Positions 1-64,000 of a DNA stretch of 64,000 nucleotides are shown here, one piece after another. A program made the position numbers and the translations under genes. The stretch is from Candidatus Nomurabacteria bacterium (GTDB taxonomy: Bacteria; Patescibacteriota; Minisyncoccia; Phycocordibacterales; UBA9973): contig JAPLXO010000004.1 in NCBI GenBank assembly GCA_026396065.1, positions 18,387-82,386 on the forward strand, given 5' to 3'. The notes under the pieces are model-generated. The model was not told the origin of the DNA and searched no databases. It saw nothing but the letters and a program-made list of their open reading frames with translations. Within the stretch, counting starts at the first letter, position 1; each line of letters opens with the position of its first letter.

Positions 1-2851
1 TCTGATCAGTTTTTGATTCTGTTGTAGTGAAAGAATATTCTGGTTCAATGGTGTCTTTTGTAGCGTTAGGATCAATTTTAAAGGTGGCATTAGTAGGAGC
101 TACTTGTTTTTTCGATGTAGTAGGATTAACGGTGATTGATCCTGGGGTAAGTGTCGGAGCTATGAATGATTGGATTGGAGACCATTGGCAGAAGGTCATT
201 TTAGTAGCGCCGGCATTTTCTTTGAGAGGATCTGGGTCGTTCAAACATCTCTGACGCCAGAAATATTGTTGGCCAGGTACAAGCAATGGAAGTTCTACAG
301 AAACCTTACCTGTTAAATTACCATTAGCAATCACGGGCACAGGACCAAAAGAACCAAAATGAAGATCCTTTCTTGGTTCCCAAGAAGGTCCATAATTCTT
401 AGCAACTATTTCAAATTTATATTCTCCTTTAGTACCACCGAATGAAAGCGTTGATATTGTTTTGGATGGATTCTGTGAAATGCCTAGCACCGCTCCACCA
501 GTACTTTGATTAATAATTATCAAAGGTATACCAGATGTTAATACAAGCTGATTGTTTGCTTGAGGTGTTATGTTCATACCAGTAAGTGTAGTCATTTTAG
601 GGAAGAAGTCGTCTATGTTGGAATCGTAGTCATATAGACCAGTCAGGAATGCATTTTGTCTGATCAGATCGTCATTGGCATAATCATATGGTTGATCTGG
701 TGGATTATAGGGATAATATTTATTATTTTCGGTGTAATATCCATTTGCATATGCCACTTTTATATCAGAAATTCGACTCCACTCTAAAATATCTTTAAAC
801 TTATTAACCACCATTTTTCTGGAATCATAATTTTGATTTGGAATGATTTGTCGGGTGACATATAGATCAGAATATTGGTCTGGTGCTTCTCCTGTGCCTA
901 TTTGTGTCGTACTGGTTCCACTACCATTTATTGCAAGGCTTGCAGTATTAGTTTGAGTTGTTTGAGTGTTTGTTCCTATGCCACCAATCTGTGTAGTCGT
1001 TCCTGTTGTATTTGGAGTAATGGTAGGTGACGCATCAAGATTTGGTAATTTATCTAAGTCAGCAATATTTTCAGCTACATCTAGAACATATGCGGTGGCA
1101 GAAGCAGACTTGTTCCAAACTGGGAAATAAAATGAGAATGGTTCACGAGGAGCAGGAACCTCTATAATTCCGTCTTGATAATATTGCACATATACAGGAT
1201 TATTATTTTCATCAATACCTCTCACTCTCCAATATATGTACACATACGAAGGTACACCATTAGCATTATTCCCTCCGGGAATAGTTGCCTGACTTAGCTG
1301 TGCCCCTGGGCTTGAAGCAAAGTTATATTGAAACCCGGGTTTCCATTTGATTAAATCATCATCCATTTTTAAAGGAGCAGTCGGGTACATATCATTACTG
1401 ATGACATTTGTAGTGTGTTGAGAAACTCCACCAGCAGGACTGGTAAAATTAAATGTTGCTAAGTCTGTAAAGGGTGTCGAGTTTGGAAAAGGTGCATCAG
1501 AAAATTGAATTTCATATCTCCTCGCTGCATCAATTTTTTTCCAAGAGATAAATTCATATCCAGGACGATATCCACCTGTAGGCTTTCCATTAAAATAATA
1601 TCCATTATCACCAATACATAGAGGGGTTCCCGTGCCGACATCTGCTCCTCCACGAGCGAAATATATATGACCTACATTTACAGAGCAGTCGTAATAACGT
1701 GGGTCACCTGGGTGTGCTGGAGTAGTACTGTATGATGGAACTTGGATATTAAATGGATTCGCAGAATATCCATCACTGCCATGAAAAATCATATCACCAT
1801 GCACTCTAGCATTTTGCTGATCTACTGGATACACTGACCAGTTATAAGTGTTCAGACCGTATCCAGGGAATGTATAGCTCAAAGTTGTTACTGGTAAGAC
1901 AATATCGATTCCTCCATTAGGTAAACCGGTAGGTAATCCATCAATACCATTGTATGCGACAATATGTAAATGGTGCCCGGTTATTGCTGGCTGGCCTGCT
2001 GGCTGAGAAAAGGGTTTCCATTTTAATGTTACCGGCATTGAAGGCATAGATTCCGCTGGATTGCCAAGGGACCAATACGTTATGGGATATTCTTTTGCAT
2101 TATTTTGATTGTTTTCTTTATATGCTTCAAATATAGAACTGAGGGCTTTATTCCAGATATTTGAATGCGTGTATAAACTATCTGGTGGCCAAGCTAAGCT
2201 CTCATTTCCTCCGAAACCTGCTGGAAGTTTATAACTCGCTTGAATAAAACCTTTTGAGTCAATTTCAGTTGGATCTGCATCTGATGTTGAGTTTGAAGTT
2301 CCCACAATAAATGGATCATTATGTGGAAAAGAACCCAAAAATGGCTGCAGTATGTTTAAATCATATGGCCAACCAGAAACATTTACAGATCCGGTACCAC
2401 TATCATTTAAAATAGAACTTGGATTAGGAAAAGAAAGTGATGTATATTTGTTTGGTATAGAAGATAATTGAGGCAATGGATTGAGCATCGACATGTTTAT
2501 GGTTATAGGTGAAGCAATAACACCTCTATGAGGATTACCCCACCTTTGAGGGCCTCCTTTAACAGCATTTATTGATCCCTCTTTACCAAGAGAGTGGGCG
2601 TCCTCTGCGTTATAAGAAGGCATTCCTACTTCTGAGCATTTGCCAGCATGGGTTAATGAACACGTTGCATTATCATTGGTACAAGACCATACTATTACCT
2701 TAGGAGTGCCATCATCATATTCTTCTGGCACGCCTTGATATTCTGTACTATTTGTAGTACAGCCAAGTTGAATCGCGTAAATAAACTTCGCTCCACTCAA
2801 AACCAACACCATTATTAATAAGAACTTCGAGATATTTATAAATATTTTCAT
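1..2851 (-). CDS. Large secreted protein, partial: N-terminus at 2851, C-terminus beyond the window start. About 950 aa are visible, with a signal peptide (MKIFINISKFLLIMVLVLSGAKFIYA) and Thr/Asn/Gly-rich, beta-rich repeats.
   Basis: Continuous minus-strand reading frame from ATG at 2849-2851 to position 1, translated by eye. The last ~1.1 kb was re-checked codon by codon and has no stops. The ORF is absent from the track because it runs off the window edge. Function is unknown. Confidence 0.6.
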   Translation of the reverse strand, partial: MKIFINISKFLLIMVLVLSGAKFIYAIQLGCTTNSTEYQGVPEEYDDGTPKVIVWSCTNDNATCSLTHAGKCSEVGMPSYNAEDAHSLGKEGSINAVKGGPQRWGNPHRGVIASPITINMSMLNPLPQLSSIPNKYTSLSFPNPSSILNDSGTGSVNVSGWPYDLNILQPFLGSFPHNDPFIVGTSNSTSDADPTEIDSKGFIQASYKLPAGFGGNESLAWPPDSLYTHSNIWNKALSSIFEAYKENNQNNAKEYPITYWSLGNPAESMPSMPVTLKWKPFSQPAGQPAITGHHLHIVAYNGIDGLPTGLPNGGIDIVLPVTTLSYTFPGYGLNTYNWSVYPVDQQNARVHGDMIFHGSDGYSANPFNIQVPSYSTTPAHPGDPRYYDCSVNVGHIYFARGGADVGTGTPLCIGDNGYYFNGKPTGGYRPGYEFISWKKIDAARRYEIQFSDAPFPNSTPFTDLATFNFTSPAGGVSQHTTNVISNDMYPTAPLKMDDDLIKWKPGFQYNFASSPGAQLSQATIPGGNNANGVPSYVYIYWRVRGIDENNNPVYVQYYQDGIIEVPAPREPFSFYFPVWNKSASATAYVLDVAENIADLDKLPNLDASPTITPNTTGTTTQIGGIGTNTQTTQTNTASLAINGSGTSTTQIGTGEAPDQYSDLYVTRQIIPNQNYDSRKMVVNKFKDILEWSRISDIKVAYANGYYTENNKYYPYNPPDQPYDYANDDLIRQNAFLTGLYDYDSNIDDFFPKMTTLTGMNITPQANNQLVLTSGIPLIIINQSTGGAVLGISQNPSKTISTLSFGGTKGEYKFEIVAKNYGPSWEPRKDLHFGSFGPVPVIANGNLTGKVSVELPLLVPGQQYFWRQRCLNDPDPLKENAGATKMTFCQWSPIQSFIAPTLTPGSITVNPTTSKKQVAPTNATFKIDPNATKDTIEPEYSFTTTESKTDQ

Positions 2852-2917
2852 ATACTAAATAATACCATATTTTCAAAAATTACAACCCCCCCGTGGATAA
2901 CTGAAAATAAAAACAAA

Positions 2918-2940
2918 TGTCGGAGGGAAACACTCCGACA
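2918..2940. repeat. Solo REP-like hairpin (tgtcggag-ggaaaca-ctccgaca), preceded by an aacccccc tract.
   Basis: 8-bp perfect stem whose cggaggg core matches the REP hairpins flanking the RAYT gene at 3725 and 4409. The same aacccccc(c) tract precedes the left REP at 3697-3708. Confidence 0.5.
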
Positions 2941-2981
2941 TAAGGTTGCAGAAGAGAAATAAAATTCTAAAAAAGACAAAC

Positions 2982-3011
2982 AAAAAATCCCCATTCAGTT
3001 GGGGATTTTTT
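2982..3011. terminator. Bidirectional rho-independent terminator (tcccca-ttcagt-tgggga) flanked by A-run and T-run.
   Basis: Perfect 6-bp GC-containing stem with a T tract on both strands, lying between convergent genes ending at 3040 (minus) and the upstream large ORF. Confidence 0.55.
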
Positions 3012-3039
3012 GTTTGTCTCAAAAGAAACATGATTAAGT

Positions 3040-3654
3040 TTATCTGTTACCACCAAGTTTTTTTGTACAAGCGGCAACTTCATCATCAATACATTGCAGA
3101 TAATCTGGATATGAGAGATGACGACCACCACATAAATTAATAGCAAATTGTCGACAAAATCCACCATTTGGTGCTTTAAGATCTCCATTACTAGAAACAC
3201 CTTTTGAAATAGAACGATTATACCAATTATATAAAAAGGTTGAAGTTTCAACTTGTTGCTTTTTATCAAAAGCAAGAACAGCTTTTTTAAAATCATTTTG
3301 AAATTTTGTCTGTGCTGTAGTTAATGTTAATGTTGCTCCTGCTTGAGTAGCTCCTGTTCCTGTTACCGTATGTAAAGGAGGATTAATTGGATTTGCTAAA
3401 CAGGTTTGAAAAGTACCTCCAGCTGCATAACAATCATCAAGAGAAGCATACTCTGGAGGACAAGAACCATTAAGACAATAAGTAAAAGGTTGTGGAGTAG
3501 GAGGGACTATTGGAATACTTCCAACTACTGTTGCTGTCTGACTAGATTGTAAAATGAGAGAATCTTTAGCAACACCGAGAAGAACAAAGACCGCAAGACT
3601 AGCCACTACTACACCAGCACTAACGACTAAAAACTTTTTAATAGTATTTTGCAT
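3040..3654 (-). CDS. Secreted Cys-containing hypothetical protein (204 aa) with an N-terminal signal/TM.
   Basis: ORF with a hydrophobic N-terminus (FLVVSAGVVVASLAVFVLLGVA) and multiple Cys. No family recognised. Confidence 0.5.
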   Translation of the reverse strand: MQNTIKKFLVVSAGVVVASLAVFVLLGVAKDSLILQSSQTATVVGSIPIVPPTPQPFTYCLNGSCPPEYASLDDCYAAGGTFQTCLANPINPPLHTVTGTGATQAGATLTLTTAQTKFQNDFKKAVLAFDKKQQVETSTFLYNWYNRSISKGVSSNGDLKAPNGGFCRQFAINLCGGRHLSYPDYLQCIDDEVAACTKKLGGNR

Positions 3655-3724
3655 AAAATTTAATAATTTGACCTATTTTTAATAATATTGTAATTATAAC
3701 CCCCCCCCACAAAAATGCAAGACA

Positions 3725-3743
3725 GCGGAGGGTTCCCCTCCGC
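3725..3743. repeat. REP palindrome (gcggaggg-ttc-ccctccgc), left flank of RAYT.
   Basis: 8-bp perfect GC stem 27 bp upstream of the RAYT start. It is the reverse complement of the hairpin at 4409-4431. Confidence 0.7.
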
Positions 3744-3769
3744 CCTAAACTCTGTTATACTAAATATAT

Positions 3770-4396
3770 ATGTCTACAAGAAAACAATCTTTTGCAATAA
3801 ATGAATTTTATCATCTATATAATAGAGGAACTGAAAAAAGAACAATATTCTTAGAAAAGAAAGATTATGAACATTTCTTGTTTTTAATGCATATTTGTAA
3901 TACGAGCAAAAGTATTGAATTAAGGAAAATTGGTAAAAACTTTGATCGCAAGGAAACTTTAGTTAATATCGGAGCGTACTGTTTAATGCCAAATCATTTT
4001 CATATTTTAGGTTACGAAAAAATAGAAGGTGGAATTTCTAAGTACATGCTTAAACTATTAACTGCATACACAATGTATTTTAATAAAAAATACAAACGAA
4101 CAGGAAAACTATACGAAGGAGTATTTAAATCAATTCATGTAAACACGGACCGTTACTTGAAATACCTTTATTCTTATATACACCTGAACCCAGCAAAATT
4201 AGTTGATAAAAATTGGAAAGAAAACAAAAAAAGAAATACTGCTGAGTTATTAAATTATGTTTTTAATTATAAATATTCTAGCTTAGAAGAGTATTTAAAT
4301 TTAAATTTTAATATAGTAAATCAAAATCCATTTCCAAATTATTTTGGAAAACTAAATGATCATAAAAAAGAACTTTTTGAATGGTTAGAAATTTAA
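3770..4396 (+). CDS. REP-associated tyrosine transposase (RAYT), IS200-like Y1 HUH family.
   Basis: 208 aa with the HUH motif LMPNHFHIL and the catalytic Tyr region YSYIHLNPAKLV typical of RAYT/TnpA_REP (PF01797 family). Flanked by inverted REP hairpins. Confidence 0.75.
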   Translation: MSTRKQSFAINEFYHLYNRGTEKRTIFLEKKDYEHFLFLMHICNTSKSIELRKIGKNFDRKETLVNIGAYCLMPNHFHILGYEKIEGGISKYMLKLLTAYTMYFNKKYKRTGKLYEGVFKSIHVNTDRYLKYLYSYIHLNPAKLVDKNWKENKKRNTAELLNYVFNYKYSSLEEYLNLNFNIVNQNPFPNYFGKLNDHKKELFEWLEI

Positions 4397-4408
4397 AAAT
4401 AACAACGA

Positions 4409-4431
4409 GGGCGGAGGGGAACCCTCCGCCC
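4409..4431. repeat. REP palindrome (gggcggaggg-gaa-ccctccgccc), right flank of RAYT, inverted relative to the left copy.
   Basis: 10-bp perfect GC stem 13 bp downstream of the RAYT stop. Confidence 0.7.
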
Positions 4432-4468
4432 TAGCTCGATTATAATTTTAGGCATATAATTAAAATCT

Positions 4469-5053
4469 ATGGCAAATATAAATCAAAAACCTTCGAAGTT
4501 TATGTACAATCTTTTGCATGTGCTTCCAGCATTTGCAGATGAAAGTAAAAATGTTATTAATGTAATTGTCGAAGTTTCTGCAGGCAGTATAAATAAATAT
4601 GAAATTATCACTGAGTCTGGTCAATTGAAACTCGACCGTGTCGGCTACTCTTCCCTTTCGTATCCATTTACTTATGGGGCAATTCCAATGACTTGGGATT
4701 ATGATGGCGACCCTCTCGATGTAGAAATAGTAAACATTACAGAGCCACTCGTACCGGGATCATTGGTAGAAGCTAGAGTAATTGGTGTGATGAAATTCGT
4801 AGATGGTGGAGAAGTAGATGATAAAATCATAGCTGTTTTAAATGACGACAGACGTTCTGACCATATAAAACATGTCGACGACCTAGGTGAATACTTTAAA
4901 ACACAGACTAAATATTTCTGGGAAAATATAAAATTCTTAAAGAAACCAGGCACAGGAGTAGTAGAGACTTTCTACGGACCAGATGAAGCTATGAAAGTCC
5001 TCAAAGAATGCGAAGAAAAATATAAAAATGAATACGCTCCAAAATTAGAATAG
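4469..5053 (+). CDS. ppa: Inorganic pyrophosphatase (family I).
   Basis: 194 aa with the motifs VIVEVSAGS..KYE and DGDPLDVEIV characteristic of soluble family I PPase. Terminator hairpin at 5060-5092. Confidence 0.85.
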   Translation: MANINQKPSKFMYNLLHVLPAFADESKNVINVIVEVSAGSINKYEIITESGQLKLDRVGYSSLSYPFTYGAIPMTWDYDGDPLDVEIVNITEPLVPGSLVEARVIGVMKFVDGGEVDDKIIAVLNDDRRSDHIKHVDDLGEYFKTQTKYFWENIKFLKKPGTGVVETFYGPDEAMKVLKECEEKYKNEYAPKLE

Positions 5054-5134
5054 TAAAACAAAAAAATCCTTAATAATTTAAGGATTTTTTTATTGACATT
5101 TTGTCTTTTAAATGCTATATATAAATAGATTTTG

Positions 5135-5217
5135 GCACTTTGAAAAAAAAATTTTGGGAAATATTATTGCACTTTCAAGTACTTATATAAAGTATGAGTC
5201 TTTGAAAGTGTAATAAT
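5135..5217. promoter_or_regulatory. Candidate operator: three gcactttSaaR half-sites. These include a 17-bp inverted repeat (attattgcactttcaag / ctttgaaagtgtaataat) with a nested small palindrome in the 20-bp spacer.
   Basis: Seen directly in sequence. Located 25-100 bp upstream of the ORF starting at 5241. Confidence 0.4.
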
Positions 5218-5240
5218 GCACTAATCTCAAAAAATAAACC

Positions 5241-5576
5241 ATGGCGGTAGCAGAAATACAAAACACTGCGACAATTATAAAATATTTGTCGTATGAAATT
5301 TGCCGAATAATTCGGCGTCTAACAAAATACAAAATAAAGGGAGATAAAACCCTAAAACCAGGAGAAATTTGTTTAAATGTTGAAAATCTTGGAGAAACAC
5401 AAGTTTGGATAAGGATAAACAATGGATCACCTGAAGAAAAAGAGGAAATAGTCGAAGAATTAATAGAAACAATAGGTAAACAATTTGGCCCAAAAGCTAC
5501 AATAGAACCTACTGTGAAAACTTTAACAATTTCAATCGATGGCCTAAAAAACAAGCCATCAAAAAAGAAAAATTAG
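5241..5576 (+). CDS. Hypothetical protein (111 aa).
   Basis: Protein-like composition, ATG start, followed by a hairpin plus T-run terminator at ~5594-5625. The overlapping minus-strand ORF 5183..5554 is low-complexity S/F-rich and was rejected. Confidence 0.5.
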   Translation: MAVAEIQNTATIIKYLSYEICRIIRRLTKYKIKGDKTLKPGEICLNVENLGETQVWIRINNGSPEEKEEIVEELIETIGKQFGPKATIEPTVKTLTISIDGLKNKPSKKKN

Positions 5577-5720
5577 TAAAAATTTATCTAAAAAGCCCTG
5601 TTGCAGAAATGTAGCAGGGATTTTTATTTGTAAGATTTGCACATTTGAAACGGCATATATTAGTGTATAATAGAAAGTACAGTCGGTTTATTAGTAATTT
5701 ATTAGTTTAAAAATAATTGT

Positions 5721-6530
5721 ATGAAAAAATATTTAATTTTAAGTTTAGTTTTAGCTATGACTTTAGGTGTATCTGGTGTCACTCGTGCAGAAAATAATGG
5801 TAACGAGCAAGAACAAAATAGAAATCAAGTGCAACAAGATAGAAAAGATATGAGAAATAGTATACAAGATGCTAGAGAAGCATTGCGTGGCGATATTAAA
5901 GGAGAAAGAAGAGATTTAAGAGAAGGTGTAAGACAAGAAAGAGAAGATTTTAAAGATGGGAGAAAGGCTGAATTTGAAGCAATGAAAGCTGATGGAGAAG
6001 TAACTCCAGAAGAAAGAGCTACTTTCAAAGCAGGATTGGAAGCAGATAAAGTAGCACTAAAAGCTGATATAGAAGCTAAAAAATTATCATTTGAAACTGA
6101 AGTAAAAACAAGAAAAGAAGCTTTTAAAAAAGAAACTGAAGAAAAGAAAAGTGCTTGGAGAGAAGAAGCAGAAAAAGTAAGAACAGAAGGTTTAGCAAAT
6201 GCTATTTCAAATATAGAATCAGCTCAAGCAAGACTTTCTCTAAAACTAGTAGAGATGAGTGCAGCAGGGAAAAATGTAACAACAGCACAAACATCACTAG
6301 CTAGTTCAAAAACAAATCTAGAAACAGCAAAGACAAAATTAGCTGCACTTACAATACCTACTACAATGACAGCAGAAGCTTTTGCAGCAATCAAATTAAG
6401 TATAAATGATATAAAAAGTTCATTGATACTATCAAGAGGAGATTTGAACACTGCAATTAAATTAGCAAGATTAGCAAATACTCCTGTAGTACCAGCTTCA
6501 ACGACTACTCCACCCACAACGACTCAATAA
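5721..6530 (+). CDS. Secreted coiled-coil protein (signal peptide, E/K/R-rich, Thr-Pro tail).
   Basis: N-terminal signal MKKYLILSLVLAMTLGVSGVTRA. Highly charged repetitive body. Confidence 0.55.
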   Translation: MKKYLILSLVLAMTLGVSGVTRAENNGNEQEQNRNQVQQDRKDMRNSIQDAREALRGDIKGERRDLREGVRQEREDFKDGRKAEFEAMKADGEVTPEERATFKAGLEADKVALKADIEAKKLSFETEVKTRKEAFKKETEEKKSAWREEAEKVRTEGLANAISNIESAQARLSLKLVEMSAAGKNVTTAQTSLASSKTNLETAKTKLAALTIPTTMTAEAFAAIKLSINDIKSSLILSRGDLNTAIKLARLANTPVVPASTTTPPTTTQ

Positions 6531-6579
6531 TTATTATTAATTAAATTACGCTAAGCGTGATTTTACCAAATCAAATAAC

Positions 6580-6798
6580 ATGGAACAAAAATCAAATGGT
6601 GCATTAATAGGTTCAATAATTATAATAGTATTGTTAATTATTGGTGGAGTTTACCTTTATCAAACAAGTGTAAAACAAAAACTTGACCAAAAAAATACTC
6701 CAGCCACAGTACAAACACAATCTACTACAGATGAATTTTCAACATTAGAAAATGAAACAAATAATATAGATCTAAATAATATAGATAAAAACCTATAA
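6580..6798 (+). CDS. Small single-pass membrane protein (72 aa).
   Basis: TM helix LIGSIIIIVLLIIGGVYLY. Followed by the terminator at 6811-6840. Confidence 0.45.
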   Translation: MEQKSNGALIGSIIIIVLLIIGGVYLYQTSVKQKLDQKNTPATVQTQSTTDEFSTLENETNNIDLNNIDKNL

Positions 6799-6810
6799 AA
6801 AGTTTCTATT

Positions 6811-6840
6811 AAAAAATCCCCTTTAAAAGGGGATTTTTTA
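6811..6840. terminator. Rho-independent terminator (atcccctt-taaa-aggggat plus T-run).
   Basis: Perfect hairpin flanked by A-run and T-run. Confidence 0.6.
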
Positions 6841-6879
6841 ATTTTGACAAAAGAGAGCAATAAATATAATATGGGGAAT

Positions 6880-7935
6880 ATGAAAATAAATATAAAAAAA
6901 TTACCACAAAGCATGGTTGAAATAGAGGGCGAATTGGAAGCTGAAATTTTTGAGAGCTATTATACTAAGGCTTTAAAAAAAATTGGTGAAAATTTAGAAA
7001 TAGATGGTTTCCGTAAAGGTAAAGTACCTGAAAATATCTTAGTATCAAAAGTTCCAGAAATAAAAATTCTAGAAGAAATGGCAGAAATGGCTCTTGGTGA
7101 GAATTATGGAAAAATTTTAGATGAGAATAAAATTGACGCTATTTCACGACCAGAAATAATGATTACTAAATTAGCTAGAAATAATCCTCTCGGATTTAAT
7201 ATAAAAACTGCTATTTTACCAGAAGTTAAAATGGCTGATTATAAGGAAATTGCTAAAAAGGTTTTAAAGGAAATTCCAGAAGAGGATAAAAATATTGTTG
7301 TATCAGGTGATGAAGTAGAAAAAGTAATTTTAGATATTAGAAAATCTAGAGCACCAAGAGTAGAAGTAGCAGAAGGTGCTGAAGCAAAAGAAGGAGAAAA
7401 GGAATTAGAACCAGTACTTCCAGAACTAAATGATGAATTTGTAAAAGGTATGGGACCTTTTGAAAATGTTGATGATTTCAAGAAAAAACTCAAAGAAAAT
7501 TTGATACTAGAAAAAACAAATCAATCAAAAGAAAAAACAAGAATAAAAATGATTGAGGCAATCATTGAAAAATCAGAAATGGAATTACCAGAAATTTTAG
7601 TGAAATCAGAAACTGACAAAATCATTCACAGAATGCAGGGTGACATAGCACAGATGGGTTTGAAATTTGAAGATTATTTAGTTCACCTAAAAAAGACAAT
7701 TGATGAAATTCGTGCAGATTTCAGAAAAGATGCAGAGCAAAGATCCAGACTTTCTTTAGTTCTAGCTAATATTGCTAAATTGGAAAATATAAAACCAGCA
7801 GAAGAAGACATCGAGCACGAAGTTTCTCATATTTTAGAGACATACAAAGATGCGGATCCGGAAAGTGCTAGAATGCATACAGAAAACGTATTAACAAATG
7901 AAAAAGTTTTCCAATTCTTAGAAATACAACAATAG
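6880..7935 (+). CDS. tig: Trigger factor (short form).
   Basis: The hallmark GFRKGKVP motif lies ~45 aa from the ATG at 6880 (MKINIKK...). The track ORF begins at a TTG at 6844, so the start is uncertain. Classic tig-clpP neighbourhood. Confidence 0.75.
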   Translation: MKINIKKLPQSMVEIEGELEAEIFESYYTKALKKIGENLEIDGFRKGKVPENILVSKVPEIKILEEMAEMALGENYGKILDENKIDAISRPEIMITKLARNNPLGFNIKTAILPEVKMADYKEIAKKVLKEIPEEDKNIVVSGDEVEKVILDIRKSRAPRVEVAEGAEAKEGEKELEPVLPELNDEFVKGMGPFENVDDFKKKLKENLILEKTNQSKEKTRIKMIEAIIEKSEMELPEILVKSETDKIIHRMQGDIAQMGLKFEDYLVHLKKTIDEIRADFRKDAEQRSRLSLVLANIAKLENIKPAEEDIEHEVSHILETYKDADPESARMHTENVLTNEKVFQFLEIQQ

Positions 7936-8161
7936 ACAATAAATATAATTTTGCTATAATATGAACATGTTAAGAAAACAAAAAATCAACGTATTACCCG
8001 TACCCCCTACCAGCTTAATGGTGGTTGATTTTTGTGCTCAATAATAAACTCTAAAAGAATTTACTTGAACAAAAAAACCAGCTACCAAGCTGGATTTTTT
8101 GTTGTTTTGTAAATTAAATAATAGTTTAAAGATCCCCAGAAAAGGCTGGGTAGTAAAAAAG

Positions 8162-8338
8162 ATGAAAAAGATTAGAGAACAAATCATTTTCGGAGTAGCA
8201 ATCGTTATTATTATTATAATTATAATAATAGCAGTAGTAGCTACTTCACCGTACTGGATTCTAGGATTAATCCGCCTAAAATTAAAAGGTGACTTAAAGC
8301 CAGATGACTACGGTAAAAGTTGGGGTTCAGCAAGCTGA
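8162..8338 (+). CDS. Small membrane protein (hydrophobic VAIVIIIIIIIIAVVATS).
   Basis: ORF 8099..8338. The likely start is MKKIREQ at 8162. Confidence 0.35.
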   Translation: MKKIREQIIFGVAIVIIIIIIIIAVVATSPYWILGLIRLKLKGDLKPDDYGKSWGSAS

Positions 8339-8358
8339 AATTCCAACATCACATCAAA

Positions 8359-8395
8359 ATCCCTCACTAAAATATATAAAAGTGAGGGATTTTTT
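8359..8395. terminator. Rho-independent terminator (atccctcact...agtgagggat plus T-run).
   Basis: 10-bp perfect stem followed by TTTTTT. Confidence 0.6.
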
Positions 8396-8831
8396 ATTAC
8401 AAATATTCACTTGCAGAATTATTATAATCAGAATAGAATTTAATCAGGATAATTGTCGAAAGCTTTCATAGTGAAACTATTCTCGTTCCGAAAAAGAACA
8501 AGTACCACAAACGGACCGTCGTTTGTTAGGAAATAGTTTGGAGTAGCTATGATTAGGGAAGTTTTTATCGTCAGTTTCGATAATTCATAGTTCATCATGA
8601 GTTGGTCTTGGTTAGAAGTGTAAAGCAGTTAGGCCGTAAAATCGGTATTGGTAGAATACACCGCACCTGGATGGTATCTTTTGTCTATCACACTTTAATT
8701 GAACCGAAGGACACGACAATTTCTCAAAAGGTCATCATTAGCTTGATGACCTTTTTTATTTTGACTAAATAAGCTTTTTTTGATAAAATTTTAATTGATA
8801 TATATAGTACAAATCATTAAAAGAAATAACA

Positions 8832-9137
8832 ATGCGAAAAAACTCATTAGTATTAGAAGAGTTATCGACTAAAATAGGAGGTCTCTTCAAGAAAAATTCT
8901 CCGGAAAAAAATGCAGAGAGAATTGAATTAATAAAAAAATTACGGAAAGAGTGTGGACACAAGAAAGTAATAGAGACTGATATCGATGAAATCGATCACA
9001 GATTCTGTACTATTTGTGGTACACAAGAATATGGTCTCGGCCATAATGAATTAGTAAATTCAAGTAAACGGACTGTTAGTCCTGAAAAATACTTGGAAAT
9101 AAAAGAACAAAAAGAATTTCTGCTATTCAATGAATAG
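8832..9137 (+). CDS. Hypothetical protein with a CxxC...CxxC zinc-ribbon-like motif (101 aa).
   Basis: CGHKK...CTICG. Followed by the hairpin terminator at ~9140-9180. Confidence 0.45.
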   Translation: MRKNSLVLEELSTKIGGLFKKNSPEKNAERIELIKKLRKECGHKKVIETDIDEIDHRFCTICGTQEYGLGHNELVNSSKRTVSPEKYLEIKEQKEFLLFNE

Positions 9138-9223
9138 CCAACGCAATCCTTTTACCAAAAACGGGTTGCGTTTTTGGTTTTAAGGAGGTTGATTTGAAAT
9201 AAAATTAAGTATATTATTGAGTT

Positions 9224-9817
9224 ATGTTAATACCAACCGTTATAGAAAAAAGCCAATTTGGTGAGCGAGCGTATGATATTTACTCTCGTTTACTTCGTGA
9301 TCGTATTATTTTCCTTTCAGGACAAATAGACGACCACACAGCCAATATTATTATTGCTCAATTATTATTTTTAGAAAGTGAAGATCCTAAAAAAGATGTT
9401 TTCCTTTATGTGAACTCCCCTGGTGGCTCTGTCACTTCTACTATGGCCATCGTTGATACTATGAATCACATTCGCCCAGACATCGCGACATTTTGCGTAG
9501 GTATGGCAGCATCAGGTGCAGCTATTGTCCTCTCTGCTGGAAAGAAAGGCAAGAGATATATTTTGCCAAATGCTGAAGTCATGATTCACCAACCTTTAGG
9601 TGGCGTAGAAGGACAAGCCACAGATATCGCCATCTCTGCAAAACACATTTTGAAAACTCGTGATAATTTAAACAAACTCCTTGCGAAAAATACTGGCAAG
9701 ACCCTCGCTCAAATAGAAAAAGATGTCGAACGCGACTTCTACATGGATTCCGACGAAGCCAAAAAATACGGCATCATCGATGAAATAGTAACAAAGTCAA
9801 AAGCGACTCCTAAATAA
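9224..9817 (+). CDS. clpP: ATP-dependent Clp protease proteolytic subunit.
   Basis: 197 aa. Motifs [21 protein letters not shown] and the catalytic-Ser context [14 protein letters not shown], plus His in MIHQPLGG. Confidence 0.9.
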
Positions 9818-9840
9818 AAGAAAAATAAAAAATGAAACTA

Positions 9841-9887
9841 AAAAACTCCCTGCAAAATGAATTGCAGGAAGTTTTTTTATAATTTTT
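9841..9887. terminator. Terminator hairpin ctccctgcaa-aatgaa-ttgcaggaag plus T-run. A near-identical copy lies at 11245-11288.
   Basis: Hairpin plus T tract. Forms a repeat family with 11245-11288. Confidence 0.55.
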
Positions 9888-9892
9888 AAAGA

Positions 9893-10207
9893 TTATTCAT
9901 TAATCAAAACGAAAATCTTATTTAAGTGGGAAAAGAGTTTGTAAAACTCTTCAATGTGAATAGAACTCACTATCACTGAATCTTTTACCTTAATTAAGGC
10001 ACCTTCAAGTGGAAATAAGTTCTGATAAATTATCGTAACCTCTTCTTTATCACCAAACAAAGCGTGTATCTCTACTCCTCTTTGTGGTTTTTCAGTATTT
10101 TTTACGAAATTTATTGCGGATTTAAGTTCTGGGGCATTACTGCCTCCATGCTCTTTTGCTAGTTCCTTAAAACCAGCATAATTTCCTACATCAATTCTTG
10201 TTGTCAT
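9893..10207 (-). CDS. Hypothetical protein (104 aa).
   Basis: ORF with protein-like composition, co-directional with and 24 bp from the downstream gene. Confidence 0.45.
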   Translation of the reverse strand: MTTRIDVGNYAGFKELAKEHGGSNAPELKSAINFVKNTEKPQRGVEIHALFGDKEEVTIIYQNLFPLEGALIKVKDSVIVSSIHIEEFYKLFSHLNKIFVLINE

Positions 10208-10230
10208 GATTTACAAATTTTAATTGTTTA

Positions 10231-11058
10231 CTACTTGTGTATTATTAGTACACCATTTCGCCCCGAAGCAATTTCGTCTTCGTGGTAATACCGGTAATGA
10301 GACCAGTATGAATACTCTCCATCTTCATCTTTATCAGTTGCAGTATCTATGTCGTCATATACAATTTCACTATGTATACCAAACGCTTCGAACTGCGCAC
10401 TAATAATGTTTTTAATGGAAATTCCTCCATGTTTTTTACCCATGGGTACGCTAGCCTCACCATATTTATTGATAAGGTGATCTAAAATAATTTCATTATT
10501 TTTTCCATGCACCTCATCGTGTATGTCATAAATGAAACTGGAATGCCTAATTCCACAATGTAAGGAAATTTCAATGTCTTCGATAGAATACAAAGAAAGA
10601 TCCAGCAAACTGCCGACTACACCGTCATGAATACGTGGTGATGATTCGTCAGTTTTTCCTGTTAGGATTTTTTTCTTATCAATCACAGAATTTAATCCTG
10701 CATGACAAGTAAATACTTCTCCTTTTTCCAAATCACGACAAACTAATGTCGGGCAATCTGCTGACCGGAAAAGCACAGCTGTACCTTTTGGTAACAGCAA
10801 CCCTTCAGTAGGTAACGTCCACAAACTTAAACCATTTCTGAAACCAGCATCTTCGAATGCTTCTGGATCACTCAATGTGCCCAGAAAATCTGAAGTGCTC
10901 GGTAAATAACAGATTGTGATTTTTTCTTTGTTTAACATTCTGTGAATGTCTGTAAGATTCCAAAAACTATTTAACCAGTTTTTTTGTGATCCGAATACGT
11001 AAATACTAGTGTTCGCACTATGTAGCGAAACTTTTGGTAAAATTTCATTGCTGTTCAT
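10231..11058 (-). CDS. YfiH/PgeF-like (DUF152, purine nucleoside phosphorylase / laccase-domain) protein.
   Basis: 275 aa with an ADCPTLV motif and a CHAGL / HCGIRH arrangement resembling the ADCxP...HAGWRG...C motifs of the family. Assignment is moderate. Confidence 0.45.
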   Translation of the reverse strand: MNSNEILPKVSLHSANTSIYVFGSQKNWLNSFWNLTDIHRMLNKEKITICYLPSTSDFLGTLSDPEAFEDAGFRNGLSLWTLPTEGLLLPKGTAVLFRSADCPTLVCRDLEKGEVFTCHAGLNSVIDKKKILTGKTDESSPRIHDGVVGSLLDLSLYSIEDIEISLHCGIRHSSFIYDIHDEVHGKNNEIILDHLINKYGEASVPMGKKHGGISIKNIISAQFEAFGIHSEIVYDDIDTATDKDEDGEYSYWSHYRYYHEDEIASGRNGVLIIHK

Positions 11059-11244
11059 TTTTCAAATATTAAATTGTTTATTATTAATTTAGTTCAAGAT
11101 ATTATCACAATTCCCTATCAAAGGAACACTGATAATATCTCGACTAAAAACAATAAATACAAAATACTTGTCGAAGGGCTTTTTTTATAAAATTACATCA
11201 AATACTACGAAATGTCAATCATTCTAAAAATGCTAATAAAAATG

Positions 11245-11288
11245 AAAAAACTCCCTGCAAAATAAATTGCAGGGAGTTTTAAAAAAAA
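11245..11288. terminator. Terminator hairpin ctccctgcaa-aataaa-ttgcagggag, a copy of the 9841 element.
   Basis: Perfect 10-bp stem and T-run. Immediately downstream of the pepD-like stop on the minus strand. Confidence 0.55.
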
Positions 11289-11302
11289 TATTCTTTGAAG
11301 AA

Positions 11303-12844
11303 TTATATGCTTTTAAGTAAAAGCAATAAATACTTCCAAACGCGTTCACAAGAATCCACGTCTACCCATTCTCCGGTAGTGTGAACATCCCCCATCGTAG
11401 GCCCAAAAGAGATTATTTCAACACCTTTCAACTTGTTTGAAATAACTCCGCACTCAAGTCCTCCATGAGTACTTGTTACAACCGGTTTCGCATCAAACAT
11501 TACTTCCCACTGTTGTACAGCCGTTTTTAACAATGGTGTATCAAACTGTGGAATCCATCCAGGATAACCACTACTAATTTTTGTTTTAGCTCCGTAATAA
11601 TGGAACATGCCTTTAATAATTTCACCAATCCCTTTTAGTTGGGTTTGATTAGAGCTACGGTACATGCAAGAGATAGCGATCTTGCGTCCTTTCATTTCTA
11701 CAATTGCAAGATTGTTTGATGTTTGAACTAACTTTTTATCTTCTTTTTGTTTAGATCTCACCCCGTGTGGTAACTGTATCAGTATTTCTAGAAAATCTTT
11801 GGTGGAGTTTTCGTCCATCATTTTTTCTTTTAGAATAATGCCTACACGTGCAACTTCAGTTTTTATCGGCTCTTTTGGCCACACCATCTTCACAGCTTCA
11901 AACTGTTTTTGTAGTATTTCCAAAAAATTTTCAGCGTCTTCTTCCGGTAGCACTACTGTAGCTTTTGCTGACACCGGTATAGCATTGTCTTTTTCACCAC
12001 CGGAAAAACTTACAAGGTGCATCTTAATTTCACCAAGAGTATTCATGTTGAATTTTCCTAAATCAGTTAGGATTATGGCAAGGTCTTTTATAGCATTCCC
12101 ACGTTCTTTCTGAATTTCAGCCCCTGAGTGACCACCGACAAAGTCGGACAATTCAATATTAAATTTACAATACCCACTAGGAGTATTAATAAATTTTGGT
12201 TTAAACAAACCATTGATTCTTGATCCCCCAGCACAACCCACCGTGAATTCACCCTCCTCTTCGCTATCGAGGTTGATAAATTTTGTACTTTTAATCGAAC
12301 TAAAATCGAATCCAATTGCGCCGACAAGGCCAACTTCTTCGGTAGCAGTGAATAAAAGCTCAAGTGGACCGTGTTCTATGTCGCGGTTAGTCAAAATTTC
12401 CAACATGTAGCTAATAGCTATTCCGTTGTCAGCACCTAAAGTAGTGCCGATTGCCTTTAAAACATTTTCCGTTTTGAAAAAAAGTTCAATAGGGAAAATT
12501 TCTTTTTTTAACCCCTTGTCTTTCACTTCCACCATGTCAATGTGGCCTTGAAGACAAACAGATGGAATATGTTCAAACCCTTTTGAGGCAGGAACCGTAA
12601 CCAAGACATTATTCCACTTGTCTTTGATTACTTCTAATCCATTTTTTTTAGCCAGGTCCTCTATCACCGAGGCGATAGGGCCTTCGTTCCAAGAACCTCT
12701 TGGAGTTGCGCATAAGGTCTCAAAATGACGCCAAAATGGCAGTTTTTTCTTGAGCGGACTCAATAAAACTCCATTTTTTGTAATTACTTCTTCAGCTCTC
12801 GCTGCTTCGGTGTCTTGCACCGGTACTGTGTCTGTTTCTTTCAC
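11303..12844 (-). CDS. pepD: M20-family aminoacyl-histidine dipeptidase (PepD-like).
   Basis: 513 aa. LQGHIDMV (GHxDxV metal ligand) and GADNGIAI motifs. Length matches Xaa-His dipeptidase. Confidence 0.7.
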   Translation of the reverse strand: MKETDTVPVQDTEAARAEEVITKNGVLLSPLKKKLPFWRHFETLCATPRGSWNEGPIASVIEDLAKKNGLEVIKDKWNNVLVTVPASKGFEHIPSVCLQGHIDMVEVKDKGLKKEIFPIELFFKTENVLKAIGTTLGADNGIAISYMLEILTNRDIEHGPLELLFTATEEVGLVGAIGFDFSSIKSTKFINLDSEEEGEFTVGCAGGSRINGLFKPKFINTPSGYCKFNIELSDFVGGHSGAEIQKERGNAIKDLAIILTDLGKFNMNTLGEIKMHLVSFSGGEKDNAIPVSAKATVVLPEEDAENFLEILQKQFEAVKMVWPKEPIKTEVARVGIILKEKMMDENSTKDFLEILIQLPHGVRSKQKEDKKLVQTSNNLAIVEMKGRKIAISCMYRSSNQTQLKGIGEIIKGMFHYYGAKTKISSGYPGWIPQFDTPLLKTAVQQWEVMFDAKPVVTSTHGGLECGVISNKLKGVEIISFGPTMGDVHTTGEWVDVDSCERVWKYLLLLLKSI

Positions 12845-13205
12845 TTTGTTTTTTTTAAAAATGTTTATACTAACTTTTTTTTACTCACTTTCTCAATACC
12901 CGTAAAGAAACTGGGAAAGTGAGTAAAATAGAGAAATATAGACAACTCATTGTCGAAGGGCTTTTTTTATAAAATTACATCAAAGGATGGCTTTTGTCAA
13001 CAAGGTAAAATCCACTATTTTCAGACCATAGACAAACAAGAAATATTTTGTTATATTAAACATGTGAGATTTACAAATTTTATTTAAATTGGTTTTTAGG
13101 AATATATCATATATTATGAAGGGCTTAAAAGTTTTCAAAAATTTACTCAGTTACAAAATGGAAATCCCAATATAGCGGTGTGTTCTTATAAGCTGACACA
13201 AGCTT

Positions 13206-14735
13206 ATGAGTTTAACAATAAAACTTTTGATCGGGGCCGGCGTGCTCTTTTTCGGAGTTGGTTTAGGATACTATCTCCGAGTGATCATCGCTTTAGGTAA
13301 AAAGCGATCTATCGAAATCGACATCAAAGATATGATGGTCGGAGCAAGAGAAGAATCACAAAGAATTTTAGATGAAGCAAAAAAGAAGTCAGAGGCTACT
13401 CTAGAAGAATTAAAAGAAGAAGAAAAAAAGAAGTCGGAAGAATTTAAAGAAACAGAAAAAAGACTTATCAAAAAAGATGAGCTTCTAGACGCGCGCCAAG
13501 TAGAAATAGATAAAGAAGTCGAAAATATAAAATCAAAAGTAGAAGATATAAAAAAGATTCAAGAACGTGTTGAGAACGCGCAAGCTGAAAAAATGCTGGC
13601 ATTAGAAAAAGTTGCAAAATTGACGACAGAAGAAGCAAAAGAAGAACTTTTGAAAGACATTGAAAAAAAATATGAAGAAGATATTTTAGTTCGCATGGTC
13701 AAATTAGAAAATTCTGCTACAGAAAAACTCGACCGTCGCGCAAAAGACATCCTCTCCACTTCTATTCAACGTCTTGCTGCAAGTACTGCTTCAGAATTAA
13801 TGACTACAGTCATCACAATTCCAAACAATGAAATAAAAGGAAAGATTATCGGTAAAGAAGGACGAAATATCCGTGCTTTCGAACGTGCTTCTGGAGTCGA
13901 GCTTATTGTAGACGACACACCAGGCACAATCGTAATTTCATCTTTCGATCCTATTCGCCGACAAGTAGCTCGCGTAGCACTTGAAAATTTAATTCTTGAT
14001 GGAAGAATTCAACCAGCAAAAATTGAAGAGTTGGTTGAAAAAGCAAAAGAAGAAATTAATAAAATTATTAAAGAAAAAGGAGAACAAGCCGTTTACGAAT
14101 GTGGAATCTTCAACTTTGATCCTCGTATCGTAGCTATTATTGGTCGCCTTTACTTCAGAACAAGTTATGGGCAAAATGTCTTGCAACACTCTATAGAAAT
14201 GGCACACATAGCTGGAATGCTCGCCGAAGAACTCGGTGCTGATGTAGCGATATCAAAAGCTGGAGCTCTAGTGCACGACATTGGTAAAGCTCTCGACCAC
14301 GAAGTGCAAGGCACACATATTGAAATCGGTATGCGTATTCTTCAAAAGTTTGGTGCTGATGAACGCATCATCACTGCAATGAAATCTCACCATGAAGACT
14401 ATCCTTATGAAACTATTGAATCAGTAATCGTACAGACAGCTGATGCTATCTCTGGTGGTCGTCCTGGAGCTCGACGTGACTCTGTAGAGAACTATTTGAA
14501 ACGTTTACAAGAATTAGAAGCATTAGTGAATGGATTCACTGGTGTCGAAAAATCTTATGCTCTTGCAGCAGGGCGTGAAGTGAGAATCTTCGTAACCCCA
14601 GAAAAAGTTTCCGACGCTGAAGCAAAACTCATGGCTCGTGAAATCGCAAATAAAATAGAACAAGAATTGAAATACCCTGGAGAAATCAAGGTTACTATGA
14701 TCCGAGAAAGTAGAATCATAGAATACGCTAGATAG
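13206..14735 (+). CDS. rny: Ribonuclease Y.
   Basis: 509 aa. N-terminal TM, coiled-coil, KH domain (GKIIGKEGRNIRAFE) and HD domain (HSIEMAHIAGMLAEELG...LVHDIGK). Confidence 0.9.
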   Translation: MSLTIKLLIGAGVLFFGVGLGYYLRVIIALGKKRSIEIDIKDMMVGAREESQRILDEAKKKSEATLEELKEEEKKKSEEFKETEKRLIKKDELLDARQVEIDKEVENIKSKVEDIKKIQERVENAQAEKMLALEKVAKLTTEEAKEELLKDIEKKYEEDILVRMVKLENSATEKLDRRAKDILSTSIQRLAASTASELMTTVITIPNNEIKGKIIGKEGRNIRAFERASGVELIVDDTPGTIVISSFDPIRRQVARVALENLILDGRIQPAKIEELVEKAKEEINKIIKEKGEQAVYECGIFNFDPRIVAIIGRLYFRTSYGQNVLQHSIEMAHIAGMLAEELGADVAISKAGALVHDIGKALDHEVQGTHIEIGMRILQKFGADERIITAMKSHHEDYPYETIESVIVQTADAISGGRPGARRDSVENYLKRLQELEALVNGFTGVEKSYALAAGREVRIFVTPEKVSDAEAKLMAREIANKIEQELKYPGEIKVTMIRESRIIEYAR

Positions 14736-14781
14736 AAAAGTTAAAAAAAAGGCCTGTATCGTAAAACGAACAGGTCTTTTT

Positions 14782-15402
14782 TTAATCCATTTGCAATAAT
14801 TTAAAAATAATTATTGCAAATACAACAGTTAGGAATCCAAGGAGTAGCTTATGTGTGTTAAAATCTTGAACCCATTCAGGATCACCTTTATCCATTATTT
14901 TTTCTGTAAAGATAAAACATCCATATTCTTTATCAAAACGACAAAGAATATGAAGTTTATTTTTATTCTTACAAATAAATTCCTTGTTTGGAATTTGGTG
15001 TGCTTTTGATAAATCAATAAAGTGAATTCCTTTTATTGTTTTATCATTCAAGCCGATAGTATTAAAAGTTTGCACTTCTCTACTATATCTGTTAAATCCT
15101 AGTGTAGGATTTTTTTTATCCCTAATGTAAACTACTCTCGTTTTTGGATTCTTGTAACGAAATGTTTTTATACTGTCGGGTAAAATAATTCTTTCAATTT
15201 GAATTATCTGGAAAGCTGTATCTTTTTTTACAATTTTCCATTCTTCATTTTGAATACTATCTATCATTTTTGGAGGTTTAATACAACCAGCTAAACTTGC
15301 AAAAAATAGTCCGAGAAGTATGCCGCCACCAATACCTAGTAGAAGTGCTATTACCGTCATAACCTTAACGATAATTTTTTTTAATTTTCTGAATTTTTTC
15401 AT
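14782..15402 (-). CDS. Membrane-anchored hypothetical protein (206 aa).
   Basis: N-terminal TM VMTVIALLLGIGGGILLGLFFASLAG and C-terminal TM. Confidence 0.45.
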   Translation of the reverse strand: MKKFRKLKKIIVKVMTVIALLLGIGGGILLGLFFASLAGCIKPPKMIDSIQNEEWKIVKKDTAFQIIQIERIILPDSIKTFRYKNPKTRVVYIRDKKNPTLGFNRYSREVQTFNTIGLNDKTIKGIHFIDLSKAHQIPNKEFICKNKNKLHILCRFDKEYGCFIFTEKIMDKGDPEWVQDFNTHKLLLGFLTVVFAIIIFKLLQMD

Positions 15403-15669
15403 TTTTTTTTATTTAGGTGAAACTTAGTTAAAATTACTTCACACACCAAGTTGATAGGCAAAGTAATTTCAACTAAAATAACCATTTTTAAAAGAACAAG
15501 ATCTATACTCTATTAAAACTTTACGTTTTTTCACAAAAAAGTCAAATAAAAAAAAGTATTAAAGCTATTGCCTAAAAAAACCCTTGATATATAATGTATA
15601 GGTAAATTAGCCACCGTAAATCGGGGCAAGGTCGAAAGATTTTTATTAAAAAATAATCAAATTAAATAT

Positions 15670-15942
15670 ATGAATAAGCAAGATTTAGTTGAATTTGTAC
15701 ACGGCAAAATGGGTGGTACAAAGGTAGCAGCTGAAGAAATCGTAAGTGGAATGTTTGATGCAATCATCGGCACAATGAAAAAAGGTGGTGAAGTATCAAT
15801 CGCTGGCTTCGGAATCTTCTCTGTAAAACCTCGTGCAGCTAGAATGGCTCGTAATCCAAAAACTGGAGAACAAGTCAAAGTAGCAGCTACAAAGGTTCCA
15901 AAGTTTCGTGCATCAAAAGGTTTGAAAGACGCAGTTAAATAG
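15670..15942 (+). CDS. hup: HU family DNA-binding protein.
   Basis: 90 aa. MNKQDLV...GFGIFSVKPRAARMARNPKTGE, the classic HU arm. Confidence 0.9.
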   Translation: MNKQDLVEFVHGKMGGTKVAAEEIVSGMFDAIIGTMKKGGEVSIAGFGIFSVKPRAARMARNPKTGEQVKVAATKVPKFRASKGLKDAVK

Positions 15943-16107
15943 TATTTGTCTCGAGACAAAGTGTAAAAGCCCAAAGCGAAAGCGGAGGGCTTTTATGTTT
16001 TTGATATATGAAAGTCATTTGCAATTTATAAATAAACATGGTACAATATGTGTCGATATGGTTATCAAAATGGTAACAAATTGTATCTTTAACAAAAAAA
16101 ATAAAAA

Positions 16108-16968
16108 TTGGAAAATAAAAAAGAAGAATCAAAAAGCCTTACTAACGTAAGTGGCTCTCTTCCTAAATATCTCAAGGAAATAGAAAAGGAAGAAAAATTG
16201 ACAGTTGAGCAAGAAAATCAACTTTCAGAAGAAATCAGAAACGGGAGCGCTCTTTCGTTAGAAAAATTAATTAAATCAAACTTACGTTTAGTGAAAACGG
16301 TAGCAGATCAGTTTAAAAGACAAGGAATGTTATTGCAAGATTTAATTAATGAAGGCAACCTAGGCTTAATTGAGGCGGCAAAAAGCTTTGATGAAAGAAG
16401 GGGTTTTGTTTTTAAAGTGCACGCTACAAGGGAAATTAAAAAATCTATCCGTGATGCATTAATGAAAAAAACAAAAATCATTAGGTTACCGTTTAATGAA
16501 ATTACCTCAAAAAAACAAATTGAGGACACAAAAGAAAATTTTATTAAAGAATTCGGTTATGAGGCCAGCACTGAAGAGCTATCAGCTATCTTAGGAAAAA
16601 ATGAGGAAGATATATCTGATACGATGTATTTCTCACAGGAGACAATTTTAGCTGACTCCCCTATCGATGAAGAAAACACGTTACTGGACACCCTGTCAGA
16701 CACAGCAACTCCCACAGGAGAAACTTTTTTGATAGATGAATCATTAAAAAAAGAAATTGAGCGAGCACTCAAGAATCTTAAAAACCCACGCCAAGTCGAA
16801 GTTTTAAAATTATTTTTCGGCTTTGACGAAGGTATTAACTGGACGCTTGAATCAATTGGGTCAAAATTTAATCTGACTCGTGAATCAGCTAGGCAGATTA
16901 AAGAAAAGGCGATTAAACGCCTTAGAAAGCAACCAAACATACCGTTGCTAAAAAGCTATCTGGGATAA
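16108..16968 (+). CDS. RNA polymerase sigma factor, sigma-70 family.
   Basis: Region 2 (LIKSNLRLV...LINEGNLGLIEAAKSFDERRGFVF...ATREIKKSIRDAL) and region 4 HTH (IGSKFNLTRESARQIKEKAIKRLRK). TTG start in the track; start uncertain. Confidence 0.8.
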   Translation: MENKKEESKSLTNVSGSLPKYLKEIEKEEKLTVEQENQLSEEIRNGSALSLEKLIKSNLRLVKTVADQFKRQGMLLQDLINEGNLGLIEAAKSFDERRGFVFKVHATREIKKSIRDALMKKTKIIRLPFNEITSKKQIEDTKENFIKEFGYEASTEELSAILGKNEEDISDTMYFSQETILADSPIDEENTLLDTLSDTATPTGETFLIDESLKKEIERALKNLKNPRQVEVLKLFFGFDEGINWTLESIGSKFNLTRESARQIKEKAIKRLRKQPNIPLLKSYLG

Positions 16969-17166
16969 TTCCCAACAACTCCCCTCACCGTGAAAATGGT
17001 GTGGGGAGATTTTGTTTTTTGTGCGGGATAAGAGAGTCGGTCACTTATAAATTTCTACTGAAATTTTATGCGACCCCGGCTCGGCGCGTCCGCCTCCGCC
17101 TTTCTCCTCACTTCCCCATCACAAAACAAAATCGCCGAGGACATGCCTCGGCTCATTTGTTTTTTG

Positions 17167-17237
17167 TGCGGGATAAGAGAGTCGAACTCTTCACCACAGT
17201 TTGGAAAACTGTTGTTTTACCGATAAACTAATCCCGC
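17167..17237 (-). tRNA. tRNA-Gly (anticodon TCC), 71 nt.
   Basis: Cloverleaf by hand: acceptor GCGGGAT/ATCCCGC, anticodon stem ACAGT/ACTGT with loop TTTCCAA, T-arm AAGAG-TTCGACT-CTCTT. CCA not encoded. Confidence 0.8.
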
Positions 17238-17300
17238 AATAGTTATATATTAGCATTTTATTTGTAAAAAGCCAGATATTTTGACAAAGTATTAGATGGA

Positions 17301-17702
17301 TTGTTTAATATTGACTTTTGGATTAATGGGGTGTATAATATACACATGAATGAAAATATAAATTTAGAAACAAAACCTTTAATAACACGAAAAGAAAGAA
17401 TTTTAAAAGCTCAGCAAGCTGAGACATTTGAAGATATAGATCCTGAAACAAAAAAAGATATTTTAGAGATTGCAGAAAAAAATATAACAGGCACACTAAA
17501 ACCACTCAGTTTTACTAAATTTTATAAATTTTCAACATATAAAAATAAAGGTGATTACAAACCTTATATGGATACAATGATGGAATATGCAACTACAGAA
17601 TTTAAAGAAATACTAAAAGAAGAATTAGAAAAAATAGATACAAAATTTATTCCAGCAAAAAAATTAGTGGAACAGTACGAAAAAGAAAGCGATAAAAACT
17701 AA
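17301..17702 (+). CDS. Hypothetical protein (133 aa from TTG; 118 aa if the ATG at 17346 is used).
   Basis: Charged protein-like ORF. Terminator at 17706-17732 (atcccgcaattgcgggat plus T-run). Confidence 0.45.
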   Translation: MFNIDFWINGVYNIHMNENINLETKPLITRKERILKAQQAETFEDIDPETKKDILEIAEKNITGTLKPLSFTKFYKFSTYKNKGDYKPYMDTMMEYATTEFKEILKEELEKIDTKFIPAKKLVEQYEKESDKN

Positions 17703-17897
17703 ACTAAAAATCCCGCAATTGCGGGATTTTTAGTTTTAAAAGTCGGGCTGCTGGGAATCGGCTATTACATAGCCAGGTGCTTTTCTACCTCGCTACGCTC
17801 GTACAGAAAAGCCTTTCGATATCCCAATAAAAGCAAATCAATTTGCTTTCTCCAGCCCAAACAAAAACAAACAGGTTTTACCTGTTTGTTTTTTAGT

Positions 17898-17968
17898 TCG
17901 GGCTGCTGGGAATCGAACCCAGTCAACGTGTTCCCAAAACACGTGTACTACCGGTATACTACAGCCCG
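17898..17968 (-). tRNA. tRNA-Pro (anticodon TGG), 71 nt.
   Basis: Acceptor CGGGCTG/CAGCCCG, anticodon stem CGTGT/ACACG with loop TTTGGGA, T-arm CTGGG-TTCGATT-CCCAG. Confidence 0.8.
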
Positions 17969-18006
17969 TTACAAAACAAGCTTAACATATTTGAGCAAAA
18001 AAACAA

Positions 18007-18438
18007 TTATTTATTTAAATTATCTAAATAAGTAGAATAAATAGGATAAAATTTTTCTACTTCGTCTTTAAGTTTATTTAATTCAACTTCAAAATCTGGC
18101 GAATCAAAATCCATATTCCCTAGTTCACTCTCCTTCTGTATTAAAGGAGAAATTTGATTCCAAATTTCTTTATCAAAACCACGAGAACCGACACCAAATA
18201 AATTTATAATGAATTTTAAATTTTGAAATTTAGTTTGAATTGATTCGTTTGAATCATCAAGTTCTTTCAATTTTCCTGCAATTACCCTTTTCCAATTATT
18301 TTTTGTTTTAGTAGGATCTGTACTTTCTCCCCTATCAGAAGGTATTAAATCATCAGAAAGTTTTCCTATATGCTCGTTCATAGGTGTGCCTAAAAAATGA
18401 ACTGGGCCAGTATTTTTTTTGTTATTTTCTATAGACAC
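18007..18438 (-). CDS. Hypothetical protein (143 aa).
   Basis: ORF co-directional with yraN and 12 bp downstream of it. Confidence 0.45.
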   Translation of the reverse strand: MSIENNKKNTGPVHFLGTPMNEHIGKLSDDLIPSDRGESTDPTKTKNNWKRVIAGKLKELDDSNESIQTKFQNLKFIINLFGVGSRGFDKEIWNQISPLIQKESELGNMDFDSPDFEVELNKLKDEVEKFYPIYSTYLDNLNK

Positions 18439-18450
18439 AACAATATATTA

Positions 18451-18855
18451 CTACAAAATTACATCTCTGACCACTTTTACTCTAGCCTTCTTTGTTTTCA
18501 TGTCCATAAAGACAACAATCAGATCAAACTGCCATTCTACGTTCTCTGGAACTTTTTTAGCTATTAAATACGTCTGAATTGTCCTTGAGAGACGCTTTAG
18601 CTTCCAAGGGTGCATATTATCTTCTGGTTTATACTGATCTAATGTTTCACGTTTAACACTTAGATCTCGTGTCACAGCCTTAACCTCCACAAAATGTATC
18701 CGACTTCCCTCCTGTGCTACAATATCTATCTCACCATACTTTCGAGTATAGTTTCTATCTAGAATAGAAAAACCTTGTTTCACGAGAAACTTACAAGCAA
18801 TATTTTCTCCCATTTCCCCTATCTTCTGTGTTTCAGAAGTAAATACTTTAGGCAT
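18451..18855 (-). CDS. yraN: YraN family (UPF0102) predicted endonuclease.
   Basis: 134 aa. GEMGENIACKFLVKQGFSILDRNYTRKYGEIDIVAQEGSRIHFVEVKA matches the YraN signature. Confidence 0.75.
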   Translation of the reverse strand: MPKVFTSETQKIGEMGENIACKFLVKQGFSILDRNYTRKYGEIDIVAQEGSRIHFVEVKAVTRDLSVKRETLDQYKPEDNMHPWKLKRLSRTIQTYLIAKKVPENVEWQFDLIVVFMDMKTKKARVKVVRDVIL

Positions 18856-18914
18856 TACTATAATTATACTACTCTAATAAAAATATCAAAAATGTTTCAT
18901 GAATAACACCTTTG

Positions 18915-18936
18915 AAGTGTTTCACGTGAAACACTT
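18915..18936. promoter_or_regulatory. 22-bp perfect palindrome aagtgtttcacgtgaaacactt, ~60 bp upstream of the yraN operon start.
   Basis: Seen in sequence. A perfect DnaA-box consensus TTATCCACA also occurs at 19060-19068 in the same intergenic region. Confidence 0.4.
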
Positions 18937-19176
18937 TACTATAAAAAAGCTGTTTTTATGTCTTTTATATAAAATGTCTTTATAATATAAGCTAGAATGG
19001 AAATTAACTACTTAAATAAACAGATAAATATATGTCCTTTATACACAATACCCCCACAGTTATCCACAGTTTTAGATAAAATCCTTACAAAATAAGGAAT
19101 AAACAAAAGGACAACTTGCTAAGTTTTTGAATTGATTTCGTTGTGAATCCGAGCTGATTAGGCTAGTACTTAAATG

Positions 19177-19248
19177 TGCACCCGGAGGGATTCGAACCCC
19201 CAACAACTGCTTCGAAGGCAGGCATGATATCCATTTCACTACGGGTGC
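19177..19248 (-). tRNA. tRNA-Arg (anticodon TCG), 72 nt.
   Basis: Acceptor GCACCCG/CGGGTGC, anticodon loop CTTCGAA, T-arm GGGGG-TTCGAAT-CCCTC. There is one C·T mismatch at the top of the anticodon stem. Confidence 0.65.
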
Positions 19249-19430
19249 AGTAAATGTCTTATAAGTATAAGCTAAATAAAGAATTAAGTAAATCAATAAT
19301 TTTGCATTAGAAATAAAAAAGTATATAATACATGTATAAAATTTTATAAATTAGCCACGCGTTTATGGTTTAGTGATTTATCATGCCACCGAGCTACGTT
19401 TAGGTTTCAATATTAAGAGTTAAGATAAAA

Positions 19431-19501
19431 GCGGTTATGGTTTAGTGGTAGAACACGTCCTTGCCAAGGATGAGACGGGAGTTCGATTCTCCCTAGCCGC
19501 A
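19431..19501 (+). tRNA. tRNA-Gly (anticodon GCC), 71 nt.
   Basis: Acceptor GCGGTTA/TAGCCGC, anticodon stem CGTCC/GGATG with loop TTGCCAA, T-arm GGGAG-TTCGATT-CTCCC. Confidence 0.8.
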
Positions 19502-19521
19502 CACAAAGAAGAATTAGCAAA

Positions 19522-21039
19522 GTGGAAACACTTACAAAGAACTTAATAGGGAAAGTACCTGAAAAGGTTTTAAATATTTTAACTACTTTAGAAAAAGGAG
19601 GTTTTGAAGCGTACCTAGTCGGTGGATGTGTTAGAGACATGATCATCGGAAGGGAACCAAAAGACTGGGACATTACGACAAATGCGACCCCTGAGCAAAT
19701 AATACCTTTGTTTGAGAAAACTATCTATGAAAACAAGTTCGGGACAGTAGGAGTGTGTGTTATTCGTGAAACAACAGGGGAGGATGTTTCACAAGAAACC
19801 AAATACGACATAATTGAGGTGACACCTTATAGAATAGAAGGCTTATATAGCGATAAAAGACACCCAGACGAGGTTAAATTCAGTCAAAGGATAGAAGATG
19901 ACTTAAAAAGACGCGACTTCACTATAAACGCATTAGCCCTAAATTCTAAAGGACACCTAGTAGATCTATTTGAAGGTATAAAGGACATTCAAAATAAAAC
20001 TATCCGTACAGTAGGAGATGCAAAAGAAAGGTTTAATGAAGATGCTTTGCGATTAATTCGTGCTGTGAGGTTTTCCACAGAATTGGATTTCGTAATTTCT
20101 CACGAGACAATTTCTGCAATTGTGGAAAACTCTGCATTAATAAAAAATATTTCTTTTGAAAGAATTCGTGATGAATTTTCAAAAATAATTATGTCTAAAT
20201 ATCCGATGACAGGCATCGGTATGCTTTCAAAATTAAAATTGTTGCAACATATTATTCCTGAACTCGAAGAAGGAATTAATTGTGAACAAAAAGGCGAACA
20301 CATTTATGATGTCTTCGAACATATCTTGCACGCGCTCGGACACGCAGCAGATAAAAAAGAGCCTTTAGATATAAGGCTCTCTGCGCTCTTTCACGATATA
20401 GGGAAGCCACGCACCCGCAGATGGGACGGCACAAAAGCTGGAGGAAAAGGGAAGTACACTTTCTACGGACACGAAGTCGTCGGTGCACGAATGGTAAAAA
20501 AAATAATGGAGCGATTAAAATTCCCTGGAGATATTTCAGAGAAAGTAGAAAAATTAGTTCGCTATCATATGTTCTTCTCTGACACAGAAACGATTACACT
20601 TTCTGCTGTGCGCAGAGTAATTGTAAATGTGGGGAAAACTAATATTTGGGATTTAATGAAAGTTCGCGAATGTGACCGTGTCGGTATGAAGAAAAAAGAA
20701 GCTCCTTACAGACTTCGCAAATATCATGCAATGATCGAAGAATGCTTGCGTGATCCTATCTCTGTTTCACAATTAAAAATAGATGGTACTATTCTAATGA
20801 ATGAACTCGGTATAAAACCCGGTCCTAAAATGGGCTTTATTTTAAATGCTTTATTGGAAGAAGTCCTTGATGACCCGAGTAAAAATGTCCGTGAATACCT
20901 CGATGTCCGTGTGGCTAAATTAAATTCTCTATCGGACACAGACCTCAAAGCTCTCGGAGAAAAAGCAAAAGAAAAGAAAGAGGAACTCGAAGAAAAAGAA
21001 GTTTTGCAATTACACAAAAAACATGGTGTAACGAAATAA
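19522..21039 (+). CDS. cca: CCA-adding tRNA nucleotidyltransferase (PolyA-pol head domain plus HD domain).
   Basis: 505 aa. GGCVRDMIIGREPKDWDITT head-domain motif and the HD motif ALFHDIGKP. GTG start. Confidence 0.8.
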   Translation: METLTKNLIGKVPEKVLNILTTLEKGGFEAYLVGGCVRDMIIGREPKDWDITTNATPEQIIPLFEKTIYENKFGTVGVCVIRETTGEDVSQETKYDIIEVTPYRIEGLYSDKRHPDEVKFSQRIEDDLKRRDFTINALALNSKGHLVDLFEGIKDIQNKTIRTVGDAKERFNEDALRLIRAVRFSTELDFVISHETISAIVENSALIKNISFERIRDEFSKIIMSKYPMTGIGMLSKLKLLQHIIPELEEGINCEQKGEHIYDVFEHILHALGHAADKKEPLDIRLSALFHDIGKPRTRRWDGTKAGGKGKYTFYGHEVVGARMVKKIMERLKFPGDISEKVEKLVRYHMFFSDTETITLSAVRRVIVNVGKTNIWDLMKVRECDRVGMKKKEAPYRLRKYHAMIEECLRDPISVSQLKIDGTILMNELGIKPGPKMGFILNALLEEVLDDPSKNVREYLDVRVAKLNSLSDTDLKALGEKAKEKKEELEEKEVLQLHKKHGVTK

Positions 21040-21078
21040 AAAAAAGAGTCTCCATTGTTGTCACAATGAACGACTCTT

Positions 21079-21609
21079 TTAGAAAAAATGTTTTAAAAAT
21101 TCTAGTCCATAGAAAAATCCGGACAAGACTACTACCGCCAAAAGATTATTTAAAAATGAACTTAACACAGCCAATATCCAAACTCGGGGAGTTCGAATTC
21201 CATTATATAAATAATATCCATTGCGATAATACAAAACTACTACCATTGGGTCCCAAAACAAAAAGAAAATTAGTAATATATATCTACCTTTGTTTGCCCA
21301 TTTACCAATAGCTTTAGTAATTGGATTTTGTTTTTCCATAGTTGTTGATTGTTCTTGTGCTTCTTTGAGTGCTTCGATTAAAAGCCAGTCGATTTTTATT
21401 ATGTCATAAACAAAAATAGTTATAACAAAAAGAGCAACAGAGCTTCCAAACAAAACTAAAATACTCCACCAAAAACTAAAATGACAAACAATATAAGGAC
21501 ACAAGATCAAACCGTATGATAAATTTATCATCCTATGTATTACAAACCCAATACCGAATATGCCAATTTTTTTAAGGTTTGACAGAACCCAGTTTTTTAA
21601 ATTTTCCAA
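21079..21609 (-). CDS. Polytopic membrane hypothetical protein (176 aa).
   Basis: Several hydrophobic helices. Confidence 0.45.
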   Translation of the reverse strand: MENLKNWVLSNLKKIGIFGIGFVIHRMINLSYGLILCPYIVCHFSFWWSILVLFGSSVALFVITIFVYDIIKIDWLLIEALKEAQEQSTTMEKQNPITKAIGKWANKGRYILLIFFLFWDPMVVVLYYRNGYYLYNGIRTPRVWILAVLSSFLNNLLAVVVLSGFFYGLEFLKHFF

Positions 21610-21752
21610 GGTTCCTCCTTTTTTAATATGTTAAATAACTCTGTAAACTATACAGCCATACTAGCACAATTTTATTTATTTAAAAGAAATATAACTTTTA
21701 TCAAAAAATAAAAAAACCGACTAGAATAAATCTGAGTCGGTTTTTTGATGCG

Positions 21753-21876
21753 TGCACTTGATGGGACTCGAACCCATACACCATGAATCTACACTACTTG
21801 TTTGGACCAAATAGAATAAACCAGGACTTACCCAGATCCTAATTCTGGAGCTCTACCAATTGTTAGCTACAAATGC
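21753..21876 (-). tRNA. Atypical tRNA-Leu(TAG)-like gene, 124 nt, with a ~54-nt insertion between the anticodon stem and the T-arm.
   Basis: By hand: acceptor GCATTTG/CAAGTGC (one G·U pair), D-arm, perfect anticodon stem CCAGA/TCTGG with loop ATTAGGA, canonical T-arm ATGGG-TTCGAGT-CCCAT. The 54 nt between them is far longer than a class II variable arm. Confidence 0.5.
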
Positions 21877-21887
21877 ATTCCATAACA

Positions 21888-22232
21888 CTACTGACGTTTT
21901 TTTAATTTAAAATACTTTACAATTTTAAAAATAAATTCATCAATAGTGAGATACTCGTGTGAAAACTTTTGTTCTTTTGAAATCTTTTTTCCTTCTTTTA
22001 CTTCTTTATCAGTGAAAATACCAAAACCAAAACCTTTTCCTCTAACAGTAGAAAAAATAATGAACTTTGCTTTTGGCTTCTTTTCCATTTCGTAAAAATA
22101 GAAATTAAGGGTTAAATTAAGTTCTTGAAGCTCATCAGGAGCCAAAAACAAACGGAACATTTTCACAACTGTTTCTATTCTTTCTTTGCCCGAAACAGTG
22201 GCAACTGGTGCGTAAGTAAAATAACTTTTCAT
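21888..22232 (-). CDS. Hypothetical protein (114 aa).
   Basis: ORF. No family recognised. Confidence 0.4.
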   Translation of the reverse strand: MKSYFTYAPVATVSGKERIETVVKMFRLFLAPDELQELNLTLNFYFYEMEKKPKAKFIIFSTVRGKGFGFGIFTDKEVKEGKKISKEQKFSHEYLTIDEFIFKIVKYFKLKKRQ

Positions 22233-22391
22233 TGTATATAATTTTTAAAGAACAGCAACATTGCTGTTCTGATATAAAGATATCAACCGTGCAATATATT
22301 TATTTTTTGATATAATGAGTATATTAGAAATATGTTGATATATAAGGCTTTTTTGTAATAAATACAAATTTGTTCGTCTAAAGTAACAAAA

Positions 22392-23180
22392 ATGAACCAA
22401 AAGATTATAGAAAAAATACAAAAAATAGGGCTTTCTGATAAGGAGGCAAGAGTATATTTATACTTACTCGCCTCGCAAGGCGCATACCCCTCAAAGGTAG
22501 CCACTGAAACACGCCTCAATAGAAGCACAGTATATAAAATACTCACTGGGCTCTCAATTAAAGGCCTCGCGACAGAGATTGAGCATGGTAAAAAAATATT
22601 TTACCAGCCAGAATCATTGAATAAATTAAAGAGGTATATGGATTATCAAATTGAACGCGCAGAAAATGCCAAAGAATCTGCGATTAAGATGATGCCTGAG
22701 CTCGAGGAACTCTTTGCAAAAGCAGATAACCCAAAAGTTTCTTTCTATAAAGGAAAAGAACAAGTTATCGAGGCATATCTACGCCATGTGCAAGTCGAAA
22801 AGCCATATAGAATGACTGCTTTTGCGAATGTTCAATACATTACAAAGTTCTTACCGGAGAAAGTATTTAATTTTTACAAGAAAGAAAAGACGCGTATTGG
22901 TATAACTGCACGAGGAGTAACCTCTTCAAGCCCTTACAGTCACCAGTTCCAAAAAGATATCTATAGCAAGGTAAAGAGAAGTATTCGTCCAGAATTACGT
23001 TTTATCCCAGAACAACTTTTCCCATTCTCAGCAGAAATGACGATGTTTGATCATAATAAAGTCTCTATAGTAAAATTCGATGAGCAAAACCCTATCGCTA
23101 TAGTCATAGAAGACAAAATGGTGCATGACATGATGAATATGTTATTTGAATTCGTCTGGAAACGAGCAGAGAAAAAATAA
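22392..23180 (+). CDS. TrmB-family transcriptional regulator (paralog 1).
   Basis: N-terminal wHTH (IGLSDKEARVYLYLLASQGAYPSKVATETRLNRSTVYKIL) typical of TrmB. Shares a C-terminal domain with the 25773 paralog (VSFYKGKEQV / VLFYEGKEGL). Confidence 0.65.
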   Translation: MNQKIIEKIQKIGLSDKEARVYLYLLASQGAYPSKVATETRLNRSTVYKILTGLSIKGLATEIEHGKKIFYQPESLNKLKRYMDYQIERAENAKESAIKMMPELEELFAKADNPKVSFYKGKEQVIEAYLRHVQVEKPYRMTAFANVQYITKFLPEKVFNFYKKEKTRIGITARGVTSSSPYSHQFQKDIYSKVKRSIRPELRFIPEQLFPFSAEMTMFDHNKVSIVKFDEQNPIAIVIEDKMVHDMMNMLFEFVWKRAEKK

Positions 23181-23195
23181 CTTATAGTGGATTTA

Positions 23196-23870
23196 TTAAA
23201 TAGTCATATGGCTTTGTTTCCATTTTGAGACATCAGCCCAGTCAGAAAATTTTTCAACTGAAGTAATAGTAATATTGTAGGCATTTTTCGGATGCTGATC
23301 AAAGAAATATCTATGTAAATCATCAGATATAAGTACTGCTTTCTTATCTAGAGTATCAATATTTAGCTTGTAAATAATTGGATTATACTCACCATTTTCA
23401 ACTATATTTTCTCTTATAAGAAATTTGTTATCAATCGTACAATCGGTGTAAATAATATTTCTATTAACAAACCCGAAACCCAAGTTACAAAAAGATATTT
23501 TTTCTAATCCAGTATCTAAGTCGTATACTTTCGTCTCACGAACAAGTGAAGTTCCAAGGTCAGCAATAATGTATTTATCATCTTGTGTTACGTAATTAAT
23601 GATCATATGATACGCATCAACTTTTTTTAATAAGATAGTTTTATTTGTATTTTTATCTAAAACTTTTACATCATGTAAAATAGAATCGTTGTTTGCATCA
23701 GCATCAACTATTTCTACTGCAAGTCTAGGGTTACCAATGTCTAATGTTTTTGGAGTAATTTTATTTATTTGAATAGCCTGATCTACCACTTTTTTACCAA
23801 AGAAATGCTGGGAAACAATTAATCCCGCAAAAACTAAAATAAGTACGATAATTACTTTTTTCATACACAT
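23196..23870 (-). CDS. Secreted or membrane-anchored hypothetical protein (224 aa).
   Basis: N-terminal signal/TM MCMKKVIIVLILVFAGLIVS. Co-directional with, and downstream of, the Cys-rich gene. Confidence 0.5.
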   Translation of the reverse strand: MCMKKVIIVLILVFAGLIVSQHFFGKKVVDQAIQINKITPKTLDIGNPRLAVEIVDADANNDSILHDVKVLDKNTNKTILLKKVDAYHMIINYVTQDDKYIIADLGTSLVRETKVYDLDTGLEKISFCNLGFGFVNRNIIYTDCTIDNKFLIRENIVENGEYNPIIYKLNIDTLDKKAVLISDDLHRYFFDQHPKNAYNITITSVEKFSDWADVSKWKQSHMTI

Positions 23871-23936
23871 ATAATACCATAGAAGTATGTGGTGAAATAA
23901 AAAACTCTTAATAAATTTATTAAGAGTTTTTTATTG

Positions 23937-25670
23937 CTATGAAACTTCTTGTTGATAGCAGGATTCACAGTAGACTATTTCTTTTCGGTCGGGGGAGTAT
24001 GAAGTTTCAAACTTTACATCACAATGATTTTCACCGTGAATATGATTTTTTAATTCACACATACAAGACCTTGGATAAAGTTTTCTCGGATTTCTTTTTG
24101 CCATACGAGCACGGTGACGACATTCGAAATCTTTGTGTGGAAGTGGAATATTCATTCGCTTATAAAAGTCGAGTTCCATTTTTGTAATACGAAAATTTTT
24201 ATCACACTCTTCACAAACCAGAATTTCATTTAAAAAATTATCATCTACGTTTTCAATACTGTTTGGCACTTCACCTTTTTTAATAGTTTCTTTACCATAG
24301 GTGCCTGTAGTTTTTTCTTGCCAAGAAAATCCACGCTTCAATGCCTCTTCTTTTGTGAGAGGGAATAAATCATGAGCCAATGTTTCGTTATAACCAAAAG
24401 GAGAAATGTCTGGAGAAAAATATTGCCCCCAGGTACCATCTTGTTTTAATTGATTTTCAATTTGTTCTTTTAATTTAAGATATTCTTCTTTTGAATATTC
24501 TTTATTTAGAATCATATTATTTCCTTTTCGAATAGCAGTGCAACCAAAAGAATTTGTCAAGTTATAGCAATTATCACAATAGTCTAAGTCAGTAGAATAG
24601 AAAACGAAAACACAATTTTTAGATCGGCTTAACTGCATTGCACCCATAATATTATAATTAAATTCGCATTTATAATAATAATTATTGCAATCCATACTAT
24701 CTGTAGGATTTTCAGAGTCGGTCATATAAGAACAATTTTTTGCATCATAAGTATCATAGAGCATTACACCTTGATGACAATTATGTAAATAATCTCCAGA
24801 GACATCATGGCATTTTGTTTGGCAAGCAAATTTTCTAACTGTCTCCTTTTTTAATTCTTCAAATTCTTTTTTGGCTTGTTCGATGTTTTCATAACTAGAA
24901 AAAATCTCTGCTTTTTTCTTTTCATATTCTTCTTTAGAATATTTTACATTAAAAATAGCATTTGAAACATTGCGTCCATTCGTGCAGAAAATACAATTGT
25001 TTGAATTGCGCATATTGTAGCAGAAGAGTAAATCACTAGATTCTTGGCATTGCTCAGAATACATACACTTGAAACACTTTCGGCTATCGATAGTCTCATA
25101 GCAAAGCTCTGATTCGTGTAAAAATGCACAGTCCACACAGCCTTTATTTCTCTGTAACAATCTTCCATACAAACAATCTTCATTGTAATCCGCGGCGAAA
25201 ATTAAATAACAATCTTTATTTTCTGCAGAGCCATTTGTATAATCACTGCGGACATTGTTGTGAATCATAATGCCTAGGCGTGGTGTTTCTTTTACTAAAT
25301 CATTAAACTGTTCAAAAAAAGATTTGTTTAAATCATAATTTTTTCCAAAACTTTTTGGATCCCAATTGTCACTCCACCAACATTCGTAACAATATACATT
25401 GTATGGAGACTCTGGCGCATAAACAGAAATAAAATCTTTTTCACAAAGACCACAGGGACGTTTATAAAAAGTCCTTTCATTACGAAAAACCAATCGCCTT
25501 GCCATACGGCAATCAGGGCAGTAGAGAGGTGGCGCAGTTTTCACTTGCTCATAAAAAGTGAGGTCTGCATCTCGTATTTCAAATTCCTTTTCACAACTTT
25601 TACAATTTTTTATAATCATAATTACTAAAGTATATACTAATGCACTATATTTGTCAAGGATATTCGTCAT
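23937..25670 (-). CDS. Cysteine-rich cytoplasmic protein (577 aa, ~55 Cys) with duplicated N- and C-terminal zinc-ribbon modules.
   Basis: N-terminal CKSCEKEFEI...FYEQV...YCPDCR and C-terminal CEECDKNFRI...FYKRMN...CRHR repeat the same pattern. The interior holds dozens of CxxC / NCxFC units. No signal peptide. Confidence 0.6.
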   Translation of the reverse strand: MTNILDKYSALVYTLVIMIIKNCKSCEKEFEIRDADLTFYEQVKTAPPLYCPDCRMARRLVFRNERTFYKRPCGLCEKDFISVYAPESPYNVYCYECWWSDNWDPKSFGKNYDLNKSFFEQFNDLVKETPRLGIMIHNNVRSDYTNGSAENKDCYLIFAADYNEDCLYGRLLQRNKGCVDCAFLHESELCYETIDSRKCFKCMYSEQCQESSDLLFCYNMRNSNNCIFCTNGRNVSNAIFNVKYSKEEYEKKKAEIFSSYENIEQAKKEFEELKKETVRKFACQTKCHDVSGDYLHNCHQGVMLYDTYDAKNCSYMTDSENPTDSMDCNNYYYKCEFNYNIMGAMQLSRSKNCVFVFYSTDLDYCDNCYNLTNSFGCTAIRKGNNMILNKEYSKEEYLKLKEQIENQLKQDGTWGQYFSPDISPFGYNETLAHDLFPLTKEEALKRGFSWQEKTTGTYGKETIKKGEVPNSIENVDDNFLNEILVCEECDKNFRITKMELDFYKRMNIPLPHKDFECRHRARMAKRNPRKLYPRSCMCELKNHIHGENHCDVKFETSYSPDRKEIVYCESCYQQEVS

Positions 25671-25772
25671 AAAGTATCAGAACAAGCTATATATATTAAG
25701 GTATAATAGAAGTATTAAAAATAGTGTGGGATGAGCTTGACACAGATATAGCAAACAATATATACTTAAAAA

Positions 25773-26555
25773 GTGAAAAAGGAATTGTCCCCAATTGAAA
25801 AACAGCTCAAAATAATAGGTCTTTCAGAAAACGAAATCGTGATGTATGTCGCACTCCTTGAACTCGGAAAAGGAACAGTTTCACAAATATCTCGAAAAGC
25901 ATTTTTAAATAGAACGACAGGCTATGATGTTTTGGATAGATTAGTATCTAAAAATCTTATCAGTATTTCTGGTAAAGAACCGAAACAAGAATATGTAGCG
26001 GAATCTCCAGACAATGTCGGAAAATTAATTACCGAAGAACTCGAAAGAAGGCAAAGTGAATTAAACGAAGCAAAAAAAATAATTCCTGAATTAAAATCCA
26101 TTCATAATGTAGTAAACAGACCAAAAGTTTTATTTTACGAAGGAAAGGAAGGTTTGAAACAAGTATATGAAGATACATTAACTTCGACAGAACCAATTCG
26201 AGCATATGCAAGTGTAGAAAATATGCACGCAGGATTACCTGGATATTTCCCTGAATACTATAAACGCCGAGCAAAAAAAGGAATCGCTATTCGTGCTGTG
26301 GTGCCAAATAGTGAAACGGGAAGGGAAAGAAAAATTTTCGACAAGGCAGAAATGCGTGAGACAGCACTCGTGCCGACAGATATGTGCAATTTTATTCCTG
26401 AAATAAATATCTACGATAACAAAGTAATGATCGCATCGTGGCGAGAAAAGCTCGGCATCATTATTGAATCAGCGGAAATTGCCGATGCGATGAAAAAAAT
26501 ATATGAACTCGCTTGGGCAGAGGCAAAGAGATTAGACTCTGAAATTAAAAATTAA
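25773..26555 (+). CDS. TrmB-family transcriptional regulator (paralog 2).
   Basis: wHTH IIGLSENEIVMYVALLELGKGTVSQISRKAFLNRTTGYDVLDRL. GTG start. Confidence 0.65.
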   Translation: MKKELSPIEKQLKIIGLSENEIVMYVALLELGKGTVSQISRKAFLNRTTGYDVLDRLVSKNLISISGKEPKQEYVAESPDNVGKLITEELERRQSELNEAKKIIPELKSIHNVVNRPKVLFYEGKEGLKQVYEDTLTSTEPIRAYASVENMHAGLPGYFPEYYKRRAKKGIAIRAVVPNSETGRERKIFDKAEMRETALVPTDMCNFIPEINIYDNKVMIASWREKLGIIIESAEIADAMKKIYELAWAEAKRLDSEIKN

Positions 26556-26579
26556 TTAATTTATGCTAATATAAAAAAT

Positions 26580-27356
26580 ATGAAAATTGGTATATTTGAT
26601 TCAGGGGTAGGGGGGTTATTGATAGCGAAATCTATTCGTAAGACTCTACCACAATATGACTATGTATATTTAGGGGACACAAAGCGCGTACCATATGGCA
26701 ACCGAAGCCATGAAACGATTTTGGAATTCACTCGTGAAGCTGTGAAATACCTTTTTGAAAAAGAAAATTGCGGGTTGATAATAATAGCTTGCAATACGGC
26801 ATCAGCTCAAGCTTTGCACGAATTGCAAATTGAATATAAAAACAAAAAAATTCTCGGTGTAATAATTCCAGTAGCAGAAGAATCTATAAATTTTAAAAAA
26901 ATTGGTATCCTCGCTACTTCAGCTACAGTATCTTCAAACACTTTCCCTAGAGAAATAAAAGAAGTAAATAAAAATGCTAAAGTTTTTCAAAATCCTGCAC
27001 CAATGCTAGTACCACTAGCTGAAAGTGGAGAAAATAAAAATGCTTTACCTTTTATTAAGGAATATTTAAAACCTCTTTTAGCAAAAAAAATAGATGCACT
27101 TATTTTGGGATGCACGCATTACCCTATATATAAAAAAGAAATAAAAAAAATATTACCAAAGAATATTAAAATAATTTCTCAAGACGAAATAATCCCAAAA
27201 AAATTAAAAAACTATTTACAAAGACATACGGAAGTAGAAAACAAACTTTCTAAAAATGGAAAAGCAAAAATTCTTGTGACGGACAAAACAAAAAATATAG
27301 AATTTCTCGCCCATAAATGGTTTGGCAAAGAAAGCCTGAGTTTAATCGAAATTTAG
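26580..27356 (+). CDS. murI: Glutamate racemase.
   Basis: 258 aa. IGIFDSGVGGL, YLGDTKRVPYG, IACNTASA and GCTHYP motifs. Confidence 0.85.
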   Translation: MKIGIFDSGVGGLLIAKSIRKTLPQYDYVYLGDTKRVPYGNRSHETILEFTREAVKYLFEKENCGLIIIACNTASAQALHELQIEYKNKKILGVIIPVAEESINFKKIGILATSATVSSNTFPREIKEVNKNAKVFQNPAPMLVPLAESGENKNALPFIKEYLKPLLAKKIDALILGCTHYPIYKKEIKKILPKNIKIISQDEIIPKKLKNYLQRHTEVENKLSKNGKAKILVTDKTKNIEFLAHKWFGKESLSLIEI

Positions 27357-27423
27357 AAAAAAAATACCCGCCAATCAATTTAATGATTAAGCGGGATAAG
27401 TTTTTTAATAGGGGTGCGTAGTT

Positions 27424-27891
27424 CTACACTACTCTCTTCATTTTTTTATCTACAGAAGAGGCGCTGGTTTTTTTGGTCGGTAATGCCACTTTGGCATTTT
27501 TAGAAAAAAGATTAGCAGCAGGAACTGGTGATTTTGCTGCATCCTGCCATTCTCCATTCACATTTTTGGCAATCTTTGGACCAAACTTGGCAATTGCTAC
27601 TTTCCAAGCATAAGCTTCTTTATACCCATCTCTTGCTTCAAGGGCAAGAAGATGAGCATCAAGTTTTGGTCTTTTTTGTACCTCTTTTTTGAAACGTTCT
27701 TCTACCTGCCCAGGAGACAATGTAGTGACTTTTTTTACTGTTGCAGTAATTTTTCTAGTGACAGCTTCTCTGCCAAAATTTTTATTAAAACTTTTTACTG
27801 CTTTTTTTACCGCTTTTTTACTACGATGAATTACTCTTTCCAAATTACTGTACCTTTTGGATCTAGGTTTTGTTTGTGCTACTTTTGCCAT
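27424..27891 (-). CDS. Highly basic Lys/Ala-rich hypothetical protein (155 aa).
   Basis: ORF with K/R/A-rich composition, possibly nucleic-acid binding. No family recognised. Confidence 0.4.
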   Translation of the reverse strand: MAKVAQTKPRSKRYSNLERVIHRSKKAVKKAVKSFNKNFGREAVTRKITATVKKVTTLSPGQVEERFKKEVQKRPKLDAHLLALEARDGYKEAYAWKVAIAKFGPKIAKNVNGEWQDAAKSPVPAANLFSKNAKVALPTKKTSASSVDKKMKRVV

Positions 27892-28033
27892 GATTTTTCT
27901 ATTCTTTTTTAAAAGGTTAAATTTTTGTTTATTGAAACAAAAATAACCGGACTATCCGATATATTTGTATATTAGCATGTATATTTTAATAAGTCAAATT
28001 TGATTCATTAAAAATATAAATACAATATAACTT

Positions 28034-28813
28034 TTAATTTAAATCAAGATAAATAGGGCAGTGGTCCGAACCCATATAATCGGAAAGCATTCCTGTATTT
28101 TTAACTTTAGGAATAATTTTTTCATCTATAAAAAAATAATCAATTCTCCAGCCCACATTCCTAGTTCGTGATGCAGTCTTTTGATCCCAATATGTGTACA
28201 CATCTTTTTTATTTGGATTTAAATATCTATATATATCTATAAATTTATTTTTTATTACTTTTGTAATCCATGCACGTTCTATCGGAAGGAAGCCGGTATT
28301 TTCTTCGTTAGCTTTTGGTCGAGCAAGGTCGACGGCTTCATGCGCAGTATTGATGTCTCCACAAAAAATAACATTCTCTCCATTTTTGCGAAGTTTTAAA
28401 ATAAATTTCAAAAATGCATCGTAAAATTCTAATTTGTATTCAAGGCGATGCGGACCAGACCCACCATTTGGATAATATCCACATATAATAGTGTAATCTT
28501 CAAACTTCGCACCGACTATACGACCTTCATCATCAAATTTTTTAATGCCCATACCGTAAAAAATTTCTTTTGGTTTTAATTCACTCTTTATATACATTCC
28601 AACTCCACTATAACCTTTTCTTAATTTTGAATATGAAAAATAACTTTCATAACCTTTTATATTTCGCACATCGACAGGTAACTGATCTGGCTCGACTTTC
28701 GTTTCTTGCAAACACAAAACATCTGGCTTGTATTTTTTAAATAGAGGGGTTAGGTGTCCTTGCTTCGCTGTCGCTCGTAAGCCATTTGTATTCCAAGAAA
28801 TTATCTTTGTCAT
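28034..28813 (-). CDS. xth: Exodeoxyribonuclease III / AP endonuclease.
   Basis: 259 aa. SWNTNGLR, LCLQETK, CGDINTAHE and GSDHCP motifs of the ExoIII/EEP family. Confidence 0.85.
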   Translation of the reverse strand: MTKIISWNTNGLRATAKQGHLTPLFKKYKPDVLCLQETKVEPDQLPVDVRNIKGYESYFSYSKLRKGYSGVGMYIKSELKPKEIFYGMGIKKFDDEGRIVGAKFEDYTIICGYYPNGGSGPHRLEYKLEFYDAFLKFILKLRKNGENVIFCGDINTAHEAVDLARPKANEENTGFLPIERAWITKVIKNKFIDIYRYLNPNKKDVYTYWDQKTASRTRNVGWRIDYFFIDEKIIPKVKNTGMLSDYMGSDHCPIYLDLN

Positions 28814-29257
28814 ATATAGCTATAATAGCATAACCCCACCCCAATGCTAAAGCATTTTCCCCTCCCCATTTTTTGCAGAAAATGGGGAGGGGGCAGGGAG
28901 AGGGGTGAGTTATGCACTTTTGCTCTTGCCTAGTGTAAAAAATAGGAGCACAATTAATGTGTAATCTTTTTCATGCCCAAAGGCTTCCTGCATGTTCCGC
29001 GAAGATATGCGGGGAGCTAATGGCTTAAAAGATTTGTTCTTTTGAACCAATTTTCTTACGAAAGTGAGAAATAAAAATATAAGGGTTAGTAGTTGATTGA
29101 TTGTGATTGTTGGGTCAAAGGCTTGCACAGTTCTCGTGCTGTGCAAGCTAATGATTCTTTTAATCATTACAAATGTTTTAGAGAAATCTAACAACTATCC
29201 GCCCAAACATAAAAATCAGCCCTACTCTTTTGTATGGCTGTTTTTTTGTCTACTTAA

Positions 29258-30205
29258 TTATTTTTTACTATGAAATTTCTTATGGACTTCGAGAAGTTGC
29301 TTGTCAGTCACGTGAGTATAAATTTGAGTAGTAGCGATATTGGAATGCCCTAGCATCATTTGCACACTCCGGATATCTGCACCATTTGAAAGTAAATCAG
29401 TGGCGAAGCAGTGCCTCACCACGTGCGGGGTAACTTTTTTTGAAATACCAGCCATCGTGGCATATTGTTTTACAATTCTTTCTATCGATCGGCGAGTGAG
29501 AGCTTTCGTATCGAAAACATCATCACCATTTTTATTTTTTGTTTTTTGTGTCACTTCTTTGCCGACTTGGATAAACAAAGCTTCACTCATATCTTTTCTT
29601 TTTGCTAAATACGCCTTCACTGCATTTCGTGCATCTTCGGAAATAAAAACCACCCGAACCTTTCCACCTTTTCCACGAATAGAATATTCATCTACACTCA
29701 AATCCAAATCACTAGTGAGAGAGCAAAGTTCTGACACACGAAGACCCGTAGAAAAAAGTAATTCGAGAATTGCTTTATCACGGAGAGATTTCAAATCATT
29801 ATCTTTCGGCGCATTTAATAATCTAGTAAGTTCAGCGGGGGAAATGAGGTCGAGGGATCGCTCTTGAACTTTGGCGAGCTCTATCTTGTCAGCATGGAGG
29901 GATGTGATATCTCTCTTTGCTAAGAATTTTAAAAATACACGAAGTGCTATCAAATAATAATTCTGAGTTTTTTTAGATAAAGTTTTTCCTGTCGCTCTAT
30001 TATTACCAGTAGACTGTCTATTCAGCCAGAGACGAAATTCACGAACAACTTGGTCGGTAATTTCTTTCGCATTTTGTATCTTTGTATATTCAAAAAACCG
30101 AGTGAGGTAGTGCCCATAATTTTCGACAGTTTTAATACTGGAACCTTTTTCAATTTCCAAATATTCTAAAAATTGTCTTTTTAAGTTTTCTATCTCGGAT
30201 GCCAT
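29258..30205 (-). CDS. xerC: Tyrosine site-specific recombinase, XerC/XerD family.
   Basis: 315 aa. N-terminal SAM-like domain. C-terminal catalytic R...HxxR...Y with VRHCFATDLL and LGHSNIATTQIYTHV. Confidence 0.8.
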   Translation of the reverse strand: MASEIENLKRQFLEYLEIEKGSSIKTVENYGHYLTRFFEYTKIQNAKEITDQVVREFRLWLNRQSTGNNRATGKTLSKKTQNYYLIALRVFLKFLAKRDITSLHADKIELAKVQERSLDLISPAELTRLLNAPKDNDLKSLRDKAILELLFSTGLRVSELCSLTSDLDLSVDEYSIRGKGGKVRVVFISEDARNAVKAYLAKRKDMSEALFIQVGKEVTQKTKNKNGDDVFDTKALTRRSIERIVKQYATMAGISKKVTPHVVRHCFATDLLSNGADIRSVQMMLGHSNIATTQIYTHVTDKQLLEVHKKFHSKK

Positions 30206-30329
30206 ATATATAGTATATCAAAATTAACCAAAATATTGTGCGACATAGATAGGTTGACTTACTCTATATATAGATGTAAATTACAAATACAATTCTTTAA
30301 CAAATATAAACCCCTTAAACTAATTAATT

Positions 30330-31049
30330 ATGAAAAGTTTAATAACCTTTTACCGATTCTCATTAGTAATGGGTGTCGTTTTATTTATTGCTTTACCAAT
30401 CACAATTCAGCATATGTTGGTAGACAATGGCCGAATGCTCGGCAAAGAATTTGCATTCATTTGCAAAAAACTTCTGTGGGCATTTGGTGGTGAGTTAACT
30501 ATTGATGGAAAATTTCCTAAAAATAGTGAGAAAATGGTTGTGATGATAAATCACACATCAAGACTCGATATTATTTTAACGACAATTTACTTCAACGGTG
30601 AACTTGGAATACCTGTAGTCGCCAAAAAATTATTTTGGATACCAATCCTTCGGTTTTGGTTAAAAAGAAACAATGCTATTGGTGTAAACAGAAAAGACCC
30701 ACGTGATTGGGTTAGAGTTTACAAAGAAATGGAAAAAGTTTTGCAAGAAGGGAAATATCATCTTTTCATTTGTCCTGAAGGGGAAAGAAGCCTTACAAGA
30801 GAAATGCTTCCTTTTAAATTGGCGATATTTAAGTTAGTAGCCAAACACAACAAGACTATTCTTCCAGTTTCTGTAATCGGTGCTTTTGAAGTAAGTAGCA
30901 AAAAAGACCTGTTCATTGTACCTGGACCAATTTTTATGGTAAACAAAGAAATCATAAAAGTAAAAGATAGGACAAAAGAAGAATTAGCAAAAGTAACAAA
31001 GGAGGAGATTCAATATCAAATTGATCTCTGTAGAAGGAATTATTTTTGA
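30330..31049 (+). CDS. plsC: 1-acyl-sn-glycerol-3-phosphate acyltransferase (lysophospholipid acyltransferase family).
   Basis: 239 aa. N-terminal TM, NHTSRLD (HX4D motif) and CPEGER motif. Confidence 0.7.
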   Translation: MKSLITFYRFSLVMGVVLFIALPITIQHMLVDNGRMLGKEFAFICKKLLWAFGGELTIDGKFPKNSEKMVVMINHTSRLDIILTTIYFNGELGIPVVAKKLFWIPILRFWLKRNNAIGVNRKDPRDWVRVYKEMEKVLQEGKYHLFICPEGERSLTREMLPFKLAIFKLVAKHNKTILPVSVIGAFEVSSKKDLFIVPGPIFMVNKEIIKVKDRTKEELAKVTKEEIQYQIDLCRRNYF

Positions 31050-31131
31050 AAACTACCCCGCCAAAAACGGGGTATTTTCTTTTTTATAGATAAAAACCTC
31101 AAACTTGCAAAAGTTCAGAGCTTATGCTAGT

Positions 31132-31404
31132 ATGAAAAACATGTTAGCAACAAAGAAAAAACAAACAGTTATCAAAAAGCACCAAAAACACGATAAAGAT
31201 ACGGGTTCTTCCCAAGTCCAAATCGCTATTTTATCTACACAAATAGACGAATTAGCAAAGCACCTGAAGAAGCACAAAAAAGACAATCATTCTCGCCGTG
31301 GACTTATCAAGATGGTTGCCGATCGCCGAACACACCTGAAATACCTACAACGAAAAGACAAGGCTGCGTACGACTCAATAATGAAAAAAATGGAATTAGC
31401 TTAA
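31132..31404 (+). CDS. rpsO: 30S ribosomal protein S15.
   Basis: TGSSQVQIAILSTQIDELAKHLKKHKKDNHSRRGL matches the S15 signature. The ATG at 31132 gives 91 aa; the track ORF starts at an upstream TTG at 31105. Confidence 0.85.
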   Translation: MKNMLATKKKQTVIKKHQKHDKDTGSSQVQIAILSTQIDELAKHLKKHKKDNHSRRGLIKMVADRRTHLKYLQRKDKAAYDSIMKKMELA

Positions 31405-31469
31405 ACTTCAAAATCCCCATTAGGGGATTTTGTTTTTTACGGCAAGAAAATAGTATATAATTAAAACAT

Positions 31470-31985
31470 ATGGCAATAATAAAACACAAAGAACAACGCG
31501 TCGCAGTATTTATCGATACACAAAATGTCTATCATAGTGCCCGCAACCTCTATCACGCTCGCGTGAACTTCGGAAATATTTTGAAAGACGTAGTAGCAGG
31601 ACGCAAACTCGTGCGTGCGGTAGCATACGTCATCACGACCGAAGCAGGGGATGAAAATAAATTTTTCGAAGCATTAAATAAAATCGGAATTGAAACTAAA
31701 ACAAAAGATTTACAAATCTTTGCTGGTGGTGCAAAAAAAGCAGATTGGGATGTCGGCCTCGCCATGGATGTGATCAAAATGGCGCCAAAGCTCGATGCAG
31801 TCGTCATTGTTTCTGGTGATGGGGATTTTATTCCACTCGTAGAATATTTACAAACTATCGGTGTGCAAGTCGAAGTCGCTTCATTCGGAAAATCAACTTC
31901 AGGAAAATTAAAAGAAGTCGTTGACGAATTCGTCGACCTATCTGTTAATCCTAGAAAGTATTTGATTGGGGGTGGAGGGAAATAG
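31470..31985 (+). CDS. NYN domain (LabA-like, PIN-like) protein.
   Basis: 171 aa. VAVFIDTQNVYHSA...VIVSGDGDFIPLVEYLQ, typical of DUF88/NYN. Confidence 0.7.
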   Translation: MAIIKHKEQRVAVFIDTQNVYHSARNLYHARVNFGNILKDVVAGRKLVRAVAYVITTEAGDENKFFEALNKIGIETKTKDLQIFAGGAKKADWDVGLAMDVIKMAPKLDAVVIVSGDGDFIPLVEYLQTIGVQVEVASFGKSTSGKLKEVVDEFVDLSVNPRKYLIGGGGK

Positions 31986-31992
31986 AATTTAA

Positions 31993-32113
31993 ATACAACC
32001 CCCTAGCCCCCTTATCAGGGGGAACAAAATACAGAATACAATTTTTTAATACAACCCTAAATCCCTTATCAGGGACTTTAATACAAATACAACCCCAACC
32101 CCTTGTCAGGGGC
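31993..32113. repeat. Three tandem copies of a G/C palindromic mini-repeat (atacaacccc...cccYttRtcaRggg), immediately upstream of the DUF559 gene.
   Basis: Units at 31993-32025, 32049-32076 and 32087-32113. Each begins atacaaccc and carries a hairpin (cccccttatcaggggg, cccttatcaggg, ccccttgtcagggg). Confidence 0.7.
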
Positions 32114-32124
32114 TAAACTCAAAA

Positions 32125-32496
32125 ATGCAAAAGTATAAATTTCTTCCGTATAACAAGGAATTAATATTGAGAGCAAAAGAACTTCGTAAAAAACAAACAG
32201 AAGCTGAAATAAAATTCTGGAATAAAATTTTAAAAAGTGAAAAATTAAAGAATTTTAAATTTACAACACAGAAACCAATTGATAACTTTATTGTAGATTT
32301 TTATTGTTCAAGTCTAAAACTCATTATAGAAATAGATGGAGATATTCATAAGTTTCAAAAAGCTCGAGACAAGGAACGCGATAATATTTTAAAACAAAAA
32401 TTTGGATTGAAAATTTTAAGATATACGAATGATGAGATTTTGAATAATTCTGAATTTGTTTTGGAAGATTTGGTGAAGAGGATAAATACAAATTAA
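32125..32496 (+). CDS. DUF559 (PF04480, Vsr/restriction-endonuclease-like fold) protein.
   Basis: 123 aa. LRKKQTEAEIKFWNKIL...FKFTTQKPIDNFIVDFYCSSLKLIIEIDGDIH...RDKERDNILKQKFGLKILRYTNDEI matches the DUF559 signature. Confidence 0.75.
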   Translation: MQKYKFLPYNKELILRAKELRKKQTEAEIKFWNKILKSEKLKNFKFTTQKPIDNFIVDFYCSSLKLIIEIDGDIHKFQKARDKERDNILKQKFGLKILRYTNDEILNNSEFVLEDLVKRINTN

Positions 32497-32497
32497 G

Positions 32498-32628
32498 ATA
32501 CAACCCATCCCTAACCCTTCCCTTATCAAGGAAGGGAAACCTTCGTTCAATTAAGTAAATAAATTACTAAACTTTATTAGCAAGAAAAGTCCCCTGATAA
32601 GGGGATTTAGGGGTTGTGTTTTGTATTC
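32498..32628. repeat. Two more copies of the same palindromic mini-repeat family, mutually inverted, immediately downstream of DUF559.
   Basis: 32498-32542 (atacaacccatccctaacccttcccttatcaaggaagggaaacc) and 32589-32628 (the reverse complement of acaacccctaaatccccttatcagggg). Confidence 0.65.
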
Positions 32629-32784
32629 CTATTTGACAAAACTTCTTTAAATAAGTTATTATATAAATAATCTAGTTATTTGAAAAATTTGTTAAATTAT
32701 AGTTATTGGGTTTTCTTTGCTTATTTTATAGTAAGTTAAGATGACCTAATAAAAATAATTACTAACAACTAAATAAAAAATAAA

Positions 32785-33348
32785 ATGACAATACTAAACG
32801 GCCCTACAGATTTTGAAAATATTTCAAAAAAAGATTTGTTAAAAAGAATTCAAAACAGAAAAGATCCAATAAATTTTGAAAAGGTAGATTTTAAAAGAGA
32901 CAAAAAGACTAATAGGCAAATACTTCAATTATTTCATCAATTTATTAACTCTCCTGGCTTGCATGAAATTTTACTTTGGTATAAAAGTCAAAGTGCTTTA
33001 CTTGCTATATATAAAGATATCAACAAAGGTGTATTAAAATTTTATGGATGCAACAGACACATAGAACACCACGACAGTAATATAGAATATATTATTAAAT
33101 GGTTTTTACACAGAATACTTTACGACAATGGTAAGAATAAAGAATTAGTTGATAGATATACATTGGCACTTTGTGCTATTGGTCCCATACCTCTTATTAG
33201 CAGAGAAGAGAGAGGAAATATTTACCAGGGACACGAAATTAACTATTATTGTAATGTAGCGACTTTTAAAGTTTCTATTTCCAATGAACAAATATTTTTA
33301 GCAAGAAATATTTTAAGGTTGATTAACAACAAAGAACTTTTAAACTAA
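32785..33348 (+). CDS. Hypothetical protein (187 aa).
   Basis: ORF with a terminator hairpin at ~33360-33400. No family recognised. Confidence 0.45.
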   Translation: MTILNGPTDFENISKKDLLKRIQNRKDPINFEKVDFKRDKKTNRQILQLFHQFINSPGLHEILLWYKSQSALLAIYKDINKGVLKFYGCNRHIEHHDSNIEYIIKWFLHRILYDNGKNKELVDRYTLALCAIGPIPLISREERGNIYQGHEINYYCNVATFKVSISNEQIFLARNILRLINNKELLN

Positions 33349-33612
33349 ATGCTATTTTATTTTAAAAACCTCGCTTCATTTATAATGAGACGAGGTTTTT
33401 ACTTTTTAACCCCAAAATGCTAGTATAATCAATATATTTAACAGTTAATCAGTTTGTCTTCAAACACACAGTAATGTTCACCAAAAGTCGATTAACGCCA
33501 TTCGACTACACTCATGGTAAAGAACAATACTTTAGTTTGGAGATAAACTAAACTTTTTCTTTCCCTCTCTAAATCTTTGATTTGGGGAGGGTCAGGGAGG
33601 GGTAAATAAAAT

Positions 33613-35733
33613 ATGCAAAAAAAAGAGTACGAAGTAGAAATCGGTGGAAAAATTATGACCGCTATTTTTTCAGATCTAGCTGACCAAGCACACGGTAGTG
33701 TGATGTTGAAATACGGCGAGACTATAGTATTAGCGACAGCTTGTATGAGCAAAGACAAGCAAGCAGGTTTAGGATTTTTTAATCTCACAGTTGATTACGC
33801 AGAAAAATTTTATGCGACAGGAAAAATCCTCGGATCACAATATGTTCGTCGTGAAGGTAAACCATCAAATGAAGCGATCCTCGCATCTCGTGTTATCGAC
33901 AGAACTATCCGTCCACTCTTCGATCAAAATCTTCGTCATGCAGTGCAAGTGATTGTCACTGTTATTGCTTGTGATGACAATGATCCAGCGATGCTAGCTG
34001 TGAATGCTGCATCACTCGCACTCGTCGTTTCAAATATTCCATGGAAGGGACCGATTGGTTGTGTGAGAATTGGAAAGTATGATGACGATAATTTAGTAGT
34101 GAATGCTTCAACTACAAAAAGACAAGAAGAGTATCCTTACAAATTTGACCTAACAGTTTGTGGAAGAGAGGGAACAATAAATATGATCGAGGCTGCAGCT
34201 CGCCAAGCAAGAGAAGAAGAGCTGACACTCGCATTAGAAACAGCAAGTAAAGAAGTTACAAAATTAGAAGATTTCCAAAAGAAGATCCAAGCTGAAATCG
34301 GAAAAACAAAAAGAGAAATAATTCACGACAAAATTAGTGAAGAGTCTGTCACATTATTCAAAGAAAATATTTTACCAAAAATGGAAGCTGCTATTTTCGC
34401 AGGGGCAGGGAAAGCAAAGATTGATGAATTGCATTCTATCTGGAACGAACTAGTAAAAGAAAAATACGCCGGCAGTGATAGAAAAGATTTTCAACTCGAG
34501 GATGATATTTTTGATGAGACAGAAAATGATATGCTTCACGAAAAAGCAATCAAAGAAAATCGCCGTGCCGATGGTCGCGCAATGGATGAAGTGCGTGAGC
34601 TCTATGCACAAGCCGGAGGACTTTCAAAAATTTTACACGGCTCAGGAATATTTTATCGTGGAGGTACACATGTGCTTTCTGCACTCACACTCGGTGGCCC
34701 AGATGACAAGCAAGAAGTGAATGGAATGGATTTGCAAGCATCACGCCGATTTATGCATCACTACAATTTTCCTCCTTTCTCTGCCGGAGAACCTGGAAGA
34801 AGTGGTTTCACAAATCGTCGCGAAGTAGGACACGGAGCACTAGCAGAAAAAGCATTGATGATGGTCTTACCAGAAAAAGAAATTTTCCCTTACACTATTC
34901 GTATTGTTTCTGAATCGACTGCATCAAACGGTTCTACTTCTCAAGCAAGTATTTGTGCGTCGACTCTCGCACTCATGGATGCTGGTGTACCAATAAAAAA
35001 TCCAGTCGCTGGAATCGCGATGGGACTGATGTATGAAAATGACAATGCTTACAAAATTTTGACAGATATCCAAGGTCCAGAAGATCACCACGGTGATATG
35101 GATTTCAAAGTCGCAGGAACACGCGAAGGAATCACAGCGATACAGCTCGATGTGAAAGTCGATGGTGTCTCAATAAAAATTCTTTCTGAAGCAATGGCGC
35201 AAAGTAAAAAAGCTCGGCTCACAATTCTCGATACTATTGAAAAAGAAATTGCGAAACCTCGTGATCATATTTCTCCAAATGCTCCGGAAATTTTGATAAT
35301 TAAAATTAGACCTGACCAAATCGGTGGAGTCATCGGTTCTGGTGGAAAAATAATTAAAGATATTAAAGAGAGAAGTGGCGCTGAGGTAACTATTGAAGAT
35401 GATGGAACCGTATATTTCACTGGTCGTGATGGCTCTGCAGGAAAAGCTAAAAAGATTGTCGAGGAAATGACACACGAATTTAAAGTAGGAGAAATCTTAC
35501 AAGGTGAAGTAGTAAAAATTGCAGACTTCGGTGCATTCGTAAGATTAAATGATTTCACAGACGGAATGGTTCACATTTCTGAAATTGCACCTTTCCGTGT
35601 AGAACGTGTAGCTGATATAATAAAAGAAGGTATGATCGTGCCAGTAAAAGTAATCGGCATCGATCCTGTCCGTGGAAAAACTTCTCTATCTATAAAAGAA
35701 GCTGATCCTACATTCTTTAAACCAAAAGTTTAA
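33613..35733 (+). CDS. pnp: Polyribonucleotide nucleotidyltransferase (PNPase).
   Basis: 706 aa. Two RNase PH domains, KH (IGGVIGSGGKIIKDI) and S1 (GEVVKIADFGAFVRL) domains, and HHGDMDFKVAGT. Confidence 0.9.
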   Translation: MQKKEYEVEIGGKIMTAIFSDLADQAHGSVMLKYGETIVLATACMSKDKQAGLGFFNLTVDYAEKFYATGKILGSQYVRREGKPSNEAILASRVIDRTIRPLFDQNLRHAVQVIVTVIACDDNDPAMLAVNAASLALVVSNIPWKGPIGCVRIGKYDDDNLVVNASTTKRQEEYPYKFDLTVCGREGTINMIEAAARQAREEELTLALETASKEVTKLEDFQKKIQAEIGKTKREIIHDKISEESVTLFKENILPKMEAAIFAGAGKAKIDELHSIWNELVKEKYAGSDRKDFQLEDDIFDETENDMLHEKAIKENRRADGRAMDEVRELYAQAGGLSKILHGSGIFYRGGTHVLSALTLGGPDDKQEVNGMDLQASRRFMHHYNFPPFSAGEPGRSGFTNRREVGHGALAEKALMMVLPEKEIFPYTIRIVSESTASNGSTSQASICASTLALMDAGVPIKNPVAGIAMGLMYENDNAYKILTDIQGPEDHHGDMDFKVAGTREGITAIQLDVKVDGVSIKILSEAMAQSKKARLTILDTIEKEIAKPRDHISPNAPEILIIKIRPDQIGGVIGSGGKIIKDIKERSGAEVTIEDDGTVYFTGRDGSAGKAKKIVEEMTHEFKVGEILQGEVVKIADFGAFVRLNDFTDGMVHISEIAPFRVERVADIIKEGMIVPVKVIGIDPVRGKTSLSIKEADPTFFKPKV

Positions 35734-35737
35734 CAAC

Positions 35738-36628
35738 ATGGAAAACGAAAAAGAAATTCCAAAATCAAGTCCATCTACAGAAATAGAAGCTCCTCAAAAA
35801 AGTGGAGTTACTAGAACATATGCGGAAGATTTAGCATATGCTATGGACCATGTAGAAGGTGATTTAATTAAAAAAATAATTAAAGAACAAGAACAAATAG
35901 GTGAAGAGCAAGAAAATCTTTCCCCTCAATCTAAAAAAAATAAAGTTCTAATGATAGTAAGCGGTGTTTTAATTCTATCTGCTGTAGTTTTATTTTTTCT
36001 ATTAGCAAATTTTGGTGCTAAGATTTTTACTATCACACTAAAAACACAATCTACACCATTAATTTTTGCTGATAAAAGCCAATTTCTACCAGTAGACGGA
36101 CTTTCAAAAGATGAAATCATTCAAAAAATAAAAAGTGGAGTATCAAACACAATTGTAAAAAATGGTGGTATTGAAGCAATATACTTAACAGAAGGACAAC
36201 AAATAGTAGGACTAAAAAGGTTTATAAAACTTATCAAGGCAAACGTTCCACTTGAAATGAGCGACTATACTACAGAAAATTTTATGATTGGAGCTTTCAA
36301 TGGTAATACAAAAGATTTATTTATTTTAATAAAAGTAAATTCATTTACAGATGTTTTCCCTGGAATAAAAGCTTGGGAAAATAAAATGTTTAGTGATATT
36401 GGTGACCTTTTTGGAACTCCTACAAATATTGATACAAATTATTTACTAACAAAAGATTTTGAGGATGAAGTCGTAGGAAACAAAAATGCCAGAGTCTTAA
36501 ATACAAATGATGGTAAACCAGTATTAAAATATGTTTTTGCAAACGACACATCTGTAATAGTGATCGCAAATGATGAAGCCGTGAATGAAATCATGCTGCG
36601 ACTCTCTGCAGGACAAATTAGAAAATAA
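35738..36628 (+). CDS. Single-pass membrane hypothetical protein (296 aa).
   Basis: TM MIVSGVLILSAVVLFFLLANF. 4 bp downstream of the pnp stop. Confidence 0.45.
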   Translation: MENEKEIPKSSPSTEIEAPQKSGVTRTYAEDLAYAMDHVEGDLIKKIIKEQEQIGEEQENLSPQSKKNKVLMIVSGVLILSAVVLFFLLANFGAKIFTITLKTQSTPLIFADKSQFLPVDGLSKDEIIQKIKSGVSNTIVKNGGIEAIYLTEGQQIVGLKRFIKLIKANVPLEMSDYTTENFMIGAFNGNTKDLFILIKVNSFTDVFPGIKAWENKMFSDIGDLFGTPTNIDTNYLLTKDFEDEVVGNKNARVLNTNDGKPVLKYVFANDTSVIVIANDEAVNEIMLRLSAGQIRK

Positions 36629-36663
36629 TTTGCGAAAAAAAACTGAAATGCTATCATGTTGAT

Positions 36664-37023
36664 ATGCCATTAAATAAACAAAAAATTAAAGAGAAGCTAG
36701 AAAAAGAAAGGGATTTACTCGTTGAAGAAATGAAGGATATGGGCAAATTAAACCCAGAGACAGGTGAGTGGGAAGCACAGCCAGAAGCACAAGATTTTCC
36801 AGAATCCGACCAAAATGACCAAGCTGATAGATTTGAAGATTTTGAAAGTAGAAGCTCTATGATTAAAGATTTATCAAACAGACTAAACAATATCTTATTT
36901 GCACTTAAAAATATAAACAAAGCATCATTCGGAAGGTGCGAAGTTTGTGGAAAAGATATCGAACTAGCCCGAATGGAAGCAAACCCAGCAGCAAAGACTT
37001 GTAAGAAGCATTTAGAAAGTTAA
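36664..37023 (+). CDS. DksA/TraR family C4-type zinc-finger protein.
   Basis: 119 aa. Coiled-coil N-terminus and C-terminal GRCEVCGKDIELARMEANPAAKTCKKH (CxxC-17-CxxC). Confidence 0.7.
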   Translation: MPLNKQKIKEKLEKERDLLVEEMKDMGKLNPETGEWEAQPEAQDFPESDQNDQADRFEDFESRSSMIKDLSNRLNNILFALKNINKASFGRCEVCGKDIELARMEANPAAKTCKKHLES

Positions 37024-37093
37024 GAAATAAAAATACCCATAACTGGGTATTTTTATTTTACTTTAAATAACATATTGCTATAATTTAAATTAT

Positions 37094-38665
37094 ATGAGTT
37101 TCGCAAAAGTTTATTCTGCACAAATAAATTTACTCTCTGGAAATATCGTTACCATCGAAGTCGACCTTTCTCGCGGTTTGAATGCTTTCACTATTGTCGG
37201 CCTTCCAGACAAAGCCGTGGATGAAAGTCGTGACCGCGTCGGAAGCGCTTTAAAAAATTCTGGTTATGAATCACCAAAAAGTAAAAATCAGAAAACTATT
37301 GTTTCTCTAGCACCAGCCGATTTAAAAAAAGAAGGACCGTATTTTGACCTAGGTATTGCTGTGGCATATTTACTAGCGACAAATGAAATAAAATTTAATC
37401 CGGAAAATAAAATTTTCCTTGGTGAGCTATCACTCAATGGGGATTTGAAAAGTATTCGTGGAGTTTTACCACTGGTCCAAGAAGCCAAGAAGCAAGGTTT
37501 TGAAGAAATTTACCTACCAACAGAAAATGCTCTCGAGGCAGCACTCGTAGATGGAATAAAAATCTTCGGTGCGAATAATTTAAAACAGGTGATTGATCAT
37601 ATTGATGAAAGTAAAATTCAATTAGAAGAAGACGACGATGAAATTAGAAAAACAAAAAAGAAAATAAATGTTCAACCAAAAACAGAAATAATTTTTGAAA
37701 AGATAATTACTAATGCAGACTTTTCAGATATACGCGGACAAGAAGGTGCAAAGAGAGGATTGGAAATTGCAGCTGCAGGTGGACACAACATAGCTATGTC
37801 AGGCCCGCCCGGTACAGGAAAGACAATGCTAGCGCGAGCATTTAGTGGCCTTCTTCCTGATCTCAGTATTGATGAAGTTTTAGAAATTACAGGAATACAT
37901 TCCATTGTAGGAGCAAACGGTGGAGAGCTTGTAAAAAATGCACCATTTCGTGCACCACATCACACTTCATCTTATGTTTCACTCATCGGGGGAGGAACAT
38001 TTCCAAAACCAGGTGAAGTTACTCTCGCACATCGTGGAGTTTTATTCCTTGATGAATTTCCAGAATTTGATAAAAGAGTAATGGAAAGTTTGCGTCAGCC
38101 ACTCGAAGATAATATAGTCACAATTTCTCGCGCCAAAGGTACAGCTGTTTTTCCATCCAATTTTATTTTAGTCGCAGCCATGAATCCTTGCCCATGTGGC
38201 AACCAAGGCAACAAACAAAAAGCCTGTATCTGCAAACAAAATGATTTAGATAGATATAAAAGAAAACTTTCAGGCCCAATTATGGATCGCATAGATTTAT
38301 GGATCACTGTCAGTAATATAGATTACAAAAAACTCGGCGAAGAAGGTACTGGAGAAAAAAGTAATACTATTCGTGAAAGAGTAGAGAGTGCTAGAAAAAT
38401 TCAAAAAGAGAGATTTGCAAAAGCTGGCAGAAAAATAAATTCAAATAGTGAAATGAATGTGAAAGATTTAACATCGCTTATTAAACTTTCAGACGAAGTA
38501 AGAAAAATTTTGGAAGATAGCTCAGAACGTCTCGCGCTATCTGCTCGTGCTTATCATCGTGTCATAAAAATAGCCCGCACGATCGCAGACTTGGAAAATT
38601 CTATTGAGATTGAGAAGAATCATATTTTAGAAGCGATACAATATCGCCCTAAAGTTCAAAACTAA
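37094..38665 (+). CDS. comM: YifB/ComM family Mg-chelatase-like AAA+ ATPase.
   Basis: 523 aa. Lon-protease-like N-terminal domain (TIVGLPDKAVDESRDRV) and Walker A GPPGTGKTMLA. Confidence 0.85.
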   Translation: MSFAKVYSAQINLLSGNIVTIEVDLSRGLNAFTIVGLPDKAVDESRDRVGSALKNSGYESPKSKNQKTIVSLAPADLKKEGPYFDLGIAVAYLLATNEIKFNPENKIFLGELSLNGDLKSIRGVLPLVQEAKKQGFEEIYLPTENALEAALVDGIKIFGANNLKQVIDHIDESKIQLEEDDDEIRKTKKKINVQPKTEIIFEKIITNADFSDIRGQEGAKRGLEIAAAGGHNIAMSGPPGTGKTMLARAFSGLLPDLSIDEVLEITGIHSIVGANGGELVKNAPFRAPHHTSSYVSLIGGGTFPKPGEVTLAHRGVLFLDEFPEFDKRVMESLRQPLEDNIVTISRAKGTAVFPSNFILVAAMNPCPCGNQGNKQKACICKQNDLDRYKRKLSGPIMDRIDLWITVSNIDYKKLGEEGTGEKSNTIRERVESARKIQKERFAKAGRKINSNSEMNVKDLTSLIKLSDEVRKILEDSSERLALSARAYHRVIKIARTIADLENSIEIEKNHILEAIQYRPKVQN

Positions 38666-39753
38666 TTTTTTGCCCAAGATTTATCCCAACCTGGGTTCCA
38701 ACCTCCACGTACTTCAAAGTGTAAATGATTTCCGAAAGAGTGACCAGTGTTACCTACAAAACCAATTACTTGTCCTTGGTAAACATTATCCCCAATAGAG
38801 ACATTTAATTTTGATTGGTGTGCATAATATGTCTGCATTCCATTTGGGTGTGAAATGATAACCAAGTTTCCAAATCCACCATTTTTACCATATCTAGCAA
38901 AAATCACTCTTCCAGCTGCGGCGGCATGTATAGGGGTACCAGCGACATGACAACTAAGATCCACAGCAGTACCATCATGTATTCCTTGAGTAGTATCACA
39001 TCCAGGAAGAGGATTTACGAAATATCCTTCACTAGATCTCATTTGAGATTTATTTTTATTTGAAGGTAAACGTCCACCTTGTTTTACTTTTTTACTTTGA
39101 GAAACACTATTTGGAACTTCAGCTCCTGGGATAACGAGTTCATCCCCCACAAGAATACCTTTATCTCCAATATCATTAAAAGAAGTAATATCCTCTATAT
39201 CTACACCGTAAAGCTTCGCAATACCTTTCAAGGTTTGATTTTTTGCGACTACATGGATTACTCCTGAAACTGGTGGAATAAGCAAAAGCTCACCTTCAAC
39301 TAAAGGAGCGCCTTTTTTACGTTCATTTGCCCAATCTATAGTATTAACAGAAATATCAAACATTTTAGCAATATCAGCTATTTTATCTCCTTTTCTAACA
39401 ACATATACACCTATTTCATCGGCTGATGTATCAGCTTGGTCAGAATTTTGACCCATTGCACTAGTATTTGGTACTAGTGAGTTATTATTTATATTTACTT
39501 CTTCTCCCAACTTCACAGAATTCTTATCTTTTGAATCAGTTACGATAGACATTGGTGAGATTTTTGATTCCAATGCTGTATTTTGAGAGCTATTAGTATT
39601 GTCTGAAACAGAATCACTAGCAAAAACCTCGGTATTTAGGCCAAGACTAGAAATAAAACTAGCATTTGCTGTGCGAGTAGACACAAAAACAACCCCAAAC
39701 AACACAAAAAGGGCAAAAATGGCTAAGGCAGTTTTAAATTGAGTATTCTTCAT
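38662..39753 (-). CDS. Secreted M23 family metallopeptidase with two LysM domains.
   Basis: 363 aa. Signal peptide, LysM motifs (VRKGDKIADIAKMF..; NQTLKGIAKLYGV..) and M23 motifs (HAAAAGRV..., GNTGHSFGNHLHFEV). Confidence 0.8.
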   Translation of the reverse strand: MKNTQFKTALAIFALFVLFGVVFVSTRTANASFISSLGLNTEVFASDSVSDNTNSSQNTALESKISPMSIVTDSKDKNSVKLGEEVNINNNSLVPNTSAMGQNSDQADTSADEIGVYVVRKGDKIADIAKMFDISVNTIDWANERKKGAPLVEGELLLIPPVSGVIHVVAKNQTLKGIAKLYGVDIEDITSFNDIGDKGILVGDELVIPGAEVPNSVSQSKKVKQGGRLPSNKNKSQMRSSEGYFVNPLPGCDTTQGIHDGTAVDLSCHVAGTPIHAAAAGRVIFARYGKNGGFGNLVIISHPNGMQTYYAHQSKLNVSIGDNVYQGQVIGFVGNTGHSFGNHLHFEVRGGWNPGWDKSWAKN

Positions 39754-39917
39754 AAGATATATAGTCTTTTCTAGCTTTCAGCCATGTCTTTCGTCCATCT
39801 AATCTGTATATATTAAGGGTACCGCTTTGGGGTACCTTAGTCAATAGACATGTTAATAACCCTGTGTTTAAAATTTAGGGCAACAAAAAGACCAAGTAAA
39901 ATAAGGTTTAAAAGTGC

Positions 39918-39946
39918 TTGACAAATGACTTCGATAATGCTATACT
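39918..39946 (+). promoter_or_regulatory. Consensus sigma-70 promoter: TTGACA, 17 bp spacer, TATACT.
   Basis: ttgaca aatgacttcgataatgc tatact read directly. About 170 nt upstream of the ATG at 40120, leaving a leader with a 7-bp hairpin (ggaacac...gtgttcc). Confidence 0.5.
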
Positions 39947-40119
39947 ATCTAGAGTAGGGTATGTTCTTTAAATAAATTGTTTTTGTGGTGTAGGGAACAC
40001 CTTGGACGGAAATTCTTCTTTCTAAAGTGTTCCTTATACAGATTATCGTATATTTAACCTTGATGATTCCCAGTAAAGGAATCAAAAACAAAAAATATAT
40101 ATTTAATACACAAAAAACA

Positions 40120-40593
40120 ATGAGAAAATTAATTTTAATTATCGCAGTGTTGTTCACAACAGCAACAATTTGCAACGCGCAAAAAAGCAAATCTTCTGAC
40201 AAAAAAACCTCAACAGCAGTAGCTGAAGCTGACAAAAAAATTGCTGAGATGAGAAAAGAGATTACAGATGCAGAAGATGCAAAAGTAGCAGCGGAAGCAA
40301 AAGCCGCAGCCGCAGAAGCAAAAGTTGCAGCAGCAGAAGAAAAAGCAAAAGTAGCAGAACAGGCAAAAACAGATTTGCTGGCCTATGGAAACAAAACAGT
40401 ACAGCAGATCGACAGCTTAAATGCTCAGCTGCTAAAAGCAAAAACTGTTTCAAAAGGAAACATCTACCGTCCTGTAAAAGGAAAACTGCTGTTGAACTAC
40501 AAAGACAGCACGGCATACTATGTGAAAAGCGACAGTGCCCAGTTTGTTGACCAAATCCCACAAGGATTTAAGCACAAAGCGGGAGCACGCTAA
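40120..40593 (+). CDS. Lipoprotein-like secreted Ala/Lys/Glu-rich protein (157 aa from the ATG at 40120) in a locally GC-elevated segment.
   Basis: Signal peptide MRKLILIIAVLFTTATICNAQ (lipobox-like TIC). Codon usage rich in GCA/GCC/GCG, unlike the rest of the window. The track ORF starts at 40027. Confidence 0.5.
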   Translation: MRKLILIIAVLFTTATICNAQKSKSSDKKTSTAVAEADKKIAEMRKEITDAEDAKVAAEAKAAAAEAKVAAAEEKAKVAEQAKTDLLAYGNKTVQQIDSLNAQLLKAKTVSKGNIYRPVKGKLLLNYKDSTAYYVKSDSAQFVDQIPQGFKHKAGAR

Positions 40594-40675
40594 GCCCCAA
40601 AAGACGAACATCGACAATAAGGCCGGAACCCCACAAGGAACCGGTCTTAATCTTTTATAAGGCAATTATGCTAAA

Positions 40676-42268
40676 ATGGAAATGATGGAAATTTTTAGAA
40701 AAAAAAATACATTAGATGACGCAAGTGCACAAATTTTAATAAATAAGCAAATTGAAAATGCTTTGGCTTCTTTGCCTGTAGGTAAAGATAAAAAAGCTCA
40801 CGTTTTTGAACATTTAGAAAAAGCATACGGAAAATCTTTAGCAGAACAAATAATTTCATCTTTACCAAAAGATTTTTTCCAAGAAATCCCAATACCAAAT
40901 CCAGTCACTCCACCAGTACCCCTTGCAGCAACTCCATCACCAACACCGATTCCTGAAAATACAAATAATTTAAGTGAAAAACAAAAAACAGAACTTTATT
41001 TTAAAAAAGCTATGGCGGATATTTCTGCTCGTGTAGAATCTTTTCCAGAAGCAGAAAGAGATGCAAAATTCAAAGAAATTTTAAAAAATGAATATGGTGT
41101 AACACAAGAAAAAATAAAAGAATTTGATGCGAGTGGAAAAGGATTCAAGTGGTTTATGCGTGGAGGGCAAGCAGTGACTATTTTAGTCGCTTCACTTTTA
41201 ATATATAAAGACAGAAAAAACGAAAATACAAATGAAGAAATTAAAACTCCTACACAAAAAGAAATTTCAGTTCTAATAAAAAAGGTAATAGTAAAAAAAC
41301 CTAAAATAAAACTAGAAATTCCAAAAGAAAAAGAAATGCCACCTGTGAATATAAGATTCGATGAAAAACTATATGAATCTTTGCCAGCACAAGGAAAAGA
41401 TGTATATAAATACTACGCAGAAAATGATCCTACACCAGGCCGAGGATATATGATTTTAGATAAAGATAATGCGAAAGAATATATTTTCGATGGAGAAAAC
41501 AAACTCATGACCATAATGACAGTAGGTTTTGGCAAAACTCCTGGTGATGCACAAAATACTTCTAATAAATATAATGAAGGTAATATGACGACACCAGCTG
41601 GTGTATATTTACTATCAAAAGCCACAGTGCCAGAAGACATCTTAGAATATGGAAAATTACAATACTCAATGTTTGGAATATCTGTACTAGGTAATAGTGA
41701 ATTTATAAAAGAACATCAGACATATAAAGGACATGGTGAACTCGGACCAAGAACACTAAAACTGGAATCATTAACACCCTCAGACAATCCTTTTTCAAAC
41801 GGATGTATCAATGCAGACTCAGTAGAATTTAAAAAAAATATTTCTCCAAATTTTGAAGGAGATTATGGAGAATTAATTTTTGTATTACAAGATAAAAAAG
41901 GCAGAGATAGTGGGATAAAATTTGATGTAAAATGGCTGACAAAACAAATAGCCCCAATGATTCTAGAAATGGCCGACAAAGAAGAAAAAATATTCAAACA
42001 AAGAGCAAATGAGACAAGGCCAATAATCCAAAAGACGGAAGATGAGAAATCTCGTCTTGAAAAGAGACAAGTTGAATTAAACGCTGAATACCAAAAAGAC
42101 AAAAGTACAAAGAAAGAAAAAGAAATAGAAAAAATTAAAAAAGAAATAAAAGAAAAAATAGATGCGTTAGGGGAATATAGAAAAGTTTTCAACAAAGCAG
42201 ACCAGAAAATAGGGAGGATAGACACAAAGAGAAATGCAGCAAAAAGAATTCTAGAAAAGGCGATTTAA
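40676..42268 (+). CDS. Membrane-anchored protein with an L,D-transpeptidase (YkuD)-like catalytic motif.
   Basis: 530 aa. TM VTILVASLLIY. HGELGPRTLKLES...SNGCINAD resembles the His...Ser-x-Gly-Cys active site of YkuD domains. Coiled-coil C-terminus. Confidence 0.45.
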   Translation: MEMMEIFRKKNTLDDASAQILINKQIENALASLPVGKDKKAHVFEHLEKAYGKSLAEQIISSLPKDFFQEIPIPNPVTPPVPLAATPSPTPIPENTNNLSEKQKTELYFKKAMADISARVESFPEAERDAKFKEILKNEYGVTQEKIKEFDASGKGFKWFMRGGQAVTILVASLLIYKDRKNENTNEEIKTPTQKEISVLIKKVIVKKPKIKLEIPKEKEMPPVNIRFDEKLYESLPAQGKDVYKYYAENDPTPGRGYMILDKDNAKEYIFDGENKLMTIMTVGFGKTPGDAQNTSNKYNEGNMTTPAGVYLLSKATVPEDILEYGKLQYSMFGISVLGNSEFIKEHQTYKGHGELGPRTLKLESLTPSDNPFSNGCINADSVEFKKNISPNFEGDYGELIFVLQDKKGRDSGIKFDVKWLTKQIAPMILEMADKEEKIFKQRANETRPIIQKTEDEKSRLEKRQVELNAEYQKDKSTKKEKEIEKIKKEIKEKIDALGEYRKVFNKADQKIGRIDTKRNAAKRILEKAI

Positions 42269-42397
42269 AAGTCGTCTTTTCTGTTTTTTACTCATTGACA
42301 AAATCAGTCAAATATTATATACTGCTCGAGTAACAAATAAAATCGTGTAAAGCTATGAAAAGCTTGATATAATTATTAATTATAACTAAATAAATTT

Positions 42398-45300
42398 ATG
42401 ACTATGGAAAAACCAAAATTTGATGATGTAGCTAAACGCAAGATTGCCCTTGCAGCAGAGATAGACCAAAAAATGAAAGAGTCAGAAACTCTAGAATTTT
42501 CTTTACCTACTTTAATTGGAAAAGACCATGATGACCAAGAAGAATCTCTTAAAAGTGTAAAAAAACAAATAAAGAAATTAAAAGCTGAACAAAGTAGCTT
42601 GCTCTTAGGAGATAAACAAAAAGAAGCAAAAAGAACTAGAACCTTGAATTCTCACGAAGCATTTAATGATAGTGTAATAGTAGAAAAAGAAGTGGAGCTT
42701 CTAACTCTTGAGCTTAATCTCACAAAAGATTTACCTAAAGAATTTCAAGATCTTCAGATTGAACAAAAATTATTTGCACTTCAAAACTTGAAAAAGCGTG
42801 TAGTGGACATTGTAAAATCGGAAGCAGAGACACAATATTCAGAATATTTAAAAACAAAAATTGGTGGAGTAGTATCTTCCGATAGTAAACTAAAAAACCT
42901 AGCAAATAAAATAAAAATGGGTGGAGTATCTCTTGTAGAGACTACGAAAAAAATAACAGAGTTAAAAGATTTAGAGACTGAAATTTTCAAAGAATTACGT
43001 GAGACAGAAGAAGGAGAACAATTAATCACTGAAGATCTTTCAGTTTTGTCTAATATGGCAAAAGAAAGAACATTATTTACTACTAGTAAAAATGGAGAGC
43101 AGAATCAGGTTAGAGTTAGTTATCACGCTGAATTAAATATTCAAGACCGTACACCAGAGGAAGATGAGGCTGTTTCTAATTTTAATTGGGCTGCAAACAA
43201 ATTCCGTGAAATGCCAGACGAATGGGGACAAGCAGAAGCAAAATCTAAATGGGTAAAATGGGCATATTCTGGTAACAGAGAAAAATATGAAAAAGCAAAA
43301 GCTGAATATGAGACTGCTAAAGCAGAAATTTTAAATATAAAAATAAAAAGAGAATTACCAGATGAAAAAGGTAAATCAATGCTAGAAGTTGGTATTCTTG
43401 ATAACCAAATCAAAATGGACCAGCTTATGAATACTCACCCAGAGTTTCAAAAGGAAATAGACCAGCTTGGTGCAGATGCTAGCGCTATGGGTTGGGTAAA
43501 AACTGTTTCAAGTAAAATATTTAGTAGTAAAGGATTTACAAATGTAGGACTAGCAGGATTGGGATTCGGTACTAGAATGATGGCAAAGGGTGCTGCATTT
43601 GCATCTGGCTCTACAATAATCACTGCTGTAGCTGCACCTGTAATAGGTGGAGTTCTTGGTGGTATTCGAGGAAAAATTCGCGGACAATCTACATTGGCTG
43701 AAAAGCAAATGAAGGCTCGTCATGGACAAAAAGATGAGAGTGCTGAAGCACAAAATACTGTCGATGCAAAAAATCTAGTAAAGAAATTGGAAGATTTATC
43801 TAGAAAATTGGAACAAGTTCAAAATGATCCTAATGCAGTAGTAAAAATGGTAAAAGGTGGCGACATAATTGAAATTGATGGAAAAAGAATGAAAGTAGCA
43901 AGTGTAAAATCTAATGGAGAAGTCACTCTATTTCCAGAAGATGAGCACGTATATGAAAAGAAATTGCCAACTACATATCCTAATCTTGGAACTTTGAAAG
44001 AACAAGCAGAATGGCTTTTTAACAACAAAGTTGATCTTTTTGATACAGATGGAAATAAAGAAGAGATAGAATCAGCAGATGATATATATCCATACATGGT
44101 GGAACAATTTGAAAATTCAAGTAAGGTACGAGTAGATAAAATACCAACCACATTTGGTGTAGGAGAAGATAAGACTGAGGTTGAAATGCTAGCAATCTTG
44201 GAAGCAAACCTTGTAGACCAAATTAAAAGAAGAGTGGAATACACACAAGACAAAATAACAGATGGACGTGTAAACTTTGGTGAAGCAAAATCTGCATTCA
44301 ATAATCAATTGAATTTGATCACTGGAATAAATAATGCATTGGTACATGCTGTAAGTATGGAAAAATCTGTGCGTGAAGATATTGATGCTAGATTAGCAAA
44401 ATTACTTTCTTATAAAGAAAAGCAAATAGATGAGGCGCAAGAAAAATTTATTAAGAAACAAATAAAAACAGGGATGATTGTAGGTGCTACTGCTTCCACA
44501 CTCGGTTATGGTGTACGATGGTTTGGAGAAACTATGGGCTGGTGGGGAGGTCATGCAGAAAATGCTGTAGCTGGAGCAAATGTTGTAGAAAAAGAAGAAG
44601 TTGTAAAAATTGTAAATGAAAATACTCCTGCAGATACTTCTGAAGGTTTCATGACTCGCACAGGGAAGTGGCTAGGAGAAATGTGGGATAAAATTTCTGG
44701 AGTAGAAGATGCAAAAGAAGCAAAAATACATGCAGAAGAAGCTATAAAAGAAGCTACTAAAATAAAAAATGATTCAATAGCACATGCAAATGCAGAAGCA
44801 ATTGCAAAAGTAAAAGCACAACTTCTAAAAGATTCTACTGACACTTACAATTCAAAAATTAAAGCTGTATCAGATTCTACTGATGCATATAATGCTAGTG
44901 AAGCTGGAAAAATAAAAGCTGTTGCTGATTCAACTGATACTTACAATGCAAACCTTGCAGATGAAGCACAAGCAGCTGAAATGGCAGAAAAGTTTTCTGG
45001 TATTCAGACCGGCGAAGAAAAACAAATTATTTTAAACAATTTAGACCAGAAAAATATAGATAATCTTACACCAGATCAAATAAAGAATCTTACTAACCTT
45101 TCAGGAGAAAGTGTGGCAAAACTTAATAATCTTGATAGTGCCTCTATTGATAGAATTTCAAGAATTAGTGACATTACAAAAATCAACGATGCAATAAATA
45201 ATGTCAGCGACGATCCTTTCTGGCAAAAGTTGGAAGGACTTTCAAAAGAAGCGCAAGATAAAATTTCTGATAAACTAAGTGAAAATAATGTTTTGAAAGA

Positions 45301-46807
45301 TCTTTCTCGTGAAGAAATAGAAAAATTTGCAAAGCTCGACAGTGCTACAGTAAATAATATGTCCACATTAAATGGACCTGAACTTGCAAAAGCAATTGAT
45401 GAAGCAAAAATAACAGCAGAACCAAGTACAGGAACTGTAGAAAAAGTAGCAGCAGCAACTACAACAGGTACAAAGACTGCAGAAAAGGTAGCCGAGGCAG
45501 TAGCGACAGAAGCAAAAGAAGCTGCTGGTCCTCGTGGAGCACAAATAGATTTCTCTGTTACACTTGGAAAAAATGGTGTACCACCAAATCTAGAAACTGC
45601 TTTCAACGAAATTGCTGCAGATAAAATGCCATTGCCAGAAAGTGGAATTATTGATGAACAATTTGCTACAAAGAGTTTGAATACTGCAGCAAACTTGGTC
45701 CAACTCACAGAAGGCAATAGTGTAGCAGGCGTAGATGCGCAAGAATTTGCAAAAGCAGTCAGCTTCAAAGGTGGAATACTCGAAATTAAAGATCACGAAA
45801 AGTTCAACGAAATTCTTGAAAAATTATCAAAGCATAGTGATGAATTGTGGGATAAGGGAGCACTACAAGGTAAAGGTGCAGCAATCTCATATATAGACAA
45901 AATAAGTCCAAAATCTTGGTTGAAAATAATGCATGCCGATGGTTTGCATGAATTACCAGATGAAGCTCACACACCTACTGGTATCATTGGCCACGAAGGA
46001 ATTACTGCAGAAAATATAAAAGATTTTCATAATAGTGAAATGGTACAAAAAGCAATTGTACTAGAACAAGCTGAAGTCGACAATTATCCTGCAGATGAAG
46101 AGCAACTAGCTTTCACTGGAGAAAAATACACGCCTGAATCTGAATTCGAATACAAAGCTCCTGTAGAAAATGTTAAAGCTGAAGATACGGGATTCTTCGA
46201 TAAAGCCACAAAAGAAATGTCTGACCAAAGGACTGCAATAGAAAGAAATGTCACACCAGATGCTACACCATCTGAAAGAGTAATGACAATGAATGAATAC
46301 GCGGACAAATACAACAAAGCACCAAAAGTAAATCCTGCTGATCATGCAAAAGATAATACAGGAAGTAGTAAAGGTGGTGCAAAAAGTGGTGCTACTGTTG
46401 AAACAACAAAAGGATTAAAGGTAACCCCAGATGAAAATAATCACTTTGGTGTAAAAACAGATGATCTTTCAAAACATGTCCTTCCTGTAAACCATGGCAA
46501 TATAGAAGAATTAAAAACTCTAAGTAAGAGTAGTACTTCTTGGAAGAATATAAGAGGTGTGCCAGCAAAAACTTTCTTAGCAATGAACAAAGCAGATTTA
46601 CCAGAAAAATGGATGGTACCTTATTATGAGTATCTACATAAAATGAAAGATCTTACTGGCTTAGAACCAAGAGGTGAGTCTGCATCAGGAAAACCACCTA
46701 TTACAGTAGAACAGTATATGCAAAGTGGTCTAGAAAAAGCTTATTCTGAAAAAGGAATAAATGGAGTACCTGGTCACAGAAGTGATTATAGAAAATTAAA
46801 GTTATAA
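42398..46807 (+). CDS. Giant coiled-coil / membrane-associated hypothetical protein (1469 aa).
   Basis: Long ORF with a central hydrophobic Gly/Ala-rich segment (GLAGLGFGTRMMAKGAAFASGSTIITAVAAPVIGGVLGG) and extensive charged coiled-coil regions. Confidence 0.6.
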   Translation: MTMEKPKFDDVAKRKIALAAEIDQKMKESETLEFSLPTLIGKDHDDQEESLKSVKKQIKKLKAEQSSLLLGDKQKEAKRTRTLNSHEAFNDSVIVEKEVELLTLELNLTKDLPKEFQDLQIEQKLFALQNLKKRVVDIVKSEAETQYSEYLKTKIGGVVSSDSKLKNLANKIKMGGVSLVETTKKITELKDLETEIFKELRETEEGEQLITEDLSVLSNMAKERTLFTTSKNGEQNQVRVSYHAELNIQDRTPEEDEAVSNFNWAANKFREMPDEWGQAEAKSKWVKWAYSGNREKYEKAKAEYETAKAEILNIKIKRELPDEKGKSMLEVGILDNQIKMDQLMNTHPEFQKEIDQLGADASAMGWVKTVSSKIFSSKGFTNVGLAGLGFGTRMMAKGAAFASGSTIITAVAAPVIGGVLGGIRGKIRGQSTLAEKQMKARHGQKDESAEAQNTVDAKNLVKKLEDLSRKLEQVQNDPNAVVKMVKGGDIIEIDGKRMKVASVKSNGEVTLFPEDEHVYEKKLPTTYPNLGTLKEQAEWLFNNKVDLFDTDGNKEEIESADDIYPYMVEQFENSSKVRVDKIPTTFGVGEDKTEVEMLAILEANLVDQIKRRVEYTQDKITDGRVNFGEAKSAFNNQLNLITGINNALVHAVSMEKSVREDIDARLAKLLSYKEKQIDEAQEKFIKKQIKTGMIVGATASTLGYGVRWFGETMGWWGGHAENAVAGANVVEKEEVVKIVNENTPADTSEGFMTRTGKWLGEMWDKISGVEDAKEAKIHAEEAIKEATKIKNDSIAHANAEAIAKVKAQLLKDSTDTYNSKIKAVSDSTDAYNASEAGKIKAVADSTDTYNANLADEAQAAEMAEKFSGIQTGEEKQIILNNLDQKNIDNLTPDQIKNLTNLSGESVAKLNNLDSASIDRISRISDITKINDAINNVSDDPFWQKLEGLSKEAQDKISDKLSENNVLKDLSREEIEKFAKLDSATVNNMSTLNGPELAKAIDEAKITAEPSTGTVEKVAAATTTGTKTAEKVAEAVATEAKEAAGPRGAQIDFSVTLGKNGVPPNLETAFNEIAADKMPLPESGIIDEQFATKSLNTAANLVQLTEGNSVAGVDAQEFAKAVSFKGGILEIKDHEKFNEILEKLSKHSDELWDKGALQGKGAAISYIDKISPKSWLKIMHADGLHELPDEAHTPTGIIGHEGITAENIKDFHNSEMVQKAIVLEQAEVDNYPADEEQLAFTGEKYTPESEFEYKAPVENVKAEDTGFFDKATKEMSDQRTAIERNVTPDATPSERVMTMNEYADKYNKAPKVNPADHAKDNTGSSKGGAKSGATVETTKGLKVTPDENNHFGVKTDDLSKHVLPVNHGNIEELKTLSKSSTSWKNIRGVPAKTFLAMNKADLPEKWMVPYYEYLHKMKDLTGLEPRGESASGKPPITVEQYMQSGLEKAYSEKGINGVPGHRSDYRKLKL

Positions 46808-46826
46808 ATATGTTATAGTGTTTGTC

Positions 46827-48863
46827 ATGGACGAACATCTAGCAGGTCTAAATAGTTCACAAAAAGAAGCGGCTCTTCACACTGATGGGCCGCTTCTTAT
46901 TGTCGCGGGAGCAGGTGCTGGGAAAACTAAAACCATTACACATAGAATAGTAAATTTAATAAAGACTGGTATAGAGCCAAATAAAATTCTGGCTGTAACT
47001 TTTACAAATAAATCTGCAAAAGAAATGCGTGAAAGAATTTTGAATGAAATTGAGAAAAATGCCAAAGGAAATATTGAGCAAAATACTATACCTTTTGTAT
47101 CTACTTTTCACTCACTCGGTGTATATATAATCAAAGAAAATTCACGACTTTTAGGTGTCACTAGACATTTTACAATATTAGATGAAGGAGATTCACTTTC
47201 TATAATAAAAGAAGCTTTGAAAGAAAATGACTTAGACCCAAAGCAATATGAGCCAAAAAGAATGAAAGGCATTATTAGCCGTGAAAAAGGAAAGTTTACA
47301 AAAATGGAAGAGTATTTTGAAAATGCTACAGATTATCTGCCTAGAATTGTCGCACGTATTTGGAAAAGTTATGAAGCAAAAAAACTAAAAGAAAATGCAT
47401 TAGATTTTGATGATTTACTTTTAAAAGCTACGACATTATTAAAAGAAAATTTAGAAGTTCGTAAAATGTATCAAGACCGATGGAGCCATATACATATAGA
47501 TGAGTATCAGGATACAAATGAAGCTCAATATATAATGAGTAAATTACTTTCTGAAAAACACAAAAATATTTGTGTAGTGGGAGATGCTGATCAAAACATT
47601 TATTCTTGGCGTGGAGCAAATTTAAAAAATATTTTATCTTTTGAAAAAGATTATCCAAATGCAAAAATAGTATTACTGGAAGAAAATTATCGTTCCACAA
47701 AAAATATTTTAGAAGCAGCAAATACAATAATAAAGAAAAATAAATATCGTCCTGATAAAAATTTATTTACTTCAAATCCTGTCGGTGAAAAAATTTCATT
47801 ACATGAGGCTCTCGAGGAAACAGAAGAGGCGGACTTTATTGCATGTAAAATTTTAGAAATAGCAGACAGGCAAAATGTTCTTGAGAAAAGCATTGCGCAG
47901 ACTGACGAGCCGAGCACAGCAATTTCCCAGCAGGGAAATATGCGCGCTTTTCGAGAAAATATTTTGCCTGTCTGGTCAGATATTGCAATTTTGTATCGAG
48001 CAAACTTTCAATCTCGTGTACTAGAAGAAGCGATGCTACGTTACAATATTCCATATCAAGTTCTAGGCGTAAAATTTTTTGAAAGAAAAGAAATAAAAGA
48101 CACATTAGCATATTTGCGTGCAGCAATGAATCCAGAAAGCTTATCTGATATAAAAAGAATTATAAATTTCCCTGCACGTGGAATAGGCAAGACGACTTTA
48201 GCAAAACTTTTTGCTGGAGAGAAAGAAAATCTACCAATAAAAATGCAAATTAAAATTCGCGATTTTTATGAATTGTTAGAAGATACAAAAGAACAAATAC
48301 AAACTAGGACTGCATCAGAAGTAATAAAATATATAATCAAAAAATCGTGTATAGAAGATGAATTAAAAAACGGAGATGAAGAAGAATTGGAACGTCTAGA
48401 AAACATAAAAGAGCTTGCTACGCTTGCATTAAAATACGACAATTTGGAAAATGGACTCGGTGTAGAAAAGCTTATTGAGGATGCATCACTAGCCTCCGAT
48501 CAAGATTCTATAATGATTACCAATGAAAAACCAGAAAAGATTAATGCTGTTAAATTAATGACTGTTCACGCTTCAAAAGGACTGGAATTTAAATATGTTT
48601 TTGTCACAGGACTCGAAGAAGGACTTTTCCCAAATCAGCGTGATACTGAAAATAAATCAGCAGAAGATAGCGAAGAAGAGCGTAGACTTTTTTACGTAGC
48701 TATCACTCGTGCACGTGAAAAACTATTTTTATCATATGCAAACTTTAGAACTATTTTTGGTGAAAGAAGAATAAACACACCATCACAATTCATAGGAGAT
48801 ATACCAGCTGATATAATAGAAAAGGGGGATGAAGATCCAAATGTAAAAACTATTTATATATAA
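46827..48863 (+). CDS. pcrA: ATP-dependent DNA helicase, UvrD/PcrA family.
   Basis: Motif I GPLLIVAGAGAGKTKTITHRI, motif II HIHIDEYQDTN, and VHASKGLEF / YVAITRAR motifs. The ATG at 46827 is preferred over the GTG at 46818. Confidence 0.85.
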   Translation: MDEHLAGLNSSQKEAALHTDGPLLIVAGAGAGKTKTITHRIVNLIKTGIEPNKILAVTFTNKSAKEMRERILNEIEKNAKGNIEQNTIPFVSTFHSLGVYIIKENSRLLGVTRHFTILDEGDSLSIIKEALKENDLDPKQYEPKRMKGIISREKGKFTKMEEYFENATDYLPRIVARIWKSYEAKKLKENALDFDDLLLKATTLLKENLEVRKMYQDRWSHIHIDEYQDTNEAQYIMSKLLSEKHKNICVVGDADQNIYSWRGANLKNILSFEKDYPNAKIVLLEENYRSTKNILEAANTIIKKNKYRPDKNLFTSNPVGEKISLHEALEETEEADFIACKILEIADRQNVLEKSIAQTDEPSTAISQQGNMRAFRENILPVWSDIAILYRANFQSRVLEEAMLRYNIPYQVLGVKFFERKEIKDTLAYLRAAMNPESLSDIKRIINFPARGIGKTTLAKLFAGEKENLPIKMQIKIRDFYELLEDTKEQIQTRTASEVIKYIIKKSCIEDELKNGDEEELERLENIKELATLALKYDNLENGLGVEKLIEDASLASDQDSIMITNEKPEKINAVKLMTVHASKGLEFKYVFVTGLEEGLFPNQRDTENKSAEDSEEERRLFYVAITRAREKLFLSYANFRTIFGERRINTPSQFIGDIPADIIEKGDEDPNVKTIYI

Positions 48864-48864
48864 A

Positions 48865-49692
48865 ATGGAAAATAAAACAAAAATACACAAAGCAAAAAAA
48901 TCATTAGGGCAAAACTTTTTAAAATCAGTTCCTGCACTCACAGCAATAGTGAAATCTGGTGAGATTAATAATGCTGATACTATTTTAGAAATTGGTCCGG
49001 GTAAAGGAGCATTGACTGAAAAACTTTTGGAAGTTGCAGGAAAAGTTATTGCTGTAGAAAAAGATCGTGACCTTTTAGAATTTTTACAAACAAAATTTTC
49101 AGAAGAAATAAAAAATAAAAAACTGATTTTAATTAATGAAGATATTTTAGAATATAATTTAAAAATAAAAAATTACAAAATTATCGCAAATATTCCATAC
49201 AACATTACCGGAGCAATTTTGAAAAAGTTTTTAACAGATGAAAATCAACCAGAGAGAATGGTATTAATGGTGCAAAATGAAGTGGCAAAAAGAATTGTAG
49301 CCCGTGATGGAAGTGAAAGTATTTTATCAATTTCCGTAAAAGCATATGGAAACCCAAAAATTATTATGAAGGTGCCTGCACGATATTTTTCACCAGCACC
49401 AAAAGTAGACTCTGCAATTATTGCTATCACAAATATAAATAGAAATAATTTTCACCCCATCCCAACCTCCCCCTTAGCAAAGGGGGAGGGGAATTCTTTG
49501 GAAGAAAAATTCTGGAAAATAGTAAAAGCTGGCTTTGCTCATAAAAGAAAAATGTTAATGGGAAATTTAAAAGAATTTGATAAAAAAATAGATTGGCTCA
49601 GTATATTAACTAAGTTAAACATATCAATAAAATCTCGTGCAGAAGAATTGACACTAAACAATTGGCTTGAAATTACAAAAATGGTACAATAA
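48865..49692 (+). CDS. rsmA: 16S rRNA (adenine1518/1519-N6)-dimethyltransferase RsmA/KsgA, carrying an in-frame palindromic-repeat insertion.
   Basis: SLGQNFLKS, SAM-binding ILEIGPGKGALT and NIPYNIT motifs. An extra segment NFHPIPTSPLAKGEGN is encoded by a G/C hairpin repeat at 49453-49493. Confidence 0.85.
   Translation: MENKTKIHKAKKSLGQNFLKSVPALTAIVKSGEINNADTILEIGPGKGALTEKLLEVAGKVIAVEKDRDLLEFLQTKFSEEIKNKKLILINEDILEYNLKIKNYKIIANIPYNITGAILKKFLTDENQPERMVLMVQNEVAKRIVARDGSESILSISVKAYGNPKIIMKVPARYFSPAPKVDSAIIAITNINRNNFHPIPTSPLAKGEGNSLEEKFWKIVKAGFAHKRKMLMGNLKEFDKKIDWLSILTKLNISIKSRAEELTLNNWLEITKMVQ
49453..49493. repeat. Copy of the DUF559-associated palindromic mini-repeat family (caccccatcccaacctcccccttagcaaagggggaggggaa), inside the rsmA coding sequence.
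   Basis: 9-bp perfect stem ctccccctt/aagggggag at 49467-49488. The prefix cccatccc.a.c matches the unit at 32498-32542. Confidence 0.65.
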
Positions 49693-49696
49693 CTAC

Positions 49697-50206
49697 ATGA
49701 AAAAAGGTTTTTATATTTTAATTTTGACAGCTTTCATTTTAATGATTGGTATCAATGTGCATAAAAAAATCGACCAAGTATATGCGTCTGAAGGTGGAGA
49801 TACCGGTGGATCTTCTGACCAGCTTATGGCTGGAGAAATACAAGATTGGCAAGGAACTAGTGGACTAGTATCAAGAGAAATAGAAAGTTATGAAAATGCA
49901 GAATATACATGCATGATGGAAGGTACATCTATTACAATAACACCAATGGGTGAATTGGAAGGTGAACCAAAAGATTATTTTATACCTTCTGATGTTAATT
50001 CAGAAACTGGAAATACTCTACAGTCTGGAGAAATAATTATTGGTCTTTACCAGGGTACCACAGAAATTACCTGCCAACAAGACTATGAGCCTTGGGATAG
50101 TGTACAAGTAAAATTAAACACAATAAACTTTTTTGGTAATTCTCCATACATATCTCCAGCATCAGCCGGGGGTGGAGATATGTCAACGACAAACGGAACT
50201 GCATAA
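49697..50206 (+). CDS. Secreted hypothetical protein (signal peptide MKKGFYILILTAFILMIGINV).
   Basis: The ATG at 49697 lies just after the rsmA stop. The track ORF begins at a TTG at 49667. Confidence 0.5.
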   Translation: MKKGFYILILTAFILMIGINVHKKIDQVYASEGGDTGGSSDQLMAGEIQDWQGTSGLVSREIESYENAEYTCMMEGTSITITPMGELEGEPKDYFIPSDVNSETGNTLQSGEIIIGLYQGTTEITCQQDYEPWDSVQVKLNTINFFGNSPYISPASAGGGDMSTTNGTA

Positions 50207-50219
50207 TTATATTTTAAAA

Positions 50220-51176
50220 ATGATACAAATTAACAAAGAAAAAATTTCAAAGTATTTACCAAGTAAAAAGATAGCAATAATAGGCATTATTTGTATTGTC
50301 GTATTGACAATACTATATTTTTTCTTTCATGCATCACAAAAAGCAAAATATTTATCAGAAAATGAAAAAAATTCTTTATTATTAAACATTGGGAATAGCA
50401 CTATCAATGATCTTGTAGCAAAAGACTCAGATGGTGATGGCATACAAGACTGGCAAGAAAACCTTTGGGGTACAGACAAAAATAATACAAATACATTTAA
50501 TGGTATTTCAGATGCAGATTATATAGCAAAGAAAAAAGAAGGGTTAAATACAGCGGAAGATACTGCTGGTGTAAATCTTACAGAAACAGAAAAATTCTCT
50601 AGAGAATTTTTCTCTGCTTTTACAGCAATGAAAACTACAGAAGGAGTAGATGTAAACTTAGTAAATAATTTTGCTGAATCTTTAGGGCAAAACCTAGTAA
50701 ATCCATCTATTATAGATAAGTATACTGACAAAGATATTAAAAAAGATGACAGTGGAGATCAAGCACAGAGAGAAGAATATTATCTTTTAGTAGCTGAAAC
50801 ATATGATAAATACCAAGCTAAGGGTATGGGGAAAGAGCTAGAAATATTAGGTGACTCTTTGGCTACGTATTCAGCGACAGGAACACCAGACTCAGTAGAT
50901 GAATTAGAAAGTTTTGCTACAGCTTATCAAGATTTTGCATCAGAGCTTATGACACTTTCTGTACCAGCAGACCTAGCTACATATCATTTAAAAATAGTAA
51001 ATAGTGCAAATAACACAGGCATAAGTGTCAGCCATATGGCAAAAATCATAAATGATCCTATCGTAGCTGTATCTGGTCTTGCAGAATATCAAAAATACGA
51101 AGAAGCTTTCACCTTGGCAGCAAATGCTCTGGAGACAACATTACCCAAAGATGCTACAATAAGTATTGGAATTTAG
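50220..51176 (+). CDS. Single-pass membrane / periplasmic hypothetical protein.
   Basis: Start MIQINKEK with TM IAIIGIICIVVLTILYFFF. The track ORF 50133..51176 overlaps the upstream gene, so the ATG at 50220 is preferred. Confidence 0.5.
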   Translation: MIQINKEKISKYLPSKKIAIIGIICIVVLTILYFFFHASQKAKYLSENEKNSLLLNIGNSTINDLVAKDSDGDGIQDWQENLWGTDKNNTNTFNGISDADYIAKKKEGLNTAEDTAGVNLTETEKFSREFFSAFTAMKTTEGVDVNLVNNFAESLGQNLVNPSIIDKYTDKDIKKDDSGDQAQREEYYLLVAETYDKYQAKGMGKELEILGDSLATYSATGTPDSVDELESFATAYQDFASELMTLSVPADLATYHLKIVNSANNTGISVSHMAKIINDPIVAVSGLAEYQKYEEAFTLAANALETTLPKDATISIGI

Positions 51177-51209
51177 AAAAACAACACAAGTATAATTTTG
51201 CAAACTTAA

Positions 51210-54107
51210 ATGATTTCTATTAATAAAATATTTAAAAATATACTTTACTCAATTCTTTTAATAAACATCGTAATGATGCCTTATTTTGCATTAATACCTG
51301 ATGCTTATGCCTTTAACTTAACAAGTGGTGAACAATCAAACATAAAAGGTATCGCTGGATATATACATTACCTAGCACCAAAAATAGTAAGACTGCCTGG
51401 ATGTAGAGACATCATAGGAGTAGGTAATGGTGCCATTTTTGCTAAAATAAAAAATTCAGCTCTTGGAAAGAAGATTACAAAAAAATTAAATGACAAAATA
51501 AAAACAACAGCATCAAGCGCCCTAAGTAAAGCTGCTGGAAAATTGGGTGTAGGTTCTAAAAGTATAAAAGTCTCTCTTATCGAGACTGATCGTCAGCTTT
51601 TGTCAGATACAGCAGACAATACAGGAGACACTGCAAAAGAAACAAAAAAAATGTCATCAAAACAGCTTTGTCTAGATGGTATTGGTAAGTTAATTGCAAA
51701 ATTACTTCTAAAGAATATGACTATCAGTATGGTGAACTGGATAAATACTGGATATGAAGGCAAGCCATCTTTTGTGCAAAATCCAGGAAAGTTTCTAGAA
51801 AAAATAGGCCAACAAGAAATATTAAAATTTGGTAATGTAGTAGCTGATGTAAAATTATTCCCATATGGAAAAGATTTTATGAGGAATCAAGCTATAGCTG
51901 CCCTTCAAAACACTTTTTCTACTAGGGCACAATCAAACCTGGCTCGGCTTATGGCAGAAGATAGTGGATATACACCAGCTCAATTTAAACTTGATTTCAG
52001 AAATGGTGGATGGGGTGCATGGACAGCCCTCACTCAATCTCCTGGTAATAATGCATTTAGTTTTAATTTAATTGCTTCAGAAGAAATAGCTAAAAAAACA
52101 AAAGGTACTACAGAAGAATACACAGCACCTGGAGTACAAGCAAGGATAAGTATTTCAGATGCACAAGGATTTTTAAATATGGATCGTTGTAAAAAAGAAT
52201 GGATGCAAGAAGAAGATACAATGAATGGCGGAACTAAACTCACTGATCCAGCCAGATATGAAACAAATCATAAAATTACAAGAGCTGAAGAAGCTAAATT
52301 CCAAGCAGAAGGAACTCCTCACACAGGAAATTATGGCCATTGTGCTGAATGGGAAACAGTCACACCTGGTATGATGGTGTCTAATGCTGCAAAAAAAACG
52401 GGTGAGTGGGCAGCAGACAATATCTGGGATGCAAAAGATTTGAATGATTCCCTTATGGTTATATTAGATGCCGTAGTAACCAAATTTACAAGTGACTTGC
52501 AAAGAAAACAAGGTTATGCTGGACTTATTGATGGTGCTGGTTCTTCATCTTCTGATGATTCAAACAACGAGGGAGACTCTTTGACTTCTTATGATCAAAC
52601 AGATAAAGATTTCTCAACAGACGAGATAGAAGGTACTTTCTTAGCAGACAATCCTACTTTCAATGTACGTACAGACATCACACAAGCAATGATAGATGAC
52701 CAGCGTACATTTGTACAAAAACTAAAAGATCAAAATAGAGAACTTTTCTCTACAATTCCTACAAATGGGATTCCATATTTCACTGGTAATTACGGACTAA
52801 TACCAATAGTACACCAGCTTGATTTTTGTATCCCAGGACCACACCCAGGATGGGAAGATGGGGCAGATACAAAACTAGAAAATTTGAAAGATGACAACAT
52901 AGTAGATGTAGGTGGTATGAATTTTATGGAAATTGGTACATTGCTTGGTGGTCAGGAAGCAGAAAGTATGAAAGGGTTGTTGGATGCTAGTATTGCAGGT
53001 AGTATGGCTGATCTTAGTGGTACACTTACACCTGTAAACTTTGATCTTATATATTCACTTGGTAATGGTGGTGTAACTCTTTCACAAGAAGAAGCAAGAA
53101 AATATTATCATCAAAAAATACAAAACATGCTAGGTTTGAATGCACATAAAGATATGGCTATTGAAACTTATGATGACACAATAAATATTATCGATACGGC
53201 ATTCCAAGGATTTTTGCAAGTCGTACACAACGTCTTTAATCCATTAGTAATGCCATCATCACTACGAGAAGCAAATACAGAATTTGAAGCATTAGATAGT
53301 TACAATAAATTATATGAAAATAATAAGACAAATATAGCTACTAAAAATAACACAATAGTGAGACTAATAGGAGTAAAAAATGCAATAGCTACAATAAATG
53401 CTGACCCAAATACACCACCAGGAAGTGCTGCTTCTGAGGCAGCATTGAAGCCTTGGATTTCAGCTTTTGCGAGACTTGCCCCAGACCTAATGACAGGTAA
53501 CGATATCGCAAAAGCAGATGGTATTGTAAAAGATATAATAGATAAAGAAAAATATATTTATAATGAATTGTTGAAAGGTTCTGTAGGTTGTGAACAAGAA
53601 TTGTCAAAACCTGCTACAGCATTAGATCCAAATAAATTACCTCAATTAGTTTTAAATGGAATAAGATTTCCTTACCCACTTCCTGTTTTATATGACTATA
53701 ACAGTATCGGACACCTTGCACCATTACCTGATCCATTAGGTTCAATCCTTTATGATGGCGTAGGAAGTTATACTCCATACACAAACACTCAAGCTTATTG
53801 GAACAAACTTAATCCATATCCAAACCATTACAATGAACCATATAATTCAATGAATGCTATTATTCCATATAATCACTATTGGACAGAATTATCTTGGGCT
53901 GCATTCAACGGTTTCCCTGGTGGACCAGGCGTAAATGAACTTTGTGGATATGTTTTAGCGTATCCAGATACGCACCTGCAACCTACACCATGTGACGGTT
54001 CTTCTGGTCCTACAATAATACACATAAGTGGAGTATTAAATGCCGATTATGCAAATGCAAGTGGTGTTACATTAGATGTACTTGAACATCAATTAGGTTT
54101 GTATTAG
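51210..54107 (+). CDS. Large secreted hypothetical protein (965 aa) with a signal peptide.
   Basis: Signal peptide IFKNILYSILLINIVMMPYFALIPDAYA. Part of the T4SS-like surface-protein block. Confidence 0.6.
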   Translation: MISINKIFKNILYSILLINIVMMPYFALIPDAYAFNLTSGEQSNIKGIAGYIHYLAPKIVRLPGCRDIIGVGNGAIFAKIKNSALGKKITKKLNDKIKTTASSALSKAAGKLGVGSKSIKVSLIETDRQLLSDTADNTGDTAKETKKMSSKQLCLDGIGKLIAKLLLKNMTISMVNWINTGYEGKPSFVQNPGKFLEKIGQQEILKFGNVVADVKLFPYGKDFMRNQAIAALQNTFSTRAQSNLARLMAEDSGYTPAQFKLDFRNGGWGAWTALTQSPGNNAFSFNLIASEEIAKKTKGTTEEYTAPGVQARISISDAQGFLNMDRCKKEWMQEEDTMNGGTKLTDPARYETNHKITRAEEAKFQAEGTPHTGNYGHCAEWETVTPGMMVSNAAKKTGEWAADNIWDAKDLNDSLMVILDAVVTKFTSDLQRKQGYAGLIDGAGSSSSDDSNNEGDSLTSYDQTDKDFSTDEIEGTFLADNPTFNVRTDITQAMIDDQRTFVQKLKDQNRELFSTIPTNGIPYFTGNYGLIPIVHQLDFCIPGPHPGWEDGADTKLENLKDDNIVDVGGMNFMEIGTLLGGQEAESMKGLLDASIAGSMADLSGTLTPVNFDLIYSLGNGGVTLSQEEARKYYHQKIQNMLGLNAHKDMAIETYDDTINIIDTAFQGFLQVVHNVFNPLVMPSSLREANTEFEALDSYNKLYENNKTNIATKNNTIVRLIGVKNAIATINADPNTPPGSAASEAALKPWISAFARLAPDLMTGNDIAKADGIVKDIIDKEKYIYNELLKGSVGCEQELSKPATALDPNKLPQLVLNGIRFPYPLPVLYDYNSIGHLAPLPDPLGSILYDGVGSYTPYTNTQAYWNKLNPYPNHYNEPYNSMNAIIPYNHYWTELSWAAFNGFPGGPGVNELCGYVLAYPDTHLQPTPCDGSSGPTIIHISGVLNADYANASGVTLDVLEHQLGLY

Positions 54108-54145
54108 AAAATTAAAACTTTGTTAGCAAAAGACAGAAAGAAAAA

Positions 54146-57100
54146 ATGAAAAATATATATAAAAAAATAATATTAGCACTGATTGTAATAATAGTTGTAA
54201 CTCTAAGTATAAATAAAATTGCAAATGCTACTGGTGAACCATTAGTCGTTACTGATCCCGCGACTGAACAAACACCAACCACAATGAAAGTTCATGGCTC
54301 GGTAATAAATACAAATTTAGAACATCCATATCTTTGGTTTGAAGTTAGTCAAAGCCAGACAGACCTACTTAGTGGTTTAAATCCGCAGGCAGTCTATGTA
54401 AATGTTGTTGGTTTACCATCATACTCTATGATAGCACCACCAGTATACTCGATTACTCTTGGAAATATTTTTTTTAATTTAACACCTAACACAATATACT
54501 ATTTTAGATTTTGCGCATCAAATCAATACGGTACATATTGTGCAAGTCCTTTAAGTACAGCAACTCTTGTGGGTAATAGTGGTGGTGGTTCTGGTGGTTC
54601 TGGTGGTGGCAATCAAAACAATGCACCTGTAAATATTTCAAATGTAACCACATACGCACCAGCACAAAGTGTCACTGATACTTCTGCAATACTTCACGGC
54701 TCAGCAACAGTTACTGGGGGAGGTAATTCTTCTGGATATTTTCGTTATTCTAAAGTTACAATTCCTCCAATTTCATGTAATGATATTTTCGGTTCAGAAA
54801 TGGTAGCCACAAGGGAAGTGTCTCTTGCTGATTGGGTAAATGGTTCAGATTTTTATAAAAGTATACCAGACACTTCTTTCTCATCTAACAGTACTGCAAA
54901 TAATTTAGAACCAAATACAAAATATGCATATTGTGCAATAGTTTCAAATGATGCCCCAAACAACACTGGTAGACCACCTCAAATAAGGTATGGAGGAGTC
55001 CAAACATTTACTACACTTCCTTGTCCGCTAAACAATCCTACATGTCAATCAATAATTATAAATACAGATGATCCTTTTGTGGTAAATTCTTCTTCTGTAA
55101 ATCTAAACGGAAGTTATAATTCAAACAAAGCTATTAAAACTTGGTTTGAATATAAAAAAGACACAGATTCGAGCTGGATATCAACACCAAAAAATCTTAA
55201 TCAGGCTCAAAGTGCTGGTGAATATAATGCAAATTTATCTAGCTTGACAGCAAGCACACTATACAATGTTCGTGCTGCAGCAGAAGAATACACAAATGGA
55301 GTACTCGTCCCACCTATTTATTATGGTGATGTTGTAAATTTTCAAACCGCTGAACCAGATGGACCAGGAGTAATTGTCGGTGGACCAGAAGATGGTGCTA
55401 CTTATATCCCAGTTTATAATAATGATGATGGTTTGGTAAATGATATTGGTTTAGATAATGGTTCTGGATTAGACAATAATAATGGCAATGGTAACGATAA
55501 TGGTAATGGTTTAGGATCTGATAATGGTAATGGTAATGCTGGAGGTGAAAGCTCACAATGCCCTACACTTACATTGGCAAATGTTCCAAATCAAACAGTT
55601 CAAACCGGGTCAATACTTTCTTTTTCAAACTATGCTTGTGGATCAAATGGACAAGCTGTGACATATACAGCTACAGGATTACCAGCAGGCGCTACACTTA
55701 GCTCATCTGGAATATTTTCTTGGAATACAGGAGCTCTACCAATACCAGCAATAAATACTTATACATTTACAATTAATGCTAGTGCTCATGCAGTAAGTAG
55801 CACAGGTGCTACCACTACTACAATTGTTTATGCAGCACCTATTACTGTGACTGTAGATGTTGTACCAGTTCCACCAGATTGCTCTACTCTTAGAATAAAC
55901 TCAATAGAAAGCCAAACTATTTTCCTAGGTCAAACCGGTATTTTTAATATGAGTTCTTGTGGAGCAAACGGACAAACAGTAACTTATTTACCTACTAATG
56001 GTTTACCGAGTGGAGCAGTATTGACTCCAGCAGGAGCATTTTCATGGACACCATTAGCAAGTCAGATCAATGTTTACAATGTTACTATCAGTGCAAGTAC
56101 ACCTACCCAAGATCCAGTATCGATAACTGTACATATTAATGTTTCTCAATTTAATAGTTCTGGTGGAGGGGGTGGTGGAGGTCAATGTACAAGATTAGCA
56201 TTATCAGCTATAGGTATTCAGACCGTGCAAGCTGGATCTAGTTTAGCTTTCTCTGCTTATGCTTGTGGATCAAACGGAGAAACTGTCACATATCGTGCTA
56301 CAAATTTACCGAGTGGAGCCACATTCACACCAGATGGAATATTTTCTTGGAATACAGATGAAGATCAAGTAGATAGTTATGCAATTGTTATTAGCGCTGA
56401 CACTCCTTCTCAATATGCAGCACCTGTAACAGTACAAATAATAGTGACAGAAATACCTTTAGATTGTCCTGTCTTAAAAATTAATCCAATACAAACTCAA
56501 AATGTTACTGCTGGTCAAAACGTAGCTTTTTACGCAACTGTATGTGGAGATAATGGAGAAGTGGTTACTTATACTATGACTGATTTACCAGACGGAGCAG
56601 GATATAGTCAGCAAGCTGGATTATTTTTATGGACACCTACAACAAATCAAGCAAACAGTACTGGCTATAATGTAAAAGTAAATGCAAATACAAACACACA
56701 AGATGCAACAGAAAAAATAGTGCATATAAATGTTGCTCCAGCTATGAATGGTCTTGGAAATAATAATGGTAGCACAGGGGGTGACAATAGTTCACAATGC
56801 ACAACACTTACATTGGCTAATATTCCAAATCAAACTGTCCAAGCAGGATCAGGTCTATCATTTTCAGCTTATGCATGTGGATCAAATGGACAAGCTGTGA
56901 CATATACAGCTACAGGATTACCAGCAGGCGCTACACTTAGCTCATCTGGAATATTTTCTTGGAATACTACAACACAACAAGTAGGTACTTACACATTTAC
57001 AATTGGTGCCAGTGCTCATGCTGTAAATAGTATGGGAGCTAGTACCTCTACAATTATTTATGCTACACCAATCACTGTTACCATAGATGTAACACCAATC

Positions 57101-57997
57101 CCACTCGACTGCCCAATATTAAGAATTAATCCAATACAAAATCAATCTGTTGTAGTGGGTCAAACAGATGTTTTCAATGTCACTTCTTGTGGATCAAACG
57201 GAGAAACAGTCACATATTCTGCTACAGGATTACCGACAAATGCTACACTCACTCCAGCTGGATATTTTTCTTGGACACCAGTTGCAAGTCAAATTAATAT
57301 TTACAATATTACAATTAATGCAAGGACACCAAACCAAGATACAGTAACAACAAGAGTGCACATCAGTGTCACATTGCCAAGTGTGGGAATCGCTGACAAT
57401 GGAACAATAAGTGGATGTGTAGACACAAATGGAATACTTACTGATTGTATTATTACTGGAGGAGTAAATATTGATGGTACACTTACTGTGACTGTAAATG
57501 GAATAACTTATGTAAATACTGGTGGATCAAATACAAACGGAGTTACTACAGGGGGGACTACAGTAATAATATCTGTAAATGGAAATAGAACTGGAATGCT
57601 AGGAACACCGGGAACAATAGTACCAGCTATTGGTGCAGTAGCTATTCCACCTATAGATGATGTGGTGGGATATCAAGAAGGAATCGAAAATGTTTTCTAT
57701 AGACAAATAGTAGGTAATATTCCTTTTGCAAAACTGTACGGATATAGAGATGGAAATGATTTAAACGTCTTTGCTGGAATTCTTTCTCACACATTCGCAC
57801 AAATGTTTGGTTATGTGAATGGAGGCGGAAGAGAAATTCGAGTTAGTATTGCAAACATTGCTGCATACAGATTAGGATTCAAAAATGGTAGTCTAGCTGT
57901 TTATGAATATTATGACAACCATTTAACAGGTATATCTACACTTACAAGAAACTTCAAGAGTGCTTTTGACTACGAGTACTATTTCAAAAAGAAATAA
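54146..57997 (+). CDS. Giant surface protein (1283 aa) with an N-terminal TM/signal, a Gly/Ser linker and at least six repeated putative-Ig-like domains.
   Basis: Repeats of the form CGSNGQAVTYTATGLPAGATLSSSGIFSWNT, resembling He_PIG putative Ig domains. A 92-nt exact DNA repeat occurs at 55637-55728 and 56876-56967. Confidence 0.65.
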   Translation: MKNIYKKIILALIVIIVVTLSINKIANATGEPLVVTDPATEQTPTTMKVHGSVINTNLEHPYLWFEVSQSQTDLLSGLNPQAVYVNVVGLPSYSMIAPPVYSITLGNIFFNLTPNTIYYFRFCASNQYGTYCASPLSTATLVGNSGGGSGGSGGGNQNNAPVNISNVTTYAPAQSVTDTSAILHGSATVTGGGNSSGYFRYSKVTIPPISCNDIFGSEMVATREVSLADWVNGSDFYKSIPDTSFSSNSTANNLEPNTKYAYCAIVSNDAPNNTGRPPQIRYGGVQTFTTLPCPLNNPTCQSIIINTDDPFVVNSSSVNLNGSYNSNKAIKTWFEYKKDTDSSWISTPKNLNQAQSAGEYNANLSSLTASTLYNVRAAAEEYTNGVLVPPIYYGDVVNFQTAEPDGPGVIVGGPEDGATYIPVYNNDDGLVNDIGLDNGSGLDNNNGNGNDNGNGLGSDNGNGNAGGESSQCPTLTLANVPNQTVQTGSILSFSNYACGSNGQAVTYTATGLPAGATLSSSGIFSWNTGALPIPAINTYTFTINASAHAVSSTGATTTTIVYAAPITVTVDVVPVPPDCSTLRINSIESQTIFLGQTGIFNMSSCGANGQTVTYLPTNGLPSGAVLTPAGAFSWTPLASQINVYNVTISASTPTQDPVSITVHINVSQFNSSGGGGGGGQCTRLALSAIGIQTVQAGSSLAFSAYACGSNGETVTYRATNLPSGATFTPDGIFSWNTDEDQVDSYAIVISADTPSQYAAPVTVQIIVTEIPLDCPVLKINPIQTQNVTAGQNVAFYATVCGDNGEVVTYTMTDLPDGAGYSQQAGLFLWTPTTNQANSTGYNVKVNANTNTQDATEKIVHINVAPAMNGLGNNNGSTGGDNSSQCTTLTLANIPNQTVQAGSGLSFSAYACGSNGQAVTYTATGLPAGATLSSSGIFSWNTTTQQVGTYTFTIGASAHAVNSMGASTSTIIYATPITVTIDVTPIPLDCPILRINPIQNQSVVVGQTDVFNVTSCGSNGETVTYSATGLPTNATLTPAGYFSWTPVASQINIYNITINARTPNQDTVTTRVHISVTLPSVGIADNGTISGCVDTNGILTDCIITGGVNIDGTLTVTVNGITYVNTGGSNTNGVTTGGTTVIISVNGNRTGMLGTPGTIVPAIGAVAIPPIDDVVGYQEGIENVFYRQIVGNIPFAKLYGYRDGNDLNVFAGILSHTFAQMFGYVNGGGREIRVSIANIAAYRLGFKNGSLAVYEYYDNHLTGISTLTRNFKSAFDYEYYFKKK

Positions 57998-58041
57998 ATT
58001 CCTTTCAAAACATAAATATAGTATAATAGATACATAATTTA

Positions 58042-60648
58042 ATGAGAAAAAATTTTGTAGCAAAAATAGTAATATCATTTATTGCACTAGGCATTTTCTT
58101 ATTACCAATTTCTGCAACTTTTCAAAATTCTAATGGTATTCTTGCTGTAAAATCAAAAACAAATATTGCATTGGCAGATCCTTCTACTGTAGATTGGTGG
58201 TATGAATACAATACTGCTGCTGGAGTAGATACTATTGTCGGACCAAATAATAAAGCAGATTGTCTTAGTGATTATGGGCTCACTGTAGTAGGAGGGGCAT
58301 CACCAGTACGAACTTGTTTTGAATCAGCATCCACGCCTACATTAACGAGTACGCAATTAGTAACTACAGAATCTTGCCCACAAGGACAAGAGGGAACACC
58401 ACCAAACTGTAAAAAAATTATTCCAAAAAGTTATAGTTTGGGTTGTTCTTTGACAGATGGATGGGATGGAATTGGTGGATGTATTGCAGCTTTGACATAC
58501 TATGTTGTTTTCGTACCTGCAGCAGCCCTTGCAAGACTGGCTGGTTATTTTTTAGATTTCTTTGTTTATTATTCTACGAATAGCTCGTCTTATACAAATG
58601 GTTTTATTTCTACTGGTTGGGCTGTGGTACGCGATATTGCAAATATATTTTTTATAATTGCCCTTTTGTATGTGGCAATAAAAACAATATTAGGAATGGG
58701 TCATGATGGAAAGAAAATGATTGGTTATATTGTAGTCGTCGCACTTTTAATAAATTTTTCTTTATTTTTTACTCAAGTCATAATCGATGGATCAAATATC
58801 TTAGCAAAGGTATTTTACAATCACATAACAAATATAGATAAAAATGGTAAACCGCTAGATCCTAACATGGGAGCTGCTGGAGGACAAAAATCTATCTCTG
58901 TTAGTATTGTTGCAGGATTCAACCCAAAAGACATAATTGATGAAGAGTCATATCATAGTGTAGGTAGCGCAGACGGTACAGGTGGAATAGGTATGTTTAT
59001 TTTTATTACATTACTGGCTGCGGCACTTTGTGTTTATATTGCATTTATATTTTTTAGTGTTGGGCTCTTATTTGTAGGTAGAGTGGTGGCTCTTTGGATA
59101 TCTATGATTTTTTCTCCTTTAGCTTTTGCATCTTACACAATGCCTATTGATATCCCTGGATTTGGACACAAAGAATGGTGGAAAGAACTTTTGAGTAATG
59201 CATTTTTAGCACCATTATTTATATTCATGCTTTATATTATTTTACTTTTCATTGAAGGATTAAAGAAAATAACTTATGGCACAGCTGATCCAAACGCAAC
59301 TTTTTTTGATAAAGCAATGCATGTGATAATACCATTTATCATTATTGTCGTTCTTCTTATGAAAGCAAAAGAGTTGGCAATAAAATATTCTGGAGAAATG
59401 GGAGCTATGTTTGCAAAAGCTGGTGGAGCTATCAGTGGAGCAGTAGTCGGTGGTGCAATTGGTGTCGGTGCATTAGCAGCTAGATCTACTTTGGGTAGAG
59501 CAAGTAATGCACTAGGAAATTCAAAAATGATGCAGACATGGGAAGCAAAAGGTTGGGGTGGCGGTGCTGTACGAAAAATGTTTGAAAAGGGTGGAAAGGC
59601 TAGCTTTGATGTTCGTGGAACAGGACTTACTAGCGGTGTAGGTAGTGCGGCAAAAGGTGGCTTTGCAGGAGCTAAAGAAAGACAAATTGCAGAAAGGTTG
59701 AATAGAGCAAAATCTTTGGAGGCAGGAGAAAATAGTAAAGAAAAACAAGATGTTTACAAAGCACAAGCAGCTGTGAAGGAAGCAGAAGCAAATCCAAAAG
59801 TACAAGAAGAAATCCGACAAGCAAATATTGTTATTAAGAATGCAGATATTGCTATTGATGCTCAGAAAGAAAAAGTGGCAGATGCAGAGAAGAAGGTAGC
59901 AGATGCAGATAAAGATATTAAAGAAGGAGAAAATGATATTGCAGACGGAGAAAGACAGGCAAAAGTCGTAAGTGATCAACTTGGTAAACTTACTAAGGCC
60001 GACCTTGATGGTGAAAAGGGAAATGAACTAAGAGCAGAACTAGAAGCAGCTAAAAATAAAATGAAGGGTGGTCAATCTAAGAAAGATGCAGCAAGAGAAT
60101 TAAAAGAAAAACCAGGAGGTTTGTTGGAACAATTGAAAACAGAAAAAGCTGAACTAAAACGATTAGACCAAGAACAGAACGGAAATAAAGGTGAAATGGC
60201 AAATGCTCAGAAACTTATTACATCAGGTGAGGCAGATATGGCAGCAGCAGGAAATGACTCAGCAAGAAAAGCTGCAGCTCAAGCAAAAATAGATGCAGGT
60301 AAGGCGGCAATGGCACTTGCAGACGGAAACAGAGGAAAACTAAAGAGAGCAGAAAAACCAATTGAAGATGCAAAATTAGCAGAGAAAAAAGCTAAATTAA
60401 TACTGGAAACACATAATATAGAGATAAGACAAGTATATGCTACTACTACAGAGAGTGATCTTCATCAAATTATATCTGTAATTTCTGGAGAAAGTACTGA
60501 TGCAAATACTGAGTCTGCAAACAAGATAAGGGCACAGTTTAGTGGAGGTGGAAGCCACTCATCACCAACACCTGCACCAGCAGCAAAACCGACAGTATCT
60601 GCACCAGCAGCAAAAGTAACAGTAAAAGCAGATGATCATCATAAGTAA
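58042..60648 (+). CDS. Polytopic membrane protein with a long charged C-terminal coiled-coil. Candidate VirB6/TrbL-like T4SS channel component.
   Basis: Signal/TM1, then ~8 TM helices between residues ~150 and 480, then a ~390-aa hydrophilic K/E/A-rich tail. The architecture matches VirB6-like proteins of Gram-positive-type T4SS (e.g. TcpH-like). Lies near PrgI-like and VirB4 genes. Confidence 0.5.
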   Translation: MRKNFVAKIVISFIALGIFLLPISATFQNSNGILAVKSKTNIALADPSTVDWWYEYNTAAGVDTIVGPNNKADCLSDYGLTVVGGASPVRTCFESASTPTLTSTQLVTTESCPQGQEGTPPNCKKIIPKSYSLGCSLTDGWDGIGGCIAALTYYVVFVPAAALARLAGYFLDFFVYYSTNSSSYTNGFISTGWAVVRDIANIFFIIALLYVAIKTILGMGHDGKKMIGYIVVVALLINFSLFFTQVIIDGSNILAKVFYNHITNIDKNGKPLDPNMGAAGGQKSISVSIVAGFNPKDIIDEESYHSVGSADGTGGIGMFIFITLLAAALCVYIAFIFFSVGLLFVGRVVALWISMIFSPLAFASYTMPIDIPGFGHKEWWKELLSNAFLAPLFIFMLYIILLFIEGLKKITYGTADPNATFFDKAMHVIIPFIIIVVLLMKAKELAIKYSGEMGAMFAKAGGAISGAVVGGAIGVGALAARSTLGRASNALGNSKMMQTWEAKGWGGGAVRKMFEKGGKASFDVRGTGLTSGVGSAAKGGFAGAKERQIAERLNRAKSLEAGENSKEKQDVYKAQAAVKEAEANPKVQEEIRQANIVIKNADIAIDAQKEKVADAEKKVADADKDIKEGENDIADGERQAKVVSDQLGKLTKADLDGEKGNELRAELEAAKNKMKGGQSKKDAARELKEKPGGLLEQLKTEKAELKRLDQEQNGNKGEMANAQKLITSGEADMAAAGNDSARKAAAQAKIDAGKAAMALADGNRGKLKRAEKPIEDAKLAEKKAKLILETHNIEIRQVYATTTESDLHQIISVISGESTDANTESANKIRAQFSGGGSHSSPTPAPAAKPTVSAPAAKVTVKADDHHK

Positions 60649-60674
60649 AAAAGTAAACAGTAACAAACAAATTT

Positions 60675-61142
60675 ATGACAGAAGAATTAAAACAAAAAAT
60701 TAAAGAGCAATTGTTAACACTACCAAAAGACTCTCAGCAAGCATTGGAATCTTTCGATTGGATTTTAGAAACAGAAAAGATAGCAAAGGAACACAATATA
60801 CCTGAAGAAAATTCAAGTAAAATAGCCACGGAAATCGTTCTGATTTTGTGCAGATATGAATATAGTGGAGCTTTAGCTGATAATATAGCAGAAAATGTAA
60901 GTATAAATAAAAAAGAAGCAGAAGAGATTACACAAAAGATATTAAAAAGAATTTTAAAACCAATAAGTGACAAAAGAATTGAAATAATTAAACAAAACAT
61001 AAAAACAAAAATTCCTACTTGGGATAAATGGATGAAATTTGTACTGTCTGGTGGAGATTATTCTGTTTTTGGTGATAGCCAATTTTCTAAAACAATGATA
61101 GAACCAAAATTAATAAATACAAGGGGAAACCTTGTGATATAA
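60675..61142 (+). CDS. Hypothetical cytoplasmic protein (155 aa), paralogous at its N-terminus to the next gene.
   Basis: LPKDSQQALESFDW versus LPEETRQSIDNVDW in the 61150 ORF. Confidence 0.45.
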   Translation: MTEELKQKIKEQLLTLPKDSQQALESFDWILETEKIAKEHNIPEENSSKIATEIVLILCRYEYSGALADNIAENVSINKKEAEEITQKILKRILKPISDKRIEIIKQNIKTKIPTWDKWMKFVLSGGDYSVFGDSQFSKTMIEPKLINTRGNLVI

Positions 61143-61149
61143 TAAATAT

Positions 61150-61980
61150 ATGATAATGGATTTATTACAAATAAAGATCGAGAAGGCAAAGGCATTATTG
61201 CCAGAAGAAACAAGACAATCAATAGACAATGTTGATTGGAGACAAGCAATCTTAGATATAAAAACAAAAAAAGGTTTTAATTTAGACCAATTGGAAAACC
61301 TAGAAATAGAAACAGAGCTTCTTCTTTGTGGTCTTTTAGACCCAAAAGAATATCCAAAACAACTTCAAAGTAAACTTGGAATTACAGATAATGAAGCTCA
61401 AGAGTTGGTAAATGACATGAATGAACACGCTTTCAAAAAAATTCGTGATGAATTTATGAAAATTACCGATAAACAAAATACAGAATTATTAAAACACAGA
61501 GCTGAAATAGCAAAAGAAATCCCTGTAGAAAAAATTCCAATTAAAATAGTTACACCAGATCAAACACAGACAAAAGAAGATACATCCATTTTAAAAACAG
61601 CTGGAATAGAAATAACCCCGGCTTCTTTTAAGAAAGAAGTAGCTAGTGACATATCAGAAAAAAGAGATGATATGATAAAAGATTTAGAGCAACCAGAATT
61701 GATCAATAAACAAGAAGTAAAAACAAAAATAGGAATAGAAACAATAAATAAAATATTACCGACAATATCAAATTCAAAACTTTCTGGAAGCTTTCAAATA
61801 CCGACAGCAAAGACAGAGTACTCACTAGGTAATATGACAAAAAACACAGAAATAAAAGAGTTGACTCCAAATAAAAATCTAGCTGAAATGGAGATATCTA
61901 CACCAAAAGAAAACACAATCACAAGACCGAAAATACCAGGAGTTGACCCGTACTTGATGCCGATAGATGACGAAAAATAG
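61150..61980 (+). CDS. Hypothetical protein (276 aa), N-terminal paralog of the 60675 ORF.
   Basis: ORF in the T4SS-like cluster. Confidence 0.45.
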   Translation: MIMDLLQIKIEKAKALLPEETRQSIDNVDWRQAILDIKTKKGFNLDQLENLEIETELLLCGLLDPKEYPKQLQSKLGITDNEAQELVNDMNEHAFKKIRDEFMKITDKQNTELLKHRAEIAKEIPVEKIPIKIVTPDQTQTKEDTSILKTAGIEITPASFKKEVASDISEKRDDMIKDLEQPELINKQEVKTKIGIETINKILPTISNSKLSGSFQIPTAKTEYSLGNMTKNTEIKELTPNKNLAEMEISTPKENTITRPKIPGVDPYLMPIDDEK

Positions 61981-62013
61981 TAACTAGACAATAAAACCTA
62001 GAAACTAATTAAT

Positions 62014-62460
62014 ATGCAATTTAAAGTACCACAATTTTTAGATATAGAAGATAAAATATTTGGTCCATTTACCTTTAGACAATTTGCGTACTTAGCAGGA
62101 GGTGGTGGATTATGTTTTGTCATATACAGAGCATTACCTTGGTATTTTGCTATTTTTTTAATTTTACCACTTGCAGGCCTTTCTTTAATGCTAACGTTTT
62201 ATAAAATAAACAACAAGCCTTTCCTTAATGTAATAGAATCAGCTTTCAAATATGCTTTTGCAAGTAAACTCTACATTTGGAAAAGAAGAATGAAAAAGAA
62301 AGAAGATCAAGAAAAAGAAGCGCAAGTAGCGGAAGATAAAAAAATAGAAATGCGAGGTGCTACACCGCTTGGAACAAGCAGATTAAAAGATTTATCTTGG
62401 AGTTTAGATGTATTAGATGTAAAAAAGGGGAATGAAGATGAATTAAAAAACACACAATAA
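62014..62460 (+). CDS. Small two-TM membrane protein, PrgI/VirB3-like candidate.
   Basis: 148 aa. N-terminal FLDIEDKIFGPFTFRQFAYLAGGGGLCFVIY...YFAIFLILPLAGLSLMLTFY hairpin. Immediately upstream of VirB4, the usual position of VirB3/PrgI. Confidence 0.4.
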   Translation: MQFKVPQFLDIEDKIFGPFTFRQFAYLAGGGGLCFVIYRALPWYFAIFLILPLAGLSLMLTFYKINNKPFLNVIESAFKYAFASKLYIWKRRMKKKEDQEKEAQVAEDKKIEMRGATPLGTSRLKDLSWSLDVLDVKKGNEDELKNTQ

Positions 62461-62464
62461 TTAT

Positions 62465-63130
62465 ATGGCATTATCAGCAAAAGCAACTCAAGAGTTTGTA
62501 CCTATCAAGGAAGTCCGTGATGGTATTGTAGTTATGAAAGATGGTCAATTGCGAGCCATCGTTTTAGCTAATTCCACAAACCTTTCTTTAAAATCTGAAG
62601 AAGAACAAAAGGCTACAATAATGCAATTCCAGTCTTTTCTAAATACAATCGACTTTCCAATACAAATAGTAGTGCAATCTAGACGCCTAGACATAAGACC
62701 ATATTTACTTCTTTTAGAAAACAGAATGAAAGCTCAGACAGAACCATTACTTAAAATACAAACAAAGGAATATATGCAGTTCATAAGAAATTTTACTGAA
62801 ACCACAAACATAATGACAAAAAATTTCTTCATCATAGTTCCATATAGTGTGGAAAAAATGGTGACTAGTAGTAGTGGAGGAATTTTTAGTAGATTTTTTT
62901 CTAAACAAACCAAGGCAATGGAAAAGGAAGCTCAAACAAAAGATTTTGAAGAAAAAAGATCTCAGCTTGATCAGAGAATAGGTGTGATAGAGCAAGGTTT
63001 GGCACGATGCGGTATTAAATCAGTAGAACTTGGTACAGAAGAAGTGGTAGAAGTATTTTATAAAGTATTTAATCCAGGAGAAATAGAGGGTAAGATAAAT
63101 TTAAGCCAAGGAGAAGAAAAAAAGCTATAA
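62465..63130 (+). CDS. virB4: VirB4/TrbE-family N-terminal segment (221 aa) as a separate ORF, ending in a double stop TAA TAA.
   Basis: FVPIKEVRDGIVVMKDGQLRAIVLANSTNLSLKSEEEQKATIMQFQSFLNTIDFPIQIVVQSRRLD matches the conserved N-terminus of Gram-positive VirB4 homologues (TraE/PrgJ/TrsE type). Confidence 0.6.
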   Translation: MALSAKATQEFVPIKEVRDGIVVMKDGQLRAIVLANSTNLSLKSEEEQKATIMQFQSFLNTIDFPIQIVVQSRRLDIRPYLLLLENRMKAQTEPLLKIQTKEYMQFIRNFTETTNIMTKNFFIIVPYSVEKMVTSSSGGIFSRFFSKQTKAMEKEAQTKDFEEKRSQLDQRIGVIEQGLARCGIKSVELGTEEVVEVFYKVFNPGEIEGKINLSQGEEKKL

Positions 63131-63152
63131 TAAAACAAACAGTTATAAATAT

Positions 63153-64000
63153 ATGGGAATTTTAGATAAATTATTAGGAAGAAAAACTAGCGGAAAAGAT
63201 GCTGTAAAAGCATCTGTTTTACCAGTACTACCCCAAGAAATATATGAGTCAGCTGTTATGGAGCTTCAAGATATTATTGCTCCTTCAGCTTTAAAAATAG
63301 AACCAAAAGCATTAAACTTAGGGGATAAAATCGCTAGAACTTTTTTTGTCATTTCTTATCCTAGATTTCTAACAGAAAATTGGTTTTCTCCAATTATAAA
63401 CTTGGATAAAGTTTTTGATGTAGCAATTTTTATACACCCAATAGATACTTCTCTAGCTTTAAGACAATTTCAAAAGAAAGTTGCCGAAGTGCAAAGTCAG
63501 ATTAATGAACGTGAATCAAAAGGAATGGTGCGTGATCCAATGCTCGATACAGCAAACCAAGATCTCGAAGGTCTTCGAGACAGCTTGATGCAAGCACAAG
63601 AAAAAATGTTTGATGTTGGATTATACATCACAATATATGCTGATAATGACCTAGAACTTTTTAAAATTGAAAGTGAGATAAAATCTATTCTAGAATCAAA
63701 ACTTATTTATTTAAAACCAGCATTATTCCAACAAGATGATGGTTTTAAGAGTATTATTCCACTAGGCAACGATCTTTTGAGTGTTCACCAAAAATTAAAT
63801 TCAGAACCACTTTCTAGTATTTTTCCATTCGTTTCTTTCGACTTAACATCTGATAAAGGAATACTATATGGATTAAATAGACACAATTCATCTATGGTTA
63901 TTTTTGATAGATTTTCATTAGAAAATTACAATTCCGTAACTTTTGCAAAATCTGGATCTGGAAAATCTTATTGTACAAAGTTAGAAATCTTGCGTAGTTT
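63153..64000 (+). CDS. virB4: VirB4/TrbE-family conjugal-transfer ATPase, C-terminal portion (partial: Walker A reached, runs off the window).
   Basis: IFPFVSFDLTSDKGILYGLNRHNSSMVIFDRF...NSVTFAKSGSGKSY is the pre-Walker-A region plus the Walker A of VirB4. The ATG at 63153 is in the +1 frame relative to the upstream fragment. Confidence 0.75.
   Translation, partial: MGILDKLLGRKTSGKDAVKASVLPVLPQEIYESAVMELQDIIAPSALKIEPKALNLGDKIARTFFVISYPRFLTENWFSPIINLDKVFDVAIFIHPIDTSLALRQFQKKVAEVQSQINERESKGMVRDPMLDTANQDLEGLRDSLMQAQEKMFDVGLYITIYADNDLELFKIESEIKSILESKLIYLKPALFQQDDGFKSIIPLGNDLLSVHQKLNSEPLSSIFPFVSFDLTSDKGILYGLNRHNSSMVIFDRFSLENYNSVTFAKSGSGKSYCTKLEILRS

Follow-up and report, generated by a model that had tools for sequence, protein, structure and literature searches.

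The window, a 64,000-nucleotide stretch of DNA from Candidatus Nomurabacteria, ends in a 14-kb block of genes for a type IV secretion system (T4SS). These genes form one tight operon on the + strand, after uvrD and ksgA, with intergenic gaps of 4-45 nt and a GC content equal to that of the remaining window. Every ORF that a first-pass annotation had named in this block is present on the + strand in the position assigned to it, and its reading of the block as a T4SS proved correct, the homology of the PrgI, VirB4 and He_PIG proteins lying far beyond chance. Promoter and terminator scans returned nothing above shuffled expectation. The window stops inside virB4; downstream content was read from relatives with 78-91% VirB4 identity, and homologue counts for each gene refer to 80 related loci listed from 568 confirmed stretches. 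Two long contigs from ENA (L001 and L002) also contain the cluster but served for context only, their genes being visibly broken up.

The left border is the conserved, non-T4SS gene ksgA (48865..49692, +), which encodes an rRNA adenine dimethylase (Pfam RrnaAD, E 1.1e-53). In 20 related loci the cluster is preceded by a ksgA homologue, directly so in L078 and with one intervening opposite-strand ORF in L015 and L036. The survey of Quinonero-Coronel et al. (2025, Microb Genom, PMC12102498) places ksgA among the genes abundant near virB4. The next gene in the window (49697..50206, +) encodes a 169-aa protein with an N-terminal hydrophobic segment in a hydropathy scan and no family match in Pfam or NCBIfam. 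It is lineage-specific, with a single partial homologue in the 80 related loci; L078 has the gene for the 318-aa protein directly after ksgA.

The 318-aa protein (50220..51176, +) is a conserved bitopic protein with one N-terminal TM helix (residues 18-36) and an extracellular domain that carries a predicted DxDxDG-type calcium-binding motif. Its ORF is also open from 50133, but the ATG at 50220 is the most likely start, since this codon lies just past the stop of the previous gene and gives a length matching the 270-310 aa orthologues. Homologues occur in 30 of the 80 listed loci, and a bacterial TSP3 repeat was matched in 7 of 31 family members. Against the PDB, the family gave chance-level matches only, and these were to helical proteins; neither VirB8 nor an NTF2 fold was among them, nor was a sequence match to a VirB8-like protein (PrgL/TcpC/TraM, NTF2 fold) found in the cluster. 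The adjacent 965-aa protein (51210..54107, +) is a conserved secreted protein, mostly alpha-helical and with abundant conserved Cys and Trp. Its family comprises more than 2400 cluster representatives; a word-indexed search gave 6 homologues and an exhaustive search was needed for more. Its PDB matches were likewise at chance level only.

As had been proposed, the following gene (54146..57997, +) encodes a 1283-aa Ig-repeat surface protein, which we regard as a variable candidate adhesin. Besides a signal/anchor and FN3-like modules at its N-terminus, it has six He_PIG Ig domains (Pfam, E 1.8e-45 over six stretches), and ends in a conserved C-terminal domain of ~125 aa for which the PDB yielded chance-level matches only. 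In relatives, conservation is confined to residues ~160-400 and 1160-1283, and the gene itself lies between those for the 965-aa and VirB6-like proteins in 11 of 30 loci. Repeats within the DNA of the gene are up to 89% identical. In L028, the VirB6-like protein carries a fused Ig/FN3 module.

The 868-aa polytopic membrane protein (58042..60648, +) is an extended VirB6-like protein, a call that comes from its predicted fold only. A simple hydropathy scan indicates ~6-8 hydrophobic helices followed by a hydrophilic tail of ~390 aa. The predicted layout consists of a signal/TM1, an outside segment of ~120 aa, a helical membrane core at residues ~130-460 and the tail, which is of low complexity. 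The VirB6/TrbL-like character suggested in the first-pass annotation is thus borne out by predicted fold, whereas sequence profiles miss the family: profile and sequence searches of the PDB gave chance-level matches only, and tblastn of the core against 72,556 plasmids returned no significant match. A weak match to a Mycoplasma ICE protein family was obtained. The published HMM survey recovered VirB6 in only 480 proteins (PMC12102498). Two cytoplasmic proteins follow, of 155 aa (60675..61142, +; no TM segment) and 276 aa (61150..61980, +). They had been called paralogues, and the likeness holds although it is weak: the N-terminal domain of the larger protein is common to both, with 28% identity over 108 aa (pairwise E 3e-5). 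Homologues of the 155-aa protein were found in 27 of the 80 listed loci and those of the 276-aa protein in 67. The family has no PDB match above chance, and the 276-aa protein no Pfam match.

The motor genes close the window. PrgI (62014..62460, +) is a VirB3-like protein of 148 aa whose two-TM architecture and assignment agree with the earlier call: Pfam PF12666 was matched at E 1.2e-9 (39.0 bits against a cutoff of 27), TcpE at E 0.006, and a hydropathy scan places the TM hairpin at residues 33-62. Homologues are present in 77 of the 80 listed loci at a median identity of 55%. The ORF at 62465-63130, which the first-pass annotation did not list, encodes on the + strand a 221-aa TrsD-like protein homologous to the N-terminal domain of VirB4. 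Its NCBIfam matches are to VirB4_plasma (E 3e-12, profile positions 102-236), TrsD/TraD (E 6.8e-7) and positions 2-119 of the CD1110 VirB4 (E 1.9e-6), all below full-length cutoffs. A precomputed match to the TraC-like family PF26593 is present in its L001 and L002 orthologues, and PDB searches by profile and sequence gave chance-level matches only. It is a separate ORF in 79 of the 80 loci, with a median identity of 71%.

VirB4 itself (63153..64000, +, running off the window) is represented by 282 codons, up to the Walker A motif FAKSGSGKSY at residues 273-282. This fragment matches the NCBIfam CD1110-type VirB4 at E 3.8e-43 over profile positions 184-437 of 752, which identifies it as a VirB4 ATPase of CD1110/MPF-FATA type, as first proposed. 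It is 78-91% identical to VirB4 of the 80 related Paceibacteria/Nomurabacteria species listed of the 568 confirmed stretches; orthologues are of ~612 aa. The full-length orthologue from L008 scores 382 bits against a curated CD1110-family cutoff of 325, and matches the solved VirB4 C-terminal domain (PDB 4ag5) at E 5.5e-40 and TrwK at E 6e-7.

The same gene order as in the window recurs in about 80 related species. In related Paceibacteria loci it reads ksgA, the 318-aa, 965-aa and, where present, Ig-protein genes, VirB6-like, 155/276-aa, PrgI, TrsD, VirB4, a 323-aa protein, a pilin-M15 protein, a 479-aa protein and then jag-yidC-rnpA-rpmH-dnaA-dnaN. The gene for the VirB2-like pilin fused to an M15 peptidase thus lies beyond the window; its homologues are present in 71 of the 80 listed loci. 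In L008 it is the second gene after virB4, with a PF18895 match of 27.4 bits (cutoff 26.6) and a Peptidase_M15_4 match at E 2e-14. Identity to relatives falls from 86% for VirB4 through 71% for TrsD and 55% for PrgI to 28-39% for the extracellular proteins. That the extracellular proteins diverge most and VirB4 least fits a host-facing interface.

A search of the window's scanned ORFs found no relaxase or VirD4/TcpA coupling protein. Neither a relaxase nor a T4CP was found within about 10 kb on either side of the cluster in relatives, and the ~6 kb downstream of virB4 in L008 hold no relaxase, T4CP or integrase family. The earlier view that no such genes are visible in the window and that the system is not one of classical conjugation agrees with relatives, whose downstream DNA lacks VirD4 and relaxase and contains further T4SS parts. 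The source genome may still hold a coupling-protein gene at another site; VirD4 homologues occur in many Patescibacteria, far from virB4, according to the 2025 survey (PMC12102498).

Further upstream, ComM and the 530-aa and 1469-aa proteins had been suggested as part of the same functional neighbourhood. We rejected them as members of the system: an M23/LysM peptidase gene on the opposite strand and the housekeeping genes uvrD and ksgA intervene, and neither large protein has a Pfam family match at E <= 0.001. The LD-transpeptidase-like label of the ORF at 40676-42268 thus received no Pfam match at this threshold. The 1469-aa protein had no relatives in a metagenome scan.

The final 14 kb of the window hold a chromosomal, non-conjugative T4SS cluster of the kind carried by almost all ultrasmall Patescibacteria (CPR) beside the replication origin. 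We are confident in assigning it to the chromosomally fixed Patescibacteria-clade T4SS, here in a member of the Paceibacteria, with an ancestry in MPF-FATA conjugation systems and subsequent loss of relaxase and coupling protein. The locus might instead be a Gram-positive-type ICE or its remnant, transferring DNA from cell to cell, with relaxase, coupling protein and integrase past the window end. VirB4 is indeed nearest to the ICE and plasmid families CD1110 and Mycoplasma ICE VirB4, the VirB6-like protein has its weak Mycoplasma ICE match, and a tyrosine recombinase lies at 29258-30205. The recombinase, however, is 20 kb off and amid housekeeping genes, whereas dozens of species share the same locus and order, between ksgA on one side and jag-yidC-rnpA-rpmH-dnaA on the other. 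The 6 kb past virB4 in L008 also argue against an ICE, as do relaxases in just 103 of 3035 Patescibacteria genomes (PMC12102498). The lack of relaxase and coupling protein thus speaks against a mobile element, and on the fixed synteny across species and the uniform GC content we reject this reading, which we consider highly improbable.

Given a fixed Patescibacteria-clade T4SS, a model of its operation can be proposed. The VirB4 ATPase, TrsD as its detached N-terminal-like partner, and the two-TM PrgI/VirB3 would form a motor on the cytoplasmic face, and the extended VirB6-like protein a membrane platform or channel. The VirB2-like pilin/M15 cell-wall peptidase fusion, encoded downstream in relatives, would build a tube or pilus across the wall, with the 318-aa, 965-aa and variable 1283-aa Ig-repeat proteins as the outward, host-facing part. 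Such a machine would act at the site of host-cell contact, moving macromolecules between host and epibiont rather than plasmid DNA between peers. In this model, the parts played by the unannotated proteins, and which way material moves, are our own inference. The T4SS is essential in Southlakia epibionticum, a Saccharibacterium (Wang et al. 2023, Cell, PMC10633639); essentiality for epibiotic growth would be carried over from this literature, which concerns Saccharibacteria only.

What the machine moves, and in which direction, divides two further readings. Import of nucleic acids, in the manner of Helicobacter ComB or archaeal Ced, would feed host DNA or RNA to a nucleotide-auxotrophic cell; we treat this as a sub-hypothesis of the fixed-T4SS explanation and not as an alternative identity, and see it as a serious candidate at somewhat below even odds. 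DNA uptake or attachment, the function named in the first-pass annotation, is a hypothesis in the literature as well. The import idea was put forward in PMC12102498 and PMC11665869, and a 2026 preprint (bioRxiv 10.64898/2026.06.21.733656) describes host-RNA feeding and tubular structures, possibly T4SS pili, at the host interface. The lack of relaxase and T4CP agrees with import, as does the weak resemblance of a 70-residue stretch of the L008 VirB4 to the DNA-import ATPase CedB (E 4e-8), although none of the proteins in the cluster was recognised as binding DNA or RNA. The machine may instead export protein effectors or only build an adhesive pilus, with the large secreted proteins of the operon as substrates or tip adhesins. 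The operon does encode the secreted 318-aa, 965-aa and Ig-repeat proteins, their extracellular parts diverge fast, a VirB2-like pilin gene lies downstream in relatives, and effector delivery has been speculated on in the literature. However, the N-terminal hydrophobic segments of these proteins resemble Sec signals or anchors, so the T4SS would not be needed for their export. Coupling proteins usually recruit T4SS effectors, and the cluster contains none; nor was an effector-like toxin domain found in it. Export or pilus building is in our estimate a possibility of rather less than even weight, and we lean slightly towards import of host material over effector export. A more specific version holds that the Paceibacteria T4SS is a feeding conduit, in which large, conserved but unannotated extracellular proteins (965-aa, TSP3-motif 318-aa and the downstream 323-aa and 479-aa) and the VirB2-pilin/M15 fusion form a host-piercing tube that imports host RNA or DNA. 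We think this unlikely; if true, the T4SS would belong to a functional class with no characterised counterpart and contain new structural components.

The locus is an ordinary instance of a system already described between 2023 and 2025. Its interest derives from the Patescibacteria, which account for a large part of the diversity of bacteria and live fixed to their hosts' cells; the single species tested proved to need its T4SS. The analysis adds three small points that could be of use to future structural and genetic studies: a VirB6 assignment at the level of fold for a family missed by sequence profiles; several conserved secreted families within the operon; and the fusions, of a surface module to VirB6 in L028 and of pilin to peptidase in relatives. 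The conserved 318-aa and 965-aa secreted families and the pilin-M15 fusion receive no mention in the available sections of PMC12102498, which reports PrgB-type adhesins as not detected.

Compared with known systems, the cluster shares with the Gram-positive MPF-FATA machines (pCF10 Prg/Pcf, pGO1/pSK41 Trs and C. difficile CTn2 CD1110) the CD1110-type VirB4, PrgI, the TrsD of the pGO1 subclass, a polytopic VirB6/PrgH analogue, a cell-wall hydrolase and the absence of an outer-membrane core complex. Unlike them, it has no relaxase or T4CP and is not on a mobile element, but has large conserved secreted proteins that lack a counterpart there and, judging from its relatives, probably a VirB2-like pilin, which Gram-positive systems do without. 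The 868-aa protein has 10-17% sequence identity to TrwI/VirB6 of R388 (PDB 7o3v, 8rt9) and is 3x longer, with an N-terminal outside segment and the ~390-aa hydrophilic tail of an "extended VirB6".

The cluster of Southlakia epibionticum ML1 (SEML1_0006-0019; PMC10633639) has in common with ours a ~612-aa VirB4 (1839-bp gene), a PrgI family protein and a large VirB6-like protein whose helical core is MAPEG-like, the same fold call as for our VirB6 candidate; its PF18895 pilins have a counterpart in the window's relatives. It too is without relaxase or coupling protein, and its hypothetical gene adjoining virB4 is called a TrsD homologue in PMC12102498. Southlakia, of the class Saccharimonadia, differs in having six separate pilin genes in an array and an NTF2/VirB8-like protein, whereas in the window's relatives a single pilin domain forms a fusion with an M15 peptidase; no VirB8-like protein was recognised in our cluster. 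The closest counterpart is the Patescibacteria T4SS of Quinonero-Coronel et al. (PMC12102498), described as having TrsD, PrgI, VirB6 and VirB2-like pilins and no relaxase, near dnaA, dnaN, rnpA, ksgA and rpmH. With its Paceibacteria arrangement the window shares the MPF-FATA VirB4, the adjoining separate TrsD, PrgI/VirB3, VirB6 and the ksgA site; its nearby VirB2-like pilin and its rnpA, rpmH, dnaA and dnaN site have counterparts downstream of virB4 in the window's relatives. Within that description, nothing essential differs from the window.

The region from 49.7 to 64.0 kb is one co-directional block of ten plus-strand ORFs with gaps of 4-45 nt, lying immediately 3′ of ksgA (48865-49692), which is itself directly preceded by uvrD/pcrA (46818-48863). 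The first-pass annotation had read this block as a T4SS-like cluster, and every ORF it listed was recovered at its coordinates. A 221-aa ORF at 62465-63130 was missing from that list, and the start of the second protein called secreted is most likely the ATG at 50220, giving a 318-aa product with one N-terminal TM helix. Hydropathy scans found N-terminal hydrophobic segments in the 169-, 318-, 965- and 1283-aa proteins; the 169-aa first gene is without conservation in relatives. The 155- and 276-aa proteins described as paralogs are similar, but at only 28% identity across 108 residues. GC content is ~31-37% in the T4SS region versus 30-39% over the whole window, within which no compositional break was seen.

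The 148-aa protein (62014-62460, +) belongs, as proposed, to the PrgI family (VirB3-like; Pfam 39.0 bits, cutoff 27) and contains a two-helix hairpin in hydropathy scans. The predicted VirB4 ATPase, which runs on the plus strand from 63153 and is cut off at its Walker A motif by the window edge, matches CD1110-type VirB4 at E 3.8e-43 over profile positions 184-437 of 752. Its full-length 614-aa orthologue in L008, a related locus from another genome, bears out this identification by scoring 382 bits (curated cutoff 325), and matches the solved VirB4 C-terminal domain (PDB 4ag5; E 5.5e-40) and R388 TrwK (E 6e-7). The fragment is 78-91% identical to its counterparts in 80 listed genomes, of 568 confirmed related stretches, and those 80 carry the label Candidatus Nomurabacteria, Paceibacteria or Patescibacteria. 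The 221-aa TrsD-like protein (62465-63130, +) matches VirB4-family N-terminal regions (E 3e-12) and TrsD/TraD (E 6.8e-7), all under full-length cutoffs; the VirB4-like N-terminal module thus has a gene of its own, and is encoded separately in 79 of the 80 listed loci.

In the hydropathy scan the 868-aa protein shows ~6-8 hydrophobic helices and then a long hydrophilic tail; it has no Pfam family. Its sequence is the same as that of a Candidatus Nomurabacteria MAG protein in NCBI (locus tag NTZ44_01175). Its sole sequence hint is a Mycoplasma ICE conjugal-transfer family, matched below cutoff at E 2.2e-5 over 285 of 322 profile positions. A structure predicted for residues 1-520 from an alignment of 69 sequences had a mean pLDDT of 73, and 80-92 in the membrane core (130-460). 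Foldseek comparison with 350,542 chains independently put three TrwI chains at the top and DotA fourth, at weak E values (0.06-0.36). The model points to a VirB6 fold for this family, a modest addition to the known system.

As annotated, the 1283-aa surface protein is built on Ig repeats, with six He_PIG Ig domains (Pfam, E 1.8e-45). Conservation is limited to the two ends, an FN3-like module at the N-terminus and a C-terminal domain of ~125 aa, and the He_PIG stretch between them is an expansion specific to its lineage; DNA repeats within the gene (55550-55728 / 56789-56967 and 55740-55995 / 56970-57225; 89% and 73% identity) indicate recent duplication of these modules. The gene occurs in 11 of the 30 loci having both of its neighbours. 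In another related locus, L028, a 1257-aa fusion (3395-7168) joins the FN3-like module of this family to the VirB6-like protein, and this gene fusion suggests that the two proteins may physically associate. The 965-aa family comprises 2451 cluster representatives at E ≤ 1e-3, with no relative in Pfam or by PDB sequence search; its model is confident only in an all-helical C-terminal half, and fold searching returned generic helical matches only. The 318-aa family conserves a DxDxDG calcium-binding motif, with a bacterial TSP3 repeat matched in 7 of 31 members. These conserved secreted families and the Ig-module/VirB6 fusion are likewise modest additions.

ORFs called in the 80 listed loci and matched to the window proteins gave a recurring order: ksgA, 318-aa, 965-aa, optional Ig/FN3, VirB6-like, 155/276-aa pair, PrgI, TrsD-like and VirB4 (~612 aa). 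Three further plus-strand genes follow (about 325, 410-590 and 450 aa), and beyond them lie jag, yidC, rnpA and rpmH on the opposite strand, then dnaA and dnaN. In L008, the first of the three encodes a secreted protein with weak, below-cutoff Ig/PKD-domain matches and the third has no family. The product of the second (12844-14259, ~1 kb downstream of virB4) is 471 aa long and carries, besides a signal peptide and a Cys-rich domain, both a VirB2-type pilin hairpin (PF18895 at 27.4 bits, cutoff 26.6) and a cell-wall hydrolase domain of the Peptidase_M15_4 family (E 2e-14); this one protein may serve as both VirB2 and VirB1. BLAST homologues occur in 71 of the 80 loci, with at least half the length aligned in only 7; the domain composition is that of the L008 copy. 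We consider this fusion, too, a modest addition.

In two metagenome contigs with visibly fragmented genes, the operon contains a small gene with a 23S_rRNA_IVP domain (PF05635) immediately 5′ of PrgI (L001:8445-8813 and L002:8295-8531), which the window lacks; PrgI itself is a weak call in L002 and assigned by position alone in L001. Across window positions 36000-64000 and the related loci, the plus-strand operon and jag-yidC-rnpA-rpmH point towards each other. Were oriC located between rpmH and dnaA, transcription of the operon would run head-on to replication; plus-strand GC and AT skews are nevertheless positive over nearly all of 40-64 kb, probably through coding-strand purine bias.

ComM (YifB-type, 37094-38665) and the large upstream proteins had been suggested as possible members of the same functional neighbourhood. 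No evidence was found that they are part of the system, and several genes stand between ComM and the cluster: an opposite-strand M23/LysM peptidase gene, 188-, 530- and 1469-aa proteins without a Pfam family (40027-40593, 40676-42268 and 42398-46807, all +), uvrD and ksgA. The 530-aa protein has no Pfam match at E ≤ 0.001, leaving its "LD-transpeptidase-like" label unsupported, and a metagenome pattern scan for relatives of the 1469-aa protein yielded none. Other sizeable ORFs without a Pfam family lie at 23937-25670 (-), 10231-11058 (-) and 5721-6530 (+). Nothing was seen that connects the cluster with a tyrosine recombinase 20 kb away (29258-30205, -; Phage_integrase, E 3e-43), which is probably a housekeeping enzyme of XerC/D type. 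A 124-nt tRNA call by Rfam at 21753-21876 (-; 41.8 bits) has the anticodon loop AUUAGGA (UAG, Leu) and ~50 inserted nt where the variable arm would be, with no ARAGORN call.

The absence of a relaxase or coupling protein, already remarked for the window, extends to the downstream continuation in relatives, scanned over about 6 kb past virB4 in L008, where no integrase was found either. Together with the conserved gene order, this identifies the cluster as a fixed operon of the chromosome, next to the presumed origin of replication, rather than a mobile element, and makes a conjugative element highly improbable. Median identity to the reference falls from VirB4 (86%) through the TrsD-like (71%), PrgI (55%) and VirB6-like (36%) proteins to the 318-aa (29%) and 965-aa (28%) proteins, and such a cytoplasmic-to-extracellular drop would be expected of an apparatus that faces a host.

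We propose that a VirB4/TrsD/PrgI motor seated on the VirB6-like membrane platform would assemble a VirB2-like tube through the wall, assisted by the fused M15 peptidase, with the fast-evolving secreted proteins and the candidate Ig-repeat adhesin decorating or anchoring it. Rather than conjugating DNA, such a machine would transfer macromolecules at the site of contact with the host. Reviews (PMC11665869 among them) hypothesise effector delivery or macromolecule import. Import of host material is a tentative reading, and a 2026 preprint (bioRxiv 10.64898/2026.06.21.733656) describes, for a cultivated relative, both tubular structures at a host interface and feeding on host RNA; effector export or a pilus-only role is slightly less probable.

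That the system is the Patescibacteria T4SS is, by comparison, firm and close to certain. The survey of 3035 Patescibacteria genomes by Quinonero-Coronel et al. 2025 (PMC12102498) reports VirB4 in 2417, mostly as one clade nested within MPF-FATA, with TrsD as its commonest companion and PrgI/VirB3, VirB6 and VirB2-like pilins nearby. It also gives 480 VirB6 matches, a low number ascribed by the authors to divergence, relaxases in just 103 genomes, and, in Paceibacteria, a virB4 cluster near dnaA, dnaN, rnpA, ksgA and rpmH. Tn-seq showed that Southlakia epibionticum cannot do without the homologous cluster, which has pilins and lacks a coupling protein and relaxase, when it grows as an epibiont (Wang et al. 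2023, PMC10633639). The window locus agrees with the published description feature by feature; the T4SS finding is correct and already known.

Follow-up and report, generated by a model that had tools for sequence, protein, structure and literature searches.

Two adjacent genes almost certainly encode VirB4 in a chromosomal type IV secretion locus of a Candidatus Nomurabacteria bacterium

The window, a stretch of 64,000 nucleotides from the genome of a Candidatus Nomurabacteria bacterium (Patescibacteria, class Paceibacteria), ends in a series of genes on one strand (Table 1) that belong to a chromosomal type IV secretion (T4SS) locus. The largest of them encodes a membrane protein without any Pfam match, for which NCBIfam returned a weak match to the MMCAP2_0566 family conjugal transfer protein of mycoplasma type (E 2.2e-5, 23.9 bits vs. 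a cut-off of 90). We infer that it is a VirB6-like subunit; in relatives, the VirB6-like position is likewise occupied by a large gene (723 aa in locus L001, 813 aa in L003, and a TrbL_3-like protein of 509 aa in L086). Where the window has a pair of genes between this candidate and prgI, relatives have one gene of 269–326 aa. The PrgI/VirB3-like protein is encoded by a separate gene, which ends 4 nt before ORF1, and PrgI is annotated at the same position in L001, L003, L085 and L086. Further upstream, at 48865..49689 of the window, lies the gene for KsgA (RrnaAD, E 1.1e-53). The split loci of relatives comprise PrgI, a TraC-like protein, a P-loop_TraG ATPase and, downstream of virB4, T4SS_pilin/NLPC_P60, with rnpA, yidC, rpmH and dnaA just downstream of the T4SS locus. 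The examined part of the locus showed neither a relaxase nor a coupling protein.

Table 1. Genes and sequence features of the T4SS locus (positions are those of the window).
Feature	Position	Strand	Details
Polytopic membrane protein, 868 aa	58042..60648	+	Long charged coiled-coil-like C-terminal tail; candidate VirB6-like channel subunit
Two genes, no Pfam match	60675..61142 (155 aa), 61150..61980 (276 aa)	+	Between VirB6-like gene and prgI
PrgI/VirB3-like small membrane protein, 148 aa	62014..62460	+	Pfam PF12666, E 1.2e-9, 39 bits vs. cut-off 27
ORF1	62465..63130	+	221 aa; ATG at 62465, TAA at 63128-63130
A7 homopolymer	63117-63123	+	Close to ORF1 end, 5 nt before stop
Spacer ORF1/ORF2	63131-63152	+	22 nt, A/T-rich; opens with second TAA (63131-63133)
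ORF2	63153..>64000	+	ATG at 63153; first 282 codons, then window end
Walker A (P-loop) AKSGSGKS	63945-63968	+	ORF2 aa 265-272

The junction between ORF1 and ORF2 is built as described in the earlier note on this DNA, with two successive TAA codons, a spacer of 22 nt and a change of frame: relative to ORF1, ORF2 is read in the +1 frame (offset of 688 nt), and its frame is open from 63105, i.e. already upstream of the ORF1 stop. The A-run that had been suspected of an indel exists as well (A7 in Table 1). Removing one A from it in silico in this genome joins the frames of ORF1 and ORF2, so that the suspicion is mechanically reasonable, while adding one A leads to a stop at aa 233. The hypothetical fused product would hold a linker, SYNKTNSYKY, that is not conserved. 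No Shine-Dalgarno motif was found in the 22-nt spacer before ORF2, and a scan of 57500..64000 revealed no promoter- or terminator-like sites between the two ORFs on the + strand, the promoter and terminator counts in the scanned region being at or below shuffled expectation.

ORF1 contains the N-terminal VirB4 motif to which the earlier note had drawn attention (IKEVRDGIVVMKDGQLRAIVLANSTNLSLKSEEEQKATIMQFQSFLNTIDFPIQIVVQSRRLD) and matches VirB4 models of NCBIfam at their N-termini (NF045975, E 3e-12; NF045971, E 1.9e-6; TIGR00929, E 1e-4). Residues 9–125 align to positions 2–119 of the 752 positions of NF045971 (CD1110 VirB4), and residues 4–190 to positions 4–181 of TIGR00929. The N-terminal module of the VirB4 family is present, but on a separate polypeptide. 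ORF1 also matches the NCBIfam TrsD/TraD model NF041427 (29.3 bits, E 6.8e-7, aa 8–132 on profile positions 15–149 of 201) without reaching its curated cut-off of 200 bits, against which pSK41 TrsD scores 227.6 bits, and a direct BLASTP comparison with pSK41 TrsD was marginal (E 0.004 across 41 aa). Because of the 29 vs. 200 bits and the marginal BLASTP result, the homology is to be read as remote: ORF1 appears to be a distant relative of TrsD proper and, by the curated threshold, not a member of NF041427. Its context is that of TrsD/TraD, i.e. a protein of ~220 aa whose gene has a VirB3-like gene on one side and, on the other, the gene of a short VirB4 starting without the N-terminal ~180 profile positions. 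Precomputed annotation assigns PF26593 (“TraC-like”) to a protein identical to ORF1 (P0001) and to all of its 120 best homologues; our scan of ORF1 gave no family at E ≤ 0.1 in a local Pfam-A copy, which may be without the PF26593 model.

Sequence searches of the PDB with ORF1 and ORF2 returned chance-level matches, and the link between ORF1 and VirB4 structures therefore comes from a predicted model compared by Foldseek. The AF2 model of ORF1 (pLDDT 90, pTM 0.80) has as its sole significant PDB structure matches the TrwK/VirB4 protein of R388, whose chains make up all of the best 14 matches (probability 0.99–1.00, TM 0.38–0.53). Past residue ~205, the tail of ORF1 is variable and modelled with low confidence. 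ORF1 is a stand-alone TrsD-like/“TraC-like” VirB4 N-terminal module, equivalent to about the first 210 residues of canonical VirB4.

ORF2 supplies what follows. Its residues 35–280 align to positions 184–437 of NF045971 (E 3.8e-43), a stretch that comprises the middle region of VirB4 and the Walker A motif, both of which the earlier note had recognised in this frame; the local Pfam-A scan gave nothing for ORF2. As the window ends at aa 282, the C-terminal ATPase half was read from orthologues alone. The orthologue in L001 (612 aa, 89% identical) scores 379 bits against a NF045971 cut-off of 325 and aligns with its residues 34–576 to profile positions 183–734 of 752, lacking positions 1–182. 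Full-length orthologues in relatives have 609–636 aa (median 616) and share an N-terminal sequence of their own, M-(G/S)-I-(F/L)-D-K-L-(F/L)-G-K-K; the ATG of ORF2 in this genome opens the same start peptide (MGILDKLLG). Judged from these alignments, ORF2 represents a short-form VirB4 of ~615 aa in which the N-terminal domain would be completed and followed by the entire P-loop ATPase domain. The match of ORF1 and ORF2 to VirB4 is far above chance.

Fused VirB4 proteins of 775–807 aa were found in Candidatus Colwellbacteria, where the surroundings of the locus are the same as in the split loci. On one of them, the 797-aa protein P0270, ORF1 residues 1–208 align to residues 1–213 (36% identity, E 4e-44) and ORF2 residues 33–282 to residues 225–474 (54% identity, E 7e-105). 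Both on the profiles and on P0270, the two ORFs map colinearly to consecutive, non-overlapping parts of VirB4. This agrees with the proposal of the earlier note that VirB4 is divided into an N-terminal ORF and a continuation with Walker A, and settles the question, posed there, whether the parts are consecutive or overlapping. ORF1 and ORF2 together span, in the same order, the whole of the canonical single-chain VirB4 (NF045971, R388 TrwK, Colwellbacteria); whereas that is a single polypeptide of ~750–800 aa, two genes are found here and likewise in all relatives compared (see below). Where P0270 has a link of ~12 aa (residues 214–224), the split form instead has the ORF1 tail and, at the start of ORF2, a leader of ~32 aa that includes the conserved start peptide. 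A structure model of the fused protein, computed with database proteins in the alignment, has moderate confidence (pLDDT 74), dropping to pLDDT 58–59 at residues 211–230, and suggests that the ORF1/ORF2 junction corresponds to a soft linker. A 600-aa VirB4 from the fused clade (P0292, locus L085) was considered as a recent independent split and rejected, because a run of Ns at a scaffold gap breaks the gene.

The comparison with related genomes that the earlier note had called for was run on 83 related loci of Candidatus Nomurabacteria/Paceibacteria, 80 of which are species representatives, and all 83 share the split into the same two genes. The ORF1 homologues (212–222 aa) each have their own stop codon (TAA in 65 loci, TAG in 15 and TGA in 3), and the ORF2 homologues (median again 616 aa) each have their own ATG. 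Spacer length varies between −8 and 153 nt, with palindromic elements inserted in some spacers, and each of the three relative frames is represented (0, 1 and 2 in 23, 36 and 24 loci); in the 23 same-frame loci, stop codons alone separate the two genes. The A7 run is not kept in relatives, most junctions being without a comparable A-run. In total, more than 7,800 ORF1 homologues were found. The best 120 all stand alone (211–224 aa) and carry the names Nomurabacteria, Paceibacterota or Patescibacteria, and 149 of the 150 best 50%-identity cluster representatives are without any ORF2-like part. ORF1-like proteins of 270–443 aa were considered as truncated fusions and rejected, none of them having an ORF2-like part. 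Both ORF1 and ORF2 are under strong purifying selection, with dN/dS values against the nearest relatives of 0.05–0.11 and 0.05–0.07, respectively, which are rough figures because dS exceeds 1 and is near saturation.

We conclude that VirB4 is almost certainly encoded here, naturally, by two adjacent co-oriented genes, a TrsD-like gene and a gene for a short ATPase, both real and functional. Among the three explanations listed in the earlier note, the genuine two-gene split holds. Neither a frameshift pseudogene nor an indel of the assembly does, because the split is present in every one of the 83 loci with variable spacers and in three frames, the 120 best homologues stand alone, and both halves are under purifying selection.

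Programmed recoding, in which slippage or ribosomal frameshifting at A7 would yield some fused VirB4 beside the two separate proteins, is very unlikely. The open ORF2 frame upstream of the stop would accommodate it, since an mRNA short of one A would encode the fusion, but relatives keep neither the A-run nor the relative frame (all three frames, spacers up to 153 nt), ribosomal −1 slippage leads to the wrong frame, and one inserted A to the stop at aa 233. Efficient slippage is usually tied to A-runs longer than seven, so that A7 is shorter than the typical runs.

Even less probable is a frameshift pseudogene, i.e. a continuous virB4 recently broken by an indel, with an inactive T4SS as the consequence. 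Such a history would fit the restoration of a continuous frame by a one-A deletion in A7 and the existence of fused VirB4 genes in another patescibacterial lineage; against it stand the universal split with differing spacers and three frames, including 23 same-frame pairs parted by stops alone, the conserved N-terminus that ORF2 orthologues have of their own, and dN/dS of ~0.05–0.1 on both parts. The fused forms, with 36% (ORF1) and 54% (ORF2) identity, are not recent relatives. An assembly or sequencing indel in an A/T homopolymer, hiding a gene that is in truth continuous, has an equally slight chance. A7 lies close enough to the stop for a 1-nt deletion to fuse the frames, and the gap of Ns in L085 demonstrates that an assembly artefact can mimic a short VirB4, but independent assemblies from many projects and platforms contain the same two genes, mostly without a comparable A-run; moreover, ORF1 closes with two consecutive TAA codons, the conserved MGILDKLLG follows the ORF2 ATG, and the fused product would carry the unconserved linker. 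That ORF1 is a duplicated fragment, a leftover N-terminal copy beside a complete VirB4 in ORF2, can be dismissed as similarly improbable, for although the ORF2 orthologue alone passes the CD1110 cut-off, the two ORFs are consecutive and non-overlapping on every VirB4 profile and on the fused homologue, ORF2 orthologues are without profile positions 1–182, and ORF1 is strongly conserved.

The natural two-gene VirB4 resembles that of the staphylococcal plasmids pSK41/pGO1, in which trsC (VirB3-like), trsD (227 aa) and trsE (672 aa) follow each other in the same order as PrgI, ORF1 (221 aa) and ORF2 (~615 aa) in the window. The spacers are short in both cases (14 nt in pSK41, 22 nt here), and the split point is common: pSK41 TrsE aligns with aa 30–611 to positions 183–730 of the CD1110 profile, and both ATPases start at profile position 183 after a leader of ~30 aa. 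Together with TrsD and TrsE of pSK41/pGO1, TraD and TraE of pIP501 constitute the “pGO1 subclass” of MPF-FATA T4SS. The earlier note had named pIP501 TraE as a full-length comparator, which it is not, as its subclass is itself split (NCBIfam TrsD/TraD; pSK41 TrsD and TrsE). Unlike the conjugative plasmids pSK41 and pGO1, the locus described here is chromosomal and lies beside housekeeping genes.

In the ultra-small Patescibacteria, the two-gene arrangement of VirB4 is already known from the passages on TrsD in a study published in 2025 (Quinonero-Coronel et al. 2025, PMC12102498). According to these passages, TrsD homologues outnumber every other T4SS component in Patescibacteria, 1,664 of the 2,272 homologues adjoin virB4, and that of Southlakia epibionticum is listed as essential; the same passages describe TrsD as remotely homologous to the N-terminus of VirB4, without assigning it a function. 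The T4SS locus of S. epibionticum is essential in Tn-seq (Wang et al. 2023, PMC10633639). Compared with the passages of PMC12102498, the locus in the window is an instance of the patescibacterial T4SS, with a TrsD-like gene beside virB4, PrgI/VirB3 upstream, a candidate VirB6-like gene nearby and ksgA in the vicinity. A virB4 with adjacent TrsD-like and PrgI/VirB3-like genes was found in the window, in L001 and in L003, and the chromosomal setting near ksgA, rnpA, rpmH and dnaA is evident from the window for ksgA and from relatives for the other genes. The colinear mapping, the fused clade in Colwellbacteria and the split point in common with pSK41 refine this picture and do not amount to a new kind of arrangement. 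PMC12102498 backs the homology of TrsD with the N-terminus of VirB4 by citing Guglielmini et al. 2014 (PMC4027160), the main text of which does not name TrsD, so that the homology rests here on our own profile mappings. VirB3–VirB4 fusions occur in some conjugative systems, and none was found in Patescibacteria according to the passages of PMC12102498. Such proteins exhibit fusion where the present locus exhibits fission, and they illustrate how the VirB3, VirB4 N-terminal and ATPase modules are redistributed over one gene or several.

As to how the divided protein might work, ORF1 and ORF2 probably share a transcript, on which each would be translated separately from an ATG of its own, and the two polypeptides would associate non-covalently into a full VirB4 protomer. 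The TrsD-like module would be the membrane-proximal part of VirB4 and, by analogy, may anchor the ATPase to PrgI and to the channel in the membrane, because its counterpart in canonical VirB4, the N-terminal domain, connects the protomers of dimers and touches VirB3 and VirB8 (PMC12857230). The assembled ATPase would then energise the T4SS, a system essential to the epibiotic growth of the one patescibacterium tested.

A crude neighbour-joining tree with pSK41 TrsD as its root places the fused N-terminal modules in a single clade, which lies seven nodes deep among ~100 split modules, and ORF1 is far nearer to the fused patescibacterial N-terminus (36% identity) than to TrsD. A possible, if rather doubtful, reading is that the patescibacterial split arose (or was reversed) independently of that in pGO1/pIP501-type plasmids of Firmicutes, at the same inter-module linker, and that the fusion in Colwellbacteria is a secondary re-fusion. 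If the splits were indeed independent, the first ~210 residues of VirB4 would be an autonomous subunit that was repeatedly detached and re-attached in evolution.

For annotation, the finding means that the 221-aa gene deserves the name TrsD-like VirB4 N-terminal subunit rather than “hypothetical protein”, and that the ORF1/ORF2 pair should neither be flagged as a pseudogene nor lead to the T4SS being scored as inactive. VirB4 of this lineage adds to the machine ATPases that are divided at a linker between domains, and the natural split offers a handle on the role of the VirB4 N-terminal module, both in the pairing of protomers and in docking to VirB3 and to the membrane.

The ORF list and the sequence reproduce the junction as the earlier note gave it, with the VirB4 N-terminal motif in a first frame (ORF1, TrsD-like) and Walker A in a second (ORF2, a short-form VirB4 ATPase). 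From 63105 onwards no stop interrupts the ORF2 frame, and because deletion of one A from the A7 run in silico joins ORF1 and ORF2 into one continuous frame, the worry about an indel is legitimate for the window sequence taken alone.

Features of the ORF1/ORF2 junction and the surrounding T4SS locus
Feature	Position	Strand	Remarks
1469-aa ORF	42398..46807	+	upstream of uvrD-like gene and ksgA
uvrD-like gene	46818..48863		
ksgA	48865..49692		
965-aa protein	51210..54107	+	upstream of candidate VirB6-like gene
1283-aa protein	54146..57997	+	six He_PIG Ig-like repeats, E 1.8e-45
Candidate VirB6-like protein	58042..60648	+	C-terminal ~330 aa a long charged Lys/Glu/Ala-rich tail
PrgI/VirB3-like membrane protein	62014..62460	+	PF12666, E 1.2e-9; ends 4 nt before ORF1
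ORF1	62465..63130	+	221 aa; start ATG, stop TAA, second TAA directly after
A7 homopolymer	63117-63123	+	run suspected in the earlier note
ORF1-ORF2 spacer			22 nt, A/T-rich
ORF2	from ATG 63153, past window end	+	frame +1 relative to ORF1
Walker A AKSGSGKS	63945-63968	+	ORF2 aa 265-272
Leaders of six T4SS-string genes	58016-58041, 60649-60674, 61124-61149, 61988-62013, 62439-62464, 63127-63152		

NCBIfam models matched both ORFs to VirB4: ORF1 aa 9-125 to positions 2-119 of the 752-position CD1110-family model, aa 6-128 to positions 102-236 of the mycoplasma-ICE model and aa 4-190 to positions 4-181 of TIGR00929, and ORF2 aa 35-280 to CD1110 positions 184-437 (E 3.8e-43). A search of cluster representatives returned a fused 797-aa homologue, P0270, whose residues 1-213 align with ORF1 (36% identity, E 4e-44) and residues 225-474 with ORF2 (54% identity, E 7e-105). 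As the two ORFs lie colinearly on P0270, the overlap that the earlier note had envisaged as evidence against an N-terminal fragment plus continuation is absent, and they are consecutive VirB4 pieces. The Pfam scan yielded no family for ORF1 or ORF2, the local Pfam-A scan of ORF1 having none at E <= 0.1 and probably lacking the PF26593 model; PF26593 (“TraC-like”) is found in the precomputed annotation of an ORF1-identical protein and all close homologues. PDB sequence searches with both ORFs gave noise only. An AlphaFold2 model of ORF1 built from 85 sequences was confident (pLDDT 90, pTM 0.80), and its 14 best PDB matches were without exception chains of R388 T4SS TrwK/VirB4 (8RTD, 8RTB, 7O41-7O43; probability 0.99-1.00, query TM 0.38-0.53), the next matches being noise.

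The split is conserved. Searching 5.8 billion proteins gave more than 7,800 ORF1 homologues, the best 120 of which are all 211-224 aa long with 72-100% identity (one is identical to ORF1) and, where named, are labelled Ca. Nomurabacteria, Paceibacterota or Patescibacteria. When 1.84 billion cluster representatives were scanned in full with HMMER (2,385 ORF1 matches), only P0270 among the best 150 carried an ORF2-like continuation. About a quarter of these 150 are 270-443-aa proteins with an ORF1-like module (P0151, P0168, P0226, P0231, P0259 and others), whose N- or C-terminal extensions show no similarity to ORF2. We then surveyed the junction in 80 loci from species-representative genomes and three from exact look-ups. 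In all 83 the ORF1 homologue (212-222 aa) has its own stop (TAA 65, TAG 15, TGA 3) and the ORF2 homologue begins at an ATG of its own; nearly all complete ORF2 homologues measure 609-636 aa (median 616). Spacer length varies between an 8-nt overlap and 153 nt and is most commonly 4 nt (18 loci). Relative to ORF1, the reading frame of ORF2 is 0 in 23 loci, +1 in 36 and +2 in 24. Since all three frames occur, a single frameshift or homopolymer error cannot explain the pattern. At one locus (L031) an open frame of only 286 codons in the ORF2 homologue suggests a frameshift, pseudogene or assembly error in that MAG; at another (L016) the automatic call places the ORF2 start too late, with ATG GGA ATT CTT GAT (MGILD) visible further upstream.

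Programmed recoding, which would produce a fused VirB4 from the two frames, is unlikely because relatives conserve neither the slippery A7 run nor the relative frame; moreover, a -1 slip, modelled as one inserted A, meets a stop. Both ORFs are clearly under purifying selection, with Nei-Gojobori dN/dS against the nearest relatives of 0.05-0.11 (ORF1) and 0.05-0.07 (ORF2), figures that are rough because dS exceeds 1. A frameshift pseudogene is ruled out by this selection, the conserved split and the three frames, and an assembly indel by the recurrence of the split with varied spacers and frames. Of the three explanations in the earlier note, comparison with related loci thus selects the genuine two-gene split: two conserved, selected genes together make up one VirB4.

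The termini are distinct. ORF1 orthologues are conserved to ...VFYKVFNPGE.EGKI, followed by a short variable tail, and ORF2 orthologues share the start peptide M-(G/S)-I-(F/L)-D-K-L-(F/L)-G-K-K. No promoter-like or terminator-like sites were found between the ORFs on the + strand, regional counts not exceeding the shuffled expectation; the two genes are probably co-transcribed. The leaders of six consecutive T4SS-string genes contain no recognisable Shine-Dalgarno motif; all are A/T-rich and end in ...(A)T(A)T before the ATG, in a window of 34% G+C. In many relatives (L019, L025, L046, L063; L040, L055; L010, L015, L047, L074, L081; L036, L067, L070, L072) the spacer carries palindromic or repeat inserts, so insertions are tolerated at the junction. 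They comprise a perfect hairpin of ~36 nt (GCTAGGCAAGACCTAACATGTTAGGTCTTGCCTAGC), a ~120-nt type bounded by CCCGTTAGAAGC...GCTTCTAACGGG, AAGT/ACTT-rich inverted repeats (110-153 nt) and short GCCTAGA / AGCTAAA tandem repeats, and resemble small mobile elements or REP-like sequences.

Fused VirB4 proteins form a clade of their own. Of the best 120 matches to P0270, 118 combine a TraC-like with an ATPase domain in 775-807 aa, members that carry names being mostly Ca. Colwellbacteria, and the fused locus has the synteny of the split loci. One of the two short exceptions, the 600-aa P0292 (L085, 1282..3470), is an artefact of a scaffold gap of Ns, fused-protein residues 1-89 and 193-796 both being present. 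In the fused-protein model, whose modules follow the secondary-structure order of the ORF1 model, pLDDT falls to 58-59 at residues 211-230 between better predicted flanks, and the ORF1 tail is likewise of low confidence; the junction coincides with a soft linker. In sequence, ORF1 resembles the fused patescibacterial N-terminus far more than it does pSK41 TrsD. A crude neighbour-joining tree with a very distant TrsD root and no support values nests the fused N-modules as one clade among split ones, a hint that Colwellbacteria acquired the fused state secondarily. Inside this clade, the short, apparently stand-alone P0218 (224 aa) may represent a gene called too short or a split that arose secondarily.

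The arrangement resembles pSK41, whose gene order is trsC (VirB3-like), trsD (227 aa) and trsE (672 aa, DUF87); the NCBIfam TrsD/TraD model also matches ORF1 (E 6.8e-7). TrsE aa 30-611 cover CD1110 positions 183-730, and aa 34-576 of a full-length ORF2 orthologue (L001; 612 aa, 89% identical) cover 183-734. The shared start at 183 puts the cut in both VirB4 proteins at one and the same point, behind a common N-terminal module.

Upstream, the uvrD-like gene and ksgA occupy 46818..49692. The string in relatives comprises a large membrane protein, a ~270-330-aa gene, PrgI, “TraC-like” (PF26593), a P-loop_TraG ATPase (612-615 aa), a 326-aa gene, pilin/NlpC_P60 and a ~450-aa gene, followed by an R3H protein, yidC, rnpA, rpmH and dnaA. 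Pfam scans found no credible domain in the 1469-aa ORF and no match for the 965-aa protein. The latter and the 1283-aa protein, matched in position by a 1077-aa He_PIG protein in L001, may be T4SS-associated surface adhesins. The tail of the candidate VirB6-like protein has a weak SMC-like coiled-coil match (E 0.033) and a Pro/Ala-rich end.

In canonical systems, the membrane-embedded VirB4 N-terminal domains contact VirB3 and VirB8 and connect the protomers of each dimer (PMC12857230). ORF1 has a predicted VirB4-like fold and lies beside a VirB3-like gene. The TrsD-like protein may bind the short VirB4 non-covalently, completing its N-terminal domain, and would connect PrgI and the membrane channel with the ATPase; this complex would power the T4SS. 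The pair is an ordinary instance of a published arrangement: Quinonero-Coronel et al. (PMC12102498) report 2,272 TrsD homologues in Patescibacteria, 1,664 of them adjoining virB4, often near dnaA, rnpA, rpmH and ksgA, and point out that the Southlakia epibionticum homologue is listed as essential. Wang et al. (2023, PMC10633639) found by Tn-seq that epibiotic growth of S. epibionticum requires its T4SS locus. It would be wrong to annotate the pair as a pseudogene; the apt name for ORF1 is TrsD-like N-terminal subunit of VirB4.
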